NCBI GenBank assembly: GCA_029262005.1
Contig: JAJDAG010000150.1
Span: 20,248-84,247 of the forward strand
Reading direction: 5' to 3'
From: Candidatus Zhuqueibacterota bacterium
Lineage (GTDB): Bacteria > Zhuqueibacterota > Zhuqueibacteria > Oceanimicrobiales > Oceanimicrobiaceae
Length of the DNA stretch: 64,000 nucleotides
Shown here: one piece after another, positions 1-64,000 of the stretch
Position numbering within the stretch: the first letter of the stretch is position 1
Layout: each line of letters starts with the position of its first letter
Notes under the pieces: generated by a model
The model's input: the letters and a program-made list of their open reading frames with translations, nothing else
What the model was told of the DNA's origin: nothing
The model's database searches: none
Made by a program: the position numbers and the translations under genes

Positions 1-732
1 CACAAACTCGATACATATTTTTCCTGAAAAGCCGCGTTCAATAACGGCTGTTGTTAGTTTCGTATAATCAAGATCGGAATCCGCAAGCAGAGCATATTTC
101 CCATTTTTTTGACCTTGATAATGGATGTGGATGATGTTATCTGCGAGGCTTTGATAATCACTAATCGCCTTTTCAGTATTATCAAAATCCAGAGGCTGAA
201 AACATACTTTGAGATTTTCGGAGTTGATGGCAGCCATGGTTTTTTGGCAGGATTCCATGGTGTCGAAAAGTGTATTCTGATGCGTTTCACCGGCTATGGT
301 CAAATTGTATGAATCTGCTAATTCGAGAATCTTTAGCATGAATTCAACCGAGCGTTCATACTCGGAATCAGTAATTTGTTCCGAACCAACTGTGCCCACG
401 AAAGTCTTGAGAATATCTGTGCCAAGAAGTTTTGCATACTTCATCAGCCGCTCAATACTATCTAATTCCTGTTGTCGCCTCAAGTCCCTAAAATGAAGAG
501 CGGGATACATCCCAATTACCGGGAAAGACAAATTGTGAGCTTCTGCAATCCTATGATATTCTTTTATTTTGCTCTCAGTTACTCTTGAAATGTGGAATTG
601 CCACAATTCAATAAAATGAAAACCCGCGCCGGCAATGTGAGCGATTAATTGCCCGAGATTGAAATAAGCTATTTTGTCACTTGTCCATCGATTGGGTTCC
701 AATGCGATGGAATTAAGTAGTATTTGAATCAC
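1..732 (-). CDS. Sugar phosphate isomerase/epimerase-like TIM-barrel protein (xylose-isomerase-like fold); C-terminus cut by window edge
   Basis: Absent from ORF track because it runs off the window. My translation of the minus strand from GTG at 730-732 is open for 244 codons to nt 1: VIQILLNSIALEPNRWTSDK..GFHFIELWQFH..LKTFVG..LTIAGETHQNTLFDT..IIHIHYQGQ. Co-directional with and downstream of rhaBA. Confidence 0.6.
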   Translation of the reverse strand, partial: MIQILLNSIALEPNRWTSDKIAYFNLGQLIAHIAGAGFHFIELWQFHISRVTESKIKEYHRIAEAHNLSFPVIGMYPALHFRDLRRQQELDSIERLMKYAKLLGTDILKTFVGTVGSEQITDSEYERSVEFMLKILELADSYNLTIAGETHQNTLFDTMESCQKTMAAINSENLKVCFQPLDFDNTEKAISDYQSLADNIIHIHYQGQKNGKYALLADSDLDYTKLTTAVIERGFSGKICIEFV

Positions 733-806
733 TTTGAAACTCAGATCCTATATTAATGGACAAAGATCCAATCACATCAATCTTGGGGGTTAAACGAACG
801 CTTGTC

Positions 807-1577
807 TTACAGCCTTGGCACGGTAAGACCGCCATCTACCATAACTACCTGTCCGGTTGAATAGGGTAAAGCACCCCCTGCTAACATCGCCACGGTCTTG
901 CCCACATCTTCAGGCATACCCCATCGCGCTTGCAGCAATAACCCGGCTTCCACCAATTCATCATATTTTTGCACTACGGATTCCGTCATATCTGTTTTGA
1001 TTATGCCGGGACGAACTTCAAAAACCGGTATATCGAATTCTGCCATTCGAACCGCCCAAAGTTGACTCGCCATGCTTAAGCCTGCTTTTGAAATGCAATA
1101 ATCACCGCGGTTTGTAGATGCAACTGTGGAAGAAATCGATGTAACATTTATGATGCTGCCCTGAAAATCGGATGTTGCAGCTTTTTGCTCAATCATCCAA
1201 TTGGCAGCAAGTTGCGTAAGAAAATAGGGCCCTTGCAGGTTTATCTTCATTATTCTGTCAAAGCTTTCGATCGAGGCCTGCAATAAGTCTTCACGCACTT
1301 TTGGAGCAACCCCGGCATTATTTACCAGAACGTTGAGTTTTCCAAATGTTTTTCGAATCTCATTGATCAAAAACGCACGTGCCGCACCGTCGCTAATATC
1401 TGCCTGCCAGTAAAAAACCTCACCTCCCGGCTCACGAAGTTTGCTGAGAGAACTCTCGACAGCCTCCCGCTCGCGAACGCCACAAATAGCGAGATCATAT
1501 CCTTCTTGCGCCAGACATGTTGAAATATTAAACCCAATGCCACGCCCGCCTCCGGTAACCAGGGCAACTCTATTCAC
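807..1577 (-). CDS. Short-chain dehydrogenase/reductase (FabG-like SDR)
   Basis: 256-aa ORF, GTG start. Has TGGGRGIG cofactor motif, NNAG, and catalytic YCISK (YxxxK). Substrate unknown. Confidence 0.85.
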   Translation of the reverse strand: MNRVALVTGGGRGIGFNISTCLAQEGYDLAICGVREREAVESSLSKLREPGGEVFYWQADISDGAARAFLINEIRKTFGKLNVLVNNAGVAPKVREDLLQASIESFDRIMKINLQGPYFLTQLAANWMIEQKAATSDFQGSIINVTSISSTVASTNRGDYCISKAGLSMASQLWAVRMAEFDIPVFEVRPGIIKTDMTESVVQKYDELVEAGLLLQARWGMPEDVGKTVAMLAGGALPYSTGQVVMVDGGLTVPRL

Positions 1578-1688
1578 TTGATCCTCTCAAAAAATTTGGG
1601 GGTTGGCTTAATCATTTTAGTTCGTTAAGATAGACGGCAATGTTCAGACATGAGAAACTAAGTCTGCTTGACTACAATCCACTTTTCG

Positions 1689-3074
1689 CTAATCATTTTT
1701 GTGCCAAAACACAAGATACGGTTCGTTCCGGCTCATGCGCTGGACGTAAAGGGCCGCCTCGCGCATATGGTAATCGCCCCACATACTGGACTCTCCATTC
1801 GGTATTTTTTGTCCAGGTGCAACAGCATCCCAACCATTTGGCCGGTGATAAATTGAGTGTAAAATTAGCCCCTGGTGGGCATCATTCTCAGACAAATAAG
1901 GCTTATCGAGCAATGAATTCAGTACAGTCAATCCGGCCTGCCGGTAACGCTCTCCTTCTTTCGATTTTCCTTTTATACCTAAATAATGCCCCAACCGCAA
2001 CAAACCCTGAGCGCCGATGGCGGCGGCTGAACTGTCCACCGGTTCATAATCATTATCAGGATCTGATGGACGATCAAGGTACGCGCCCAGCTTATATAGA
2101 AATGGCGCGCCGGTATCCCAGTACGGAATTCCATCAGTAGGCGTCTGGTCGATATAGAAATCACAGCTTGCTTGTGCAGCTTTGAGCATCAAAGATTCAA
2201 GGAGCGCCTTTCCGCCAAAAGGTGTCAACTCTTCTGCTTGAAGTGTATCCAAAAACTCAAGCTGTTCGGCATATCCACACATAACCCAGGCCAACCCCCT
2301 TGTCCATGTGGAAAAAGGCGAATATCCCTGCTGGGAATTTGGGCAGCGGTACCGGCCATCATTTACATTAAAAATACTTTCATGCGCAACCCGACCCCAC
2401 GCGTCATAAGCATCGCGGCCTTCACCGTAATAGATCGCGTATTTTGCAGTTGTTTTAGCGTGGCGAATCAGCCGATCCAGCAAACTGACTTTATTATCAT
2501 TGTCCTCGAGCAGAGCATGTCCTAAATTGTACCCGATAGCCAGGATTCGCAAGGACCGGATCGTATCGGCAAATAAAGAATGCGGCCCATTAAATGAATA
2601 AATGAAGCCACCTCCGTCACTCGTGTTTGTCCACCGTTTTGCCTGCACCGCAGCCGAGCATTTCAATGCGACTTTATAAAAATCACACTCCCACTCATCC
2701 TGTTCAATTCTACCTTCTTTCATCAGTCTGAGAAGATTTCCATAAGTGCTGACGTTGTTAAAACCGTGATCGTGTACACCAAAATGAGTCAGATGCGGCG
2801 CCATGTGCTGCACGGTATTTTGACGGCCAATCTTCAGGAAGGCAGCATCACCAGTCGCATCATATTGGAGAATGGCAGAACCCCATTGAAACCCCTGGGT
2901 CCACTCTGTCCATCCGCGCGTCGTGTATTTCCCATCTATTGTAAAAACAGGCGCGCCCTTTGCAGGATCATATTCCCTCTCAATGCTCAGGATCTTTTTT
3001 CCAGACAACTCCCAAAAATTTTGAATTTTTTGCTCAAGATGAGCAGGTTCAATTTTGTGATCGATATTTAGCAT
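1689..3074 (-). CDS. GH88/GH105-like unsaturated uronyl (glucuronyl/rhamnogalacturonyl) hydrolase, cytoplasmic
   Basis: 461-aa ORF with no signal peptide. Motifs typical of the (alpha/alpha)6 unsaturated uronyl hydrolases are recognised from memory (HDHGFNN, WTRGLAW, C-terminal SSMWGDYHMREAAL). Subfamily not resolved. Confidence 0.6.
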   Translation of the reverse strand: MLNIDHKIEPAHLEQKIQNFWELSGKKILSIEREYDPAKGAPVFTIDGKYTTRGWTEWTQGFQWGSAILQYDATGDAAFLKIGRQNTVQHMAPHLTHFGVHDHGFNNVSTYGNLLRLMKEGRIEQDEWECDFYKVALKCSAAVQAKRWTNTSDGGGFIYSFNGPHSLFADTIRSLRILAIGYNLGHALLEDNDNKVSLLDRLIRHAKTTAKYAIYYGEGRDAYDAWGRVAHESIFNVNDGRYRCPNSQQGYSPFSTWTRGLAWVMCGYAEQLEFLDTLQAEELTPFGGKALLESLMLKAAQASCDFYIDQTPTDGIPYWDTGAPFLYKLGAYLDRPSDPDNDYEPVDSSAAAIGAQGLLRLGHYLGIKGKSKEGERYRQAGLTVLNSLLDKPYLSENDAHQGLILHSIYHRPNGWDAVAPGQKIPNGESSMWGDYHMREAALYVQRMSRNEPYLVFWHKND

Positions 3075-3125
3075 TTAAGTTCGCTTGGTTAATTCAAAAT
3101 TTTCATCAATTTGTTGAGAACCGGC

Positions 3126-4397
3126 TTAAACTCTTTTGCCGGTAACGTTTATTTCATATTCCTGAATTTCCTTTAACCAGGATGCTCCAATGGGAACATC
3201 GGATTGCACGCAATAATAATCCCAAACAGCACCGAATGGCATGTTTTTCAGGCTGTCCAACATAGCGAGCCGGGCGAAATTGTTGCCCTCAGCTTCGTAA
3301 GTTCTCAGTTTATCACTGGGTTCCAAAAGTGCAATCAGCAACCCTTTTAATGTTGCGCGTGTGCCGATGGTCCAGGCGCCGACCCGATTCATGCTGGCAT
3401 CGAAGAAATCAAGCGCGATGTTTATATGTTCCAGTTTATTACTCCGGACAATTTCCTCGGTAACAGCGCGAATATCATCGTTTAGAATAACGACGTGATC
3501 GCTGTCCCAACGAACCGGGCGACTGACATGCAGCAGAATTTCATCGCAAAATTGCATCGTTGCAGAGATTTTGTCTGCGACAGATTCCGTTGGATGAAAG
3601 TGGCCCAAATCGAAACACGGGACAATGCCTTTCGTCAAGGCATAGGCCAGATAGAATTCATGAGAGCCGACCACATAAGCTTCGCTACCAATGCCAAAAA
3701 GCTTGCTTTCAACCGCGTCCTTCATTTCAGAAGACGGTAATATATCGGAGAGAATTTCATCTAACGATGCTTTCAAAAGCGCTCTGGGCGTCCACCGGTC
3801 AATAGGTGTGTCTTTGTCGCCATCCGGAATCCAGAGATTGTGAATACAGGGGCTAGCCTGCTCTCTACCAAAAAATGCGCTAACCTGCCGGCACAACTTA
3901 ACATGCTCAATCCAAAATTGCCGAATCCCCTTGTCTCTATTACTTAACGTAAAACCGGAATCGGCTTTCGGATGAGAAAAACAGGTTGCGTTGAAATCCA
4001 GTTTGACCCTTTGCTCCTTTGCCCAATCGACCCAGCCCCGGTAGTGCTCAGGGCCAATCTCATTTCGATCAACCAGCTTGCCGCCAAATTCTCCATACAT
4101 GGCATGCAGGTTTAAGCGATGGCTTCCCGGTATCAAGGAATAAGCTTTTTCCAAATCCTGACGCAATTCCCGAACGGTTCTCGCTTTTCCCGGATGATTA
4201 CCAGTTACCTGGATTCCACCGCCCGACAGTTCGGAATCCGGTTTCTCAAATCCGCCGACATCGTCACCCTGCCAGCAGTGCAACGAAATGGCAATATCTT
4301 TCAATCGAACCATTGCAGACTCAGTGTCGACGCCCAATTCAGCATAGGATTCTTTGGCAATTTCGTAAGCCTTTTCAATACGATCTTTTGCAGCCAT
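3126..4397 (-). CDS. rhaA: L-rhamnose isomerase
   Basis: 423-aa ORF, similar in length and sequence to E. coli RhaA (about 419 aa): ISLHCWQGDDVGGFE, HLNLHAMY, DLGHFHPTE, VRWDSDHVV. Confidence 0.9.
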   Translation of the reverse strand: MAAKDRIEKAYEIAKESYAELGVDTESAMVRLKDIAISLHCWQGDDVGGFEKPDSELSGGGIQVTGNHPGKARTVRELRQDLEKAYSLIPGSHRLNLHAMYGEFGGKLVDRNEIGPEHYRGWVDWAKEQRVKLDFNATCFSHPKADSGFTLSNRDKGIRQFWIEHVKLCRQVSAFFGREQASPCIHNLWIPDGDKDTPIDRWTPRALLKASLDEILSDILPSSEMKDAVESKLFGIGSEAYVVGSHEFYLAYALTKGIVPCFDLGHFHPTESVADKISATMQFCDEILLHVSRPVRWDSDHVVILNDDIRAVTEEIVRSNKLEHINIALDFFDASMNRVGAWTIGTRATLKGLLIALLEPSDKLRTYEAEGNNFARLAMLDSLKNMPFGAVWDYYCVQSDVPIGASWLKEIQEYEINVTGKRV

Positions 4398-4429
4398 GAC
4401 AGATCCTTAAGTTTCAATTCTTATTAATT

Positions 4430-5893
4430 TTACTGTTCCAACATATTCTTGAAACGGTCGTATGCCTGTTCCCAGGTCGGCACATCCCTTGGTTCATAAT
4501 TTACAGTGGCAAAAGAATTGCGAATAATAGAGCGACCGTCTGCAATCGAACTTACATGCCCCAGCCCGAGAGCTTGTACCATGATATTTCCGATGGCAGT
4601 TGCCTCAATTGGTCCGGTTATAACAGCAAGCCCGGTGGCATTTGCCGTAAATTGGCAAAGCAATTCATTTTTTGCACCGCCGCCAATGACATGGATTGTC
4701 TTTATCGTATGTGGATACATCTGCTGCAACTGCTCAAGTACAAAACGATATTTCAAGGCGAGGCATTCTAAGACACAGCGTACAATATCGTCGGCGGAAT
4801 CCGGTACGTTTTGTCCCGTCTTCCTGCAGAATGCCCGGATTGCATCCGGCATGTCCGGCGGATTCAGAAACGACGGGTCATCCGGATCAATCATATATTT
4901 AAAAGGCGTAGCAATCGCTACTCTTTCTGTTAACTCAGCATAAGTGATGGCTTGAGCCCTATCCCAGGATTTTTTGCACTGCTGAACAATCCACAATCCC
5001 ATAACGTTCTTCAGAAGCCGGAAAGTACCTTCCACACCGCCTTCGTTTGTAAAATTAAAATCAAAAGCCTGTTCAGTGAGAATGGGATTCGCCATCTCGA
5101 CACCCAGAAGCGACCATGTCCCCGAGCTTAAATAAGCCCATTCCTTTCCTTCCGCTGGAACAGCTGCAACGGCAGAACCGGTGTCATGACTGGCGCAGGC
5201 GATAACCGGAACTGGTTCCAGCCCGGTTTCTGCCATCACAGTCTGATGCAACTTGCCGATGGTTGTTCCCGGCGACACTATTTCCTGCAGTTTGGTTTTG
5301 GGTATCGCGAGCATCTCGAGAATCTCATCATCCCAGTCGGCTTTGGCAGGATTGTAAATTTGACTTGTAGTCGCGAAGGTGAATTCTGTCTTCATTTTTC
5401 CCGTCAGAAGATAGTTGAAAACATCCGGCATAAAAAGAATATCACTCGCTGCTTGCAAAAGAGGAGACCGCACTCTTGACATCGCAAAAATTTGGTAAAT
5501 CGAATTGAAAGGTAACATCTGGATACCGGTCAATTCATAAATACGCTTTGCCGGGATAAGCTTATAGAACTCTTCCATCATACCGTCAGTGCGTGAATCG
5601 CGATAAGCAAAAGGCAAGCCGAGAAAACTCCCGTCTTCCGCAAGCAGGGCAAAATCAACACCCCAGGTATCTACAGAGATACCAGCCAATTCATCCGCAC
5701 AGCTTAACAGGCCCTTTTTCATCTCTTCAAACAGACGAAAGATATTCCAATGCAAACGCCCAAGAATATTGACCATGCCATTTGGGAAACGGTTCAATTC
5801 TTTGATCGTAAGATTGCCATTCTGCAGCGTACCAAGAATAGTCCGGCCACTTTCCGCACCTAAATCGAAAGCAATATAGTTTGATTTTGGCAT
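4430..5893 (-). CDS. rhaB: Rhamnulokinase (FGGY family)
   Basis: ORF 4430..5968. I place the start at the internal ATG (5893, MPKSNYIAFDLGAESGR) because FGGY kinases begin just before the xxDLGxxSGR phosphate-1 motif. It aligns along its length with E. coli RhaB as I remember it (DTWGVDF, AYRDSRT, ASHDTGSAV, LSSGTWSL, TNEGG, HVIGGG). Confidence 0.9.
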   Translation of the reverse strand: MPKSNYIAFDLGAESGRTILGTLQNGNLTIKELNRFPNGMVNILGRLHWNIFRLFEEMKKGLLSCADELAGISVDTWGVDFALLAEDGSFLGLPFAYRDSRTDGMMEEFYKLIPAKRIYELTGIQMLPFNSIYQIFAMSRVRSPLLQAASDILFMPDVFNYLLTGKMKTEFTFATTSQIYNPAKADWDDEILEMLAIPKTKLQEIVSPGTTIGKLHQTVMAETGLEPVPVIACASHDTGSAVAAVPAEGKEWAYLSSGTWSLLGVEMANPILTEQAFDFNFTNEGGVEGTFRLLKNVMGLWIVQQCKKSWDRAQAITYAELTERVAIATPFKYMIDPDDPSFLNPPDMPDAIRAFCRKTGQNVPDSADDIVRCVLECLALKYRFVLEQLQQMYPHTIKTIHVIGGGAKNELLCQFTANATGLAVITGPIEATAIGNIMVQALGLGHVSSIADGRSIIRNSFATVNYEPRDVPTWEQAYDRFKNMLEQ

Positions 5894-6165
5894 CAGATTA
5901 TCATCGCATTGTTGAGAATTGTGATTTTTTTGTTCAAGCCGGTGAAATCCAGGTAAAATGTACAACACAACTTCGTGTTACTTTGGCATGTTAAGAGTGG
6001 AAAATTCAGGGCCCCAGGCGTTCTTTACAGTTTTGTTAAAATAATGAACAAGCTTCTCTAAGTCAACACTAAAGGTCATGATTGATTAAGAAGCGCAAGG
6101 CTTTTATTCCCAGGCGATGAGCAGTCGGTTTTATTTTCCTCTTTCCCTTGTCATTTTGCTTGCTT

Positions 6166-6196
6166 TTGATTGTTTTTGTCGTTTTTTTTTTATACT
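6166..6196 (+). promoter_or_regulatory. Possible sigma70-like promoter for the BMC operon (-35 TTGATT, -10 TATACT)
   Basis: TTGATT at 6166-6171 and TATACT at 6191-6196 (19-nt spacer, T-rich), about 140 nt upstream of the first BMC-P ATG. By eye only, and host promoter rules are unknown. Confidence 0.2.
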
Positions 6197-6334
6197 TTTG
6201 CATCCAAGTTAACGGACGGACAGGATGTCTTCATTGTGGCGGACAGCGGCAAGTCTGGCAGACTGGTTTAGCGACCATCCAATACCGAAATGTAAACGTC
6301 CGAAGAGCAATTTAACTCAACTGAAATCCTCTTT

Positions 6335-6622
6335 ATGGAATTGGCGCGTGTTGAAGGCACAATAGTGTCAACAGTAAAGGCCGAAAAGCTGAAAGGTCAT
6401 AAGCTTCTTTTAGTTAATATGTTAGGCCCAGATACCAGCCCAACCGACAATCACGTAGTCGCTATAGATTCGGTGGGTGCGGGTGAAGGCGAGGTGGTGA
6501 TTATAGTGAGAGGCAGTTCCGCGAGGCAAACATCCGGTCTTGCTAATGTACCAACTGATACGAGCATTGTGGCAATTGTCGATTCGATTGAATTTAAAGG
6601 TAACATTGTTTTTCGCAAATGA
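6335..6622 (+). CDS. BMC-P pentameric vertex protein (EutN/CcmL family), paralog 1
   Basis: 95 aa: MELARVEGTIVSTVK..KLLLV..VAIDSVGAGEGEVVIIVRGSSAR..DTSIVAIVDSIE. This is the canonical EutN/CcmL pattern. Confidence 0.9.
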   Translation: MELARVEGTIVSTVKAEKLKGHKLLLVNMLGPDTSPTDNHVVAIDSVGAGEGEVVIIVRGSSARQTSGLANVPTDTSIVAIVDSIEFKGNIVFRK

Positions 6623-6646
6623 GAACGGTTTCCGGGGCAGAAAAGT

Positions 6647-6910
6647 ATGAAGTTAGGACGGGTTCTGGGAAAAGTGTGGGCGACGATAAAGGATCCAAAA
6701 CTTAAAGGTGTGAAACTGTATATCATGCAACCGGTGGATGAATATGAAAACCCGCTAGGTAAAGCTATAATCGCGGCAGACGCCATCAGTTCGCGTGAAG
6801 GCGATCTGGTCTTTTGGGTCAGTGGGCCGGAAGCAACGTTGGCCTTTGATGACACACAGATACCTTCGGATGCCAGCATTGTCGGCCTGGTCGACCGTCT
6901 TGACACATAA
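6647..6910 (+). CDS. BMC-P pentameric vertex protein (EutN/CcmL family), paralog 2
   Basis: 87 aa: MKLGRVLGKVWATIKDPKLKGVKLYIMQP..IAADAISSREGDLVFWVSG..DASIVGLVDRL. Confidence 0.9.
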   Translation: MKLGRVLGKVWATIKDPKLKGVKLYIMQPVDEYENPLGKAIIAADAISSREGDLVFWVSGPEATLAFDDTQIPSDASIVGLVDRLDT

Positions 6911-6925
6911 AATCCAAAACCGCAA

Positions 6926-7213
6926 ATGATTCTCTGCAAGGTCATCGGCTCAATCGTTTCTACAATCAAACATGACTGCTACAAAAGCACGAAGCTTATG
7001 CTGGTTCGCCCGATTTCGCCAAAGGAGGAAATCAGAAAAGGTACAATCGTAGCTGTCGATACAGTAGGCGCCGGCAAAGGCGAGATCGTGCTGGTCGCTT
7101 CGGAAGGGCGATCGGCTTCCGAGCTCCTGGAATTTAAGTGTCGCATGCCAATGCGCAGCGTAATTATCGGAATCGTTGACACAATTAGCCTAAAATCCGG
7201 TTCAGCCGCTTGA
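6926..7213 (+). CDS. BMC-P pentameric vertex protein (EutN/CcmL family), paralog 3
   Basis: 95 aa: MILCKVIGSIVSTIK..KLMLVRP..VAVDTVGAGKGEIVLVASEGRSA..VIIGIVDTI. Confidence 0.9.
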   Translation: MILCKVIGSIVSTIKHDCYKSTKLMLVRPISPKEEIRKGTIVAVDTVGAGKGEIVLVASEGRSASELLEFKCRMPMRSVIIGIVDTISLKSGSAA

Positions 7214-7260
7214 CAAGACCCCGGGAAATGAATAGAAACACGAATTAACTCAAGAACAAT

Positions 7261-7986
7261 ATGATACATTCAGGAGATTCATCAGATAGCCAGTGCGGTT
7301 GCGACAATCATCAGGCCCATACGCCTATTACAAGTGACTTGTCTCGACAAACTGTAGAAGAGGTCGTGCGTCGAATTGTCAATGGTGTACTCCTGGCCGA
7401 TGAGAGCATGACCGTGCCGATTGAGGTTTCTGCGCGCCATCTGCATATCACCAATGACGACCTGCAAAAACTTTTTGGACCTGGATATCAGTTAAGCAAA
7501 CTTCGCGATTTGAACCAGCCCGGCGAATTTGCCGCAAAGGAAACCGTCAGTGTCGTCGGTCCAAAACGGCGAATGCTCGAAAACGTGCGTATACTGGGGC
7601 CGACCCGATCCATCACCCAGGTTGAGTTGTCGCACACTGACGGCATCTATCTTGGGATTGATCTGCCGCATCGATTGTCTGGCGATATCAAAAACTCAGC
7701 GCCGATTCTTCTGGTTGGGCCACATGGTTCCCTGCAACTAAAAGAGGGTGCCATCCGAGCCATGCGGCATATTCATATCAGCCCGGAGCAGGCGCGCCTC
7801 CGGGGCCTAAAGAAGGATGAGAAAGTAAGCATTCAGACTCGTGGCCCGATGCAGGTCACATTTGACAACGTGATCATTCGAACGGCCGAAAACTTGAACC
7901 TGGCAATGCACATTGACACAGATGAAGCCAATGCCGCCGGCATCCAAACCGGTCAAGTTGGGGTCATTATCAAAGACCCACAATAA
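7261..7986 (+). CDS. pduL: Phosphate propanoyl/acyl-transferase PduL with N-terminal extension
   Basis: 241 aa with duplicated PduL motifs (VPIEVSARHLHI.. and AIRAMRHIHISPEQA..). These are preceded by an extension of about 55 aa containing the amphipathic stretch QTVEEVVRRIVNGVLLA. Confidence 0.9.
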   Translation: MIHSGDSSDSQCGCDNHQAHTPITSDLSRQTVEEVVRRIVNGVLLADESMTVPIEVSARHLHITNDDLQKLFGPGYQLSKLRDLNQPGEFAAKETVSVVGPKRRMLENVRILGPTRSITQVELSHTDGIYLGIDLPHRLSGDIKNSAPILLVGPHGSLQLKEGAIRAMRHIHISPEQARLRGLKKDEKVSIQTRGPMQVTFDNVIIRTAENLNLAMHIDTDEANAAGIQTGQVGVIIKDPQ

Positions 7987-8004
7987 CTGCACCCAGGAGA
8001 ACAA

Positions 8005-9435
8005 ATGCCACAGGTAGACGAATCTCTCATCAAAAACATAATCAGTCAGGTTGTAAGAGAACTAGATAGAACGAATGTCACGCACGAGCCGGACACACAA
8101 TCTACCCTGGCGCCAGCCGGTGTATTTGATGATGTAAACGCAGCGATTGAAGCCGCCGAAAAAGCTCAGCAAGTCTGGGTGAAGACAGCGAAATCAACAA
8201 AAGCCAGAGTTATTGCCGCTTTGAGGCAAGCCATGCACGAAAATACGGACGAGTTTGCCCGTCGTGCGCTAAAAGAAACCGGTATGGGGCGGTTGGAGGA
8301 CAAGATAGCCAAGCACCACAATGCCGCTGATGCAACGCCGGGGCTCGAAGATCTTGAAACACGCTCCTGGATGGGTGACCGCGGTACGGTCATAGAACAG
8401 CTTGCCCCATACGGTGTGATTGCAGGCATCACGCCATCCACTCACCCCATTCCCGTGCTGCTAAACAGCATTATTATCATGATCGCGCTCGGGAATGCCG
8501 TGGTATTCAGTGTCCACCCTTCAGCCAAGAATGTTTCAGCCTACGCCATTGAGATTTTCAACAAAACCATCGTTGACAATGGCGGTCCGGCGAATCTGGT
8601 CTCGATTATCCGCGAGCCGACCATGGAGAATGTGGACACATTATTTCATCATCCAAAAATTCCCATAATTGCTGCCACAGGGGGACCGGCGTTGGTCAAA
8701 GCGGCATTTGCCGTGGGAAAAAAGGTCGTTGCGGCTGGCCCGGGAAACCCGCCGGTTCTTGTAGATGCCAGCGCCTGCCTGCAATCGGCGGCAAAGCATA
8801 TTATCGATGGCGCCTCCTTTGACAACAACATACTCTGTATAGCAGAAAAAGAAACTTTTGTTGTGGACGCGGTCTTTGATGATTTCATGAAAGCCATGGC
8901 AGCGCAGGGCGCTGTGCGGTTGGATGCGGCCCAAATCCAGACACTCACTGAGAAGGCACTCCGAAAAGACGATAAAGGTACGATTTTTGGCCGAATCGAG
9001 TACATCGGAAAGAATGCCAATGTTTTAGCTGGAGCCTGTGGCCTGAACATCACGGATGACGTACGCCTCCTGTTTGGAGAGGTAGACGTCGATCATCCTT
9101 TTGTGATCGCAGAGCAGATGATGCCCTTTATGCCTGTGGCACGGGTCAGCTCTGTGGCGGAAGGCATAATGCAGTGCGTCAAGGCTGAACACGGCTTCGG
9201 ACACACGGCCATGATTCATTCGAATAATTTTGACAACATCACAGCTTTCACCAATGCTATCGATACTGACATTGTGGTTGTAAATGGTCCCTGCACCGCC
9301 GGCAATGGCCCCAATGTCGGTGAAGGTTATTTTTCCCACACCATCGCCAGCCCCACCGGCGAAGGTGTTTGCACGCCACGTGATTTCGCAAGGGTCAGGC
9401 GTCTGGCAGTGTATAAAGGACTACAAATCGTCTAG
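8005..9435 (+). CDS. CoA-acylating aldehyde dehydrogenase (PduP/EutE-like) with N-terminal targeting helix
   Basis: 476 aa. Catalytic Cys context is DNNILCIAEKE. The N-terminus ESLIKNIISQVVRELDR precedes the ALDH fold. Located inside the BMC operon. Confidence 0.9.
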   Translation: MPQVDESLIKNIISQVVRELDRTNVTHEPDTQSTLAPAGVFDDVNAAIEAAEKAQQVWVKTAKSTKARVIAALRQAMHENTDEFARRALKETGMGRLEDKIAKHHNAADATPGLEDLETRSWMGDRGTVIEQLAPYGVIAGITPSTHPIPVLLNSIIIMIALGNAVVFSVHPSAKNVSAYAIEIFNKTIVDNGGPANLVSIIREPTMENVDTLFHHPKIPIIAATGGPALVKAAFAVGKKVVAAGPGNPPVLVDASACLQSAAKHIIDGASFDNNILCIAEKETFVVDAVFDDFMKAMAAQGAVRLDAAQIQTLTEKALRKDDKGTIFGRIEYIGKNANVLAGACGLNITDDVRLLFGEVDVDHPFVIAEQMMPFMPVARVSSVAEGIMQCVKAEHGFGHTAMIHSNNFDNITAFTNAIDTDIVVVNGPCTAGNGPNVGEGYFSHTIASPTGEGVCTPRDFARVRRLAVYKGLQIV

Positions 9436-9482
9436 CTGATAATGAAATTAAAACGAAAAACTAAACTAAGGAGACACCGGGG

Positions 9483-9782
9483 ATGGCACTCGAAGCACTA
9501 GGTATGATCGAAACGAGAGGACTCGTAGGCGCAGTCGAGGCTGCCGATACGATGGTTAAGGCGGCAAATGTGCATTTAATTGGCAAATCTCAAATTGGCG
9601 GTGGTTTGGTAACCGTCATGGTGCGCGGGGACGTCGGGGCCGTAAAAGCAGCCACGGACGCAGGTGCTGCCGCGGCGGAAAAAGTCGGCGAATTGATATC
9701 CGTACATGTTATACCAAGACCACACAATGATGTCGAAATGATTTTACCAACTGCAACTCAGGGCAGTGGGACGAAAAAGTAA
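9483..9782 (+). CDS. BMC-H hexameric shell protein (PduA/EutM-like, Pfam BMC domain)
   Basis: 99 aa: [61 protein letters not shown]. Textbook BMC-H. Confidence 0.95.
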
Positions 9783-9792
9783 GGATCAAATC

Positions 9793-10581
9793 GTGAGTAG
9801 AAACCTATATTCGCTGAAAAGCGAAATTGTGGCCATCGGACGCCGGGTTTACGACCGGGGCTACGTAGCATCAAATGATGGCAACATCAGCGCCAGAATC
9901 GATAGTGAACGTATTCTGGTCACCCCAACCGGTGTCAGCAAAGGTTTTATGAAACCCGAGGATCTTGTCGTTCTTGATATGGAGGGCAAAGTGTTAAACG
10001 GCTCGAACAAACCTTCCTCTGAGTGCTTCATGCACATCAAGATGTACCAGGAACGCGAGGATGTTAATGGTGTCTGTCACGCGCATCCCCCCTATGCTAC
10101 GGGATTTGCAGTCGCCGGCATTCCCCTCGACCAATGTATTCTGCCGGAAGTAATCGTTTCTCTAGGAGGTGTTCCAATTGCCGAATATGGACTTCCGGGA
10201 ACAGACGAATTGTTTACACCGGTTCTTAAGTACCTAAAAGATCATGATGCCTTCCTCCTTGAAAATCATGGGGCATTGACAATTGGTCCGGACATCCTGA
10301 ACGCCTATCACAAGATGGAAACGCTTGAGCATTTTGCCCATATCTTATTCGTAGCCAAAGCACTGGGCCGTGTAAATGTACTCGGTCAAGAGGACGTCCA
10401 TGACCTAATTCAGCTACGTGAGAAATTCGGCATCACACTTGGAGCCAGCTGCAACGTCGGACCTGCGAACCAAGGCACCAACCCGACAGCAGCATCGGTG
10501 CCGGCAAATTTGCCGGACATCGATAAAGAAGAGCTGATTCAAAAAATCACGGACGCGGTATTTAAGCGACTCAACAACTGA
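9793..10581 (+). CDS. Class II (FucA/RhaD-type, Zn) ketose-1-phosphate aldolase with C-terminal extension
   Basis: ORF 9766..10581. I prefer the GTG at 9793 because AAGGA lies 7 nt upstream and there is no overlap with BMC-H. FucA-like motifs are present: SNDGNISAR, LVTPTG, SSECFMH, VCHAHPPYAT, LLENHGALT. A tail of about 45 aa ends in DIDKEELIQKITDAVFKRLNN. Confidence 0.85.
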   Translation: MSRNLYSLKSEIVAIGRRVYDRGYVASNDGNISARIDSERILVTPTGVSKGFMKPEDLVVLDMEGKVLNGSNKPSSECFMHIKMYQEREDVNGVCHAHPPYATGFAVAGIPLDQCILPEVIVSLGGVPIAEYGLPGTDELFTPVLKYLKDHDAFLLENHGALTIGPDILNAYHKMETLEHFAHILFVAKALGRVNVLGQEDVHDLIQLREKFGITLGASCNVGPANQGTNPTAASVPANLPDIDKEELIQKITDAVFKRLNN

Positions 10582-10593
10582 CCGCGCCAATTC

Positions 10594-11787
10594 ATGAAAG
10601 TTATTGTCTGTAACATCGGTTCGAGCAGTCTGAAGTTCCAACTTCTTGAAATGCCGGCCGAGAACCTTCTTGCTCGGGGTCACATCGAAAGGGTTGGTTC
10701 AGACCTTTCAGCAATCCATTATTTCATTGGTAGTGAAAAAGTTAACGAGTCACAGCTTGCGCTGCCGAGCCACCGCGAGGCCGTGCAAAATATGCTGGAT
10801 TTTCTGGTACAGCCTGAATATGCTTTACTGAAAAATCTTGACAAAATTGATGCCGTTGGCTTCAAAACCATTCAGGCAGGCGACAAAAACGGTTCGGTGT
10901 TGTTGACACCTGATGTCCTTGAAGCCATGGCGTATTATAAAAACCTGGCCCCCGCACATAATCCTCCCTACCTCACTGCTATTCACAGACTTCGAGAGCT
11001 GTTGCCCGATGCACCTTTGGTTGGTGTCTTCGAGCCCGGTTTTCACCTGGATGCGCCGGACTACGCCAAAGTCTATGGAACGCCAATTGATTGGCTTACA
11101 GAGTTCGGCGTAAAAAAATACGGCTACCATGGTGCTTCACACCGGTTTGTCACTGCGGAAACGGTCCGGATTTTGGGCCTGCCTGCAAATGCGCACAAAA
11201 TCATAACATGCCATCTTGGCGGTTCCTCATCGCTCTGCGCCTTCAAGAATGGTGTCTCCATTGACACATCCATGGGCTTTACACCGCAATCCGGACTCAT
11301 TCAAGGAACCCGCATCGGAGACATGGATCCCTATGTGTTGCCATATATCATGGACAAAAAAGGATTAACACTTGAGCAAGCCCTTCAAGCCTGCGCAAAA
11401 GAGGCTGGTTTAGCAGGGCTTTCGGGCACCTCCGGCGATATGCGCGACATTAAGGCGGCTATTGCCAAAGGGTGTACACAGGCCTTGCTCGCGAGGAATA
11501 AATTTATCTACGACATCAAAAGGTATCTCGGAGAATTTCTGGTGTTGATGGAAGGTTTGGATGCCGTGACCTTCACCGGCGGTATCGGTGAGAAAGACGC
11601 CGAACTACGTCATGAAATCCTGCAAAGTCTGCATTTTCTGGGGTGTGCAATGGATACGGTAAAAAACGAAAAGCATGATACAATTATTTCTACGCAGCGA
11701 TCGAAAATAGCGGCTTTGGTGCTGGAAACTAACGAAGAAATTGTTGTGGCACGAGAAACGGTTGCAGTGGTACAAGGACTAAATTAA
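10594..11787 (+). CDS. ackA: Acetate (acyl) kinase
   Basis: 397 aa: MKVIVCNIGSSSLKFQLLEM, YGYHGASH, HLGGSSS, GGIGE. Confidence 0.95.
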   Translation: MKVIVCNIGSSSLKFQLLEMPAENLLARGHIERVGSDLSAIHYFIGSEKVNESQLALPSHREAVQNMLDFLVQPEYALLKNLDKIDAVGFKTIQAGDKNGSVLLTPDVLEAMAYYKNLAPAHNPPYLTAIHRLRELLPDAPLVGVFEPGFHLDAPDYAKVYGTPIDWLTEFGVKKYGYHGASHRFVTAETVRILGLPANAHKIITCHLGGSSSLCAFKNGVSIDTSMGFTPQSGLIQGTRIGDMDPYVLPYIMDKKGLTLEQALQACAKEAGLAGLSGTSGDMRDIKAAIAKGCTQALLARNKFIYDIKRYLGEFLVLMEGLDAVTFTGGIGEKDAELRHEILQSLHFLGCAMDTVKNEKHDTIISTQRSKIAALVLETNEEIVVARETVAVVQGLN

Positions 11788-11835
11788 GGCCAACATATAT
11801 TTACCCCGGCCATACCCGTTCCGCTCACCAGCTTA

Positions 11836-12486
11836 CTACGGACCAATTACGACCATAACCTTGCCCGGACCATGAACCCCAAGGGTCAGAGAAAGCTCAA
11901 TATCTGCTGTTCGGCTGGGACCGGTGACAATATTTAAGCACGACGAACGACTCACCTCTTTCACCTTTTTACTGAAAAACTCGCCCATGCTAAGCAAAAT
12001 ATCTTTCCGGGACAGCAGGGCCAGGTGCTCGAAAGGCAGTAGAGAGGCAGTCCTCGGCTTACCCTCTCCTGAGCACAGAACCAGCGATCCGGTTTCAGCA
12101 ATGGCGGCATCGCAACCGGTTAAACCTAAGTCAGCAGCTGCTTGAAAGGACATATCATCGTGCTCGAAACAGACTTTCCCACGCTGTAGAATAGCACCCA
12201 TGTCATACGGCAATTGCTCGGCATCCCAACTGAGAATGGATTTATCTTTTGTAAGTTTTTGAATCTGCCTCTGAACCCCATCTTCAGTTTCTTCGAGATA
12301 ACATGATACTCCCAGGACGTCAAGCTCCTCCAGTAATCTTTGCAATGGATCAGTCTCTGGCCGAAAGTCTTGTTGCAGCCCGGCACTCGTCCCCTGGTTT
12401 ATTTTCGGGAGCCGTGTCGCCTGCTGTGAATTTCTAATCTGTGAGAGGATCTTTGCTTTGGAACTGGCTGGTCGGCTGTCATTCAT
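11836..12486 (-). CDS. lutC: Lactate utilization protein C (LUD domain)
   Basis: ORF 11836..12549. The start is placed at the internal ATG 12486, which overlaps the lutB stop in ATGAATGA. YkgG/LutC-like sequence, last gene of the lutABC order. Confidence 0.8.
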   Translation of the reverse strand: MNDSRPASSKAKILSQIRNSQQATRLPKINQGTSAGLQQDFRPETDPLQRLLEELDVLGVSCYLEETEDGVQRQIQKLTKDKSILSWDAEQLPYDMGAILQRGKVCFEHDDMSFQAAADLGLTGCDAAIAETGSLVLCSGEGKPRTASLLPFEHLALLSRKDILLSMGEFFSKKVKEVSRSSCLNIVTGPSRTADIELSLTLGVHGPGKVMVVIGP

Positions 12487-13879
12487 GGTTTCCACCCCTG
12501 TCTTGCCACATTTCTTGAAAAGATTTACGAGCTGGCGTTTTGAGGTCACGAACTTTAGTCCATCCGCGCAGGGGTGGAAAAGAGCTTGTTATCCAGCCAT
12601 CAGCAGCCAATAATCTCAGAAACCACCGCCCAAGACTTGTCAATCCCTTGTACATTTTCGGCATTATAGCTATTACACCAAAACCCATCATAGCCAATTG
12701 TAAACCCAGTGAAGCCTTACTTTTCAATGGCGTGTTGTGGCGCAACTTCAATAACATCCTGGGGATATCTATTCTGACGGGACACACCTCCTGGCATGCC
12801 CCACAAAGCGTGCTCGCGGCCGGTAACTCGTGCCAGGTGCTGAGCCCCTTAAGTCCTGGTGTGATAATAGAGCCAATGGGACCGGCATAAGTATCCCCAT
12901 AAGCATGGCCACCGATGTTCTTGTAAATTGGACAGACATTAAGACAGGCGCCACAACGGATACAAGCGAGGCTTTCTGCCAGGTCACCACCCAGAATTGC
13001 ACTGCGACCATTATCTACAAGTATTACGTGCACCGCCTCCGGGCCGGATTCCTTCCCCCGCCGTGGCCCTTGAATGATGGTTGTGTAAGCGGTCAGTTTT
13101 TGTCCGGTCGCCGAACGGGCTAACAATTTCAAGTAGCGATCCAGGTCTGCAAGATTGGCAACCAGTTTTTCGATTCCAATCAAAACGACATGTACTTTCG
13201 GCAGCGTTGTGACCATGCGTCCGTTGCCTTCGTTTGTAACCAGGCAAATACTGCCGGTTTCAACCACGCCAAAATTGGCACCGGTAATACCCATGTCTGC
13301 ATCCAAAAACTCCTGACGAAGTTTCTCCCTTGCAATCCCGGCTAAAGTCTCTGGCTCGTCGGAGAAAGGCACTGACAACCGGTCATGCATGAGTTGGCCA
13401 ACGTCCTCACGCGTTAGATGGATTATGGGGACAATAATGTGCGAGGGATGATCGTCTGCAAGTTGGACGATATATTCGCCAAGATCCGTTTCAACAACTC
13501 TAAGGTCTGCTGCCATTAGCGCTTCGTTCAGGTGAATTTCTTCTGACAGCATGGACTTTGCTTTTACAATCTTCTTTACAGCATGCTTTTGAGCAATCTC
13601 CACGACAGTATTATTTGCTTCTTCACCGTCAATGGCCCAATGTACATGGCAGCCGTTTTCCTTTAAACGCTTTTCGAATTTAAGAAGGTTCTCACCTAGA
13701 TCTTGCAGGATTTCTATCTTGGAATTACGAGCGATATCGCGTATGGCCTCGGCATTTTCAAGAGAAGAAAAGGCAGACAACCGTCGGGCCCACAGTAGAT
13801 TGGTGGCGTTTTTTAATGCACCGCTGAGTTTGTGATCGTCAAGCGCATGCACGACGCGGTCGGTAAATTGAGACATCAA
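12479..13879 (-). CDS. lutB: Lactate utilization protein B (4Fe-4S, LUD domain)
   Basis: 466 aa with two ferredoxin-type clusters (CIRCGACLNVCPIY and CGACQEVCPVRI). YkgF/LutB-like. Has a 4-nt overlap with lutA. Confidence 0.9.
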   Translation of the reverse strand: MMSQFTDRVVHALDDHKLSGALKNATNLLWARRLSAFSSLENAEAIRDIARNSKIEILQDLGENLLKFEKRLKENGCHVHWAIDGEEANNTVVEIAQKHAVKKIVKAKSMLSEEIHLNEALMAADLRVVETDLGEYIVQLADDHPSHIIVPIIHLTREDVGQLMHDRLSVPFSDEPETLAGIAREKLRQEFLDADMGITGANFGVVETGSICLVTNEGNGRMVTTLPKVHVVLIGIEKLVANLADLDRYLKLLARSATGQKLTAYTTIIQGPRRGKESGPEAVHVILVDNGRSAILGGDLAESLACIRCGACLNVCPIYKNIGGHAYGDTYAGPIGSIITPGLKGLSTWHELPAASTLCGACQEVCPVRIDIPRMLLKLRHNTPLKSKASLGLQLAMMGFGVIAIMPKMYKGLTSLGRWFLRLLAADGWITSSFPPLRGWTKVRDLKTPARKSFQEMWQDRGGNHE

Positions 13880-14619
13880 TCGAGCCTGTTATCAAGAGTC
13901 TGAGCGATATGATACACTTTTAAAGACGAGCCCTTCCGGTGCAGCCCGCCCTCCAGGTGCATCAGGCAACCCATATCACAACTGACAATATTATCTACAT
14001 CGCTTGCTTCTAAATGGTTGATCTTGTTCTGCATCATTTTACCGGAAATCTCCGGATTCTTAATGCAAAACAACCCTCCAAAGCCACAGCATTCCTGCTG
14101 ATCCTCGAATTCACCCATCTCAAGATCTGCGACATTCTCCAATAAAATTTTTGGCTGCTCTTTTACTTTTAGCCCCCGCAAAAGGTGACATGAGGGATGG
14201 TAGGCAGTGCGTCCCTTCAATTGAGCACCTAAATCAGTGACGCCCAAGACATCAACCAAAAACTGACTGAACTCATAGCAGCGGCTTGAAACAGCATCGA
14301 CCATAGCCAAAAGATCTGGCTCATCGTTAAAAAGAATACGGTATTGGTGGATAATCATATCACCACACGAGCCGGATGGAATCACTATATATCCCTCGGT
14401 ATTAAATAGGGTCTGCAAATTTTTCTTAGCGACTTTATGTGCTTCTTTAACAAAACCGGAGTTATAAGCGGGTTGCCCGCAACAAGTTTGATTCATTGGC
14501 ACCTGAACTTCTAATCCGAGCCTTTCGAGAATATTGACCACCGCCATCCCGACTTCCGGATAGAATTCGTTGATCAGGCAGGTGTGGTATAACTGCACTA
14601 TCTTAGATTTACCAGGCAA
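13876..14619 (-). CDS. lutA: Lactate utilization protein A (CCG-domain Fe-S oxidoreductase)
   Basis: 247 aa: HTCLINEFYPEVGMAVVNILERLGLEV..QTCCGQPAYNSGF and a second ECCGFGG motif. YkgE/LutA-like. Confidence 0.9.
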   Translation of the reverse strand: MPGKSKIVQLYHTCLINEFYPEVGMAVVNILERLGLEVQVPMNQTCCGQPAYNSGFVKEAHKVAKKNLQTLFNTEGYIVIPSGSCGDMIIHQYRILFNDEPDLLAMVDAVSSRCYEFSQFLVDVLGVTDLGAQLKGRTAYHPSCHLLRGLKVKEQPKILLENVADLEMGEFEDQQECCGFGGLFCIKNPEISGKMMQNKINHLEASDVDNIVSCDMGCLMHLEGGLHRKGSSLKVYHIAQTLDNRLD

Positions 14620-14634
14620 TTGATGCGTCCTTTC

Positions 14635-15771
14635 CTATACATACATTTTATTAAAAAAGCCATCCGCTCTTGCCACAGCCGCCCGCATCATGTCCTCTGC
14701 CTTTGCTGTATTTCTTGCAGTAAGGTGAGCAAGCAATTGCCCAACATTGAGTTCGCGAGCTGCTTCCTCGCAGGCTTCCCAGCTCAGAATACTTCTCACA
14801 ACGCGATCGATTCCCTGTTCCGTGCTATCGTAAGGTCTGACTTGCATATCATGCCCCTTCCAGCGTTGGTAGCCGGCTTGTTGCATCAGTCCGGCGATGG
14901 CCACATTCATACCGTTGATGCGTACACCATGATCAATGTCATACTTAGCTGGTCCACCAAGTATAATGCCGTCATTATAACCCTGGCTGTTTAGATGCGT
15001 ATGAAACATTGCCCGGTTATCCAATTCTTCCACAGTATCGTAGACAGGGTCAAGGCCGATCATTTCTGAATGGCCGATTTCTTTGTTAACCCCCTTTTTC
15101 TCCCTGGATATACCAAACTCTTCCTCCACTCTTCTCCAAAATAGCAATGCACTCGCCACCGTCGGAATAAGCATGACAGGATGGCCCTCGTTCGGTTTCG
15201 GTTCTATGGCAAAATAAAGATTGCCTCCCAGAGTTTGTTCAAAGTGGCACAGCTTTGCCATGCTTTCCTTGAGGTTCTGATACATCTGCTTGATAAAAAC
15301 GGTCGCAATATCGTAGCCAAAAGAGCCGTTCCAGATGACCAACGACGGTGCTTTATCTGCATCAGGGTGCCAGGCCTTACGGAGCGGACCATAGACGAGT
15401 TCAACAGATCTTTCACCATACTTTTCAGCAGCCTCCCGCTCCTTTGCATCCAGTGAAGCGATCCCACCATAAGCAAAATGGAGATGCGCACCTGGTGTAA
15501 TCATGGCCAGGTAAATACCAGTATCGAAGAGCGCGTCTGCGATATCTACTGCATTATTTTCATTGTACTCATTATCATAATGCAACTCAATGCCCAATTG
15601 GATATGGTTAGGCAGTCTCGGTGATACTTTATCCTTAACCAATCGAACAAAATCCGTTGTATCAAAATTTTCAGCAGCCCATTGTGGTCGAATATCCGCA
15701 GGCACAAATCCACCTTTGCCGGCATGGAAGGTCCACCTGCAAATACTATGAAGTGTCTTGTTTTCAGGCAT
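14635..15771 (-). CDS. Divergent xylose-isomerase-family aldose-ketose isomerase, specificity uncertain
   Basis: 378 aa, alignable by eye to class I xylose isomerase: LHYDNE (cf FHDDD), FAIEPKPNE, NKEIGHSE (cf NPEVGHE), KYDIDHG (cf KYDQDLR), GHDMQVRP (cf RHFDFKPP). However, FHIDLN is FHTHLN here. Confidence 0.7.
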   Translation of the reverse strand: MPENKTLHSICRWTFHAGKGGFVPADIRPQWAAENFDTTDFVRLVKDKVSPRLPNHIQLGIELHYDNEYNENNAVDIADALFDTGIYLAMITPGAHLHFAYGGIASLDAKEREAAEKYGERSVELVYGPLRKAWHPDADKAPSLVIWNGSFGYDIATVFIKQMYQNLKESMAKLCHFEQTLGGNLYFAIEPKPNEGHPVMLIPTVASALLFWRRVEEEFGISREKKGVNKEIGHSEMIGLDPVYDTVEELDNRAMFHTHLNSQGYNDGIILGGPAKYDIDHGVRINGMNVAIAGLMQQAGYQRWKGHDMQVRPYDSTEQGIDRVVRSILSWEACEEAARELNVGQLLAHLTARNTAKAEDMMRAAVARADGFFNKMYV

Positions 15772-15773
15772 TC

Positions 15774-17279
15774 TTAATTATTCCGTCTCAATTCGGTTTT
15801 CAATTCACGGGACCAATTCGAATACGCTTCCTGGTAATCGGCCGTGAGAGCCATATTCGGCGCAATCACTTTTTCACAACTAAGGCCAATAAATGCCTCT
15901 TCAAAACCTGTGTAGATGCCGGCGCCAACACCGGCACCCCTTGCAGCGCCCTGGGAGCCATCCGTGTTGTATAATTCAACTTGAGCTCCGGTAACTGTGG
16001 CAAACGCCTCGGTGAAAAGCGGGCTAAGAAACATATTTGTGTATCCGGCCCGCACCGAGTCGACTTGAATTCCCATTTCCCGCATAATCTCTACTCCGTA
16101 ATTGAGCGCGAATACAATGCCCTCCTGCGCTGCCCGCAGAAAATGGGGACACGAATGTATGTTGAATTTCAAGCCCCGGATCAAGCAACCGAGATCCAAG
16201 TTCTCCAATATCCGTTCGGCGCCGTTGCCAAAGGGTAAGATGAGCAGTCCTTCCGAACCGACAGGCGCCTGTGCGGCTAACGCATTCATCTCAGCATAAG
16301 TCAACGTCTTGCTGCCATTACTGCCGATATTTTTTCTCAGCCAACTGTTCAAGATACCTGTGCCGTTGATGCATAGAAGTACACCGTATAGCGGGTTTTC
16401 AATGGTATCATTGACATGGACAAATGTGTTCACGCGGCATTTTTTGTCATAATTTGGTTGGTTGCCAATGCCGTATACCACTCCAGAGGTACCTGCTGTT
16501 GCAGCTAGTTCTCCAGGATTTAACACGTTTAGAGAAAATGCGTTATTGGGTTGATCTCCCGCGCGATATGCCACCTTGATACCGGGGTGCAAGCCCAGCT
16601 CGCCCGCTGCGCTTTTGCTTATTACGCCTTGCACGGAAAATGTCGGGACCATCTCAGGAATCAAATCACCGGACAGCCCGAAATGTTTAAGAAGTGATTC
16701 CGCAATATCCTGGTTCTGATAATCCCAAAGAATTCCCTCAGAAAGTCCGGGGCGGGTTGTTGCTATATCGCCTGTCAACTTCATGGCGATATAATCTCCG
16801 GGCAGCATTGCCTTGTAAATTTTAGCATAAATATCGGGCTCATTTTCCATAACCCATTTGAGTTTGGATGCAGTAAAGTTGCCCGGCGAGTTGAGAAACT
16901 GTCGAAGACATTTATCCGGGCCAAGACTGGAGAACGCTTCCCGACCGATATCTACCGCACGGCTGTCGCACCAAATAATGGCCGGACGTAACGCCCGATG
17001 TTGTTTGTCCACAATTACCAGGCCGTGCATCTGATATGAAATACCCACAGCCTGGATTTGACCAATGTCAATATCCGCCTGAGCCAGCATTTTTGCTGTG
17101 GCTAACCTGGTGTGCTGCCACCAGACTTCCGGGTCTTGTTCCGCCCAGCCCGGTTTGGCTGCTATAATCGTCATCTCGGTCGCAGGAGAAGAGGCGCTGG
17201 CAACAACACGACCCGTCTCAGCCTCTAATACCGATGCCTTGATAGAAGAACTGCCTACATCGTAGCCCAACAAAAACAT
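15774..17279 (-). CDS. FGGY-family sugar kinase (xylulokinase-like)
   Basis: ORF 15774..17342. Start placed at ATG 17279 (MFLLGYDVGSSSIK) with AAGGG about 11 nt upstream; ATG 17288 is also possible. Has GWAEQDP and FGGY C-terminal motifs. Separated from the isomerase by a 2-nt gap. Confidence 0.8.
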   Translation of the reverse strand: MFLLGYDVGSSSIKASVLEAETGRVVASASSPATEMTIIAAKPGWAEQDPEVWWQHTRLATAKMLAQADIDIGQIQAVGISYQMHGLVIVDKQHRALRPAIIWCDSRAVDIGREAFSSLGPDKCLRQFLNSPGNFTASKLKWVMENEPDIYAKIYKAMLPGDYIAMKLTGDIATTRPGLSEGILWDYQNQDIAESLLKHFGLSGDLIPEMVPTFSVQGVISKSAAGELGLHPGIKVAYRAGDQPNNAFSLNVLNPGELAATAGTSGVVYGIGNQPNYDKKCRVNTFVHVNDTIENPLYGVLLCINGTGILNSWLRKNIGSNGSKTLTYAEMNALAAQAPVGSEGLLILPFGNGAERILENLDLGCLIRGLKFNIHSCPHFLRAAQEGIVFALNYGVEIMREMGIQVDSVRAGYTNMFLSPLFTEAFATVTGAQVELYNTDGSQGAARGAGVGAGIYTGFEEAFIGLSCEKVIAPNMALTADYQEAYSNWSRELKTELRRNN

Positions 17280-17458
17280 CGCAGACATCACCCTTATTTT
17301 ATTTAAATTAGTGATTGACCGAACACTCGAAAACCATGTCATTGCGGTATTCTTTTAAGTCGGAATCCACATGCCCGTACGCAGAAAACTGCCGCTAAAA
17401 ATTCGCAACAATGACAGCAACGGGCAGTTTTCGGTCAATCACAATTTAACATCTGTTT

Positions 17459-18901
17459 TCATTTAGCTGCCATCGATTTCTTGGCTTCCTTCAGCCTGTC
17501 CGCCTCAGATTTTGATTTATAGTAATCATCAAGGGGATAGCAGCCCGATATCATTCCGACTCGCGGCGCTGTGGTACAATCACTAAAAGTCCGGCAGATA
17601 AGCTTTCTCTGTAATTGCTGTCCTTTCAATACAGCAGCAGGCAATTCGGGATAGGATAACACCATCCGTCCGATACCGACAAAGTCGGCCATATTCGTAC
17701 TTACAACTTGCTGGGCTACATTAGGCAACCACTCCTGTAAGTAAGAATACCCCGAGCCTACGAACAACAAGTCTGGCCGATACTGCTTTAATCGCGCCGT
17801 TACCTCTATCTGGCGGGCAACACCTACCAGCGGATCCTCCGGAGGCTGGTATCCATCCGAAGGAGGAAAGAGAGCGGGTCTTTGAATATGTGGGTTATAA
17901 TAAGGACTGCCGGCCGAGACACAGACGAGTTGGATATCAAGGGATGCTAACAGGTCAAGAAAAGCGCACGGCTCTTTGAGGTCAATACCCAAGCCAGTTT
18001 CATCACCGCCAAATGCAAAGCGATAAACTTCTTCTTTGGTTGATTCAGGCTGTCCGATGGCATCCTCACCCATACGGAATGGAACAAAGTCAAATGCACT
18101 TAGCCTGACGGCAATGTCCAGACCGGGAACCTCTGAGCGAATCGCAGTTGTTATTTCTCGTAAAAACCGGGTACGATTTTCAAAGCTGCCACCGTAGTTG
18201 CCGTCACGATCGAAAGAGCTTAAAAATTCATGACCGAGATAGCCATGGCAATGTTTAATATCCACAAAGGCGTAACCCGCTTTATATGCCAATTTTGCAG
18301 CCTCGACAAAATCCGCAATGAGGCGAACAATCTCACCATCACTTATGGTAGGGGCGTCCGGCGTCAAATTGAATTTCTTATCCAGGAGCGGGTGATGATA
18401 TAGAATTTTTGGCTCCAGAACATCGTTTTGATTTGGCCGGGCAAAGCGCCCGGAATGTGTAAGCTGAAGTCCCACCAAAAGGTCATCACAGTTGTCAAAA
18501 AGTTCTTTATGTGTCTCTAAAAGCGCCTCGCGTAAACCTGCAATGCCGACCAAATTTTTCTCATTTATCATCAACTGGTTGGGGTTGGCCCGCCCGTCCT
18601 GGCGAACGGCAACCGCTTCCCCACCGCAGATTAATTTAGCGCCGCTTTGTCCGAACCGGCGCCACCTTCGTAGCGTATCTTCGGTGGGACGCCCATCTTT
18701 GGTGCCATCCCAACCTTCCATCGGCAGCACGGAAAAACGATTGCCAATTGTGAATCCGTTTGCAAGTGTTAATGGTTTTGCCAGGGGAGAGTCTGGCCCT
18801 GACTGCACCCGCTCATCAAAAGGCAAGCTTATACCCAGTTGTTCCACATAATTCTGAAACTGTTCTGGCGTTTTTAGAGTAGCAATTTTCCGGTATTTCA
18901 C
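17459..18901 (-). CDS. Old Yellow Enzyme-family NAD(P)H:flavin oxidoreductase (long form)
   Basis: 480 aa with OYE TIM-barrel motifs: LQLTHSGRF and [15 protein letters not shown]. Confidence 0.8.
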
Positions 18902-19194
18902 TTTTTCTTCTTCAATCCAATCAGAAAAATGTTGAATGATTTTTTAATCGTGATGGAATCTCATCTTTCACCTCGACTTATTGATGGAGACCGTCACCCA
19001 AATCCGGGAATGTTAACAATAAAATGATGCGGGTGCGGCCGTAGTAACTTACATCTCGATCACAATGCTTTTCTTCGCAAGATCGGCTTTATTTCTTGGT
19101 TGGTACGGTCAATCGATCTGTAGATGGAATGGCCAAACCAGGCCTTAAGAACTCACCGATTTGAGCCTCACTCTTCACCCCGACTCTTTCAACC

Positions 19195-20532
19195 TTACTC
19201 GGGAGATGCGTATTCAAACAACTTCCGTCCGAGATAAACAACGGATGCTGAACTCCATCCGTGAAGCGGAACTACAGAATATCGCTCACGCGGCAGATTG
19301 ATATTTCCTTCGACTACGTTATACTTCTCCCAGAGCTTACCGGTTTGCTCATAAACATTCAACTGAACCTCAAGATATTTGCAGGCTAATCGATTTGCTT
19401 CTTTATAATAACCGTAGCGCTCCAGTGAATCAATCACAACAATCTGAGATGGCGGCCAACCGTTCGGATAATCCCATTGGAGCGCTTTGAATTCAGGATG
19501 AGGACTTGGGTAAACCCTGTCCGTCTGCGGCAATCCATAAGGCTGTTCAAAACGACTGAGATTCTGCACCATTTTCTCGGCTTGCTTTGCCGTAGCAACA
19601 CCTGCCCACATTGCCCAGTAAGCCGCAAGCGACCAATAGGGCAATTGCGTTTTTTCCTCATATTGAAACTCAAAGAAAAAGCCTTTTTCTTCGCGCCAAC
19701 AGTATTCACGTATTCTCTCAGCTCGTTTTTCTGCTTCCTCATCCCATTTCTTGCCTTCTTTCTGCCAACCGATTTCCCGGGCTATCCAGGAAAGTGTTTT
19801 TGCGTAGCGGACAAGCGCACAATTGGTCATTAGCGGATTGCATTTTCGGATATCACCATCATATATAGCCGTAAAATCAAGTGATTCGGCTTCTGCAGCC
19901 AACTCCTGTCGCAGCCGATTTTGACTTAATCCAAACTGAGCCGAATCTCCTTTGAAAATATCGGGATCCGTTAAATCCCGATTCGTGGCCAACCCGGTGG
20001 GCGTTTGATGGTGCGCAGCCAGCCAATATCCCATATACTCTTTTTTCAAAACGGGAAATGCTCTCACCAGGAAGTCACGATCTTGTGTATGCTCAAAATA
20101 GAGCTTGACGCTCAAAGGATGAACCGGCGTCTGGCTGCGGCCGAGGTAATAGCTTCGATTGCCATTCAGTACCATACCATAGCGTTCAATCATAAAAAGC
20201 TGGTTGAGGATATGATTTTGAATGATGTCATAGCGGTCGTGTGCGGCCAGAGCGAGGTTGGTGAAGTATGTGTCCCAGCAATACATCTCCGGAAAATTTC
20301 CTTCACTGCCACCGGCTGCAGTATATGGAAATGGCAGATAGAGCAGGGTCGCTTCGTTTTCCTCTGACTCCTGACGCTCTTGCTCGCGATGTTCTTCATC
20401 GGCGTACCAGATTCTATTCAAATCCGGATCGCGAATTTCAGCTTCGCGTGCCTGGGTTACATCGGCATCCCACCAGTCACGAATTTCCTGATCCAGCGAT
20501 CGCCACTGACTTTCTATTTCATTTAGATTCAT
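19195..20532 (-). CDS. GH37 trehalase-like glycoside hydrolase, cytoplasmic
   Basis: 445 aa with both trehalase signature-like motifs: GGSEGNFPEMYCWDTYF and QWDYPNGWPPSQ. No signal peptide. Confidence 0.7.
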   Translation of the reverse strand: MNLNEIESQWRSLDQEIRDWWDADVTQAREAEIRDPDLNRIWYADEEHREQERQESEENEATLLYLPFPYTAAGGSEGNFPEMYCWDTYFTNLALAAHDRYDIIQNHILNQLFMIERYGMVLNGNRSYYLGRSQTPVHPLSVKLYFEHTQDRDFLVRAFPVLKKEYMGYWLAAHHQTPTGLATNRDLTDPDIFKGDSAQFGLSQNRLRQELAAEAESLDFTAIYDGDIRKCNPLMTNCALVRYAKTLSWIAREIGWQKEGKKWDEEAEKRAERIREYCWREEKGFFFEFQYEEKTQLPYWSLAAYWAMWAGVATAKQAEKMVQNLSRFEQPYGLPQTDRVYPSPHPEFKALQWDYPNGWPPSQIVVIDSLERYGYYKEANRLACKYLEVQLNVYEQTGKLWEKYNVVEGNINLPRERYSVVPLHGWSSASVVYLGRKLFEYASPE

Positions 20533-20570
20533 TTAGACTTTATCAACGCTCCCAAACTTGGGACATCTAA

Positions 20571-22877
20571 TCAGACCTTCCACATGATGGTGTCATCGAT
20601 TCCGGGCTCCACATGGCGGTATTTTTCCATGAGTTCAATCTTTCGCTTTACCAGCGCACCCATGTTCTCGCCATAAATATAGCTCGTCTCACCCGATTTT
20701 GATACGACCATAAAATTGACATTACTGGACTCCCACAGCTCAAGCAAATCTTTAGCGTTCTGAATTTCCCTGGTTATCATCACATCCAGATATTTACGCC
20801 AAGCGCTTCTTTCGTCAGCGTTATCAGCGGCCCGATAGCCATAAACGCCTGCCACCCATGCAGCCACACTGCGTTGGGTGAAAATCCAACAGCGCAGGCC
20901 CCTCAGACGATCTCTTTGATCGATAAAAACCTGGCGGGCTTCCTGAGAGGTGGCGGCATCATCAATTACCTGGCCTGCCAATTCAATGGCTGAATCAAGC
21001 TTGCCAAGCACATTGTCATCAACCCGCTGCGCAAACTTCTCTCCATACTCTTGTGATATCAAATCGAACAGAACGTCCCTGCCCAGATCCACGAGGTTGG
21101 TGTTGTTATCCGAACTCACCAGAAAATCTTCGTAATACATCCGATCGTTCTCCGGCACTGCCTGCAAATCCGGGATGATTGGACGGACCCAAACACGCAA
21201 CCAGACAAAACCAAAATGTGAATATAACGGCAAAGGCGGCATCCAGCGAATCGCTTCTTCAGCATGTTTCCAAACTTCGACAAGTCTGTCGCAATTGGGC
21301 GCACCAACCCAATCCGTTGCTTTTTTCCTGATAAATTCAGCAATGTCCATTTTGGGATCGAGGGAAAAAGCTCGAAAGACTTCCTGGTTTATGTGATATG
21401 GCGCCAATGCGGATGGTGTAAATCCCCCTAAATTGGCGGCATATTCTACGCCCCTGTCTACCATTGCCTGCAATTTTTGATGTAACAGTCCTGGAAAGGG
21501 AATGCCCACGAGTGGCTCCAAACTATAGCCATTGCCTTGCGAATAAATCAGATGAGAATTTACGCCCTTCGCTTTGTGCTGCTCGATCATTTTGTTTTCT
21601 TGGGCATCCATCTTTATATGCTGAATGCCGCCGGCCACGCCGGTAATATCCGGATACTTGTCATGATGATATGGCAAATCATAGCCACGCACCAACAGCG
21701 AAGGCAGCTCAACATCCAAACGTTCTTCGAGGTGATTTAGAATAAAATCGTGCTCAACCTTAAACGGTTCGAGCCGCAGCGTCACCCGGAAGTCCGGATT
21801 TATTTCAGATGCCGCATCGCGTAAAATCTTCATAAAGTGCACAATATTTTTACCGGCGACCTCAGCAATCTGCTCATGTGTTCGCCATTCCCGGATCAAA
21901 TACGGGCCACCGTTTCGTCCGACATAAAGTGAACTTGTGTACTCAAATCCGGCGCCGCTATCGTTGCTCCAAACGCTCATGTAGGCCAAATCCGGAACTT
22001 GCTGCAATATCTTCTGCAACATTTCGCTGTAGTGCGCCTGAACCTTCGGATGGGAATGGGTCAACGTATAACGCGGCAATCGGCTGCGAAACGGATGATC
22101 GACACGTGCCCCGCGTAAGGTAGGGTATTTTTGTAGCAGCCTTTCAGGTACGGTTCGAGGTTCGAAACAAAGGAGGCCTGGTTCGAGACCATATTTTCGA
22201 CCAAAGTGAGCATATCTTTTCAATAAATCTAAATTGGCTGTTAGATAATCCTGAGGATAAATGCCCTTGTTTAATTCACTATAAACATACTGGTCCAGCG
22301 CCATGCAATAAGAATAAAATTGCGAGTAAAATTCCCCGGGAACTGCCTCCTCATGCGATACCGGCTGGGCCAGGCCATTTACTTCAATGTGGGTATACCC
22401 TGTCCGTGCTAACTCCCTGATATGTTGTTCAGGATCCACATTTCGAGCAGTGCGCCAGGTTTGCGTGAGCACATAATCAAACAAGGGGCGGTGCCAGCGG
22501 AATGCCGTAGAATGATAGGTTCCGTTTTTGAAAGTAGCCACAGGCTGTTCAACCCACTCTTCCACGAGGCGCGTTGTGTAAGCGTACAAAATGGATGGAT
22601 GAGAGACAATCAATTCGCCGGTACCATCCTCGTCCAGGCGAAAATAAGCCCAATGCTTATCTTTTGGTGCACCTTTCTTAATGCTATCGATGGGGAAATC
22701 AGCATTGCCGGCGACTGCTAGTTTAAAGATACCAGACGATTCAGCAGGGAAGCTTTTCGAATGAACATCGAGATTAAAAATAGTTTTGACTTCACCGGCA
22801 CTTGTGTCTTCTACCGGCAATGGTTTGTCGGGAATCTGAATAATTTTCGTTTTCCGTAAAGCATCCGAGACTGTCAT
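20571..22877 (-). CDS. Large uncharacterised protein (768 aa), possibly carbohydrate-active
   Basis: Uninterrupted 2.3-kb ORF (TTG-ATG; ATG at 22877 used). I recognise no motif. Its context lies between the trehalase-like gene and the sugar operon. Confidence 0.55.
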   Translation of the reverse strand: MTVSDALRKTKIIQIPDKPLPVEDTSAGEVKTIFNLDVHSKSFPAESSGIFKLAVAGNADFPIDSIKKGAPKDKHWAYFRLDEDGTGELIVSHPSILYAYTTRLVEEWVEQPVATFKNGTYHSTAFRWHRPLFDYVLTQTWRTARNVDPEQHIRELARTGYTHIEVNGLAQPVSHEEAVPGEFYSQFYSYCMALDQYVYSELNKGIYPQDYLTANLDLLKRYAHFGRKYGLEPGLLCFEPRTVPERLLQKYPTLRGARVDHPFRSRLPRYTLTHSHPKVQAHYSEMLQKILQQVPDLAYMSVWSNDSGAGFEYTSSLYVGRNGGPYLIREWRTHEQIAEVAGKNIVHFMKILRDAASEINPDFRVTLRLEPFKVEHDFILNHLEERLDVELPSLLVRGYDLPYHHDKYPDITGVAGGIQHIKMDAQENKMIEQHKAKGVNSHLIYSQGNGYSLEPLVGIPFPGLLHQKLQAMVDRGVEYAANLGGFTPSALAPYHINQEVFRAFSLDPKMDIAEFIRKKATDWVGAPNCDRLVEVWKHAEEAIRWMPPLPLYSHFGFVWLRVWVRPIIPDLQAVPENDRMYYEDFLVSSDNNTNLVDLGRDVLFDLISQEYGEKFAQRVDDNVLGKLDSAIELAGQVIDDAATSQEARQVFIDQRDRLRGLRCWIFTQRSVAAWVAGVYGYRAADNADERSAWRKYLDVMITREIQNAKDLLELWESSNVNFMVVSKSGETSYIYGENMGALVKRKIELMEKYRHVEPGIDDTIMWKV

Positions 22878-22948
22878 CAAGAAACTCCATTCTAGGTGAA
22901 TAATAATTTGATACTTTTGTGCGCTCCTAAAAACTTTGCTGACCCGGA

Positions 22949-23103
22949 GAATTCATCACCACAGAGGCACTGAGCCATATTTCTAAAAATTAAGTGATCT
23001 TGAATTTGTGTTTATACAAAACCAGGTTCTGTAAATCAAAGTGAGTTTAATTACCTTTGCTTAGTGTTCTCTGTGCCTCTGTGCAAATTTTATGGATGAA
23101 TTC
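22949..23103. repeat. About 155-bp imperfect inverted-repeat element (arms GAATTCATC..CACAGAGGCAC / GTGCCTCTGTG..GATGAATTC)
   Basis: CACAGAGGCAC at 22960-22970 and its exact complement GTGCCTCTGTG at 23074-23084. Outer GAATTCATC at 22949-22957 pairs with GATGAATTC at 23095-23103. No ORF lies between. Confidence 0.6.
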
Positions 23104-23145
23104 AACTTGTAGATTTGCAGCACAGAATCAGGAGTGAGACCTGGC

Positions 23146-24213
23146 CTATTTCAACCAATCATCTAAGTGTTCCTTGACAAATTCATCATCGTTCAGGTGC
23201 GGATAGGTTGCATAGATTCGATCAATTTCTGAAAGCTGGCCAGGGGACAATTGTTCATCCGGGTTGAGCGTCCACAAGCCTTGCAGCAAGCCCTGGCGCC
23301 GGAGAATTTCATGAATTCCCGGAATACAGCCCGCAAAATTATTGTGCGGATCAAAAACCGCTGCATTCGCATCTGTAATTTGTTGCCCCAGTGTCAAAAT
23401 ATCAAACAAAGTCTTTTTTTTCGCCTTGCGTACTGCATGAACCGCAGCAAGAAGTTCGACTGCCTTTTTCGTCCAAAAAGCCCAATGGCCTAAAAGCCCG
23501 CCAACTATCCGCACAGTTGCGGTATCAGACTTATCGCCAAAATGAAATTCGCTGAGCAGATCGACAAGGATATTATCGTCGTTGCCGGTATAAAGTGCGA
23601 TCTCATGCGCCCTTCCTGACTCAGCAACAGCTCTAACAACATCCAGTGTGTAATAGCGATTAAACGGCGCTATCTTTATGGCCATTAAATTCTCAATTTC
23701 TACGGCCTGGCGCCAAAAATCACTGTTGAGAATTAAACCACCTACAGAGGGTTGAAGATAAAATCCCATTACAGGAATGACCTCTGAAACGGCGCGTAAA
23801 TGACTTACCAAAGCAGCATTATTGGCGTTCTGCAAGGCGCCAAGACTGACCAGGCCAAGATGGTAACCCAAGTCGGCGGCCAATTTTGCTTCCGCAACTG
23901 CCTGCACAGTGGGGCCGGCAATTCCGGCGATTCGAATGTAAGGTTTTCCAGTTGAGCTTGAAATTGAATCCAAGGTCTCAGCCGCCAAAGTTAAAACAGG
24001 TTTATACAAACCTACCCTGGGTTCACGAATTTCAAATTGTGTTGTGTGTACACCAACAGCAACCCCGCCGGCCCCGGCGGCGCAATAATAGCGTGTGAGT
24101 GCGCACTGCCTTTTCTCGTCTAGTTTGCGGGTACTATTCAATGCCAGCGGGTGGGCAGGAATGACCACACCGTTGCGAAGTTGATCTATAATTTGCTGCG
24201 GTAATGAGGTCAT
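23146..24213 (-). CDS. Dihydrodipicolinate synthase-family (class I aldolase/lyase-like) protein
   Basis: 355 aa with DHDPS-like TIM-barrel features (AGAGGVAVGVHTTQF, MAIKIAPF with candidate Schiff-base Lys). Family-level call only. Confidence 0.6.
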   Translation of the reverse strand: MTSLPQQIIDQLRNGVVIPAHPLALNSTRKLDEKRQCALTRYYCAAGAGGVAVGVHTTQFEIREPRVGLYKPVLTLAAETLDSISSSTGKPYIRIAGIAGPTVQAVAEAKLAADLGYHLGLVSLGALQNANNAALVSHLRAVSEVIPVMGFYLQPSVGGLILNSDFWRQAVEIENLMAIKIAPFNRYYTLDVVRAVAESGRAHEIALYTGNDDNILVDLLSEFHFGDKSDTATVRIVGGLLGHWAFWTKKAVELLAAVHAVRKAKKKTLFDILTLGQQITDANAAVFDPHNNFAGCIPGIHEILRRQGLLQGLWTLNPDEQLSPGQLSEIDRIYATYPHLNDDEFVKEHLDDWLK

Positions 24214-24287
24214 CTTTCAGGCTCTGAGATATTCCGGTTCTTAGGCATCGGGACAATACTGACCATTCATTGTTCTTAATCTTGATT

Positions 24288-25340
24288 TTAAAATTTGCCA
24301 TCCCGGGTTTCAAAATGAGTCGGCTTACCCAGGCCCGGCAAGCCTTGCTGCACCCAAAAAGCAGTCCACCTGATCATGTCGGGCAAGTTAACTGTTGTGT
24401 CACCCAATAACTTTTTTGAGAGACTTGCATCGCTCAAGAGCGCCGTTTCTGCTTCAGTTCCATCGAAAACAGGCTTAAGATTAAATATTTCGCCGAATTG
24501 CTCGGCGAGCGTACGAATTGAAAGTATTTCCGAACCCGTTACATTGAGAACAAATGGCGGTGTTTTCGCCAATTCAAGAGAACGCAGCGTGATCGAATTG
24601 GCATCTCCCTGCCAGATAACATTCGCATGGCCCATAGTAAGGTCGATGGGCTGTTGCGCCAAAACTCTTTGCGCCACATCATGCAGAACACCGTAACGAA
24701 GATCGATTGCATAGTTGAGCCGGATAATGCTGCAAGGAATTTGCTGCTGTCGCGAAAAATGTTCGAATATCCGCTCACGGCCAAGTACGGATTGGGCATA
24801 TTCACCGATTGGGCCAACAGGAGCAGTTTCTTTGCAGCCGCCTGAGCTAACCGATGTGAGTGGATAAACATTGCCACTTGAGAATACAGCAAAACGCGAA
24901 TCTTTAAACCGTTTAGCAATGAGACCCGAGAGATAAACATTGAGTGCCCAGGTTTCGGCTTCTTTGCCTGTCGACCCAAATTTGGTTCCCACCATATAAA
25001 CGACGTTTTTAACATCGGGAAGCTTCGCAACATCCGATTCATTCATGAGATCACAGGCAATTATTTCGACGCCCGCTTTCGTCAGTTCCTCCCTGCCCGC
25101 CTGGTTTGAAAAACGGGAGACAGCAATAATTTTCTTATTGACACCTGCCTGTTCTGCAGCGCGTTTTGCAAGGTTTGCCAACGATATGCCCATCTTGCCG
25201 CCGGCACCAAGTATCAGAAAATCGCCGGATATCGTTTTCATCATCTTGATGAGCGGGTCCGTTGGCGTTGTCATGCACGCATCCAATTCATGGACATTAT
25301 TAATCAGCTCCGGAAGCGTCATTGATTTTTCTTTCTTCAT
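24288..25340 (-). CDS. NAD-dependent epimerase/dehydratase-family (extended SDR) protein
   Basis: 350 aa with Rossmann motif ILGAGGKMG. The start is uncertain (alternative ATG at 25322). Confidence 0.7.
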   Translation of the reverse strand: MKKEKSMTLPELINNVHELDACMTTPTDPLIKMMKTISGDFLILGAGGKMGISLANLAKRAAEQAGVNKKIIAVSRFSNQAGREELTKAGVEIIACDLMNESDVAKLPDVKNVVYMVGTKFGSTGKEAETWALNVYLSGLIAKRFKDSRFAVFSSGNVYPLTSVSSGGCKETAPVGPIGEYAQSVLGRERIFEHFSRQQQIPCSIIRLNYAIDLRYGVLHDVAQRVLAQQPIDLTMGHANVIWQGDANSITLRSLELAKTPPFVLNVTGSEILSIRTLAEQFGEIFNLKPVFDGTEAETALLSDASLSKKLLGDTTVNLPDMIRWTAFWVQQGLPGLGKPTHFETRDGKF

Positions 25341-25410
25341 TCGGACACTAACCTTGAAAATTCATAAACTACGAAGGACAAGAAGAAATTAATTTACTTG
25401 TCATGCACGC

Positions 25411-26607
25411 CTATTTGACAATGTGCCTGATTTTTTCCCAAACATCAATTGAGTAAGTGGGACGCCAGCTTTTTTCCAGAAAATCTAATGTAACAGGCTT
25501 GAGATTCGCTAGAAGCGCTTTGGTTTCGCCATAAGTCCCAATCCCACTTACGGTATCGAGTGCACGCAGATTCTGATATCCAAGGCAGTTGCCCCATCTC
25601 AATGTTTCCTCGGCAGATTTTCCGCGCAATAATGCCGCGAGAATGCCCGCTGCTGCGGAATCGCCGGCACCGGTGGCAGATTGAATATTCTCAACTTCAT
25701 AAGCTGCCCCCCACAATTCCCGATTCGACCAAGCCTTGACATTATTTTTTTTTAGTACCCGGACTTCCCGTATTCTATCTTCAGCAGCGGTCTTCAAATA
25801 CATGCCGCGTTGACCGGCTTTTAAAAATACAGCATTACAGCCAAACCCCAGGAGTTTCTGAGAAACCTCATGATATACACTCAACGGAACACCCTCCACA
25901 AAATCATCACTTTCCTCGCGAACGGTTTGCCATTGTTTCCGGTCTAAAAACAATAACATCTCCTCAATACTTGGCATAAAAAAATCCACATGCGGCAACA
26001 CATTCCTGAACCACGCATGCCAATGAATCCTACCAGCCTCGCTGTCGGGATCGGTCAGTGCCATATCGACTGAAGTAGAGACTCCCATCAACTTGACTTT
26101 CTTAAGGATATTCGCGAGCTCCAGGCCATCATCACGAAAAAGAGACTGCATAATTGACGGATAACCAAGATGGAACAGACGTGCTGAAGAAACGATTTCC
26201 CATCTAATATTCTCGCTTGTGAAGTAGTTATTGCAGCCTGAACTGTGCAAAATTATGCGGTCTTCAGGAGGGATTACCAGAATAACCGAATATGAACTGC
26301 CAATCTCATTATTCTGAAAAAATCCGTCAACGCTACCATACTTTGACATTATTTTTATGATGAGCTCGCCAAAGCCATCCCGGCCAACAGATGACATATA
26401 GCTGACCTTATAACCCAGCTTGCTGAGTGCAATGCCGGTATTTGATACGGCACCACCTGTGCTGAGAACAGCGTCTCCTACCTTGTGCAGCTTGCCCGGT
26501 TGTAAGAATACTTTAATGTCATGCCCGGCAATGCCGTCAAATTTTGGCGTAATATCGAGGCAAATATGACCCGCAACGACCACATCAAAATCATCTGAAG
26601 GCATCAT
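25411..26607 (-). CDS. PfkB/ribokinase-family sugar (phosphate) kinase
   Basis: 398 aa: VVVAGHICLDI, TGGAVSNTG, C-terminal GAGDSAAAG anion-hole motif. Confidence 0.85.
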   Translation of the reverse strand: MMPSDDFDVVVAGHICLDITPKFDGIAGHDIKVFLQPGKLHKVGDAVLSTGGAVSNTGIALSKLGYKVSYMSSVGRDGFGELIIKIMSKYGSVDGFFQNNEIGSSYSVILVIPPEDRIILHSSGCNNYFTSENIRWEIVSSARLFHLGYPSIMQSLFRDDGLELANILKKVKLMGVSTSVDMALTDPDSEAGRIHWHAWFRNVLPHVDFFMPSIEEMLLFLDRKQWQTVREESDDFVEGVPLSVYHEVSQKLLGFGCNAVFLKAGQRGMYLKTAAEDRIREVRVLKKNNVKAWSNRELWGAAYEVENIQSATGAGDSAAAGILAALLRGKSAEETLRWGNCLGYQNLRALDTVSGIGTYGETKALLANLKPVTLDFLEKSWRPTYSIDVWEKIRHIVK

Positions 26608-26612
26608 GGCAC

Positions 26613-27701
26613 CTAAGGTGAAAACACTAATTCACGATTTTGAATCTTACTTGTCAAACTTGAAACTGCCGTTTTTCCAGATGCAACACCAAGAAAAAGA
26701 ACAGACTCCTGTGTTTCTCCCGGCTTAAGAACACGCAGATTACCTTGTTGCCGCTCCGCTTCTCTGCCAAGAACGAGACAATTTGCCGGCTCCAGTCCCA
26801 GTACGTATTCCTTTAAACCCATCTGTTTCCACTCAATGAAATTATTCAGTTCCTTTTTGCGAAAAGAAACAAACCCGGCTAAATCCAGATCTTCATTAGC
26901 GATTGCTGCTGTGGCAAAGCCTTTGGAATCAGCATGTAAATCATAAAAATAGACTTGTTCAGCAAATCCCGCCTGCGGCGATTGCATAACCAATCGGTCA
27001 TCCAGGCCAATTTTGGCGGCTTCATCGCGGGGTCGAACTGATTTCTGGCAGAGAATCAACTGCGAGCCCTCTGCCACCAGAGGAAAGCCAAAATTGCAAT
27101 GGTAAAGCAACATGAAAGGCGCTTCACGCTCACCTAAGTTCTCGATCTTATCAACGATCTGCACATAATTGTTGCCAAGCCGGGTGCTGAAGCGGCGAGT
27201 TAAAGAGATATCGTATCCGAAAAAAGAGGTTTCGCGGATGCTTGCCTCAAGCCAAAGCTCATAGTCATCACCACGCCATTTACCCCCATAACCGATTAAA
27301 TTGGCCTGTAAATTAGAAGCGCGGCCGTGCATCTCATATTGTCCCAGCTCATCTTTTCCAGGCGGTCCAACATTGGAAAATCCACAGGTATTGAGCCAGC
27401 CACCATGAAAATTGCGCAGCCAGCCGGCGTTCTCAGGCTCATAATGGGCAGGATGCCGAATGCCACTCCCTGATTGAAAAGCCAGTGGGACACCCTGGTA
27501 GGCCGCATCGTGAATATCAAGGCCACGATCGAGTAAAACCGTGAAATTAAAACCAGAGCCGGTTTTAAATTCAGCCAGGCGAACGCCACGGCCCGGGCCA
27601 TCGCTCAATTCTGCAAGCCGGATATCAGCAACTTGGGATATGTCACCAATTTGCCGCAGAAGCTCGTCCTTCTTCCACTTCTTTCCGAACAGCTCACACA
27701 T
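26613..27701 (-). CDS. Galactose-mutarotase-like protein (DUF4432-type aldose epimerase family)
   Basis: 362 aa with mutarotase-fold-like motifs (EMHGRAS, LLYHCNFGFP, GLEPAN). Recalled from memory as DUF4432-like. Confidence 0.6.
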   Translation of the reverse strand: MCELFGKKWKKDELLRQIGDISQVADIRLAELSDGPGRGVRLAEFKTGSGFNFTVLLDRGLDIHDAAYQGVPLAFQSGSGIRHPAHYEPENAGWLRNFHGGWLNTCGFSNVGPPGKDELGQYEMHGRASNLQANLIGYGGKWRGDDYELWLEASIRETSFFGYDISLTRRFSTRLGNNYVQIVDKIENLGEREAPFMLLYHCNFGFPLVAEGSQLILCQKSVRPRDEAAKIGLDDRLVMQSPQAGFAEQVYFYDLHADSKGFATAAIANEDLDLAGFVSFRKKELNNFIEWKQMGLKEYVLGLEPANCLVLGREAERQQGNLRVLKPGETQESVLFLGVASGKTAVSSLTSKIQNRELVFSP

Positions 27702-27709
27702 ATAAATTC

Positions 27710-28384
27710 TTATTCGCCAGGATACTCATTGCAGAGGCAATAGAGCGCAGGCTCGTCCTCCTCGATTTGTGGAAAACGACCAATAGGATCTAAAAAACGA
27801 TTATCCTTTTCGTCGTCATTTACACGCGACACCTCGCCCACAAGCACGGCACCTTTCCCCTCTTCGCCATAAAATTTATGGTAAAGATAAGGTGGAAGCG
27901 TCACACTTTCTCCAGGCTTCAATATGATGCTGCTTCCGGGCGCTACGCTTTTTGTGATACCATCCACCTGGACTGTCACGGCTGTATCCGCCAACAATTC
28001 GTCTTCTGTGGAATTACAAAGCTCAACCACAAGGTTACCACCGCCTCTGTTAATGATATCTTCCATTTTCAGCCAATGAAAATGCCACGGCGTAAGCTGC
28101 CCCTCACGCACAATCATAATTTTTTCCGCGTAGGTCTTACTTTGAGCAGAATCTGTCTTGCCATTACGAATCGTAAAAAGGAGTAGACCTTTTTTATGAA
28201 AATCACCTTGTCCAAAATCTGTCAAATCCCAGCCGAGTTTGTTGTTGATCACTTCGGCTGCCAGACTTGCATTGCGTTGCCAATCGTTAACTGACCAGAA
28301 CGCCCATGGCGGCAAATAAAATTTTTGTTCTTCAAAAAATGATACTGCGTCTTTTTGCAGTGCATTAATTTCTGAGCGTTTCAT
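27710..28384 (-). CDS. D-lyxose/D-mannose isomerase-like cupin
   Basis: 224 aa with the diagnostic-looking stretch QLTPWHFHWLKMEDIINRGGG plus a downstream H (YLYHKF) for the metal site. Confidence 0.75.
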   Translation of the reverse strand: MKRSEINALQKDAVSFFEEQKFYLPPWAFWSVNDWQRNASLAAEVINNKLGWDLTDFGQGDFHKKGLLLFTIRNGKTDSAQSKTYAEKIMIVREGQLTPWHFHWLKMEDIINRGGGNLVVELCNSTEDELLADTAVTVQVDGITKSVAPGSSIILKPGESVTLPPYLYHKFYGEEGKGAVLVGEVSRVNDDEKDNRFLDPIGRFPQIEEDEPALYCLCNEYPGE

Positions 28385-28424
28385 AATGCTCTCTGATGCG
28401 TATGCCCTGTATAATTTCTACCAG

Positions 28425-29576
28425 TTATAACGCCACGGCTTTGCCGCTTTTTCCAGATTCGAGTGCGGCGGTCAGGATCTTATGCTGCAACTGTGTCTCC
28501 TCCGGCGTGATACAACCAAAATACATGTCAGTATCTCGTTTTATAAATTCATCGATGACAGCAGCCCACATCTGCAAGATCGCGTCGGTGAAGCCAAATT
28601 CGAAGATCGGGCCGGTTATGGTTTTGTAAGCTGAGTTATAACCGAGGTCCCGATACCGCCACTCTTGCAAGCCACCATTTTTGTAATGCATGGTCTGGAG
28701 GGTTTTAGGAAATTTTGTGCTGAATTTTGCGCTGAAATCTGTACCGATTACTTCGATGTACCATGTATCGGTTTCCCCCGGCGCGATGCGATAGGTTTTA
28801 AGGGTCATGGGGAACGAGTAACCTTCGGTTGGGTGCACGACGTCGCAAATGATCGTCCCATTGTCCCAGGTCTCACACGCATCCATGCCACCCGTGCCAT
28901 TCGGCCTCTCTGTGACAACTTGTGAGAGTGTGGCGTAGACTCTTCCGGGGAGCCATCGAGCCCGAAGTGGAATGTGCATGGCATGCATGCCGAGATCACT
29001 CAAGCAGCCGTATTCGCCGTTGATTTCAACCATTCGTTTCCAGTTGATCGGCTTGTCAAAGTCGAGATCAGAAGAATGCAGAAAGCCGCTGTGCACTTCA
29101 ATGATTCGTCCCCAGGGATCATCTAAAATATATTGTTGAATTTGATGTCCGCCCGGGAAAAAAGGGAATTCAGAAGAACAGCGAACGAAGATATCCGGAT
29201 GAGCCTTTACTACATCGACAATTCTCCTGTTTGCCTCGATATCGATACCAAATGGCTTCTCGCCAAGGAGATGTTTTCCTGCCCGGATAATATCTGTATA
29301 AACTTTCTCATGCAAATTGTGCGGTATGGCACAATAGATTACTTCGATATCCTTGTCAGAAAGTAAATCTTCATAATTCGTCGTGCAGGTTTTTATGGAG
29401 GCAAAGTTACTTTTGTACCAATCGAACAAGCCCTCATTCAAATCACAAATTCCAACAAGTTCAGGGGAAGCCTGCATATCCATAAGTGCCGGCCAGCGAG
29501 CGCTTGCAACAGCAAACTCTCGCCCCATCAAACCACAGCCAATCACACCAAACCGAATTTTTCGTTTCGCTGTCAT
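28425..29576 (-). CDS. Gfo/Idh/MocA-family NAD(P) oxidoreductase
   Basis: ORF 28425..29636. Start placed at ATG 29576 (MTAKRKIRFGVIGCGLMGREF), directly before the Rossmann motif. Has EKP motif (LLGEKPF). Confidence 0.85.
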   Translation of the reverse strand: MTAKRKIRFGVIGCGLMGREFAVASARWPALMDMQASPELVGICDLNEGLFDWYKSNFASIKTCTTNYEDLLSDKDIEVIYCAIPHNLHEKVYTDIIRAGKHLLGEKPFGIDIEANRRIVDVVKAHPDIFVRCSSEFPFFPGGHQIQQYILDDPWGRIIEVHSGFLHSSDLDFDKPINWKRMVEINGEYGCLSDLGMHAMHIPLRARWLPGRVYATLSQVVTERPNGTGGMDACETWDNGTIICDVVHPTEGYSFPMTLKTYRIAPGETDTWYIEVIGTDFSAKFSTKFPKTLQTMHYKNGGLQEWRYRDLGYNSAYKTITGPIFEFGFTDAILQMWAAVIDEFIKRDTDMYFGCITPEETQLQHKILTAALESGKSGKAVAL

Positions 29577-29714
29577 GACTAGTTTTGTCCCTTCGTAATT
29601 GAAGATACATGCATTTCCGGCAAATCTCAGTCGCAATAACCTTCATCGATGCAATGACTGATCTCCTGGAAAGCATTCCCGTTCCACATTGGCCTACAAA
29701 GTTATTAAATTCAA

Positions 29715-30548
29715 TTACGGTTGTCTTTGCAGAATCAGCAATGCCTTTTCCACATCCGCACCATCATGCAGAATTGCCATGAGCGCTTTAGTCATGGCCG
29801 GGGGATTCTCATGCTGGATGATATTACGACCATAGACAATCCCCTGTGCGCCTTGCTGAATCAAGTCATACGTGCGCTGCAGAATCTCACTTTCTGGTGC
29901 TTTTCCGCCGCCGCGAGGCAAGACCGGCCGACCTGCAATTTCAATAACACGGTGATATTCCGAGACATCGTCACATGGATCCGCCTTAATGATATCTGCT
30001 CCTAATTCACATGCCTGGCGAACCAGGGGCAGGATTTTGTCAATATCCCCGTCAACCATGTAACCACCCTTTTCTGCGTTTGGCCGCATAACCAACGGTT
30101 CAACCATCAACGGCATCCCGTAGCGATCACACATTGGCTTCAGAACACATATATTCTCGATGCATTGATGTGTAAGTTCAGGCTGATTCGGCAGCATCAG
30201 TAAATTAACGACCACACAGGCTGCATCCAAAACAACAGCCTGTTCAACGGCATCTTCGATAATATGGCTAAAAAGGTATTCCGGCATCTCAGGATTATAG
30301 CAATTGGCAACATCCGTTCTCAGAACCAGCCCGGGTTTACCTTTCCCGGGCATGTTTTGCAATATTTCTGCCTGACCAACGGTAAGCTGAATCGCATCCG
30401 GTTGCGCCGCAACAATTGTTTGTATGGCTTTTTCCATATTTTCGATGCTGCCCAGAAAGGCCTTTTCGTTAAAGAAGCCATGATCTATGGCAACATCCAG
30501 GCATTTGCCCTGCTTACTAAACAGTCTGTTCATGCGGTATTTTTTCAT
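29715..30548 (-). CDS. Class I aldolase (DhnA/FbaB/LsrF-type)
   Basis: 277 aa: DVAIDHG, MVEPL, ADIIKAD (candidate Schiff-base Lys), IVYGRN. Confidence 0.8.
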   Translation of the reverse strand: MKKYRMNRLFSKQGKCLDVAIDHGFFNEKAFLGSIENMEKAIQTIVAAQPDAIQLTVGQAEILQNMPGKGKPGLVLRTDVANCYNPEMPEYLFSHIIEDAVEQAVVLDAACVVVNLLMLPNQPELTHQCIENICVLKPMCDRYGMPLMVEPLVMRPNAEKGGYMVDGDIDKILPLVRQACELGADIIKADPCDDVSEYHRVIEIAGRPVLPRGGGKAPESEILQRTYDLIQQGAQGIVYGRNIIQHENPPAMTKALMAILHDGADVEKALLILQRQP

Positions 30549-30600
30549 CGCTTTTTCTCCCTTTGAACTCTTTTGTCAGTTATGGCTGATTTTAATATCA

Positions 30601-32712
30601 TCACCCCCCGATGTTTAAGATTGTCCACAATACCAAAATGACGATTCCTACCAAACCCCAGGTGCCGAAGAACCCTATATAATCCATTTTTTGTGGCTTA
30701 TGAAACTCCCAATGAGTACGGGGAAAGAGTTTACGCGAGTTAAACTTTGACATGTTGCCGGCATTTTCTTCAATCGTTTTAATGTCGGCTTCGGGAGTCG
30801 CCTGAACCGGAGTGTGAATTTTGGCATAAAAGTAATCAAGTAGTTTATCGCTGGCAGGTCTGGTGAAATAACTTAATACAATAAGCAGAATGAATGGGAA
30901 AATTGCGTCGAATAGAAACCTGACCGTTACTAATTGGGCTTTACTAAAATCTGAAAAATCGGCGCCACATAAACTCAGGATCCACAATTCTGCATTAAAG
31001 CGGCCGTAGCCAATTGATTTCGAGTCTGGATCGCTGGGATTTTCACGGGCAATTTGATCGAAAAAAATAGGATATGATGGAACCATTCTCACCTTTGTAA
31101 TTTTTTGACCGATTTTGGACGCGCGCCCTTGTTCAACATCGGAACTCAAGGCTTTCGCCCTCACCGTAATCTGCCGTTCCTCAACTTGCTTCAGAAAAGG
31201 CGCATGTGCTCTCGCAGAATCCCAGGTTTGAAATACATTGGGAATAATAGCAATGATAAAAAACGAAATTGCTATCTGAATGGCTACTGCAAAGCGACTC
31301 ACTTTTCTCCACACGAATCCAAGCCAGATAGGCGCCCCAAAAATGGCCGGCAAAGATATAAAATATTTAAAGAGTTCCAGCAAATCGGTAATATAGAGGG
31401 CCATACCAATTCCGCCGAAAATGGTAAGAACAATAATGATTCGGCCTACGTTGATGTAATGCTTTTCACCTTTTTCACTCGCCAGCGGTTTGTATACCTG
31501 ATTGACGAACAGGGCTGCAAGAGAAACTGACTGTGCATCCAGTGATGACATATTTGCCGCCAGCACACCGACCATCATAATGCCAATAAACCCGGGACCG
31601 AGCAATTGTTTCGTCATGTAACCCCAAATAAGATCCGGGTCATTTAATTGCCCTGCATAGAGACCTACGGCAATCAAACCAGCCAGAGCCCAAAAAATCA
31701 TCATGAAGCGTTTAAACATCATGCCGCCGATTGTACCGAAACGGGCGGTGCCTTCATCTATGGCGGAGCCACTGACTTGCATGTTGCCCGCCACCGCAAC
31801 AATTGAAACCAGATTGGCTAATGCCATTGCAGCAATGGTGTACCATGCATATTCACTTAACGCCTCCGTGCCAAACAACCAAAACATATGCTCCGGGACC
31901 GCGGCATGCAATCCACTGAAGCCACCAATTGCCACGAGCCCGAACGGAATGAGTAACGCAGAGAAAAAAATCATCAGTACGCCCTGCACCGCATCTGTGA
32001 CCGCGGCTGCAGCAAAGCCGCCAAGCACCACATAAATACACACAAGTCCACCATAAATAAAATAAAAATAGACTGGTTTCACGTATGAAACAAAGGAGCT
32101 TAATTTGCCATGGCTGTCCAGACTTTTCAGTTCCTCAAAGCGATTTTGATCTTCATCGAGGAGGTTGCCCTCCACATACAACTGCTTCATTTCTCGAAAC
32201 TCGTTGTAATTCTCAACACTAACGCGCTCTTCGACAGTGTATTTATTCTCAGGTTTTGGTGTCAGGGCGATAAAAGTCTTTGCCGCGACCATATAACCGA
32301 CGGCGCTACCTATAAGACTTGTAACAATTGTAAAAACGGCAAAAGCGGCCCCCAAGGATCTACTTTCGAATCTTTCAGTGAAAAAATCACCGATCGTCAT
32401 AAGCCGGGAGCGACGAAACAGCATGGTTGTAAACCAATAAAATGGCGTAAGAAATAAGACGATATACTGAATCCACATTCCGGCAATACCCTGGCGATAT
32501 ATTTCGCGCGATACCGCAGCAGCCTGGCTGGCATCGGTGGATGCACCAAAATTCAAGAAAAACTGATACATTTTCCCCATTTTGCGTCCTGCAAGAAAAT
32601 ATTCCTCGGTATTGTCCATTCGATCCCGGAGTCGCTTACCTATCCAAATCATCGCAATAAAATAGGCGATAATTATTGTCACGTCAACCAGATGAAGTCC
32701 CAGAATTTCCAT
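30601..32712 (-). CDS. Sodium:solute symporter (SSS family), unusually long
   Basis: 703 aa with many predicted TM segments. The N-terminal EEYFLAGR motif is typical of SSS. Two long hydrophilic inserts are present. First gene of the operon. Confidence 0.85.
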   Translation of the reverse strand: MEILGLHLVDVTIIIAYFIAMIWIGKRLRDRMDNTEEYFLAGRKMGKMYQFFLNFGASTDASQAAAVSREIYRQGIAGMWIQYIVLFLTPFYWFTTMLFRRSRLMTIGDFFTERFESRSLGAAFAVFTIVTSLIGSAVGYMVAAKTFIALTPKPENKYTVEERVSVENYNEFREMKQLYVEGNLLDEDQNRFEELKSLDSHGKLSSFVSYVKPVYFYFIYGGLVCIYVVLGGFAAAAVTDAVQGVLMIFFSALLIPFGLVAIGGFSGLHAAVPEHMFWLFGTEALSEYAWYTIAAMALANLVSIVAVAGNMQVSGSAIDEGTARFGTIGGMMFKRFMMIFWALAGLIAVGLYAGQLNDPDLIWGYMTKQLLGPGFIGIMMVGVLAANMSSLDAQSVSLAALFVNQVYKPLASEKGEKHYINVGRIIIVLTIFGGIGMALYITDLLELFKYFISLPAIFGAPIWLGFVWRKVSRFAVAIQIAISFFIIAIIPNVFQTWDSARAHAPFLKQVEERQITVRAKALSSDVEQGRASKIGQKITKVRMVPSYPIFFDQIARENPSDPDSKSIGYGRFNAELWILSLCGADFSDFSKAQLVTVRFLFDAIFPFILLIVLSYFTRPASDKLLDYFYAKIHTPVQATPEADIKTIEENAGNMSKFNSRKLFPRTHWEFHKPQKMDYIGFFGTWGLVGIVILVLWTILNIGG

Positions 32713-32832
32713 TCGGATTCCCCTCAGTTATGATGATAAGTGGTGCATTTTGTTGGTTTTCAAATAAGAAATCACCAGCAAGCCCGGCAAAAGCCACTGG
32801 TATTTGCCCATTTGATCCGACGTTTATTAGAT

Positions 32833-32976
32833 TAATTATTGTCTGACCGGAAACTCCCCAATGCAGTCATTCCCGCGATCTTTTGGGCGGGAATCTCCTG
32901 CTTAAATCATGAGATTACAGCATAAAAGAAAACCGGAATGACAAAACTATGCATATTTTCGGTCAGACAATAATTA
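32833..32976. repeat. 144-bp element bounded by a perfect 17-bp inverted repeat, with nested alternative hairpins (MITE-like or structured leader RNA)
   Basis: TAATTATTGTCTGACCG at 32833-32849 and its exact reverse complement at 32960-32976. Internally, GTCATTCCCGC (32866-32876) can pair with GCGGGAAT (32887-32894) or with GGAATGAC (32935-32942). Confidence 0.6.
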
Positions 32977-33355
32977 GAAAATTTTAGAAATTCAGAAAGC
33001 CTTCGTGTGCATTGTCACTGTGACAAAAGGCTGAGGAATGCCATTCCTGGACTTTTTACATTTACCAAATTAATAGCAAAATATTTATGTAATCGCAAGC
33101 TAATTAATTCAAAACTGACATTTTCCCCATGTCTATCTTGCAGATTGTGCCGGCGGATCTGGTCAGAATGGGGTTGCCTGGCCTGGTGAAATGGAAGTAG
33201 CCGGTGAAATCGATCCATCTTCAGATTCCCTGAAACTTACTCTTTTCATCACATGAAATAAGCTTGTTGTTCTGCTAAAAAAATATTGGCACCCCGCGTT
33301 TTGCATGTATATATTTAACAGACTTAAAAGTCCAAAAGAAATAATAAAGAGAATG

Positions 33356-33426
33356 ACCACGAACCACACGAAAGGCACGAAAAAGAGGTGACAATTAACT
33401 TTCGGGTGGTTCGTGTTGTTCGTGGT
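33356..33426. repeat. CACGAA/TTCGTG-rich hairpin, left flank of GxxExxY gene
   Basis: ACCACGAACCACACGAA (33356-33372) pairs with TTCGTGTTGTTCGTGGT (33410-33426) with 1 mismatch in 17. Three CACGAA-type units are followed by three TTCGTG-type units. Confidence 0.6.
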
Positions 33427-33446
33427 TAACAAAAGGGAGGCTGGAA

Positions 33447-33820
33447 ATGTCAGGCATAATCTACAAAGATGAAAGTTATAAAATTCAGGGTGCGATTTTT
33501 ACTGTATAGAGATGGGGCCAGGATTTCTGGAGGCAGTTTATCAGGAATGCCTGGAGAAGGAGATGATACTGCAAAAAATTCCCTTTTTCTCACAAAAAAT
33601 TTTAGAGCTAAAATACAAAGGTGAAAAATTACAGCAAACATACAAGCCTGATTTTGTTTGCGATGATAAAATCATAATTGAACTAAAGGCTGTCAAAAAA
33701 ATCGGTCCAGAGCATAAGGCACAGCTCATAAATTACCTAAAAGTGACCAATTTAAAACTGGGTTTCCTCGTAACTTTTTGTGCGTATCCGAAGGCCGAGA
33801 TTATCAGACTTGTTTTGTAG
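33447..33820 (+). pseudogene. GxxExxY-family (PD-(D/E)XK-like) small protein, apparently frameshifted
   Basis: ATG 33447 gives MSGIIYKDESYKIQGAIFTV then TAG at 33507. The family continues in another frame from about 33509 (E)MGPGFLEAVYQECLEKE..KPDFVCDDKIIIELKAV..QLINYLK. A single missing base after GTATA near 33505 would restore ..FTVYEMGPGF... The ORF track lists only 33512..33820. Confidence 0.6.
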
Positions 33821-33823
33821 AAT

Positions 33824-33881
33824 AACCACGAACCACAAAAAAAACGAAAATACCCTTCGTGTTATTCGTGTCTTTCGTGGC
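33824..33881. repeat. CACGAA/TTCGTG-rich hairpin, right flank of GxxExxY gene
   Basis: AACCACGAACCAC (33824-33836) is followed by TTCGTGTTATTCGTGTCTTTCGTGG (33856-33880). CCACGAA at 33826-33832 pairs with TTCGTGG at 33874-33880. Confidence 0.5.
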
Positions 33882-33924
33882 CCTTGCTTGAAGCCAAGAA
33901 AGATACACAGCACCGCCCCCAATA

Positions 33925-35988
33925 TCACCCCGGCGCCACCCACCGTCCATTTTCCTTGATCAGTCGAATTAATCTGGCATCGGCTTCTGTATCTGCAATA
34001 TTGCGCTCGACACATTCTTTGCCCACGAACAAATTGACAACTCCAGGGCCGGCGCCAACATAACCGAAATCAGCATCCGCCATCTCACCCGGACCGTTGA
34101 CAATACAACCCATAATCGCGATTTTCACGCCCTTCAAATGACTGGTTTTGGATTTGATTCTTTCCGTGGTGGTCTGCAAATCAAACAGCGTACGACCACA
34201 CGATGGACATGAGATGTAGTCTGTTTTAAAAATGCGCACGCGCGTTGCTTGCAAAATATCGTAAGCCAGGGTAAGCACAGGTGCATGCGGTGGGTCAGCC
34301 ACAATATGCACGCTGTCACCGATGCCATCGCAGAGCAGGACGCCGAGTTGGGCCGCAGCATTCAGTGCGCTCGCTTCAAAATCAGGCGAGAAACAATAGC
34401 GCAAGACAATTGGGAAATTGGCCGCAGCTTCATCCAGGCAGTTGGCCAGACAACGGTACGCAGGCACAATCGTGACCGGAAACGCATCTGCAGATAACGA
34501 AAAGAGCATTTGCCCAAGTCCACCTTTCTCACAAACCTGCACAATGATGCGGATGGAATTTTGTAGCAACGCAGTGAAGTCAGTACTTTTTTCAGCAGAT
34601 GTTGCAGCGGGTTTAAACTTCCACTCTAAAAGAGTTCCGGTTGAAATGGCCGCATTGATCGCGCGTTCAATTTGAGCTGGTTCGGGCACTTTTTCTATTT
34701 CAAGCACGAGACGATTTGCAGTCTTGCAGGCAATGTCAATTAAACCACTGGCATGTGGCAGATGCACTGCCAATGGCATGTTGTAACCCTTCCTGCTCCA
34801 GGCTGCCCTGAGCCGTTCAACTTGATTAAACTCAACTTCAGAGTTTGCCGGGATGTGCACGGTCTCAGCTTGCAAAACCTCACCCGGCGGCTGCTCGACC
34901 ATGGACAATGGCCCGGAATCATCTGCCTGTCCAAGCATGGTTGCGATTTCAGCACCTGCTGCTTCTGTTGCTGCTGGTGGTGTTGACAGGGACAACTCTA
35001 CACGCGGGATTTGCTCTCCACCCAGCACATAAAAAGGGGTCTCACATGGCCGGGTCACACGTCGCTGATAAGATGTTGCTTTTACGGAGATGCCATTTTT
35101 TTCACTTGAAGCGCGTGTGTTATAACTTGCCGCCAGTCTCGCCGCGACCGGAATTTCGGCCACAGCATCTTCGGTCAACGAAACGCGGATTGTGTCGCCG
35201 ATACCATCCTCCAGCAGGCCGCCAATGCCCACCGCTGACTTAACCCGGCCTTCAGCGCCATCGCCGGCCTCGGTGACGCCCAGGTGAAACGGGTAATCCA
35301 TCCCTAACGCTTGCATGCGCACAGCCAGCAAGCGATAAGCTTGAATCGCCACGATTGGATTGGATGATTTCATGGACAATATAATTTCGTGGAAATCATA
35401 TTTCCGGCAAATCTCAATAAACTCCACAGCCGACTCAACCATGCCTTCGGCCGTATCGCCAAACCGATTCATGATGCGATCCGAAAGCGAACCGTGGTTT
35501 ACGCCGATGCGCATGGCCCGCTGCAACTGTTTACATTTCAGAACCAGCGGTTTGAATTTTTCATCGATGCGCAGCAATTCCTGCCGGTACTCTTCATCGG
35601 TGTAATCACGCTGCTCAAAACTCTTTTTGTCCGCGTAATTGCCGGGATTAATCCGTACTTTTTCAACGTGCTCAGCCGCTATCAAAGCTGCGTTTGGCGT
35701 AAAATGAATGTCGGCAACCAACGGAACCGTCACGCCACGACGGCGTAATTCATTCTTAATATTTCCAAGATTCTCCGCTTCTTTGATTGAAGGGGCGGTG
35801 ATACGAACAATTTCGCACCCCACCGCAGCCAACTCAGAAACTTCAGCAACCGTAGCAGCCGTGTTCATGGTGTCGGAGATGGTCATCGACTGAATGCGGA
35901 TGGGGTTGTCCCCGCCAACACCAACATTGCCGACCATGACTTCGCGGGTCTTTCTTCGTCGGAAAGAACCCAAATGAGAAATACCCAT
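33925..35988 (-). CDS. ispG: 4-hydroxy-3-methylbut-2-enyl diphosphate synthase, long (insert-containing) form
   Basis: 687 aa: GGDNPIRIQSMT, VADIHF, RINPGN at the N-terminus; C-terminal Fe-S domain (ISCPSCGRT..GCIVNGPGE). A central insert of about 300 aa is present relative to the roughly 370-aa enterobacterial form. Confidence 0.9.
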   Translation of the reverse strand: MGISHLGSFRRRKTREVMVGNVGVGGDNPIRIQSMTISDTMNTAATVAEVSELAAVGCEIVRITAPSIKEAENLGNIKNELRRRGVTVPLVADIHFTPNAALIAAEHVEKVRINPGNYADKKSFEQRDYTDEEYRQELLRIDEKFKPLVLKCKQLQRAMRIGVNHGSLSDRIMNRFGDTAEGMVESAVEFIEICRKYDFHEIILSMKSSNPIVAIQAYRLLAVRMQALGMDYPFHLGVTEAGDGAEGRVKSAVGIGGLLEDGIGDTIRVSLTEDAVAEIPVAARLAASYNTRASSEKNGISVKATSYQRRVTRPCETPFYVLGGEQIPRVELSLSTPPAATEAAGAEIATMLGQADDSGPLSMVEQPPGEVLQAETVHIPANSEVEFNQVERLRAAWSRKGYNMPLAVHLPHASGLIDIACKTANRLVLEIEKVPEPAQIERAINAAISTGTLLEWKFKPAATSAEKSTDFTALLQNSIRIIVQVCEKGGLGQMLFSLSADAFPVTIVPAYRCLANCLDEAAANFPIVLRYCFSPDFEASALNAAAQLGVLLCDGIGDSVHIVADPPHAPVLTLAYDILQATRVRIFKTDYISCPSCGRTLFDLQTTTERIKSKTSHLKGVKIAIMGCIVNGPGEMADADFGYVGAGPGVVNLFVGKECVERNIADTEADARLIRLIKENGRWVAPG

Positions 35989-36049
35989 GTTAAAATTTGT
36001 CGTCTTAGTTTAAGATTCTTATTTATTCAGAAGTTCAGGCAAACGCCCA

Positions 36050-37759
36050 TCAATTCGTGCCGCTCAGGTTCTCTTTCTTTTGAAAAACCACCTCTCCTGC
36101 AACCACGGTCATCAACACGTCGATATCGAACAAGCGTTCTTCCGGTTCGGTCATCAAATCCCGGTCAAGAACAACCAGGTCGGCATATTTACCCGGTTCA
36201 ATCGAACCAATCTTGTCCTCCATAAAAGCGGCTTTAGCGCCCCATATCGTCAGGCTCCGCAAGGCCTCTTCCCTGGTCATGCGATACTCCGGCATCCAGC
36301 CCTCGGCGCTGAAACCAGTTGTGTCAGTGCGCGCAGCCGCAGCAAAAAACTCGAGCATCGGGTTGCCTTCTTCCACAGGTGCATCAGAGCCGGCAGGAAC
36401 AATGCTACCCTGATCAATAAACTTGCGCCAGGCGTATCCCCCGGGCATTCTAGCGAGGCCGAGCCGGCGCACAGCAAAATGCAGATCACCAATGGCGTGG
36501 CTGGGTTGCATGCTGGGAGTAATGCCAAGCTGAGCAAAGCGCGGGATATCTTCAGCGTGAACGATTTGCGAATGCTCAATACGAAAACGAGGGTCTGCAA
36601 TTTCTCGTTCATTGACCGGCACTTCCAGCAGCGCTCGCTCAAATAAATCAAGAATCTTCCTGTTGGCTGCATCGCCTATGCAATGAACCGCCATCTGAAT
36701 ACCCCTCTGCGCGGCCTTCTTGATTATCGGATATACTTCTTCGTCTTTGTGAATTAAAAATCCAGAGGTTTCGGCATCGCGATATGGTTCGAGCAAAGCG
36801 GCGCCGCGTGAGCCAAGAGCGCCATCGGCAACTATTTTAATACCACGGATGTTTAGCCTGCTGCCAAAAAGATCATGCTCAGCCCCCCGGTCGAGCAGTA
36901 GATTACAGTCAGCGCCCGGCCCATGAATGTAAGCATTGATGCGAATCTTCAAATCCGAGGATGTATACATTTTTTTATAAAGTTCAACAGTTTGATAATC
37001 CGTGCCCATATCGTGCACTTGCGTCAGTCCGTAAGAAAGAGCCCGCGCATCGGCTTTTCTTGCATATTTTTCAATCATCGCCAATGTTGTGTCCGATGGC
37101 ATGTGCTTTCGGACCAGGGCCATGGCCTGGTCAAGAAACAAACCGTTGCAATTGCCATTCTTGTCGTGTAAAATTCTGCCGCCCTGTGGATCCTGCGTCT
37201 TGCGGCTTATCCCCGCCAGCTTGATAGCCTGGGAATTAGCCACAACAGCATGGCCATCGGCACGTGTCAAAATGACCGGATTGTCCGGCGACACACCATC
37301 CAGATCCCGGCAGGTGGGAAAGCGTTTCGACGGCCAGTCCTCTTCCATCCAGCCGCGGCCAATCACCCATTCGCCACTGTTCTTTGTGGCGACTTCAGCC
37401 TGGATGCGGCTGAGAAAATCCTGCATTGAAGTGGCGCCATCAAGATTGAGATTAAACTCGCGCTTACCCACCCCAATAAAGTGGTAATGGCTGTCGATGA
37501 GCCCGGGAACAACTGTTTTTCCAGCCAAATCAATGACCTGTGTACTCTCGGAGATCAGAGGAACAACCTGTGCATTGGTGCCAACAGCAATGAACTTGCC
37601 ATTGCTAATTGCCACTGCTTCAACCTTGTTCATTTGGCCATCAACGGTGTAGATGCTGCCATTCTTAAAAACCACCTCAGCATGCTGAGGTGGGCTGCAA
37701 CCAAGTGTTGTCATAACCAAACCTGCTAGTAAGAAAAACAAACCACAAATCTTTTTCAT
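36050..37759 (-). CDS. Amidohydrolase-family (Amidohydro_3-like) metallohydrolase, probable lipoprotein
   Basis: ORF 36050..37837. Start placed at ATG 37759 (MKKICGLFFLLAGLVMTTLGC, lipobox-like LGC). Has the DSHYHF metal motif. Confidence 0.8.
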   Translation of the reverse strand: MKKICGLFFLLAGLVMTTLGCSPPQHAEVVFKNGSIYTVDGQMNKVEAVAISNGKFIAVGTNAQVVPLISESTQVIDLAGKTVVPGLIDSHYHFIGVGKREFNLNLDGATSMQDFLSRIQAEVATKNSGEWVIGRGWMEEDWPSKRFPTCRDLDGVSPDNPVILTRADGHAVVANSQAIKLAGISRKTQDPQGGRILHDKNGNCNGLFLDQAMALVRKHMPSDTTLAMIEKYARKADARALSYGLTQVHDMGTDYQTVELYKKMYTSSDLKIRINAYIHGPGADCNLLLDRGAEHDLFGSRLNIRGIKIVADGALGSRGAALLEPYRDAETSGFLIHKDEEVYPIIKKAAQRGIQMAVHCIGDAANRKILDLFERALLEVPVNEREIADPRFRIEHSQIVHAEDIPRFAQLGITPSMQPSHAIGDLHFAVRRLGLARMPGGYAWRKFIDQGSIVPAGSDAPVEEGNPMLEFFAAAARTDTTGFSAEGWMPEYRMTREEALRSLTIWGAKAAFMEDKIGSIEPGKYADLVVLDRDLMTEPEERLFDIDVLMTVVAGEVVFQKKENLSGTN

Positions 37760-38156
37760 CGGATTCGCCTCATTCAATTTTAAAAGCGTGCATTTAAACA
37801 GCTTGTTGAACTTACTTAATAATTGAAACAGGATCAAGGCCGATTTAATCGTGCCAATTTGAGTCTTGTATTTATGTTGATTTTTTTACTGTTGAACTCC
37901 TGTTTCCCATTTCGAATACCCGGTTTCGTATTACATCCTCCCTGCTATAAATAATTTTGGTTGATTTTATGAAATTAATGCAATAGATTCGGCATCCATG
38001 GACATGGGGGAGAATCAGAATTTGGATGACCAACTTTACAACTACCGAGCCAAAATAACCAGCATTTACGCCGGCGAATACGAGAATATCAACGCCATAC
38101 TCGATGAAAACAACCATGCAAAATACTATGAATATAAGAAAGGATAACCTAAATAG

Positions 38157-38384
38157 ATGACTGCACCAAACGCTGAAAACAAACGTAAGGGCCTGCGAGG
38201 AGTACTCAAACCTCAGTTTATGATTGATTGGGTGAGAGAGTTGAAAGAGCACGGTATCAAACAGTTTCTTCGCAAAAAGGGCTGGAAGGTTGTTGTCGCT
38301 TTTTGTCTATTCTACTTGATCCGTGATTCTTTTCTTTACCTGCTCCTGCCTTACCTGGCAGCCAAAGGCCTCTTGGGTTGTTAA
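38157..38384 (+). CDS. Possible small membrane protein (75 aa)
   Basis: ORF with a basic N-terminal half and a hydrophobic C-terminal segment (VVVAFCLFYLIRDSFLYLLLPYLAA), 60 nt upstream of the thiolase on the same strand. The SD is weak and I recognise no homology. Confidence 0.3.
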   Translation: MTAPNAENKRKGLRGVLKPQFMIDWVRELKEHGIKQFLRKKGWKVVVAFCLFYLIRDSFLYLLLPYLAAKGLLGC

Positions 38385-38444
38385 CAAGAAATTCGTATCT
38401 CCAGACGCTCAAATTGACCTGCATGTTTCACTCGGAGGAAGCAC

Positions 38445-39704
38445 ATGCCTAACAATTCCACGAACAGAGTGGCGATAATCGCGGGCGTACGCACACCTTT
38501 TGTAAAAGCAGGCACGGTGTTCAAACGCCGCTCATCGCTTGAACTGGGCGTGCATGCAGTCAAAGGACTTTTGCAAAAACAGGCGCTCTCTCCGGACAGC
38601 GTTGATGAGCTGATTTTTGGCACGGTAGTGGCCGATCCGAAGGTTCCCAACATGGCCCGGGAGATTGTCTTCAGTAGTGCCTTGCCCGCGACCGTCCGTG
38701 CGCACACGGTGTCGAATAACTGCATCACGGGCATTCATGCCATTAGCGCAATCAGTGATTCTATCGTAGCCGGCTCCACAGAAATAGGCATTGCCGGTGG
38801 CGTTGAATCCATGTCAAATCCACCTATTCTTTTCAGCCGCGAATTTTCCCGCATTTTGATGGATGCCTCATTTGCAAAAACTACTGGCCAACGCATTGGC
38901 CATTTTGCAAAAATTCGACCCTGGCATTTCAAACCAAATGCGCCGGCCATTGCCGAACCTTCCACCGGGCTCACCATGGGCGAACATGCTGAAATCATGG
39001 CCAAAGAATGGCAGATTGGCCGTGAAGAACAGGACCAAATCACTTACCGCAGCCACAAAAATGCACACGCAGCCACGGAAGACGGCCGCCTGACAGCTGA
39101 AATCTACCCGCTTGATGGGGTTGACCGGGACTTGCTCATTCGCTCCGACACCACTCCAGCTCGACTTGCCAAACTGAAACCGGTATTTGATCGCAGCGAC
39201 AAAGGCACTATCACCGCAGGCAATTCAAGCCCGCTCACCGATGGTGCAGCCGCTGTTTTGCTCATGTCAGAAAACCGGGCAACAAAGGAAGGACGCGAGC
39301 CTCTGGCATTTATCAAGGCGTTTGAATACGCCGCCATTGACCCGAGCGATGGTCTGCTCATGGCACCCTGTATTGCTGTTCCGCGTCTGCTGAAAAGAAC
39401 CGGCCTTAGCCTCGACGATATGGACATCATCGAAATACATGAAGCTTTTGGCGCGCAGGTGGCCTGCAATCTGGCGGGTTGGGAAAAAGGCTGGAAAGAA
39501 ATCGCCATCGGTAGCATAGACCCGAAAAAATTGAATCCATTAGGCAGCTCCATTGCAGTAGGGCACCCATTTTCTGCCACAGGCGGGCGCATTGTGACAA
39601 CACTGGCAAATGAAATGAAACGTCGGGGTTCGCGTTACGGCTTGATCAGCATCTGTGCAGCGGGCGCGATGGCCGCGGCCGTGATTTTGGAAAGTGCGCA
39701 GTAA
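38445..39704 (+). CDS. Thiolase (acetyl-CoA acyltransferase, FadA/FadI-like)
   Basis: 419 aa: VAIIAGVRTPF, active-site Cys context VSNNCITG, GHPFSATGGR, C-terminal ICAAGAMAAA. Confidence 0.85.
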   Translation: MPNNSTNRVAIIAGVRTPFVKAGTVFKRRSSLELGVHAVKGLLQKQALSPDSVDELIFGTVVADPKVPNMAREIVFSSALPATVRAHTVSNNCITGIHAISAISDSIVAGSTEIGIAGGVESMSNPPILFSREFSRILMDASFAKTTGQRIGHFAKIRPWHFKPNAPAIAEPSTGLTMGEHAEIMAKEWQIGREEQDQITYRSHKNAHAATEDGRLTAEIYPLDGVDRDLLIRSDTTPARLAKLKPVFDRSDKGTITAGNSSPLTDGAAAVLLMSENRATKEGREPLAFIKAFEYAAIDPSDGLLMAPCIAVPRLLKRTGLSLDDMDIIEIHEAFGAQVACNLAGWEKGWKEIAIGSIDPKKLNPLGSSIAVGHPFSATGGRIVTTLANEMKRRGSRYGLISICAAGAMAAAVILESAQ

Positions 39705-39822
39705 ACAGAAGCATTGAAAGTTGGGTACAACCCAGATAAAAAACTATCGCCGCTTGACGTGGAATAGGAACAATTTTTAAACTGGGAAAAATGACTGGAA
39801 GGGTTTAATCCGGCCACGGCGG

Positions 39823-40578
39823 TCAAATAATAAACAGACTCTTCAAAGCCTCGCGCGCAGCCAGTTGTTCAGCGCGTTTTTTGCTATTGGCCGTGCCGCG
39901 TCCGAGCACGTCCTCTCGAATTCTTACCTGAATAGTGAAAATTCGCTCGTGGTCAGGGCCATCGACCGAATGGACATCATAGCTGGGAGAGCCGAGATTT
40001 TGGCTTTGGGCGTATTCCAGAAGCATGCTCTTAAAATTTGTGTGCAGCTCATCGCGAATGAGTTCTTCGAAGTTGGCTAGAATTTTCTCTTCGATGAACA
40101 TGCGGGCGTGTTCCAACCCTCCATCTATGTAAATAGCACCCATGACCGCTTCGATTGCATCTGAATTTATTGAAGCACGGGTACGACCACCCGACTTCTC
40201 TTCTGCATCGCTCAGGAGGAAATACTGTCCGAGTTTAAGTGCTTTTGCGATTTTGGCCAGAATTCGCCTACTCACAATCAACGACTTCATATTGGTCAGA
40301 TCGCCCTCTTCCTTTTCCGGAAAACGGTTGTAAAGGAATTCCACGACAACGAGTCCCAACACCGCATCACCCAACAATTCAAGGCGTTCATTGGATTGAA
40401 TACGGTGTTCCTGACTGATAGGAAGGTAGGAGCGGTGTTTGAGCGCCTGGGTGAAAAGCGCTTCATCGACCAGATTGTAACCGAGGGTCTCCCTTAGCGC
40501 CTCGAAATCGATGTTGGGCGTTCGGTCATGCTCACCGGGATATAGAATACTAAGCTGTTTTTTAATCCAGTTGAACAT
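39823..40578 (-). CDS. rnc: Ribonuclease III
   Basis: 251 aa with RNase III signature ERLELLGDAVL and a C-terminal dsRBD (KKRAEQLAAREAL). Confidence 0.9.
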   Translation of the reverse strand: MFNWIKKQLSILYPGEHDRTPNIDFEALRETLGYNLVDEALFTQALKHRSYLPISQEHRIQSNERLELLGDAVLGLVVVEFLYNRFPEKEEGDLTNMKSLIVSRRILAKIAKALKLGQYFLLSDAEEKSGGRTRASINSDAIEAVMGAIYIDGGLEHARMFIEEKILANFEELIRDELHTNFKSMLLEYAQSQNLGSPSYDVHSVDGPDHERIFTIQVRIREDVLGRGTANSKKRAEQLAAREALKSLFII

Positions 40579-40607
40579 GGCAGGTTGTGTTTAGCTTGGT
40601 GAGGATT

Positions 40608-41864
40608 CTATTCTGCAAACTTTTTTATAGCAATTGAAACGTTGTGCCCACCAAAACCAAACGAGTTTGATAATGCAGCCTTGACCTCACGCTTTTTAAA
40701 CACATTGGCGGTGTAGTCCAGATCACATTGTGGATCCGGCGTCTCTAAATTGATAGTTGGGTGAACACTGCCATTTTTCACAGATAATATAGAAACAATG
40801 AACTCAACGCTACCGGAAGCGCCAAGCAAATGGCCCAACATAGATTTGGTGGAATTAATACTCAGTTTATAAGCATGGTCACCGAAAACTGCTTTAATTG
40901 CCATTGTTTCCGCCAGGTCACCGTATGGTGTTGAAGTGCCGTGGGTGTTGATGTAACCAACTTCCTCGGGTTCGATACCGCCTGATGACAATGCGAGCTT
41001 CATAGCAGTAGTCGCTCCTTCACCATTCGGCGAAGGAGCCGTAATGTGATGTGCATCTGCAGTATAGCCCACACCGGCAATCTCACCGTAAATATGTGCG
41101 CCACGCGCCTGCGCATGTTCCAGGCTCTCCAGCACAATGATACCCCCGCCCTCGCCCATTACAAAGCCATCGCGGCCACTGTCAAAAGGCCGACTGGCTT
41201 TTGTTGGCTCATCATTTCGAGTAGAAAGTGCCTTCATGGCGTTAAAGCCACCCACACCCATTGGCGTAATACAGGCTTCTGAACCGCCTGCAATCATCAC
41301 ATCTGCGTCGCCGCGTACAATTGTCCTGAATGCATCGCCAATAGCATGTGAACTAGAGGCACAGGCCGAAATAGTAGAGTAATTCGGCCCCTTTAGGCCA
41401 TATCGAATAGAAATGTAACCAGGGGCGATATCCGCGATCATCATGGGAATAAAAAATGGGCTGATCTTTCTCGGACCTTTCTCGAAAAAAGCTTTACATT
41501 GCGCCTCGTAAGTCGACATGCCACCGATTCCAGAACCGGTTATAACACCGATCCTGTTTGTATCTTCCCTGGCCAAATCCAATCCGGAATCTTCCATGGC
41601 CTTAACGGCCGCAACCATAGCATATTGTGTAAACAAGTCCATCCTGCGGGCCTCTTTACGGTCCAGGTAGTTGTCTATCTGGAAGTCCTTGATTTCTCCG
41701 GCGAACTTTGTGGCAAAATCGCTTGTATCAAATCGCGAAATCAGCCCGACACCACTTTTTCCGGCCAACAAATTCTGCCAAAACTCCTGGAGGTCATGCC
41801 CCAGGGATGAAACGACACCCAGGCCTGTCACCACAACGCGTGACTTCATTGACTTTTCAAACAT
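40608..41864 (-). CDS. fabF: 3-oxoacyl-ACP synthase II
   Basis: 418 aa: ISACASSSHAIG (Cys), HGTSTP, GHLLGASG. Its ATG shares the A of the acpP TAA (TAATG). Confidence 0.95.
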   Translation of the reverse strand: MFEKSMKSRVVVTGLGVVSSLGHDLQEFWQNLLAGKSGVGLISRFDTSDFATKFAGEIKDFQIDNYLDRKEARRMDLFTQYAMVAAVKAMEDSGLDLAREDTNRIGVITGSGIGGMSTYEAQCKAFFEKGPRKISPFFIPMMIADIAPGYISIRYGLKGPNYSTISACASSSHAIGDAFRTIVRGDADVMIAGGSEACITPMGVGGFNAMKALSTRNDEPTKASRPFDSGRDGFVMGEGGGIIVLESLEHAQARGAHIYGEIAGVGYTADAHHITAPSPNGEGATTAMKLALSSGGIEPEEVGYINTHGTSTPYGDLAETMAIKAVFGDHAYKLSINSTKSMLGHLLGASGSVEFIVSILSVKNGSVHPTINLETPDPQCDLDYTANVFKKREVKAALSNSFGFGGHNVSIAIKKFAE

Positions 41865-42106
41865 TAGTCGTCAGAACCTAACTTTTCTGAGAGATATTTA
41901 ATTGCTTCACCGACTGTGGTCATTTTTTCTGCATCTTCATCAGGAATTTCGATATCGAATTCTTCCTCAAATGCCATGACCAACTCAACTGTATCAAGAG
42001 AATCAGCGCCCAGGTTATCAATGAATGAAGCTGAATCCGTTACCTCAGCCTCATCAACGCCAAGCTGCTCAGAAATGATATCTTTCACCTTATCTGCTAA
42101 TGCCAT
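41864..42106 (-). CDS. acpP: Acyl carrier protein
   Basis: Start placed at ATG 42106 (GGAGGAG about 6 nt upstream). 80 aa with the [12 protein letters not shown] phosphopantetheine site. Confidence 0.95.
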
Positions 42107-42262
42107 TTTACTCTCCTCCATAATTGTGACTAAAGTGAATGTACGAATCAATTAAATTAAAAAACCTGCCCAATTTTAAGCCAATCACATGCAATAATCA
42201 AATAATAAATTATTCAAACTTCAAGTATTTTTGTCTTGAACTAACTCAGGATAACTGAACAT

Positions 42263-43006
42263 CTACATTGCCATGCCACCATCTACATGCAGAACCTGTC
42301 CTGTCATGTAGTCCGCATCTTTTGAAGCAAGGAAAGCAACCGCGGCGGCAACATCAGCGGCTTCACCAATACGAGCGGCCGGAATCGTTGTATTTAATCC
42401 TTCCTTAACGTCATCCGGCAGATCGTCTGTCATGTCGGTTTTAATAAAGCCAGGAGCAATCGCATTAACCTGGATATTTCTCGGGGCGAGTTCTCTGGCC
42501 ACTGATTTTGTTAGACCAATGACACCGGCTTTGGAGGCGCAGTAGTTTGCCTGGCCGGCATTGCCCATGACGCCCACAACTGAAGTAATGTTAACGATCT
42601 TGCCGGAGCGCTGCTTCATAAGCGGCTTGGTCGCAGCTCGAATGCAGTTAAATGTGCCTCGCAGATTGACGTCAATCACCTCATTCCACTGTTCCTGGGA
42701 CATCCGAATAAGCAGGTTATCCCGAGTGATGCCCGCGTTGTTTACCAAAATATCAATTCTTGAAAATTGGGCAAGCGTTTCTTTCATCAGAGCCGACGCT
42801 TCGTCAAAGTCAGCTACATTTACTGCCAGAGGCAACGCCCTTCGGCCAAGTTTTTCAACCGCAGATGCTGTTTTCTCTGCACTCGCCAACGTAGTAGCCG
42901 TCACCACCAAATCAGCGCCCTCTGAAGCCAAACGCAGTGCAATCGCTTTGCCGATCCCACGGGAAGCGCCGGTCACAACAGCTATTTTTTCATTCAATCT
43001 ATTCAT
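42263..43006 (-). CDS. fabG: 3-oxoacyl-ACP reductase
   Basis: 247 aa: TGASRGIG, NNAG, YCASKAG. Sits in the canonical fab cluster position. Confidence 0.95.
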   Translation of the reverse strand: MNRLNEKIAVVTGASRGIGKAIALRLASEGADLVVTATTLASAEKTASAVEKLGRRALPLAVNVADFDEASALMKETLAQFSRIDILVNNAGITRDNLLIRMSQEQWNEVIDVNLRGTFNCIRAATKPLMKQRSGKIVNITSVVGVMGNAGQANYCASKAGVIGLTKSVARELAPRNIQVNAIAPGFIKTDMTDDLPDDVKEGLNTTIPAARIGEAADVAAAVAFLASKDADYMTGQVLHVDGGMAM

Positions 43007-43925
43007 TGTCCAGTTCGTTTAGTTGTTCAAGCGTATTTATGGGGGCACACCGCATCGAGCGATCAATCCGCCTCTGCAACCCGGTCAGTACGTTACCAGG
43101 GCCAATTTCATATAATTTTTCAGCACCGTCTGCGATCATTGCGTTGATTCCATCAACCCAACGAACAGGGCTGGTCAGTTGTTCAAGCAACAATCGCTTG
43201 ACATCGGATGCCTTGAGAACCGGCTCGGATGTCACATTGGAATAAACCGGAACTTTCGGATCAGCCACCTGAACCGCAGCCAACGCTTCGGATAGTCCAC
43301 TGATGGCAAATTCCATAAGTGGCGAATGAAACGCACCACCAACCACCAGAGGAACAACTTTTTTTGCGCCGGCTTCGTTGGCCACCTCCATGGCACGTTC
43401 CACTCCAGTTATCGAGCCGGAAATAACGATTTGTGCCGGTGAATTGTAATTTGCCACCGTGACGACACCCCGAGCACTGGCTGCTTCACATATCTTGTTG
43501 AGTGCATCTGCGTCAAGCCCAATCACCGCAGCCATGGTGCCTGCATTGATTTCTCCAGCCTTGTGCATCAATTCTCCGCGAACTTTTACGAGCTGCAAGC
43601 CGTCCGCAAAAGTGAGTGCCCCGGCCGCACATAAAGCGGAATATTCACCAAGGCTATGCCCAGCCATCATTGCTGCTGTCAAGCCTTTTTCAGCTACGAA
43701 TCGGCTCAGCGCCATGCTGTGCACAAATATCGCCGGCTGAGTCATATTCGTTTGCCTGAGTGCATCTTCAGGTCCATCAAAACAGATCCTGGCCAAATCA
43801 AATCCCAGGATATCTGCGGCAGCATCGTACAGCTCCCGAACTTCGCTATGTGCATCAAACAGGTCCTGGGCCATGCCGACAAACTGCGAACCCTGACCTG
43901 GAAATATAAATGCTATTTTACTAAT
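42999..43925 (-). CDS. fabD: Malonyl-CoA:ACP transacylase; start codon problematic (ATT proposed)
   Basis: The ORF track starts at ATG 43874 (MAQDLF). The essential conserved N-terminus KIAFIFPGQGSQFVG is encoded in frame upstream of it, back to an in-frame TAA at 43926-43928. The only plausible start there is ATT at 43925, with GGAG 8 nt upstream. GHSLGE and the rest of FabD are intact. Confidence 0.8.
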   Translation of the reverse strand: MSKIAFIFPGQGSQFVGMAQDLFDAHSEVRELYDAAADILGFDLARICFDGPEDALRQTNMTQPAIFVHSMALSRFVAEKGLTAAMMAGHSLGEYSALCAAGALTFADGLQLVKVRGELMHKAGEINAGTMAAVIGLDADALNKICEAASARGVVTVANYNSPAQIVISGSITGVERAMEVANEAGAKKVVPLVVGGAFHSPLMEFAISGLSEALAAVQVADPKVPVYSNVTSEPVLKASDVKRLLLEQLTSPVRWVDGINAMIADGAEKLYEIGPGNVLTGLQRRIDRSMRCAPINTLEQLNELDNE

Positions 43926-43950
43926 TTATCCATCTCCGTTTTCAAAGAAA

Positions 43951-44940
43951 TCAAACGCGAATAGCGGCTGACCCCCAAGTGAAGCCACCACCAAATGCGA
44001 CCATCACACAAATATCGCCAGTCTTCAAAGCACCTGATTTCATTGCTTCATCAAAAGCAACCGGGATGGAAGCAGCTGAGGTATTCCCATATTTTGTAAC
44101 ATTAACAAAGACCTTATCCGGTGACACTTTCATGCGACGGGCCGTTGCATCGATGATCCGCTTATTTGCCTGATGTGGTATAAGCAGATCAACGTCATCT
44201 GCAGTTAAGCCGGTTATTTCCATAATATGAGTTGCGGCATCGCCCATGGCAGTTACCGCATGCTTGAAAACTTCCTGGCCTCTCATCTTGATGCTGTTCA
44301 GATTTTCAGCTAAAGCAACATCAGCCGGGTAGCGTGTGCCACCTCCAGGCATCCAGAGCAGTTGTGTTAGCCGTCCATCGGTCTTGATAAATGTGCCTAA
44401 AATACCGCGACCATCGCCACTGCTCGGTCCAACAATTGCCGCCCCGGCAGCATCGCCAAATAGAACACAGGTTGACCGATCTTGCCAATCCACAATTCTG
44501 GTCAACACTTCACAGCCAATAATAAGGACATTTTTGCTTTTGCCGGCGGTGATGAAACTGTCAGCAATATTGAGCCCAAAAAGAAAGCCTGAGCAAGCAG
44601 CCTGTACATCAAAAGCCGCTGCATTCACAGCACCTATCTTGCTCTGCACGTAGCATGCAGTGGATGGAAAGGTGACATCACCCGTGACCGTAGCCACGAT
44701 AATGGTCTCAATTTCCTCTGCTGTCATTTTTGCATCATCAAGGGCCTTAAGAGCAGCCTCTGAAGCGAGATCTGAGTTTTGTCTATTTTCATCAACAACG
44801 TGCCGGACCACCATCCCAGTGCGTTCACGAATCCACTGATCGCTCGTATCAACGATTTTTTCGAGGTCAGCATTGGTCAGTGTCTTTGGGGGGATGGCCA
44901 CGCCTGAACCGAGTATCTTAGAATGTATATCATGTTGCAT
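43951..44940 (-). CDS. fabH: 3-oxoacyl-ACP synthase III
   Basis: 329 aa: AACSGFLFGL (Cys), HQAN, GNTSAAS. Confidence 0.95.
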   Translation of the reverse strand: MQHDIHSKILGSGVAIPPKTLTNADLEKIVDTSDQWIRERTGMVVRHVVDENRQNSDLASEAALKALDDAKMTAEEIETIIVATVTGDVTFPSTACYVQSKIGAVNAAAFDVQAACSGFLFGLNIADSFITAGKSKNVLIIGCEVLTRIVDWQDRSTCVLFGDAAGAAIVGPSSGDGRGILGTFIKTDGRLTQLLWMPGGGTRYPADVALAENLNSIKMRGQEVFKHAVTAMGDAATHIMEITGLTADDVDLLIPHQANKRIIDATARRMKVSPDKVFVNVTKYGNTSAASIPVAFDEAMKSGALKTGDICVMVAFGGGFTWGSAAIRV

Positions 44941-45949
44941 CGGTATTCTCCCTCATGCCTACTAATTCTTGACTTATTCTCTTATTTACAGATTGCTTGA
45001 TCATTGAGGCTGCTTCTTTAACTGCATTTTTTACAGCTTTTGGCGTTGAACTACCATGACAGATCATGCAGGTGCCGTTAATCCCGAGCAACGGGGCTCC
45101 GCCATATTCCTCATAATCATAAATCCGTCGCAATCTATTGAAAGTTGGCCGCAAAAGAAAAGCCCCGATATTTGAAAACACTTTCTTTCCGACCTTACGT
45201 TTCAGCGTTTTTGAATAAACGCCATTAAAACTCTCAGCAAACTTTAGAACAACATTACCAACAAAGCCATCCACAACGATTACATCCACCTCGCCTTCCA
45301 TGACTCCCCTGCCCTCAATATTTCCTACAAAATTGAGTCCACTGTTGGAGAGTAATTCAAATGCCTTGCGAATATTCTCGCCACCTTTACTTTTCTCTTC
45401 ACCAACATTTAACAGGGCCACCCGCGGTTTGTCCAAACCGTAGACGTACTTCATATAAATGTTGCCCATCACACCGAACTGCAAGAAGTCAATAGGGCGA
45501 CACTCAAGATTTGCGCCCACATCAACAAGAAAAGTAACCCCCTGACCATGTGGAATTAATGACCCCAGGGCGGGTCGCCGTACCCCGGCAATTCGGCCAA
45601 GCCGAAACAGTGCCGAGGCCATTGCCGCACCAGTATGTCCAGCGCTTACGACAGCATCCACTTCCCCTCTATTGTGAATCTCCATTGCTACAACAATTGA
45701 AGCATCCGGCTTCTTTTTGAGCGCAACCACGGGAGATTCCCCCATCTCTATCTTCTGGGATGCATGAATAATAGTAATTGGAAGTTCGTTAACACGAAAA
45801 TGGCGGGAAAGATAATTACGTATTACGGGCTCATCGCCCACAAACACAACCTCATATTCTCCTTTCCCAGCTCTGGCAGCCTCAACGCCTCCATGGATAA
45901 TGGCTTCGGGGGCATAATCCCCCCCCATCGCATCAATTCCGATCCGCAT
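44930..45949 (-). CDS. plsX: Phosphate acyltransferase
   Basis: 339 aa: MRIGIDAMGGDYAP. Located in the canonical rpmF-plsX-fabH context. Confidence 0.95.
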   Translation of the reverse strand: MRIGIDAMGGDYAPEAIIHGGVEAARAGKGEYEVVFVGDEPVIRNYLSRHFRVNELPITIIHASQKIEMGESPVVALKKKPDASIVVAMEIHNRGEVDAVVSAGHTGAAMASALFRLGRIAGVRRPALGSLIPHGQGVTFLVDVGANLECRPIDFLQFGVMGNIYMKYVYGLDKPRVALLNVGEEKSKGGENIRKAFELLSNSGLNFVGNIEGRGVMEGEVDVIVVDGFVGNVVLKFAESFNGVYSKTLKRKVGKKVFSNIGAFLLRPTFNRLRRIYDYEEYGGAPLLGINGTCMICHGSSTPKAVKNAVKEAASMIKQSVNKRISQELVGMRENTDAT

Positions 45950-46017
45950 CGGATTTGGTCACTCTTTAATGTTCAAGGATAGCTGCGAGTATCCGCACCA
46001 TCGCCACGCAAGGCTGA

Positions 46018-46200
46018 TCACGCCTCTTTAGGAATAAAAATAGACCTGCCCGCGTAATATCCACAATTTGGACATGCTCTATGAGGTAGCATCGGCTGAT
46101 GACAGTGGGAACATTCTGCAACAGAGGGAGCGGTAAGCTTCCAGTGGGTACGTCGTTTCCGTCCACGTGATTTTGAAATTTTCCTCTTTGGTAAAGCCAC
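46018..46200 (-). CDS. rpmF: 50S ribosomal protein L32
   Basis: 60 aa: MALPKRKISKSRGRKRRTHWK..C..C..CPNCG zinc-ribbon form. Confidence 0.95.
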   Translation of the reverse strand: MALPKRKISKSRGRKRRTHWKLTAPSVAECSHCHQPMLPHRACPNCGYYAGRSIFIPKEA

Positions 46201-46229
46201 CTTATATCTCCTGGTTAATAAAATCTACA

Positions 46230-46742
46230 TTAATTGGGACTGGAATCGTCATTCAAAAGCTTGCGAAGCCCATCCCAGCGAGGGTCCATCGATTCCTTTT
46301 TGCAACCACAGGTACTTTTATTTAAGTTTGCACCACATTGGTCGCACAAGCCTTTACAGTCAACAGAACATTTAAACCGAATTGGCAAAGAAAGCAAAAC
46401 CGACTCCCCCAGACCTTCCGTCAAGTCAATCAAATTCGTACTTTGAGTGAGCAACCTAACAGCCTCATCATCACCAAACGAAGCGATGTCAGTAGTGTAC
46501 AAAACCGTAAACTTGTCGTTGATGTTACCGACATAATTCTCAAGACATGTTTCGCACACAAATTCTATTTTTGCGTTCGTCTCCGACACAACAATAGTGT
46601 TGCTATCGCCCTTGTCAACACTGCTCTTTACAGAAACTTCTTTAACTTCAAACCCGGGCTGTTCGAATGAAAGTTCTTCAAGATTGGCCTTAAACTCAAA
46701 TAGGTTAATACCACTCTTCAGACTTTGTACACTAACTTTCAT
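46230..46742 (-). CDS. YceD/DUF177-family protein (large-subunit ribosomal accumulation protein)
   Basis: Canonical position upstream of rpmF. The C-terminus is Cys-rich (CKGLCDQCGANLN..CGC). Start at 46742 or 46775. Confidence 0.8.
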   Translation of the reverse strand: MKVSVQSLKSGINLFEFKANLEELSFEQPGFEVKEVSVKSSVDKGDSNTIVVSETNAKIEFVCETCLENYVGNINDKFTVLYTTDIASFGDDEAVRLLTQSTNLIDLTEGLGESVLLSLPIRFKCSVDCKGLCDQCGANLNKSTCGCKKESMDPRWDGLRKLLNDDSSPN

Positions 46743-46852
46743 CGACCCACCTGTTGAGCCAAAAAACAAGCTCAAATTTAATTAATAATTCGTCAAGAGT
46801 CAAGACAAAAAACGAGACTACATTGAGGTTAAATTCATTCAACCCGGGGTTA

Positions 46853-47281
46853 TCACTCGCAACCGTTTTCAGCAAGTTCCTTTGTGCTGAAGAAAAAAGC
46901 GATTTCTACGGCTGCGTTCTCGGGCGAATCAGAGCCATGTACTATATTCATGCCTTTGCTTTCTGCATATTCTCTACGAATGGTTCCGACCTCGGCTTCT
47001 GCCGGATCCGTTGCACCGATGAGCGTTCTGAAATCAGCAACAGCATTTTGCTTTTCGAGAACAATGGGCAGGACGGTACCTGAACTCATAAATTCAACCA
47101 ACTCACTGTAAAAAGGACGCTCGCGGTGTACTGCATAAAATTCACCAGCAGTTGTTTCCGTAAGCCGAACCAACTTTGTGCCTAGTATTTTGAAACCGGC
47201 AGCTTCAATTTTATCAATTACTTTGCCAATTAAATTCCTGCTTGTGCAGTCTGGCTTGAGAATAGCTAAAGTACGTTCCAC
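46853..47281 (-). CDS. ndk: Nucleoside diphosphate kinase
   Basis: 142 aa: [18 protein letters not shown] (active-site His). Confidence 0.95.
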
Positions 47282-47405
47282 TTGTAGATTACTCCTTCGT
47301 AGTTACTTTCTGTTCCTGTTAAAATTACGGGGCTTTCGGATTTGCATCCGCGGGCGCCCTGCTCACACCACTAACAATGCAACATTTTTCCGGCCACTCA
47401 GAAAA

Positions 47406-48278
47406 TTAGGTCAGGACTTTTTGCATAGTGGCACCTATGTCGGCCGGACTTTCTGCGACGTGTGCACCGGCGCTACGCAAAGCTGCAATCTTCTCTTCTG
47501 CAGTTCCCTCACTACCAGAAATAATAGCACCCGCATGTCCCATTCTTCTTCCGGGAGGGGCTGTCTTGCCGGCAATAAAGGCAACAACCGGCTTGCCGAG
47601 ATTATCTCTAATATAAGCTGCAGCTTCCTGCTCAGCAGTGCCACCGATTTCACCAATGAGCACAACGGCCTCAGTATCCGGATCTTCCTTGAACAACTTG
47701 AGTGCATCTGTAAAATTGGTACCAATTATCGGGTCACCCCCAATGCCAATGCATGTTGATTGGCCGATATTCAGATCACTTAATTGTTTTACAGCTTCAT
47801 AGGTGAGTGTGCCGCTGCGGGAAATAAGGCCTACATTTCCGGCTTTATGAATGAAGCCCGGCATAATTCCAATCTTTGCCAGTCCTGGTGAAATAACACC
47901 GGGGCAATTCGGCCCAACCAGGCGTGTTTTCCGGCGCGAGAGATATTGATGAACATTTACCATATCTGCCGCAGGGATACCCTCGGTTATGCAAACCACA
48001 AGCGCCACACCTGCACTCGCAGCCTCCATAATAGCATCTGCAGCAAAAGGGGGTGGCACAAAAATGGCAGAAGCATTTGCGCCCTTTTGGGCAACAGCGT
48101 CCGCTACAGTATTGTAAATCGGCACCTTCTCCTCGAATTTTTGTCCCCCTTTTCCCGGCGTAACACCAGCTACGACATTTGTACCATATTCCAACATTTG
48201 ATGCGTATGAAACGAGCCCTCTCCACCTGTGATACCTTGAACAACCAAGCGTGTATTTTCATCAACTAGAATACTCAA
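47406..48278 (-). CDS. sucD: Succinyl-CoA synthetase alpha subunit
   Basis: 290 aa: VQGITG, MGHAGAI (phospho-His). Confidence 0.95.
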
Positions 48279-48308
48279 TTTAAAATCTCCATTATGGGAT
48301 GCACATAT

Positions 48309-49469
48309 TTACCGGCCAACCGCAGCAGCCACTTTCTGTGCCGCTTCGTGAAATGTACGACCAACCTCGAATGAAATGTCTGATTCTTCCAACAGTCTGG
48401 CGGCTTCCTCGGCGTTTGTACCCTCCAGACGCACCACAACCGGCACGCCGATATCCATGGTAGAAGCTGCTTCAATCACACCCTTGGCAACACGGTCGCA
48501 ACGCACGATTCCACCGAAAATATTGATTAGAATACCTTTGACATTTTCATCCGACAAAATGATTTTAAAACCATTTTTGACGGTTTCAGCGCTGGCGCCG
48601 CCGCCAACATCCAGAAAATTGGCGGGCTCAGAACCAGCGATATGAATCATATCCATAGTTGCCATGGCCAGTCCGGCACCATTTACCATGCAACCAACTT
48701 CGCCATCAAGTTTAATGTAATTCAAATCATACTTAGAGGCTTCGACTTCCAGAGGCTCCTCCTCATCCAAATCTCGCAAATCATAAAAATCTTTGTGGCG
48801 GTAAAGCGCATTATCGTCAAAACTAATCTTGGCATCCAGCGCCAGCACCCTACCGTCCCTGGTGACGACAAGCGGATTGATCTCTGCCATCGAGCAATCT
48901 GATTCAACATACGCTTTGTACAAAGCCGCGAAAAATTTGAGCGCGTTCTTTACCTGCTCGCCTTGCAAGCCAAGTCCAAAGGCAAGTTTGCGTGCCTGAA
49001 ACGCTTGCAATCCAACCGAAGGATCAATATATTCTTTAAGAATTTTCTCCGGCGTCTCTGCAGCAACCTTTTCAATTTCAACACCGCCCTCCGTACTCGC
49101 CATAAAAACCAGTTGACTTGTCGTGCGGTCAAGCACAATACCAAGATATAGCTCGCGCTCAATCTCCAAACCCTCTTCGACAAGCACCTTCCCAACTTCT
49201 TTACCATCCGGGCCGGTCTGGTGGGTCACCAGAGTCATGCCGACAATTTCGGATGCGATGCGTTCCGCTTCTTCGGCACTGTGTGCCAGTTTCACGCCAC
49301 CACCCTTGCCTCGTCCACCAGCATGGATTTGGGCCTTTATCACCACTGTCCCACCGAGTTCAGTCGCGTATTTTCTCGCTTCTGCAGGTGTATGTGCCAG
49401 AAAGCCTTGCGGAACCTCCACACCGAACTTTCGCAACAACTCCTTACCCTGATACTCATGTATTTTCAA
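48309..49469 (-). CDS. sucC: Succinyl-CoA synthetase beta subunit
   Basis: 386 aa: [15 protein letters not shown]-grasp motifs, NIFGGI. Confidence 0.95.
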
Positions 49470-49569
49470 TTTAAAACCTCCAGGTTGTTTTGTATTACTT
49501 GCTGCTTTAACAAGTTACAATTCAATATCGTTATCCAGCCATCTATCTGCATTACCAGGTTTCTGCTGA

Positions 49570-50532
49570 CTAATTCAAGGACACACGCGTCCCTGTTTTT
49601 CCCGCAATTGCATCCTGCATGTTGTCAATTGAACTAATCACTACCAGACTGCCTCCGGATTCAAGAAAATTTATCGCTGCCTGAATCTTTGGGCCCATGC
49701 TTCCGGCCGGAAACTGGCCATTTTCAAGATGTTCTTTTGCTTCGGCAACGGTTAATGTGTCGAGTTCGACTGCATCAGGTTTTCTGAAATTGAGAGTTAC
49801 TTTATCAACACCCGTTAACATGTATAGTTCATCTGCTCGAACATCGCGCGCCAGGATGGCTGAAGCAAGATCTTTGTCTATTACAGCATCGACTCCTTCC
49901 CAACAACCATCAGCCTCCTTGCACACGGGAATACCACCGCCACCGGCCACAATTAGAATCGTTTGCGCTTCGAGAAGTCGAAGAATCGTATTTTTTTCGA
50001 CAATTGCCAGAGGTTCCGGAGACGGAACGACCCTGCGATAGCCTCGGCCCGGGTCTTCTTTCACAATCCACCCACGTTCATTTGTGACACGTGCCACATC
50101 TTCTTTTTTTAAAATAGGACCTACAAACTTCGTTGGATCAAGGACAGACGGGTCATTTCGATCAACAACTACTTGTGTTAGAATTGTAGCAACGTCTCGC
50201 TTGATGCCCGCTAAATGCAGCTTATTCATCATGGTTTGCTGAATCATATATCCCATTCCGCCCTGCAAATCGGCCACAATGATACCTAGAGGCAGTGGTG
50301 GGACCAAGTGGCGCGTTTCCTCAACACGAATCAAGGCATTCCCTACTTGCGGCCCATTTCCGTGTGTAATAACAACACGATAACCCCGCCGAATCAGAGC
50401 CATTACGCCAACCAAACTCTGCCTGGTGTTTGCGAACTGCTGCGTAATATTCCCTTCTTCAAACTCACGTGTTATCGAGTTTCCACCAAGCGCGACAACG
50501 GCCGTTCTCAACTCAGATTTTTGCACATGCAC
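49570..50532 (-). CDS. arcC: Carbamate kinase
   Basis: 320 aa, aligns along its length with Enterococcus/E. coli carbamate kinases as I remember them (VVALGGN, THGNGPQVGN, GGGGIPV, AVIDKDLAS, GSMGPKI). Confidence 0.9.
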   Translation of the reverse strand: MHVQKSELRTAVVALGGNSITREFEEGNITQQFANTRQSLVGVMALIRRGYRVVITHGNGPQVGNALIRVEETRHLVPPLPLGIIVADLQGGMGYMIQQTMMNKLHLAGIKRDVATILTQVVVDRNDPSVLDPTKFVGPILKKEDVARVTNERGWIVKEDPGRGYRRVVPSPEPLAIVEKNTILRLLEAQTILIVAGGGGIPVCKEADGCWEGVDAVIDKDLASAILARDVRADELYMLTGVDKVTLNFRKPDAVELDTLTVAEAKEHLENGQFPAGSMGPKIQAAINFLESGGSLVVISSIDNMQDAIAGKTGTRVSLN

Positions 50533-51845
50533 TACCTTAAACCAGCGAGGATATCGGTCAAATCCGGCTTGCCGACCTCTTGCAATTCATACGTAACTCG
50601 CACTGCGGGTTTTTCGATATTGATCAATTTCCGCAAATCAATTGGCGTTCCGATAACAACAGCATCACAGTCCACAGAATTGATGGTTGCTTCGAGATCC
50701 TTTACCTGCTGCTCACCGTACCCCATTGCCGGCAACAAGGTGCCTATTTTAGGGTATTTTTCAAAAGTACCACGCAATGAGCCCTGCAAATAGGGGCGCG
50801 GATCAATTAATTCTGCCGCGCCAAATCGTTTTGCCGCCACAACTGCTGCGCCGAATTTCATTTCCCCATGTGTCAGCGTCGGGCCATCTTCAACCACAAG
50901 AACGCGCTTGCCCCGAATCACTTCAGGATCATCAACAAAAATCGGTGAAGCGGCATCAATTATAGCTGCCTCGGGGTTAAGTTTGCGAATATTATCGCGA
51001 AGCTGTTCAATGGCCTCCAGCGACGCTGAGGTTTCTTTATTAATTACAACGGCGTCCGCCATTCTCACATTTGTTTCACCGGGGAAATAGCTTAACTCAT
51101 GCCCCGGACGAAGCGGATCAGCTACTACTATATATATATCAGGTGCAAAAAATGATGTGTCATTGTTGCCGCCGTCCCAAATCACAACATCGGCTTCCTG
51201 TTCTGCCTGAAGGAGAATCTCACTATAGTCAATTCCGGCATAAACAACAGTACCGACGGCAAGGTGCGGCTCGTACTCTTCGCGCTCCTCAATGGTACAA
51301 TTGTGTTTATCGAGGTCAGCATAAGTTTCAAATCGCTGACAACGCTGTTCAACCAAATTTCCATATGGCATGGGATGGCGCACAACAACCAGTTTTTTCC
51401 CCATAGCTTTTAAAATCCGGGAAACCTGTCGCGTGGTTTGACTCTTGCCACAGCCAGTTCTTACGGCACAAATTGCAACAATCGGCTTGCGGCTTTTTAA
51501 CATGGTTCTGCGTGAATTCAGCAGTACGAACGAAGCCCCGGCTGCGTTTACCATAGATGACTTGCTCATCACATATTCATACCCAACATCGCTATATGAG
51601 AAGACTACTTCATCAACAGAATGCTCTTTAATCAGACTGAGAATATCTTCTTCAGAATGAACAGGAATTCCATTGGGATAACGCTCACCGGCCAATTCTG
51701 GGGGATAAACCCGTCCATCAATGTCAGGAATTTGGGTAGCCGTAAATGCCACAACTTCGTACTGGTTATCGTCGCGATATACAGTATTAAAGTTATGAAA
51801 ATCTCGTCCAGCCGCCCCCATAATGATTACTTTTATTGGCCGCAT
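50532..51845 (-). CDS. COG2403-like P-loop protein (predicted GTPase / cyclic 2,3-diphosphoglycerate synthetase-like)
   Basis: 437 aa with Walker A-like AVRTGCGKSQTT. The overall pattern is recalled as the COG2403 family. Its stop shares 1 nt with the arcC start. Confidence 0.6.
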   Translation of the reverse strand: MRPIKVIIMGAAGRDFHNFNTVYRDDNQYEVVAFTATQIPDIDGRVYPPELAGERYPNGIPVHSEEDILSLIKEHSVDEVVFSYSDVGYEYVMSKSSMVNAAGASFVLLNSRRTMLKSRKPIVAICAVRTGCGKSQTTRQVSRILKAMGKKLVVVRHPMPYGNLVEQRCQRFETYADLDKHNCTIEEREEYEPHLAVGTVVYAGIDYSEILLQAEQEADVVIWDGGNNDTSFFAPDIYIVVADPLRPGHELSYFPGETNVRMADAVVINKETSASLEAIEQLRDNIRKLNPEAAIIDAASPIFVDDPEVIRGKRVLVVEDGPTLTHGEMKFGAAVVAAKRFGAAELIDPRPYLQGSLRGTFEKYPKIGTLLPAMGYGEQQVKDLEATINSVDCDAVVIGTPIDLRKLINIEKPAVRVTYELQEVGKPDLTDILAGLR

Positions 51846-52399
51846 AAATCCTCCATATTTGAGTTAATAGTACATTCGAAACCGCTTCAGCCCATTTTTG
51901 ACGCGTGAATATAGTATAATTTCGTTCAACTTGCAAGCGTTTTCAAGCAACACCTATTGGCAAAATTTGCCGTACCGAGCAGCAATTCTCCATCAACTCA
52001 TTACAGCTCTATTAATCAAACTTTATTGCAAATATGGTTAATAATTCCCCACATCCACACGATTGATCGCATCGCTAACTACGTAATAAATACAGCAACA
52101 CTTCCAGCAAAGAATTTGATTTCAATATTGTTCGTAATGTTAACCTTTATGACCCGACTGTATTATTTCGATGAAATTGCACAGTTTTCGGCCATTTGTA
52201 TGATTTCAAGCCGTATAGAAATTGCGCAGATGCATTTTTGTCAGTGCACATTTTGACCAGTTCAATTAATTGCAACGCCCTACTGCAGGCAGAAAATCAT
52301 TATTAACTATCTGAAACAAAAAGACATATGTATATAAATAAAAAAGAAATATTCTGCCGGGAATAATTTTCGCAGAGAAATTGACCAATTACGAAACAT

Positions 52400-52415
52400 T
52401 GGCACACATGTTGCA
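52400..52415 (+). promoter_or_regulatory. Sigma54 (RpoN) -24/-12 promoter, TGGCAC-N5-TTGCA
   Basis: TGGCAC at 52400-52405, then 5 nt (ACATG), then TTGCA at 52411-52415. This is an exact match to the core consensus with correct GG-N10-GC spacing. It points at the response-regulator gene about 165 nt downstream. Confidence 0.6.
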
Positions 52416-52579
52416 AAACGGTACAGCAAGTTTGCAAGATGCAACAGTGGCCCCAACCATGTGAGGCAAATCTATTGGATGGTATCAAGGTAAAAAAATC
52501 TGGATTCTTGGCTCAAAAACAATTCTCCGTTTAAATAAAGAAGTCGTCGTAGTTAATAATATCTTTGGAGGTCGCAACC

Positions 52580-53275
52580 ATGGAAAAGGTGGAAAGAAAC
52601 AACGTCATTCTGTTTGACAGATCACTACTGAACGGTGGCAGGACGCTGGACGAGGCTCTCGAGAGGGAAGGCTTTACGCCGGTTCACCATGACTCCATTC
52701 GCAATGCCTTAGAGGTCACCATGACGGAAAAACCATCTGTCATAGTTGTCGATATGGACGAATTCGGAGAAAAAGCCTGGTCTACCTGCCTTGAGCTCAA
52801 AGATGATATCGGCACAAAAAGAACAGGCATCATTCTACTTTCATCAAATACTGATGATATGCTGAGAATTAAAGGTTTTGAAATGGGTGCCGATGATTTT
52901 GTAGTCAAGCCGTACAACAAACGGGAACTGGCAGCAAGAATCAAGGCAATTAGTCGCAGGCTCTCAGTTACGGAAGGTAAAAAAATCAAAGTAAAAGATA
53001 TTGAGATAAATTTGGACGAACACAGAGTCAGCAAAGCAGGTAAGCAGATTGACCTTACGTACATTCAATTCAAACTGCTATATTTGCTGGCATCGCGCAG
53101 AATGAGCGTATTTTCAAGAAAGGAAATTCTGGAGAAAGTATGGGGTAAAAAAGTCTACGTAACCAACAGAACCGTGGACGTGCACATTAAGCGGCTCCGG
53201 GAGAAGCTTGGTGAGTACAAATATCCATCACAGTACATTGAAACCATACACGGAACAGGATATCGTTTCCTCTAA
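52580..53275 (+). CDS. OmpR/PhoB-family response regulator (receiver + winged helix), orphan
   Basis: The ORF track starts at TTG 52565. ATG 52580 is preferred because GGAGG lies 8 nt upstream. Receiver motifs: VIVVDMD, IILLSS, VVKPY. C-terminal motifs: RTVDVHIKRLREKL..GTGYRF. No histidine kinase in the window. Confidence 0.85.
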   Translation: MEKVERNNVILFDRSLLNGGRTLDEALEREGFTPVHHDSIRNALEVTMTEKPSVIVVDMDEFGEKAWSTCLELKDDIGTKRTGIILLSSNTDDMLRIKGFEMGADDFVVKPYNKRELAARIKAISRRLSVTEGKKIKVKDIEINLDEHRVSKAGKQIDLTYIQFKLLYLLASRRMSVFSRKEILEKVWGKKVYVTNRTVDVHIKRLREKLGEYKYPSQYIETIHGTGYRFL

Positions 53276-53297
53276 GACTTAAAGATTCCTCCCTCCG

Positions 53298-53331
53298 GGC
53301 CCCTGGTCGCGTTTGACCGGGGGCTTTTTTT
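53298..53331 (+). terminator. Rho-independent terminator after the response regulator
   Basis: GCCCCTGGTC (53298-53307) pairs with GACCGGGGGC (53314-53323) as a 10-bp stem with one G-U. The loop is 6 nt and is followed by T8 (53324-53331). Confidence 0.65.
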
Positions 53332-53504
53332 TGCCATGCACAACAACCTTTGCCAATCGCTTACAAAAGTACAACTTAGATAACCGGTCTTACAAGCTCA
53401 AAGTCTAATGCGTTTTTTGCCGCAGGCAATGCTCAGACATGTATGGCTCGACTTTCCGGTTCAGCCATTGTCAATTATCCGGAACTTCCCAATTTAACCC
53501 GCCG

Positions 53505-54215
53505 TCAATCCTGTTCCACATTCCAGACAAAGCCTTGATAAAATTTCTCATCAAAAAAACCAATTCGGAATGGCGGACTCTCTCGCAACCGGAGCTTTAA
53601 AACAAGCCGTGATGTACGCTCCGACACAAGAAGGCCAGCGGGATGTTCTTTGGCAAAAAACACTCGCATCGGAATTGTCACCTTCAATCCTTCAGCCTTT
53701 CCATAACTATTTTTTGGTTTCCCAGTTGAAACCGAGGATACAAAAACTTTTCGTTCAGGGGCATAGATCTGACCGTCACCGTTCTCAAGAGTCACAACCA
53801 AATTTCGCAGCAAAAAGTCTTTTAATTGCGTCTGTGTCCACGCGGAATAAAAAGGCATACTCAGCTCCAAGCCAAAAGCCAAATACTTTTGATGCAGGCC
53901 TTGTAGACGTTTTAGTCTCACCCGGTACTCAGGCTCGCCTAATTCATTTTTTTCGGAAGCAAGTCGCAAATACAGAGCATCAACTTCTGGAAGGAGCCAA
54001 CGGGCAGAGCTTTCCTCAAGAAAAACACGATCGCCAATTTGTGTCCCTTGCACGCGCTTAAGTAAGCGCTGGAGTTTGTCTTTTGCATCTTCGCCGCCGG
54101 GCTGAGGCAGGGTCGCCTCTTTGGTTTGCAGTTCAGACCATCTGATGCCCGGGGGCCTGGTACAGGCAAAACAAAAAAGTACAACCAAACTCCCCAAAAC
54201 CAAGAATCGGAGCAT
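53505..54215 (-). CDS. Hypothetical lipoprotein/secreted protein
   Basis: 236 aa with an N-terminal signal-like MLRFLVLGSLVVLFCFAC. Directly downstream of the ABC exporter pair. No recognisable domain. Confidence 0.5.
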   Translation of the reverse strand: MLRFLVLGSLVVLFCFACTRPPGIRWSELQTKEATLPQPGGEDAKDKLQRLLKRVQGTQIGDRVFLEESSARWLLPEVDALYLRLASEKNELGEPEYRVRLKRLQGLHQKYLAFGLELSMPFYSAWTQTQLKDFLLRNLVVTLENGDGQIYAPERKVFVSSVSTGKPKNSYGKAEGLKVTIPMRVFFAKEHPAGLLVSERTSRLVLKLRLRESPPFRIGFFDEKFYQGFVWNVEQD

Positions 54216-54275
54216 CTCTCTCCCCTTCAGTTATATAGCGAATCACAATCCGAACAGTGGCCACACCGGCAGTAT

Positions 54276-56069
54276 TCAAACCATAGCCTGCTGCCGTTCC
54301 TGCTGGGCGTATTGCAATTGGTATAGTTGATGATATAGGCCGCGTCGCGCCAGCAACTCGTGGTGCGAGCCGATCTCCCGAATCCGGCCTTTATGCAGCA
54401 CGATAATCCTGTCCGAATTTTGCACAGTCGAAAGTCTGTGCGCAACGACAAGAGAGGTTCTATTTTGCATGAGCCGCTGCAACGCGTCCTGAATGAGCAA
54501 TTCCGTTTCAGTGTCTACACTCGAGGTTGCTTCATCGAGAATCAGAATGGGCGGATCATGCGCCAGCGCCCGGGCAAATGAAAGTAACTGGCGTTGCCCG
54601 ACAGACAGGCCTTTGCCGCGTTCAAGAACAGCATGCTCATATTGTTGTGGCAATTTTTCGATAAAATGCTCAGCATGAACATCCCGTGCGGCGTTTCTAA
54701 CTTGCTCATCAGTTATTTCGCTATCTTCCAGACGAATATTGCGAGCGACACTGCCATCAAAAATAAAAATATCCTGCATCACCATTCCAAAATACCGTCG
54801 TAAATCCCGCGGATTGATTTCCTGAATATTAACGCCATCCAGGAAAATCTCACCTCGGCTGGTATCATAATAGCGCAATAGAAGACTGAGCAATGAAGTT
54901 TTGCCGGCGCCGGTGGCACCGACAAACGCGACTTTCTCACCAGGGCGCACATGAAACGAAATATCTTCAAGTACAAAGTCATCATTTTTATAGGCGAACC
55001 AGACATTGCGAAACTCGATTTCTCCGCGGCAATTCGGCCTGGGGTGCAACCGATTTACGGCCCATGGCTCAGATTTTTCATCCATAATTTTGAAAATTCT
55101 CTCGGAAGAGGCCATCGCCGACTGCATAAGATTGTATTTCTCAGAAAGGTCCATTATTGGTCGAAAAAACATATCTGCGTATTGGATGAAGGCAACCAAA
55201 CCACCGAATGTCAAAGCGCCTTGAATAACACGTCCACCTCCATACCAAACAATGAGTGCAACAGCCAGGGAGCTAATCAGCCGCACTACCGGAAAAAACA
55301 TGGCGTAATACAAAATCGTCTGCAGATACGAGTCCCGATGCTCGGCATTGAGTCGGTCAAATTTGTTGAAATTTGTCGCCTCACGCCTGAAAAGCTGAAC
55401 AACGGACATACCACTGACATTTTCCTGCAGGAATGTATTTATACGGGCAATGCGAAGACGAATAACACGATAGATCTCGCGGACGAGTCGCTTGAACAAA
55501 AAAGTAGCATAAAAAAGCAGAGGCAGAACTGAAAAAGTAACAAGTGCCAGCTTCCAGTTAAGAAATAGCAAAACGCCCACGATTCCGACTAGTTTAAAAA
55601 TGTCACCGAAGATGGCAACGGCGCCAGACGAGAGCATCTGGTGCAGACTGGAGACATCCGTGGTCACACGGGTCACAAGGCGCCCGACTGGATTTCTATC
55701 GAAGTATGGGATGGGCAGGCTCTGGATGTGCGCAAATATTTGACTCCGCATGTCAAACATGGCCTTTTGCCCGATCCAGTTAACCAGATAAGTTTCGCAA
55801 AACTGAAAAATGGCATCAACCATCAATATCAGCAGGTACAGAACACAGATGGTCCGCAGGCCGCCTGCATTTCCCTGGGCGATAAAATTATCGATGCCTA
55901 ACTTTGTCAAATAAGGCCCGGCTAGCTGTGCAAAAGAAGAAAGCAACAGAACAAGAATAGCCAGAGAAACATAAAATTTATACGGGCGCATGTAAGCGAG
56001 CAGACGCCGCATCAAACGGCCGTCATACGCCTTACCCAGCACATCCTCTTCATGAACATTATGACTCAA
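54276..56069 (-). CDS. ABC exporter, fused permease/ATPase (MsbA/multidrug-type), subunit 2
   Basis: 597 aa with a six-TM-type N-terminal half, Walker A GATGAGKTS, signature LSVGQRQ and Walker B ILILDEA. Confidence 0.9.
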   Translation of the reverse strand: MSHNVHEEDVLGKAYDGRLMRRLLAYMRPYKFYVSLAILVLLLSSFAQLAGPYLTKLGIDNFIAQGNAGGLRTICVLYLLILMVDAIFQFCETYLVNWIGQKAMFDMRSQIFAHIQSLPIPYFDRNPVGRLVTRVTTDVSSLHQMLSSGAVAIFGDIFKLVGIVGVLLFLNWKLALVTFSVLPLLFYATFLFKRLVREIYRVIRLRIARINTFLQENVSGMSVVQLFRREATNFNKFDRLNAEHRDSYLQTILYYAMFFPVVRLISSLAVALIVWYGGGRVIQGALTFGGLVAFIQYADMFFRPIMDLSEKYNLMQSAMASSERIFKIMDEKSEPWAVNRLHPRPNCRGEIEFRNVWFAYKNDDFVLEDISFHVRPGEKVAFVGATGAGKTSLLSLLLRYYDTSRGEIFLDGVNIQEINPRDLRRYFGMVMQDIFIFDGSVARNIRLEDSEITDEQVRNAARDVHAEHFIEKLPQQYEHAVLERGKGLSVGQRQLLSFARALAHDPPILILDEATSSVDTETELLIQDALQRLMQNRTSLVVAHRLSTVQNSDRIIVLHKGRIREIGSHHELLARRGLYHQLYQLQYAQQERQQAMV

Positions 56070-57829
56070 GGTTCAACCTCCTCTGTCATATCAAAAGACT
56101 CAAGCGCTTCTTCGAGTAATTGCTGTTCGTAAAGACGAGCATACAAACCGCCCTTACGCAACAACTCATGATGTGTGCCCGACTCACGAATCTGCCCATC
56201 TTCCAAAAACACGATTTGGTCGGCGTCCTTAACTGTGGAAATACGATGAGACACGATGATGCTGGTTCTTTCCCGCATAATATCCCGCAGACGCTTCAGG
56301 ATGGCTTCCTCCGTGTATGTATCCACAGCGGAAAGAGAATCGTCCAGAAGTAATATCTTGGGATTGGAGATCACGGCTCGTGCGATGGCCGTTCTCTGTT
56401 TCTGACCGCCTGAGAGATTAATGCCACGCTCGCCAAGCATCGTTTCAAACCCTTTATGAAAATCATGAATATCTGCGCGCACTTGACTCACCTCGGCAGC
56501 ATCTTCAACCTGCTCAAGTGATGCTGACTCTACTCCAAATTTTATGTTGGCATGAATCGTATCCGAAAACAGGAAGGTTTCCTGCGGAACATAACCAATA
56601 CTGCTTCTGAGCACAGCCAGTGGAATTTCCGCAATAGGACGGCCATCAAGAAGAACCTCACCCTCCTGTGTCTCCAACAACCTTGGAATCAGATTAATCA
56701 AAGTTGATTTACCGCTGCCGGTCGGCCCCACCAGCGCGAGAGTTGTACCGTGTTTGATGGTCAAATTAATATCTTTGAGAACCTGATTCTCTGCATATGA
56801 AAACGAAACCGCTTTGAATTCAATATCCCCACGAATATTTTCCAGCGAGAGGTCGGTATTTTTTCCGTCGTTAATTTCAGGCTCTAAATCGAAGATAAGG
56901 TCAAGCCGTGCCATGGAAGCAGCACCTTGCTGAAACAAATTGATAACCCAGCCAAGCGCAATCATCGGCCAGGTCAACATTCCCAGGTAGGCAAAAAACG
57001 CCACCAATTCACCCAGTGTCAACGTCTCTGCGATAACTTTTCCACCGCCAAACCACAGAACGATAACATCGCCCAGGCCAACCAGCAAAGCCATAGACGC
57101 CATCATCAAGCCACGCGTCTTAGTCATGCTCAAATTCAAATCGATAAATTGGTTATTCAGTTTCTGAAACTGCCTGAGCTCTCCCTGATCCTGAACATAC
57201 GCCTTGACAACCCTGATCCCCGATAGATTTTCTTGCACTTTTGAAGTAATTGCAGCAAACTGTGTCTGAATTTCTCTATGCGCTTTGTTCAACCGTTGAG
57301 CCAGTCGATTTACAATTAGAGCCATCAAGGGAAATGGCAGCAGGGCTAAAAGAGCGAGCTTTGCATCAATATAAATCATCACGCCGAAGTAGACCATACT
57401 GAATAGCGTATTCACTGAGTACATAATGGCCGGTCCGGTGACTTGACGCACAGCCTCTAGATCATTGGTTGCCCGCGCCATTAAATCCCCAGTCTTGAAC
57501 TCCCGATAGAAAGATTGCGACATTTTTTGAAGATGGGCGAAAAAATCATTCCGCAAATCATATTCAATATGGCGTGAAACGCCGATCATGGTCTTCCGCA
57601 TCAGGAATCGAAAGGCACCCTCAACCAAGGCAACAGCTACAATCAACGAAGCATATTTCAGCAAAACTGCATTGTTGATTTCAGTTTTAAGGTCGTCGAT
57701 AGCGTGCTTGAGCACCCAGGGAGCGAGCAAGGCCACGAGGTTTGTCATGACAATAAACCAGCAGCCAAGCAACATGGTTTTCTTGTGGCGGAAGAAGTAT
57801 TTTTTTAGTCTCTTAAACTTTTGAAACAC
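56066..57829 (-). CDS. ABC exporter, fused permease/ATPase, subunit 1
   Basis: 587 aa with Walker A GPTGSGKST, signature LSGGQKQ and Walker B ILLLDDS. A 4-nt overlap with the next gene implies a heterodimer. Confidence 0.9.
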   Translation of the reverse strand: MFQKFKRLKKYFFRHKKTMLLGCWFIVMTNLVALLAPWVLKHAIDDLKTEINNAVLLKYASLIVAVALVEGAFRFLMRKTMIGVSRHIEYDLRNDFFAHLQKMSQSFYREFKTGDLMARATNDLEAVRQVTGPAIMYSVNTLFSMVYFGVMIYIDAKLALLALLPFPLMALIVNRLAQRLNKAHREIQTQFAAITSKVQENLSGIRVVKAYVQDQGELRQFQKLNNQFIDLNLSMTKTRGLMMASMALLVGLGDVIVLWFGGGKVIAETLTLGELVAFFAYLGMLTWPMIALGWVINLFQQGAASMARLDLIFDLEPEINDGKNTDLSLENIRGDIEFKAVSFSYAENQVLKDINLTIKHGTTLALVGPTGSGKSTLINLIPRLLETQEGEVLLDGRPIAEIPLAVLRSSIGYVPQETFLFSDTIHANIKFGVESASLEQVEDAAEVSQVRADIHDFHKGFETMLGERGINLSGGQKQRTAIARAVISNPKILLLDDSLSAVDTYTEEAILKRLRDIMRERTSIIVSHRISTVKDADQIVFLEDGQIRESGTHHELLRKGGLYARLYEQQLLEEALESFDMTEEVEP

Positions 57830-58014
57830 GGAATTCCCTGGTACTTATATTCAGCAAAAGGCGTATTGCAAAGACAGTTGCAAATCCCTTACTATTGAAT
57901 TTGGCCTTATTGCCTGGTCTGTCCTGTATCGAACAAAAAGCGTAAGGTGCAAATTTAAATTTCGAATCTTTGATTCAGCGTCATGATGTTTCGGCTTGCC
58001 CGGCTCACCAGGCG

Positions 58015-58770
58015 CTATTTCTTCTTGTCACCAAACAATTTTGAATGGGTCTCAATAAAGCCCAGGAGTTCGTTCTGCACCTTATCTCGATCATAGTCTA
58101 CTGTTATAATGTGATATGATTCCGTCAGTTCAACAAGGCGTTTGTCTTGTGATGAAACCTCATCGTAAATTATTTGCGCGTTTTCAAAATCAACCGTGTG
58201 GTCATTGCGCGAGTGCATAATTAATAACGGTTGCACAATTTCAGGCAAGTCGGTTCGCATGTGGGTAAGCAACTGAAATAACTGATCAACAGCATAATAC
58301 GGGTAGCGCCGATAACTCCCAAGCTCAGCCTTTGCGCTCAAATCATGCACATCTTCGCCACCCCTTTTCACCCTAAAGCGCTTTACTGACTTAATTAATC
58401 GCACTGCCCTAACTTGCCAATTCGGATAATGTATAGGGGCGGCAAGAGAAACCACACCCCGAACCGGTCGGTGTGCTGCAAGGTGAAGCGCCAGCGTGCC
58501 TCCCATGGACATGCCGCAAACAAAGACTTCCTCGCACTCGGCAGCCAGCCTTGCGTGCGCTTGTTTGACGCATTCAAACCAGTCGCGCCAAGTGTAATTA
58601 AATAAATCGGCGGAATGTGTACCGTGGCCCGGCAATGTTGGGATAGAAAAAGTCAAATTATGTTCAGCAAGAAATTTCCCGAGGGCGATAACTTCAGTGT
58701 GACTTGCAGTAAATCCGTGCAGGAGCAGACAGCCTGTGGGGCCTTTTTTTACAAAATAATGTTCGGACAT
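58015..58770 (-). CDS. Alpha/beta-hydrolase carboxylesterase/monoacylglycerol-lipase-like
   Basis: 251 aa: LLLHGFTAS, nucleophile elbow GMSMGG, C-terminal SYHIIT (His). Resembles Bacillus-type Est carboxylesterases. Confidence 0.8.
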   Translation of the reverse strand: MSEHYFVKKGPTGCLLLHGFTASHTEVIALGKFLAEHNLTFSIPTLPGHGTHSADLFNYTWRDWFECVKQAHARLAAECEEVFVCGMSMGGTLALHLAAHRPVRGVVSLAAPIHYPNWQVRAVRLIKSVKRFRVKRGGEDVHDLSAKAELGSYRRYPYYAVDQLFQLLTHMRTDLPEIVQPLLIMHSRNDHTVDFENAQIIYDEVSSQDKRLVELTESYHIITVDYDRDKVQNELLGFIETHSKLFGDKKK

Positions 58771-58802
58771 ACAGGGCTGATCAAATTTTCGAACAATTTA
58801 TA

Positions 58803-58914
58803 AAGGCTGGTGGCCCGGGGGTGTCTCCCACTGTAGAATACCCCGACCAGCGAGCGAGTACCTGGCGGGCGCCAGTTTAGAAAATACCCATTGCCCTTGG
58901 TTGCCACCAGCCTT
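58803..58914. repeat. 112-bp element closed by a perfect 12-bp inverted repeat, GC-rich structured interior
   Basis: AAGGCTGGTGGC at 58803-58814 and GCCACCAGCCTT at 58903-58914. The interior contains CTGGCG..CGCCAG and GGGGT..ACCCC-type local stems. It lies in a 430-bp gap between the rSAM gene and the esterase gene. Confidence 0.5.
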
Positions 58915-59199
58915 AATTCCCCGTTTCGAGCTTTGCAAAAAAAATCGGCCTTACCAAAGACTTTGCTGAATTGCAATATACATGTTATTTTTGAAGAGAT
59001 CAAGTTAAAATATTAATCTCCCACCAGTTATTTGTCTCGCTCTAAGTCGTTTTCTCTAGGCAACAAATTGTTTTTACGAGATTAGAGGACTCGACAGAAT
59101 ACTCTAACTTTATGCTTTTACTGCTGCACTTTTTTGCCAAATAAATCACAATAAGCCATCATAACTCAATCCGGGCACCTCACAGGTTCATTAAAGGCG

Positions 59200-60486
59200 T
59201 CATTGCGGTTCCTGCATCTTCGGCACCGTGGCACCTTGTCGCGCCGTAAAAGTTTCCCGGGCCTGCTGCATGACATCCGCAGTGACAACCGACAACTGAT
59301 TCTCACGGGCAAAATGTTCGACACCCTTCACCACCATGCCGCGGGCAAAAGAAGGGATGGCAAGCAAACGCCTCTGCGCTTCCTCATCCCAGGCCAACTC
59401 ATATTTAACTTCAGTGCCAAAAGTCTCTTCCTCAGCAAGAATAATTTCTTTGCCACCAAATTCTCCCGGTGTGTAGGTGCAGGAGGAATCCTCGGCCATA
59501 TAATTTTGTGTCTCAGCGTAAGCCCGCGCCCGGCAACCGCTGCAAAGCGACTTGAATTCACACTCACCACAACGACCTTCGAGAAGTGAACGGTTCCGCA
59601 ATTCGTTGAGCAAGGGTGCCTCTTGCCAAATTCTGGCAAACGTCCCTTCCAAGAGATTGCCAACGCCAATTGGCATATAAGGACACGGTGTCACTTCTCC
59701 ATTCGGATCAATCTGACAATAATGCGTTGCTGCGGGGCAGCCGCCTGAATAGGTCTTTAAAAATGGTGAATTGGGGTTGGCCTCGTAAATAATGCGCTTG
59801 TACTGAGGTGTGCATTTTGCGCTGATGAGCATGCGGCCGATATAATCTTTCTGCAATTCGTAGAGGTGACGTAAAGCACTTTCATAGCGTTCGGCAGACA
59901 CATCCGTAATCCCTTGACCGCGGCCGGTACACACAAGAAAATACAAATTGAAAAATTTGGAACCCAATTCGTGCGTCAAAGCAGCGATATCTGCAATTTC
60001 ATCGTAGTTCCATGTCATCACCGAAGTCTGGATGACAAACTCCAGCCCGGCCTTGCGCAGCGCTTTGGTACTGTTTATGGCGCTTTGCCATGAGCCGGGA
60101 ACAGCCGTAAAATCATCATGTTGCTCAGCCCGGCTGGAATGCAGACTGATGCTAACCCCCTTCACACCGGCGTCAACCATTTGCTGGGCATTCTCTTGAT
60201 TGACCGTGGTGCCATTGGTAGCAAAAACAACAAAAAAGTCGCGATCTGCCGCAAAGCGAGCCACCTCAAAAATATCCGGCCGCAGCAGCGGTTCGCCGCC
60301 GGTCAAAATCAACAGCGCGTTCGGATTGATTTCTGAAATTTGTTCAATAATGTTGAAACAGTTCTGCGTGGTCAGCTCGTCAACTTTTCGGCCGGCACGG
60401 AAATCTGCATCGAGATAGCAATGCTCACAATTTAAATTACAGCGCTTTGTGACATTCCAGGAGATGGTGTGAGTTTGGTAATTCAT
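59200..60486 (-). CDS. Radical SAM/SPASM-type enzyme (AhbD/NirJ-like N-terminus) with C-terminal PCP_red-like helical domain
   Basis: 428 aa: CNLNCEHC at aa 16-23, TGGEPLL, Cys-rich auxiliary-cluster region aa 249-318 (GGCPAATHYC..PCPY..CGECEFKSLCSGC). This is followed by aa 362-410: LAWDEEAQRRLLAIPSFARGMVVKGVEHFARENQLSVVTADVMQQARE. Confidence 0.8.
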   Translation of the reverse strand: MNYQTHTISWNVTKRCNLNCEHCYLDADFRAGRKVDELTTQNCFNIIEQISEINPNALLILTGGEPLLRPDIFEVARFAADRDFFVVFATNGTTVNQENAQQMVDAGVKGVSISLHSSRAEQHDDFTAVPGSWQSAINSTKALRKAGLEFVIQTSVMTWNYDEIADIAALTHELGSKFFNLYFLVCTGRGQGITDVSAERYESALRHLYELQKDYIGRMLISAKCTPQYKRIIYEANPNSPFLKTYSGGCPAATHYCQIDPNGEVTPCPYMPIGVGNLLEGTFARIWQEAPLLNELRNRSLLEGRCGECEFKSLCSGCRARAYAETQNYMAEDSSCTYTPGEFGGKEIILAEEETFGTEVKYELAWDEEAQRRLLAIPSFARGMVVKGVEHFARENQLSVVTADVMQQARETFTARQGATVPKMQEPQ

Positions 60487-60620
60487 GCGGTTTTACCGGC
60501 GGCAAGAATAAGATATTTTGCCGACTTTAACGGCTTTTAGTTGAATTTTTAAACAAAAAGTGCGCGTAACTCCACGTATCCCGGCACTGTTCTCAGAATA
60601 AGTGCGGAGGCAATATTTTA

Positions 60621-62864
60621 TCACATGCCGGACTCTTTGCGCGCGGCCATCATTATTTCCGCAGTGATTGTCGTATGACCATTGGCGGCGGCATATTTTT
60701 CAACACTTTTACGCGCTACTTCACGAACAAAACCGGGGACACGTTGCAAGCGTTCTTCCGCTTCAGCTGTCCAGGTCACGGTAGTCTCGGGCTGGTTTTC
60801 ATATTGGCTTGGGGTAACTTCAGAGTGAAATTCACCTGAACGCTCCCAGACGTTTTTGGCTTTGTCCACCGCTGCACCGGTCACCTTGTCAATTTTCATC
60901 TCACGAGCGCAACGTTCAACTTCAAGCGCCACCATGCCACGGATAAAATCAGGAATGCGGTTGATGCGCTCAAGCGCCTCAGGTTCCCACTCCATTTGCA
61001 TGGACCGTTTTTCAGAACCCGATGCCCATTCTTTGTATTTTTCTTCAACCAACTCCGGCGTAACAGTAGTCGCGCTTGTGCGTTGGGCAAAAGCGCTAAT
61101 CCTTTCCCGCGTCATCTCACGCATGAAGCCTTCGGGTACTTTTAACAGACGCGCCTCTGCAGCTTCGGTCCAGACAACCGTCTTAGCACCGTGCGTTGCT
61201 GCTGATTGACTGGTCTGATGCGCTGAACTTTCCGGCAACTTTGATTCTATTGTTTCCGCTGACGTGCCCGAGCCCTCTTCAATGGCTTGCATTACCAGCT
61301 CCCGAGTAATGGTGGGCAGCTTACGCACACGGGCTTCCTTCTCAATTTGGGCTTTGGCACGACGGCGTGGATAGCCGGATGGTACAGAGTCCAACGCCTG
61401 CCTGGCCTCGCTTGTCCAGGCCAACTGTACGCCATCAAATGTGGTTTCCGACTCCAGCGCGCCTTCGGTTTGTGCTTTCGACTGGATTGCAGCTTTGTCC
61501 AGCTTTGTAAATGCTTCACCTGCCGCTTCGCAAACAACGCATTTAACCGGCTGCTGACCTCTTACTGTGTGACCACAATTATCGCAGACAAAAACCGCTT
61601 CTTCAGCCAGTTTTTTCTCCGCAACCTTTACAGCCAAACCCATTGCCGCCGCTGCACCGGGTGGTAAAATATCGCCCATGGACTGCTCTATGACGCCCGA
61701 AGTGATAACTGAATGCCCGCGTTCCATTGCCCAGCGTAAAACAGCATTGCGGGCGACACCACGCACAAAATCAGGCACCTGCTCCATGCGCTGTATCGCC
61801 TCATCGGTCCAGTGAATAGATTCCTGCGCCTTAATATCAACGGGTGGTACACATTTGCCACTGGTCAAAAGCACATGACAAGGCGCCATACGCATGAGGT
61901 TTTCGGAGTTGCTGCCAATATCCATGTCCTGCTCGCTGTGAATGCCGATCCGCCCACAAATGAGCAGCCAGGCATTTTTCTTGATAACGTGCTGGTGGAT
62001 TTTTTCAAACGGTTTACCCGGCAAAAGTGTGGTCTCCAGCACCATGCCCTCGGCATCTGCCAGCTTTTTGCCCACTTCCAGGTGTGACTGATAAATTTTC
62101 GCAAGCCCGGTATCTATGACCTCCTCGTGCATCTCTTCCTGCTCTTTGAACTTAAAAACCTGAGCTGCTTCATCGGAAAGTACCTCGGCAATGCTGTGGA
62201 AAATACTGTAATGTAAGTAAGGATCAAATACGGCAACGGCTTGCAGCGGTTTGTTGAACTGCCTGGCCAGAAACATACCGATATTGAGGCCATGAAACGA
62301 CTGCGGACTGCCATCAAGAGCAACAATAATCGGACGGCCGGTTGAATGGCCGTTGGTCTGTTCCTGCCACGGCTGCACCTCTTTTACAATGAGCGTATCC
62401 ACAGCAATGCGGCGTACCACCCGCTCGGTGACACTGCCGATCAAACTGCCTTTTACGGCACCCTGACCGTGCGCGCCCATGACCACCAAATCATAGTCAC
62501 TCTCATTGACATCCTTGACGATTTCCGCATAATTGCGGCCATCGAATGTTTTTTGCTCAAAGGGTAGCCCGGCCTCTTTACAGCGTTCTTGCATTACGTC
62601 CAGGTAAGAGTTGCTGATGAGTTTCAACCCTTTTTCAATGAGCGTGTCATGTGTTCGCCGCTGTTTTTCCAACTCTGTTTCCACGCGATATTTATCAGGC
62701 AGCGTAAACTCCATCTGCTTGAAACGCATGTCATGCATTTTACCGGCATATACATGATTTCCAACCAAATTCGCGCCTGTTGCTTGAGCCAGCGCCATGG
62801 AAAAATCAATGCAAGAATCAGAATGCTGTGAATTGTCCAAAGGGACGTAGATTTTTTTGTACAT
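60621..62864 (-). CDS. Tandem universal-stress-protein domains fused to five PCP_red-like repeats and a CxxC..CxxC ribbon
   Basis: 747 aa. USP-like halves at aa 1-160 (VMGAHGQGAVKGSLIGSVTERV) and aa 175-335. Repeats start near aa 350, 480, 563, 624 and 696, each W-[TES]-x-E-A-x-x-x-[LMI]-x-x-[VI]-P-x-[FY].. through to ..[VI]T-x-E. FVCDNCGH..KCVVCEA lies at aa 425-446. Confidence 0.75.
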   Translation of the reverse strand: MYKKIYVPLDNSQHSDSCIDFSMALAQATGANLVGNHVYAGKMHDMRFKQMEFTLPDKYRVETELEKQRRTHDTLIEKGLKLISNSYLDVMQERCKEAGLPFEQKTFDGRNYAEIVKDVNESDYDLVVMGAHGQGAVKGSLIGSVTERVVRRIAVDTLIVKEVQPWQEQTNGHSTGRPIIVALDGSPQSFHGLNIGMFLARQFNKPLQAVAVFDPYLHYSIFHSIAEVLSDEAAQVFKFKEQEEMHEEVIDTGLAKIYQSHLEVGKKLADAEGMVLETTLLPGKPFEKIHQHVIKKNAWLLICGRIGIHSEQDMDIGSNSENLMRMAPCHVLLTSGKCVPPVDIKAQESIHWTDEAIQRMEQVPDFVRGVARNAVLRWAMERGHSVITSGVIEQSMGDILPPGAAAAMGLAVKVAEKKLAEEAVFVCDNCGHTVRGQQPVKCVVCEAAGEAFTKLDKAAIQSKAQTEGALESETTFDGVQLAWTSEARQALDSVPSGYPRRRAKAQIEKEARVRKLPTITRELVMQAIEEGSGTSAETIESKLPESSAHQTSQSAATHGAKTVVWTEAAEARLLKVPEGFMREMTRERISAFAQRTSATTVTPELVEEKYKEWASGSEKRSMQMEWEPEALERINRIPDFIRGMVALEVERCAREMKIDKVTGAAVDKAKNVWERSGEFHSEVTPSQYENQPETTVTWTAEAEERLQRVPGFVREVARKSVEKYAAANGHTTITAEIMMAARKESGM

Positions 62865-62999
62865 TACTATTTTCCTGTGTATGCAACAAATGGAAGGTAA
62901 CTGTATTCAGCCTTAAAGGCGCAAAGGACAAAACTCCAAACAACTATATACCAGGTAATACCAGGTGCCTTTGAGTCCTCCGGGGCATCCACGAAAGCA

Positions 63000-63698
63000 T
63001 CACCGCATGCGTTTTCCTGCTTTTCCGCGAATTGGTGCTTTGTCGTAAACCTCGCTCACCCACATAACATAGCCAACACTGTAATCCGGGTGTTGAATGT
63101 GGAAACTATCGTGTTCAAAAAGCATCCGTGCCAAGAATATAAATTGAAAATTGAGATCCTTGGAATCGACAATTTCGGCAACGCCGTTTATCTGAAAGCT
63201 TTTGTAATTCGGCCCCGGACTTGTGAATTGTAAACTGACAAGCGGGTTGACTTCTATGTTCTGAAAAGAATTGCCACGGAAGATCTCCAGCATTCCCAAT
63301 TTGTTCATGGCGATATGATCGCTGCTATAAAATTTTTGAATCGCCTTGACCCGGTCTTGCTTGCTTTCTTTCCACTTTTCTCCCTCTTTTCCCTCAAGTA
63401 ATTCAGAGAACAGATCACAATACGACTGCAAGTATTCATCCTTAGGTAGCAGCCCCACACCTTTGGTTGAAGTATGGAACGGAAAAGCGCCCTCCCGGTT
63501 TACGGTTGTCATGACCGGCAGGTGGGACGCGAAACTGGGAACGATATCCTTGCGGGCAATATCCTGAAAAATCGCACTGCGATCTTCGAGCTGCCACTGC
63601 AAAAATTCCGTTGTAAAATCACGAACCGGATACTCACAGCTACCGTTGCCGTTCAAAGAGTCAATATAGATGCTACCATCATTTTTTTTAAGCTGCAT
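63000..63698 (-). CDS. Hypothetical protein; C-terminal half resembles a PNPOx/HugZ-type split beta-barrel
   Basis: 232-aa ORF. The stretch NSFQNIEVNPLVSLQF..FQINGVAEIVDSKD resembles the FMN/heme-binding split-barrel pattern. This is a weak by-eye call. Confidence 0.4.
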   Translation of the reverse strand: MQLKKNDGSIYIDSLNGNGSCEYPVRDFTTEFLQWQLEDRSAIFQDIARKDIVPSFASHLPVMTTVNREGAFPFHTSTKGVGLLPKDEYLQSYCDLFSELLEGKEGEKWKESKQDRVKAIQKFYSSDHIAMNKLGMLEIFRGNSFQNIEVNPLVSLQFTSPGPNYKSFQINGVAEIVDSKDLNFQFIFLARMLFEHDSFHIQHPDYSVGYVMWVSEVYDKAPIRGKAGKRMR

Positions 63699-63892
63699 TA
63701 ATTATCTCCAATGTTGGGTTCCCAAGCAAAGAACAATCCAACAAATTCTTTTATCAAAATTTGACTGGGTTCAAGTGAAGTGCGGATTAGAAAAAAACAT
63801 GAGGGAAAATAAATCAATTGAATCAATAATACAACAGTTTTATCATTGTACTGGATTTGATTAGCTATGCAACGCTCAAACAAACCCATTTT

Positions 63893-64000
63893 TTAAAGAG
63901 AAAGACTCGGGTTTTTCGTGGCCTGTTGAATCTTGTTTGCCAGTGCCAGGGGTGTTTCGCCGTAATTATTCAACCCCTGATATTGGCGTGAAACGCTTAA
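63893..64000 (-). CDS. C-terminal 35 codons of an unidentified gene entering from the right edge
   Basis: The only open frame on the minus strand from nt 64000: LSVSRQYQGLNNYGETPLALANKIQQATKNPSLSL then TAA at 63893-63895. It is too short to assign. Confidence 0.3.
   Translation of the reverse strand, partial: LSVSRQYQGLNNYGETPLALANKIQQATKNPSLSL

Follow-up and report, generated by a model that had tools for sequence, protein, structure and literature searches.

The operon at positions 11836 to 17279 of a 64-kb stretch of Candidatus Zhuqueibacterota DNA (the window) joins a sugar isomerase, an FGGY kinase and the lactate-oxidizing LutABC set next to a bacterial microcompartment (BMC) operon. 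The first-pass annotation had proposed that a second 6-deoxyhexose, for example L-fucose, enters the compartment through the isomerase and kinase as a non-orthologous pair, and that LutABC removes the compartment product. Its alternative was a xylA/xylB pair that happens to be joined to lutABC. The question raised by this locus is therefore which of the five genes belong with the microcompartment and which do not.

Layout of the operon and its island

The genes are listed from the upstream end of the minus-strand cluster.

Within 17459..24213, minus: two unknown proteins of 769 aa and 355 aa, among the upstream conserved genes
20532..19195, minus: GH37/trehalase-like hydrolase (Pfam/PDB)
18901..17459, minus: OYE-like flavoprotein (Pfam/PDB)
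15774..17279, minus: FGGY sugar kinase, XylB-like (reading frame reaches 17342; likely start Met22 at 17279)
14635..15771, minus: divergent xylose-isomerase-type aldose-ketose isomerase, 378 aa, of an uncharacterised clade
13876..14619, minus: lutA, lldE-type, two CCG cysteine-rich domains (PF02754 in two stretches, E 4e-34)
12479..13879, minus: lutB, lldF-type (LUD_dom, Fer4_8, LutB_C)
11836..12486, minus: lutC, lldG-type (LUD, PF02589, E 1.7e-26)
6335..11787, plus: aldolase-type microcompartment operon (Pfam and NCBIfam), inverted between lutC and rhaB
5968..4430, minus: rhaB, canonical rhamnulokinase (TIGR02627, 504 bits, just below the cut-off of 528)
4397..3126, minus: rhaA, canonical L-rhamnose isomerase (NF002203, 662 bits, cut-off 572)
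3074..1689, minus: GH88-like unsaturated uronyl hydrolase (PDB unsaturated glucuronyl hydrolase, E 3e-11)
1577..807, minus: SDR, conserved at the cluster end

The ORF calls confirm a cluster of five co-directional genes, all on the minus strand, with gaps of 2 nt (kinase/isomerase) and 15 nt (isomerase/lutA) and overlaps of 4 nt (lutA/lutB) and 8 nt (lutB/lutC), the last with an ATG start for lutC. The genes are presumably co-transcribed, and their order is kinase, isomerase, lutA, lutB, lutC, not isomerase-first as had been annotated. The longest lutC reading frame begins with GTG at 12549, but the ATG at 12486 is the likely start because the lutC genes of relatives encode 215-216 aa, and their overlap with lutB is 8-11 nt. 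The end of lutC at 11836 faces the end of ackA at 11787 across a 48-nt spacer, in agreement with the convergence described before. At either end of the inverted microcompartment operon, independently assembled contigs from a public biofilm metagenome run read across the junction, and the arrangement is thus not an assembly chimera; the sequencing runs found for this locus are all DNA runs.

The previously described neighbours (BMC operon, rhaB and rhaA) were recovered, and the 64-kb window contains neither fucI nor fucK. The reading of the first 17 kb as one catabolic island also stands, and the island extends to approximately 24 kb, with its gene set syntenic in related loci (L001, L085-88 and L095). 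The GH88-like and SDR genes are syntenic in L001 and L095, and all four upstream genes (17459..24213) in L095. In L003 and L085 the OYE-like gene directly precedes the kinase gene; in L095 it precedes RhaEW, a fused aldolase/dehydrogenase gene.

A kinase-isomerase pair of probable xylose type

From its Met22 start the kinase has 501 aa (relatives, 498-501 aa) with FGGY_N and FGGY_C domains. Among curated families it scores highest with XylB (TIGR01312, 297 bits; cut-off 380), far ahead of FucK (59.5 bits) and RhaB (28 bits), and E. coli xylulokinase (2itm, E 4e-47) is its top match of solved structure. The protein is best read as a putative xylulokinase.

The isomerase is more divergent and misses every curated xylose-isomerase (XI) threshold. 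Its match to the xylose-isomerase-like TIM barrel of Pfam reaches 30.2 bits, just under the cut-off of 31.1, and its sole curated match is class I xylA (TIGR02631, 66 bits, cut-off 447). By sequence and by fold, its relatives are xylose isomerases only, nearly all of class I: this holds for all PDB sequence matches (E ~4e-14), and the top 50 Foldseek matches to an AF2 model with pLDDT 82.6 are all class I XI (TM 0.62-0.69). With class I XylA of Streptomyces, Arthrobacter and Thermus it shares a similar length (378 versus ~388 aa), the TIM barrel with a C-terminal helical tail, and a XylB-like kinase as partner; unlike them, it shows only ~21-30% identity and belongs to a compact, isolated clade of its own (192 representatives at E <= 1e-3), which class I XI match at ~30-35% identity over the core. 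In hhalign comparisons all XI catalytic and metal residues are retained except the metal-1 ligand D245, which is His259; F94 and D57 are also replaced, by His96 and Asn67. All three substitutions are invariant in the family, as are the XI residues H54, W137, E181, K183, E217, H220, D255, D257 and D287. Trp16 and Phe26 also appear to be retained when the sequences are read outside the computed alignment, and a seven-residue insertion precedes the Asp255/257 motif. No assayed member of the clade was found in the literature searched. The protein is best read as a divergent, uncharacterised enzyme of xylose-isomerase type.

About ten phyla are represented among the 80 genome loci that carry the isomerase, at 62-82% identity. 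A kinase ortholog (54-74% identity) lies directly upstream of it in 50 of the 80, and another XylB-like FGGY kinase is found in ~15 further loci. The surroundings of the pair vary: housekeeping genes in L081-84, hexuronate genes in L089 (UxaE, UxuA, Eda and KdgK, followed by the pair), a ROK regulator in fourteen loci and GH3 enzymes in fifteen. Genes for a substrate-binding protein, an ATPase and a permease adjoin the pair in five Atribacterota loci and occur near it, more loosely arranged, in one Fibrobacterota and two Bacillota loci. The best families of these transporter neighbours are XylF (334 bits; next ChvE, 198) and XylG (666 bits), both just under the equivalog cut-offs. Judged by these sequence data, the pair looks like a widespread, separable and free-standing xylose-type sugar module, and the xylA/xylB alternative of the first-pass annotation is favoured.

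Which sugar the pair accepts is a separate matter, and D-xylose is most probably the substrate. It is also conceivable, if rather unlikely, that the pair acts on another ordinary, non-deoxy sugar (another pentose, or D-glucose, D-allose or D-ribose), with a specificity that differs from D-xylose and a ketose phosphate that passes straight into central metabolism. The three invariant active-site substitutions, the isolation of a clade that has no curated model and the sub-threshold scores of the XylF-like and XylG-like neighbours are consistent with such a shift. However, the top-scoring families of every conserved neighbour (XylF, XylG and XylB) are those of xylose, the isomerase is partnered by XylB-like kinases of three different lineages, and xylose and xylan support growth of cultured Atribacterota (PMC11227167, PMC13408713), a phylum rich in the isomerase clade.

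The proposed 6-deoxyhexose route, in which the pair would convert a sugar such as L-fucose into a ketose-1-phosphate for cleavage by the compartment class II aldolase (RhaEW in relatives) and LutABC would remove the lactate, appears improbable. The pair does share an operon with lutABC, and in the closest relatives (L001 and L085-88) it stands directly upstream of RhaEW, the placement expected if it fed the RhaEW aldolase. The lack of fucI and fucK in the window fits the same route, as does the His at the D245 position, which we take to be the ligand used by L-rhamnose isomerases, and the invariant His in place of Phe94 could reshape the pocket. However, a class II aldolase is found near the pair only in those closest relatives, as RhaEW. 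In the 80-locus scan, lutABC or a class II aldolase lies within 10 kb of the pair on one contig only (L001/L002) and compartment genes never lie beside it; a free-standing class II aldolase is absent from all 32 pair loci that span 15 kb or more, and beyond the immediate relatives none of these has lutABC or a compartment near the pair. A survey of its co-occurrence with BMC loci likewise found the pair in none of the 31 loci related to the compartment of the window. L095 lacks both kinase and isomerase though it keeps every other cluster gene (unk355, unk769, GH37-like, OYE, RhaEW, lutABC, rhaB, rhaA, GH88-like and SDR), and thus holds a full rhamnose/lactate cluster. The kinase groups with XylB, not with FucK or RhaB, the other contexts of the pair comprise XylFGH-like transporters, ROK regulators, GH3 enzymes and uronate genes, and a ketose-1-phosphate would be a dead end in the many genomes with a standalone pair.

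A role of the isomerase in place of KduI, on the 4-deoxy-5-keto-uronate that GH88-like hydrolases release and not on free sugars, is very improbable: a cupin KduI is missing from the L085 cluster, which has GH88, a KduD-like SDR, KdgK and Eda, and uronate genes adjoin the pair in L089, yet most pair loci lack such genes, the conserved partner is an FGGY kinase whereas KDG is phosphorylated by a PfkB kinase already there, and the full XI two-metal hydride-shift site is retained.

LutABC, RhaEW and the microcompartment

The lactate-oxidizing genes are the part of the operon that is tied to rhamnose breakdown and the microcompartment. They encode the three-subunit set (CCG, LUD with 4Fe-4S, LUD) of LutABC/LldEFG from Bacillus subtilis and Shewanella, and LutB passes the curated equivalog cut-off (TIGR00273, 485.7 bits against 444.8); unlike those systems, the set lies inside a sugar-catabolic operon and not with a lactate permease and regulator. 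A syntenic lutA of 68-74% identity is found in L001, L085, L095 and L099. The order RhaEW-lutABC-rhaB-rhaA, with rhaB-rhaA directly after lutC, is found in L001, where lutC and rhaB overlap, and in L085-87 and L095; the L088 contig ends inside lutB.

This order matches rhamnose regulons in which lldEFG (= lutABC) accompanies RhaEW and extends rhamnose catabolism to pyruvate (Rodionova et al. 2013, PMC3870299). The window differs from those regulons in having a microcompartment operon instead of the fusion gene, RhaA instead of RhaI as the isomerase, and an extra xylose-type module at the head of the operon. In L001, L085 and L095, no microcompartment operon occurs at the corresponding position, and a RhaEW-like protein of 693-698 aa (fused class II aldolase and SDR) is encoded instead. 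RhaEW has thus been replaced in the window by the inverted microcompartment operon, which encodes three BMC-P proteins, PduL, an acylating aldehyde dehydrogenase, BMC-H, a class II aldolase and AckA.

The label PVM given to this compartment needs some nuance, as its nearest relatives (65-81%) are loci from KSB1, Calditrichota and Ignavibacteria (Ignavibacteriales, Melioribacteraceae), whereas the nearest Planctomycetota match (Phycisphaeraceae) is at 45%. Compared with described PVM and PVM-like BMCs (Erbilgin 2014; Axen 2014, PMC4207490; Sutter 2021, PMC8217296), the operon also lacks a lactate/malate-dehydrogenase-type alcohol dehydrogenase and a DeoR regulator, and lutABC is commonly appended after ackA in its lineage, an arrangement of which we found no description in the accessible PVM/PVM-like BMC literature. 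Co-directional AckA-lutA-lutB-lutC genes occur in three of the nearest microcompartment loci, L254, L257 and L261 (a fourth, L259, ends inside lutA), and four Verrucomicrobiota compartment loci (L111, L116, L120 and L138) carry lutABC within the locus, so that both FCB-group and Verrucomicrobiota loci have independent lutABC sets that adjoin the compartment genes or immediately follow them. Together with the synteny in L001, L085-88 and L095, this bears out the earlier view of LutABC as a sink, and a role in clearing lactate made from lactaldehyde is well supported by gene context.

Two probable units in one operon

We consider it reasonably likely that the operon is mosaic, with two functional units set in a larger island for a rhamnose-containing glycan. 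The kinase and isomerase would be a self-contained aldose entry module, in which the isomerase, an enzyme of xylose-isomerase fold with a two-metal, hydride-shift mechanism, yields a ketose for phosphorylation by the XylB-like FGGY kinase. The predicted route leads from D-xylose via D-xylulose to D-xylulose-5-phosphate, and since this would enter the pentose-phosphate pathway, neither an aldolase nor a compartment would be needed.

LutABC, the second unit, would act as an iron-sulfur L-lactate oxidase that yields pyruvate. In relatives, the lactate would come from the RhaEW-like protein, a cytosolic fusion of rhamnulose-1-phosphate aldolase and lactaldehyde dehydrogenase whose gene immediately precedes lutA, and in the window from the microcompartment, via aldolase, acylating aldehyde dehydrogenase, PduL and AckA. 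As RhaEW is gone and a compartment operon predicted to make lactate is present, we infer that the compartment is supplied through rhaA and rhaB and that its product passes to LutABC; the substrates and the direction of flux are predicted throughout.

The union of a xylose-type pair with lutABC, once described as an odd operon, is less odd than supposed: what is left in the window is part of a longer kinase-isomerase-RhaEW-lutABC-rhaB-rhaA operon. This longer operon would serve the use of a polysaccharide made up of rhamnose, uronate and probably xylose units.

Gene calls and layout of the operon

Five close-packed open reading frames were called on the minus strand of the window between 17342 and 11836, converging on a plus-strand bacterial microcompartment (BMC) operon of the aldolase type.

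17342..15774, minus strand, FGGY kinase (a start at Met22, position 17279, gives 501 aa, as in relatives)
15771..14635, minus strand, xylose-isomerase-like protein, 378 aa
14619..13876, minus strand, lutA
13879..12479, minus strand, lutB
12549..11836, minus strand, lutC (an ATG at 12486 gives 216 aa, as in relatives)
6335-11787, plus strand, compartment operon: three BMC-P genes, PduL, acylating aldehyde dehydrogenase, BMC-H, class II aldolase, AckA

Gaps of 2 nt and 15 nt separate kinase from isomerase and isomerase from lutA, while lutA and lutB overlap by 4 nt, lutB and lutC by 8 nt, and the convergent ends of ackA and lutC lie 48 nt apart. The calls and spacings agree with the five-gene operon described in the first-pass annotation, except that the isomerase had been placed first and it is the kinase that leads. 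Canonical rhaB and rhaA are found beyond the compartment operon, with RhaA assigned by family at 3126-4397. A chimeric assembly at the compartment junctions was rejected, since both are crossed by contigs that had been assembled independently from a public biofilm metagenome. Only three public runs contain the sequence, all of them DNA. Promoter and terminator scans of 11.5-19.4 kb returned counts indistinguishable from those of shuffled sequence, and thus they do not define the transcription unit.

Upstream of the kinase, the spacer that separates it from an OYE-like gene contains a perfect 10-nt inverted repeat (GAAAACTGCC ... GGCAGTTTTC, window 17384-17432, arms 29 nt apart). This element may serve as an operator or form an RNA hairpin; a second exact copy, sought as a sign of a shared operator, is absent from the window. 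The OYE-like flavoprotein (17459-18901, 480 aa) shows a match confined to the N-terminal two-thirds of the Oxidored_FMN barrel, and its gene is conserved directly upstream of the kinase (in the window and in the relatives' loci L003 and L085) or of a RhaEW-like fusion gene (in the relative's locus L095). Two further conserved cluster genes at 20571-24213, encoding 769 aa and 355 aa, are 69-77% identical and syntenic in L095 and in another relative's locus, L001. The 769-aa protein has no match in Pfam, NCBIfam or PDB, and the sole match of the 355-aa protein is weak and dihydrodipicolinate-synthase-like (E 2e-4).

The isomerase clade and its kinase

A xylose isomerase (XI) fold, that is, a TIM barrel with a C-terminal helical extension, is predicted for the isomerase by an AF2 model (pLDDT 82.6, pTM 0.86), and the best 50 PDB matches in a structural search with this model are all class I XI (TM 0.62-0.69). 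Solved relatives found by sequence are xylose isomerases, nearly all of class I, at E about 4e-14. The only curated model matched is that of class I XI (TIGR02631), weakly and below its cut-off (66.1 bits against 447). The class II model TIGR02630 matched neither the isomerase nor the clade representatives, none of which reaches any curated model. The L-rhamnose isomerase models (RhaA; RhaI TIGR02629 and TIGR02635) gave no match at E <= 1e-3, and no similarity to FucI appeared in the family model searches. A RhaI-type rhamnose isomerase was also considered and rejected, given the absent model match and a tblastn search of a plasmid collection that gave only class I xylA. Literature searches turned up neither a characterised member of the clade nor a non-orthologous fucose isomerase.

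The clade is compact. Only 192 matches came out of an exhaustive search through 1.84 billion cluster representatives, with a few outliers at 40-47% identity and true class I enzymes at about 30-35% over the core. Automated pipelines name its members 'xylose isomerase', 'TIM barrel protein' or 'AP endonuclease family protein'.

We read the active site from a profile alignment to Streptomyces rubiginosus XI and from the columns invariant in 58 family members; residues 67-249 of the reference sequence were checked against the PDB sequence match. We take metal 1 of XI to be bound by Glu181, Glu217, Asp245, and Asp287, and metal 2 by Glu217, His220, Asp255, and Asp257, with His54 and Lys183 as the further active-site residues. 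In the alignment, His54, Trp137, Glu181, Lys183, Glu217, His220, Asp255, Asp257, and Asp287 are all kept. Across the two-metal site and His54/Lys183, nine of ten positions are invariant in the 58 members, and Asp245 is replaced by an invariant histidine (His259), as read against this reference, checked over residues 67-249. The metal-1 site of the clade accordingly reads Glu, Glu, His, Asp; Phe94 is also replaced by an invariant His, and Asp57 by Asn, giving three invariant changes in the active site. A histidine at the Asp245 position is presumably the pattern used by L-rhamnose isomerases, and on that assumption the metal site would be a hybrid.

The kinase scores 296.8 bits against XylB (TIGR01312), below the cut-off of 380.25, compared with 59.5 bits against FucK (TIGR02628) and 28 bits against RhaB. 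XylB is its best family by a wide margin and E. coli xylulokinase (XylB) its best solved relative. We therefore describe it as XylB-like, a term that leaves XylB membership unestablished below the equivalog cut-off; with a FucK score so far under that of XylB, a fuculokinase placement finds no support.

Genomic partners of the pair, of lutABC and of the compartment

In a scan of one genome per species, the isomerase was found at 62-82% identity in 80 loci from Planctomycetota, KSB1, Atribacterota, Bacillota, Actinomycetota, Spirochaetota, Fibrobacterota, Thermodesulfobacteriota, Rhodothermales/Salinibacter, and Latescibacterota. An orthologous kinase is present in 50 of these loci, usually immediately upstream, and another XylB-like FGGY kinase in about 15 more. 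A ROK regulator adjoins the pair in 14 loci and GH3 hydrolases in 15. The ABC transporter found beside it has XylF (334 bits; next ChvE, 198) and XylG (666 bits) as its best families, both scores lying just under the cut-offs. GH2 and sulfatases occur near the pair in Planctomycetota, and in one relative it is preceded by UxaE, UxuA, Eda, and KdgK. A Planctomycetota genome from peat has the pair by itself amid housekeeping genes. Such a free-standing pair is intelligible only with a product that can pass straight into central metabolism, as xylulose-5-phosphate can; a 6-deoxyketose-1-phosphate would require a dedicated aldolase and lactaldehyde handling. This context of XylF/XylG-like transporters, XylB-like kinases, and GH3 suggests that the isomerase converts D-xylose to D-xylulose. 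Growth on xylose and xylan has been described for cultured Atribacterota (PMC11227167, PMC13408713).

Only one contig among the 80 isomerase loci carries lutABC. This 56,302-bp contig (L001 and L002) occurs in two MAGs, one labelled Phycisphaerae and the other KSB1; the rhaA match in L001 is split in two (17702-18742 and 18771-18941), pointing to a frameshift or a misassembly.

The island exists in three states in the closest relatives of the window, and the window represents a fourth. In the loci L085-88, whose isomerase is 82% identical to that of the window, the full series (L085) runs GH78, GH88, KduD-like SDR, KdgK, Eda, OYE-like, kinase, isomerase, a 698-aa class II aldolase + SDR fusion, lutA, lutB, lutC, rhaB, rhaA. 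L001 has the same core, with lutC overlapping rhaB. L095 reads unk355, unk769, GH37-like, OYE-like, fusion, lutABC, rhaB, rhaA, GH88-like, SDR, and its cluster contains neither kinase nor isomerase; its identity to the window is 70% for lutB and 87% for rhaA. The window has both kinase and isomerase and no fusion gene, and it carries the compartment operon in inverted orientation between lutC and rhaB.

The fusion protein has the architecture of RhaEW, a rhamnulose-1-phosphate aldolase/lactaldehyde dehydrogenase that yields DHAP and L-lactate, and lldEFG is present in RhaEW-containing regulons (Rodionova et al., PMC3870299). The lactate oxidase set of the window consists of three adjacent genes (CCG x2; LUD + 4Fe-4S + LutB_C; LUD) and belongs to LutABC / LldEFG, with LutB at 485.7 bits against TIGR00273 (cut-off 444.8). 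Across the four states, the conserved partners of lutABC are thus the genes for rhamnose and an aldolase system that produces lactate, and the kinase-isomerase pair is gained or lost independently of this lutABC-rhamnose core.

The compartment had been classed as PVM-type. Its gene content agrees (class II aldolase, aldehyde dehydrogenase, PduL, and kinase, with three BMC-P genes to one BMC-H), but Planctomycetota/Verrucomicrobiota kinship does not: the loci nearest to its aldehyde dehydrogenase (8005-9435) are from KSB1, Calditrichota, Ignavibacteriales, and Melioribacteraceae at 65-81%, and Phycisphaeraceae reach only 45%. The housekeeping gene SucC (48309-49469) is closest to KSB1, then to FCB-group and Acidobacteriota genomes, with no Planctomycetota among its best 80 matches. 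Judged from these affinities, the organism is probably a KSB1 bacterium, so that 'PVM-like, FCB lineage' is the more apt name for the compartment; the 'Phycisphaerae' or 'Deferribacteres' names carried by several relatives seem to stem from binning.

Three of these nearest compartment loci (L254, L257, and L261) run co-directionally through rhaB-like kinase, BMC-P x3, PduL, aldehyde dehydrogenase, BMC-H, aldolase, AckA, lutA, lutB, and lutC, although PduL was not detected in L261. Their lutA-lutC genes lie at about 13.8-17 kb, and the lutB of these appended sets is only 45-49% identical to that of the window. In a fourth locus, L259, lutA starts at 5990 and the contig ends inside it. Four Verrucomicrobiota compartment loci embed lutABC as well. 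The BMC catalogue papers examined hold no description of lutABC appended after ackA. The presence of lutABC beside compartments in several lineages indicates that the link from compartment to lactate to LutABC arose repeatedly. Separately, L256, L257, and L260 contain about 3 kb extra between BMC-P3 and PduL, which is absent from the window and L254.

Proposed pathways and significance

It is proposed that RhaA and RhaB produce rhamnulose-1-phosphate, which the compartment aldolase would split into DHAP and lactaldehyde. The latter would be turned into lactate, with a gain of ATP, by aldehyde dehydrogenase, PduL, and AckA, and LutABC would oxidise lactate to pyruvate. The disposal of compartment lactate by LutABC, already put forward in the first-pass annotation, is strengthened by the retention of lutABC with rhamnose genes and RhaEW and beside compartments in several lineages. 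In a separate route, isomerase and kinase would act on an aldose, D-xylose being the most probable, and supply the pentose-phosphate pathway with the resulting ketose phosphate. Xylose-type xylA/xylB genes joined to lutABC, initially the second choice, are the favoured reading and now have an evolutionary explanation. A flanking GH88-like hydrolase gene in the window, and GH78, KduD, KdgK, and Eda in relatives, suggest a glycan containing rhamnose, uronate, and xylose; ulvan or rhamnogalacturonan would be examples, although this is speculation. With such a target, the presence of a xylose module in one operon with genes for rhamnose and lactate would be accounted for.

The pair had instead been proposed as a hidden entry through which a second 6-deoxyhexose would reach the compartment. 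This model is not supported: compartment genes are near the isomerase in none of the 80 loci, a free-standing class II aldolase occurs in none of the 32 isomerase loci of at least 15 kb, even at E 1e-3, and L095 lacks the pair. A survey of 31 compartment-related loci found no isomerase, rhaA, or RhaEW in any of them. The model retains a small probability because the pair immediately precedes RhaEW in the closest relatives. In a related version, which we regard as unlikely, the isomerase, conserved at >60% identity across about ten phyla, would be a third, unstudied XI-fold class whose substrate may not be D-xylose. In the KSB1 and Planctomycetota relatives that carry it directly upstream of RhaEW and lutABC, it could work with its kinase to provide the aldolase or compartment with another sugar, perhaps a 6-deoxyhexose.

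If any locus of the window is an unrecognised sugar entry, a second cluster, with an isomerase/kinase/aldolase triad, is a better candidate than the isomerase/kinase pair. This minus-strand cluster (24288-32712) encodes an NAD-epimerase-like protein, a PfkB kinase, DUF4432, a cupin D-lyxose-isomerase family protein, a GFO/IDH/MocA oxidoreductase, a DeoC/LacD class I aldolase, and a 703-aa sodium:solute symporter. A sulfoquinovose pathway was rejected for it, as its enzyme families differ from those in PMC9594981. Elsewhere (59200-62864), a radical SAM/SPASM protein carrying PCP_red at its C-terminus adjoins a 747-aa protein of unusual architecture, in which five PCP_red repeats occur together with universal stress protein domains and a rubredoxin-like domain.

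Two modest but real novelties emerge, namely a very widespread XI-fold clade whose metal site is a variant one, and the natural replacement of RhaEW by a microcompartment. In uncultured phyla such as Atribacterota, Planctomycetota, KSB1, Fibrobacterota, and Bacillota, a very widespread 'xylose isomerase' annotation is based on this clade, which lies outside the curated models, and xylose-utilisation calls in many metagenome-assembled genomes hinge on these isomerases of altered metal site, which are also candidates for biotechnology screening. At the same pathway position, the locus holds either a fused cytosolic aldolase/dehydrogenase, as in three close relatives, or a whole microcompartment operon, a natural swap of two solutions to lactaldehyde handling. 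Finally, the recurrence of lutABC beside or after aldolase-type compartments in several lineages makes the conversion of lactate to pyruvate a predictable and testable final step.
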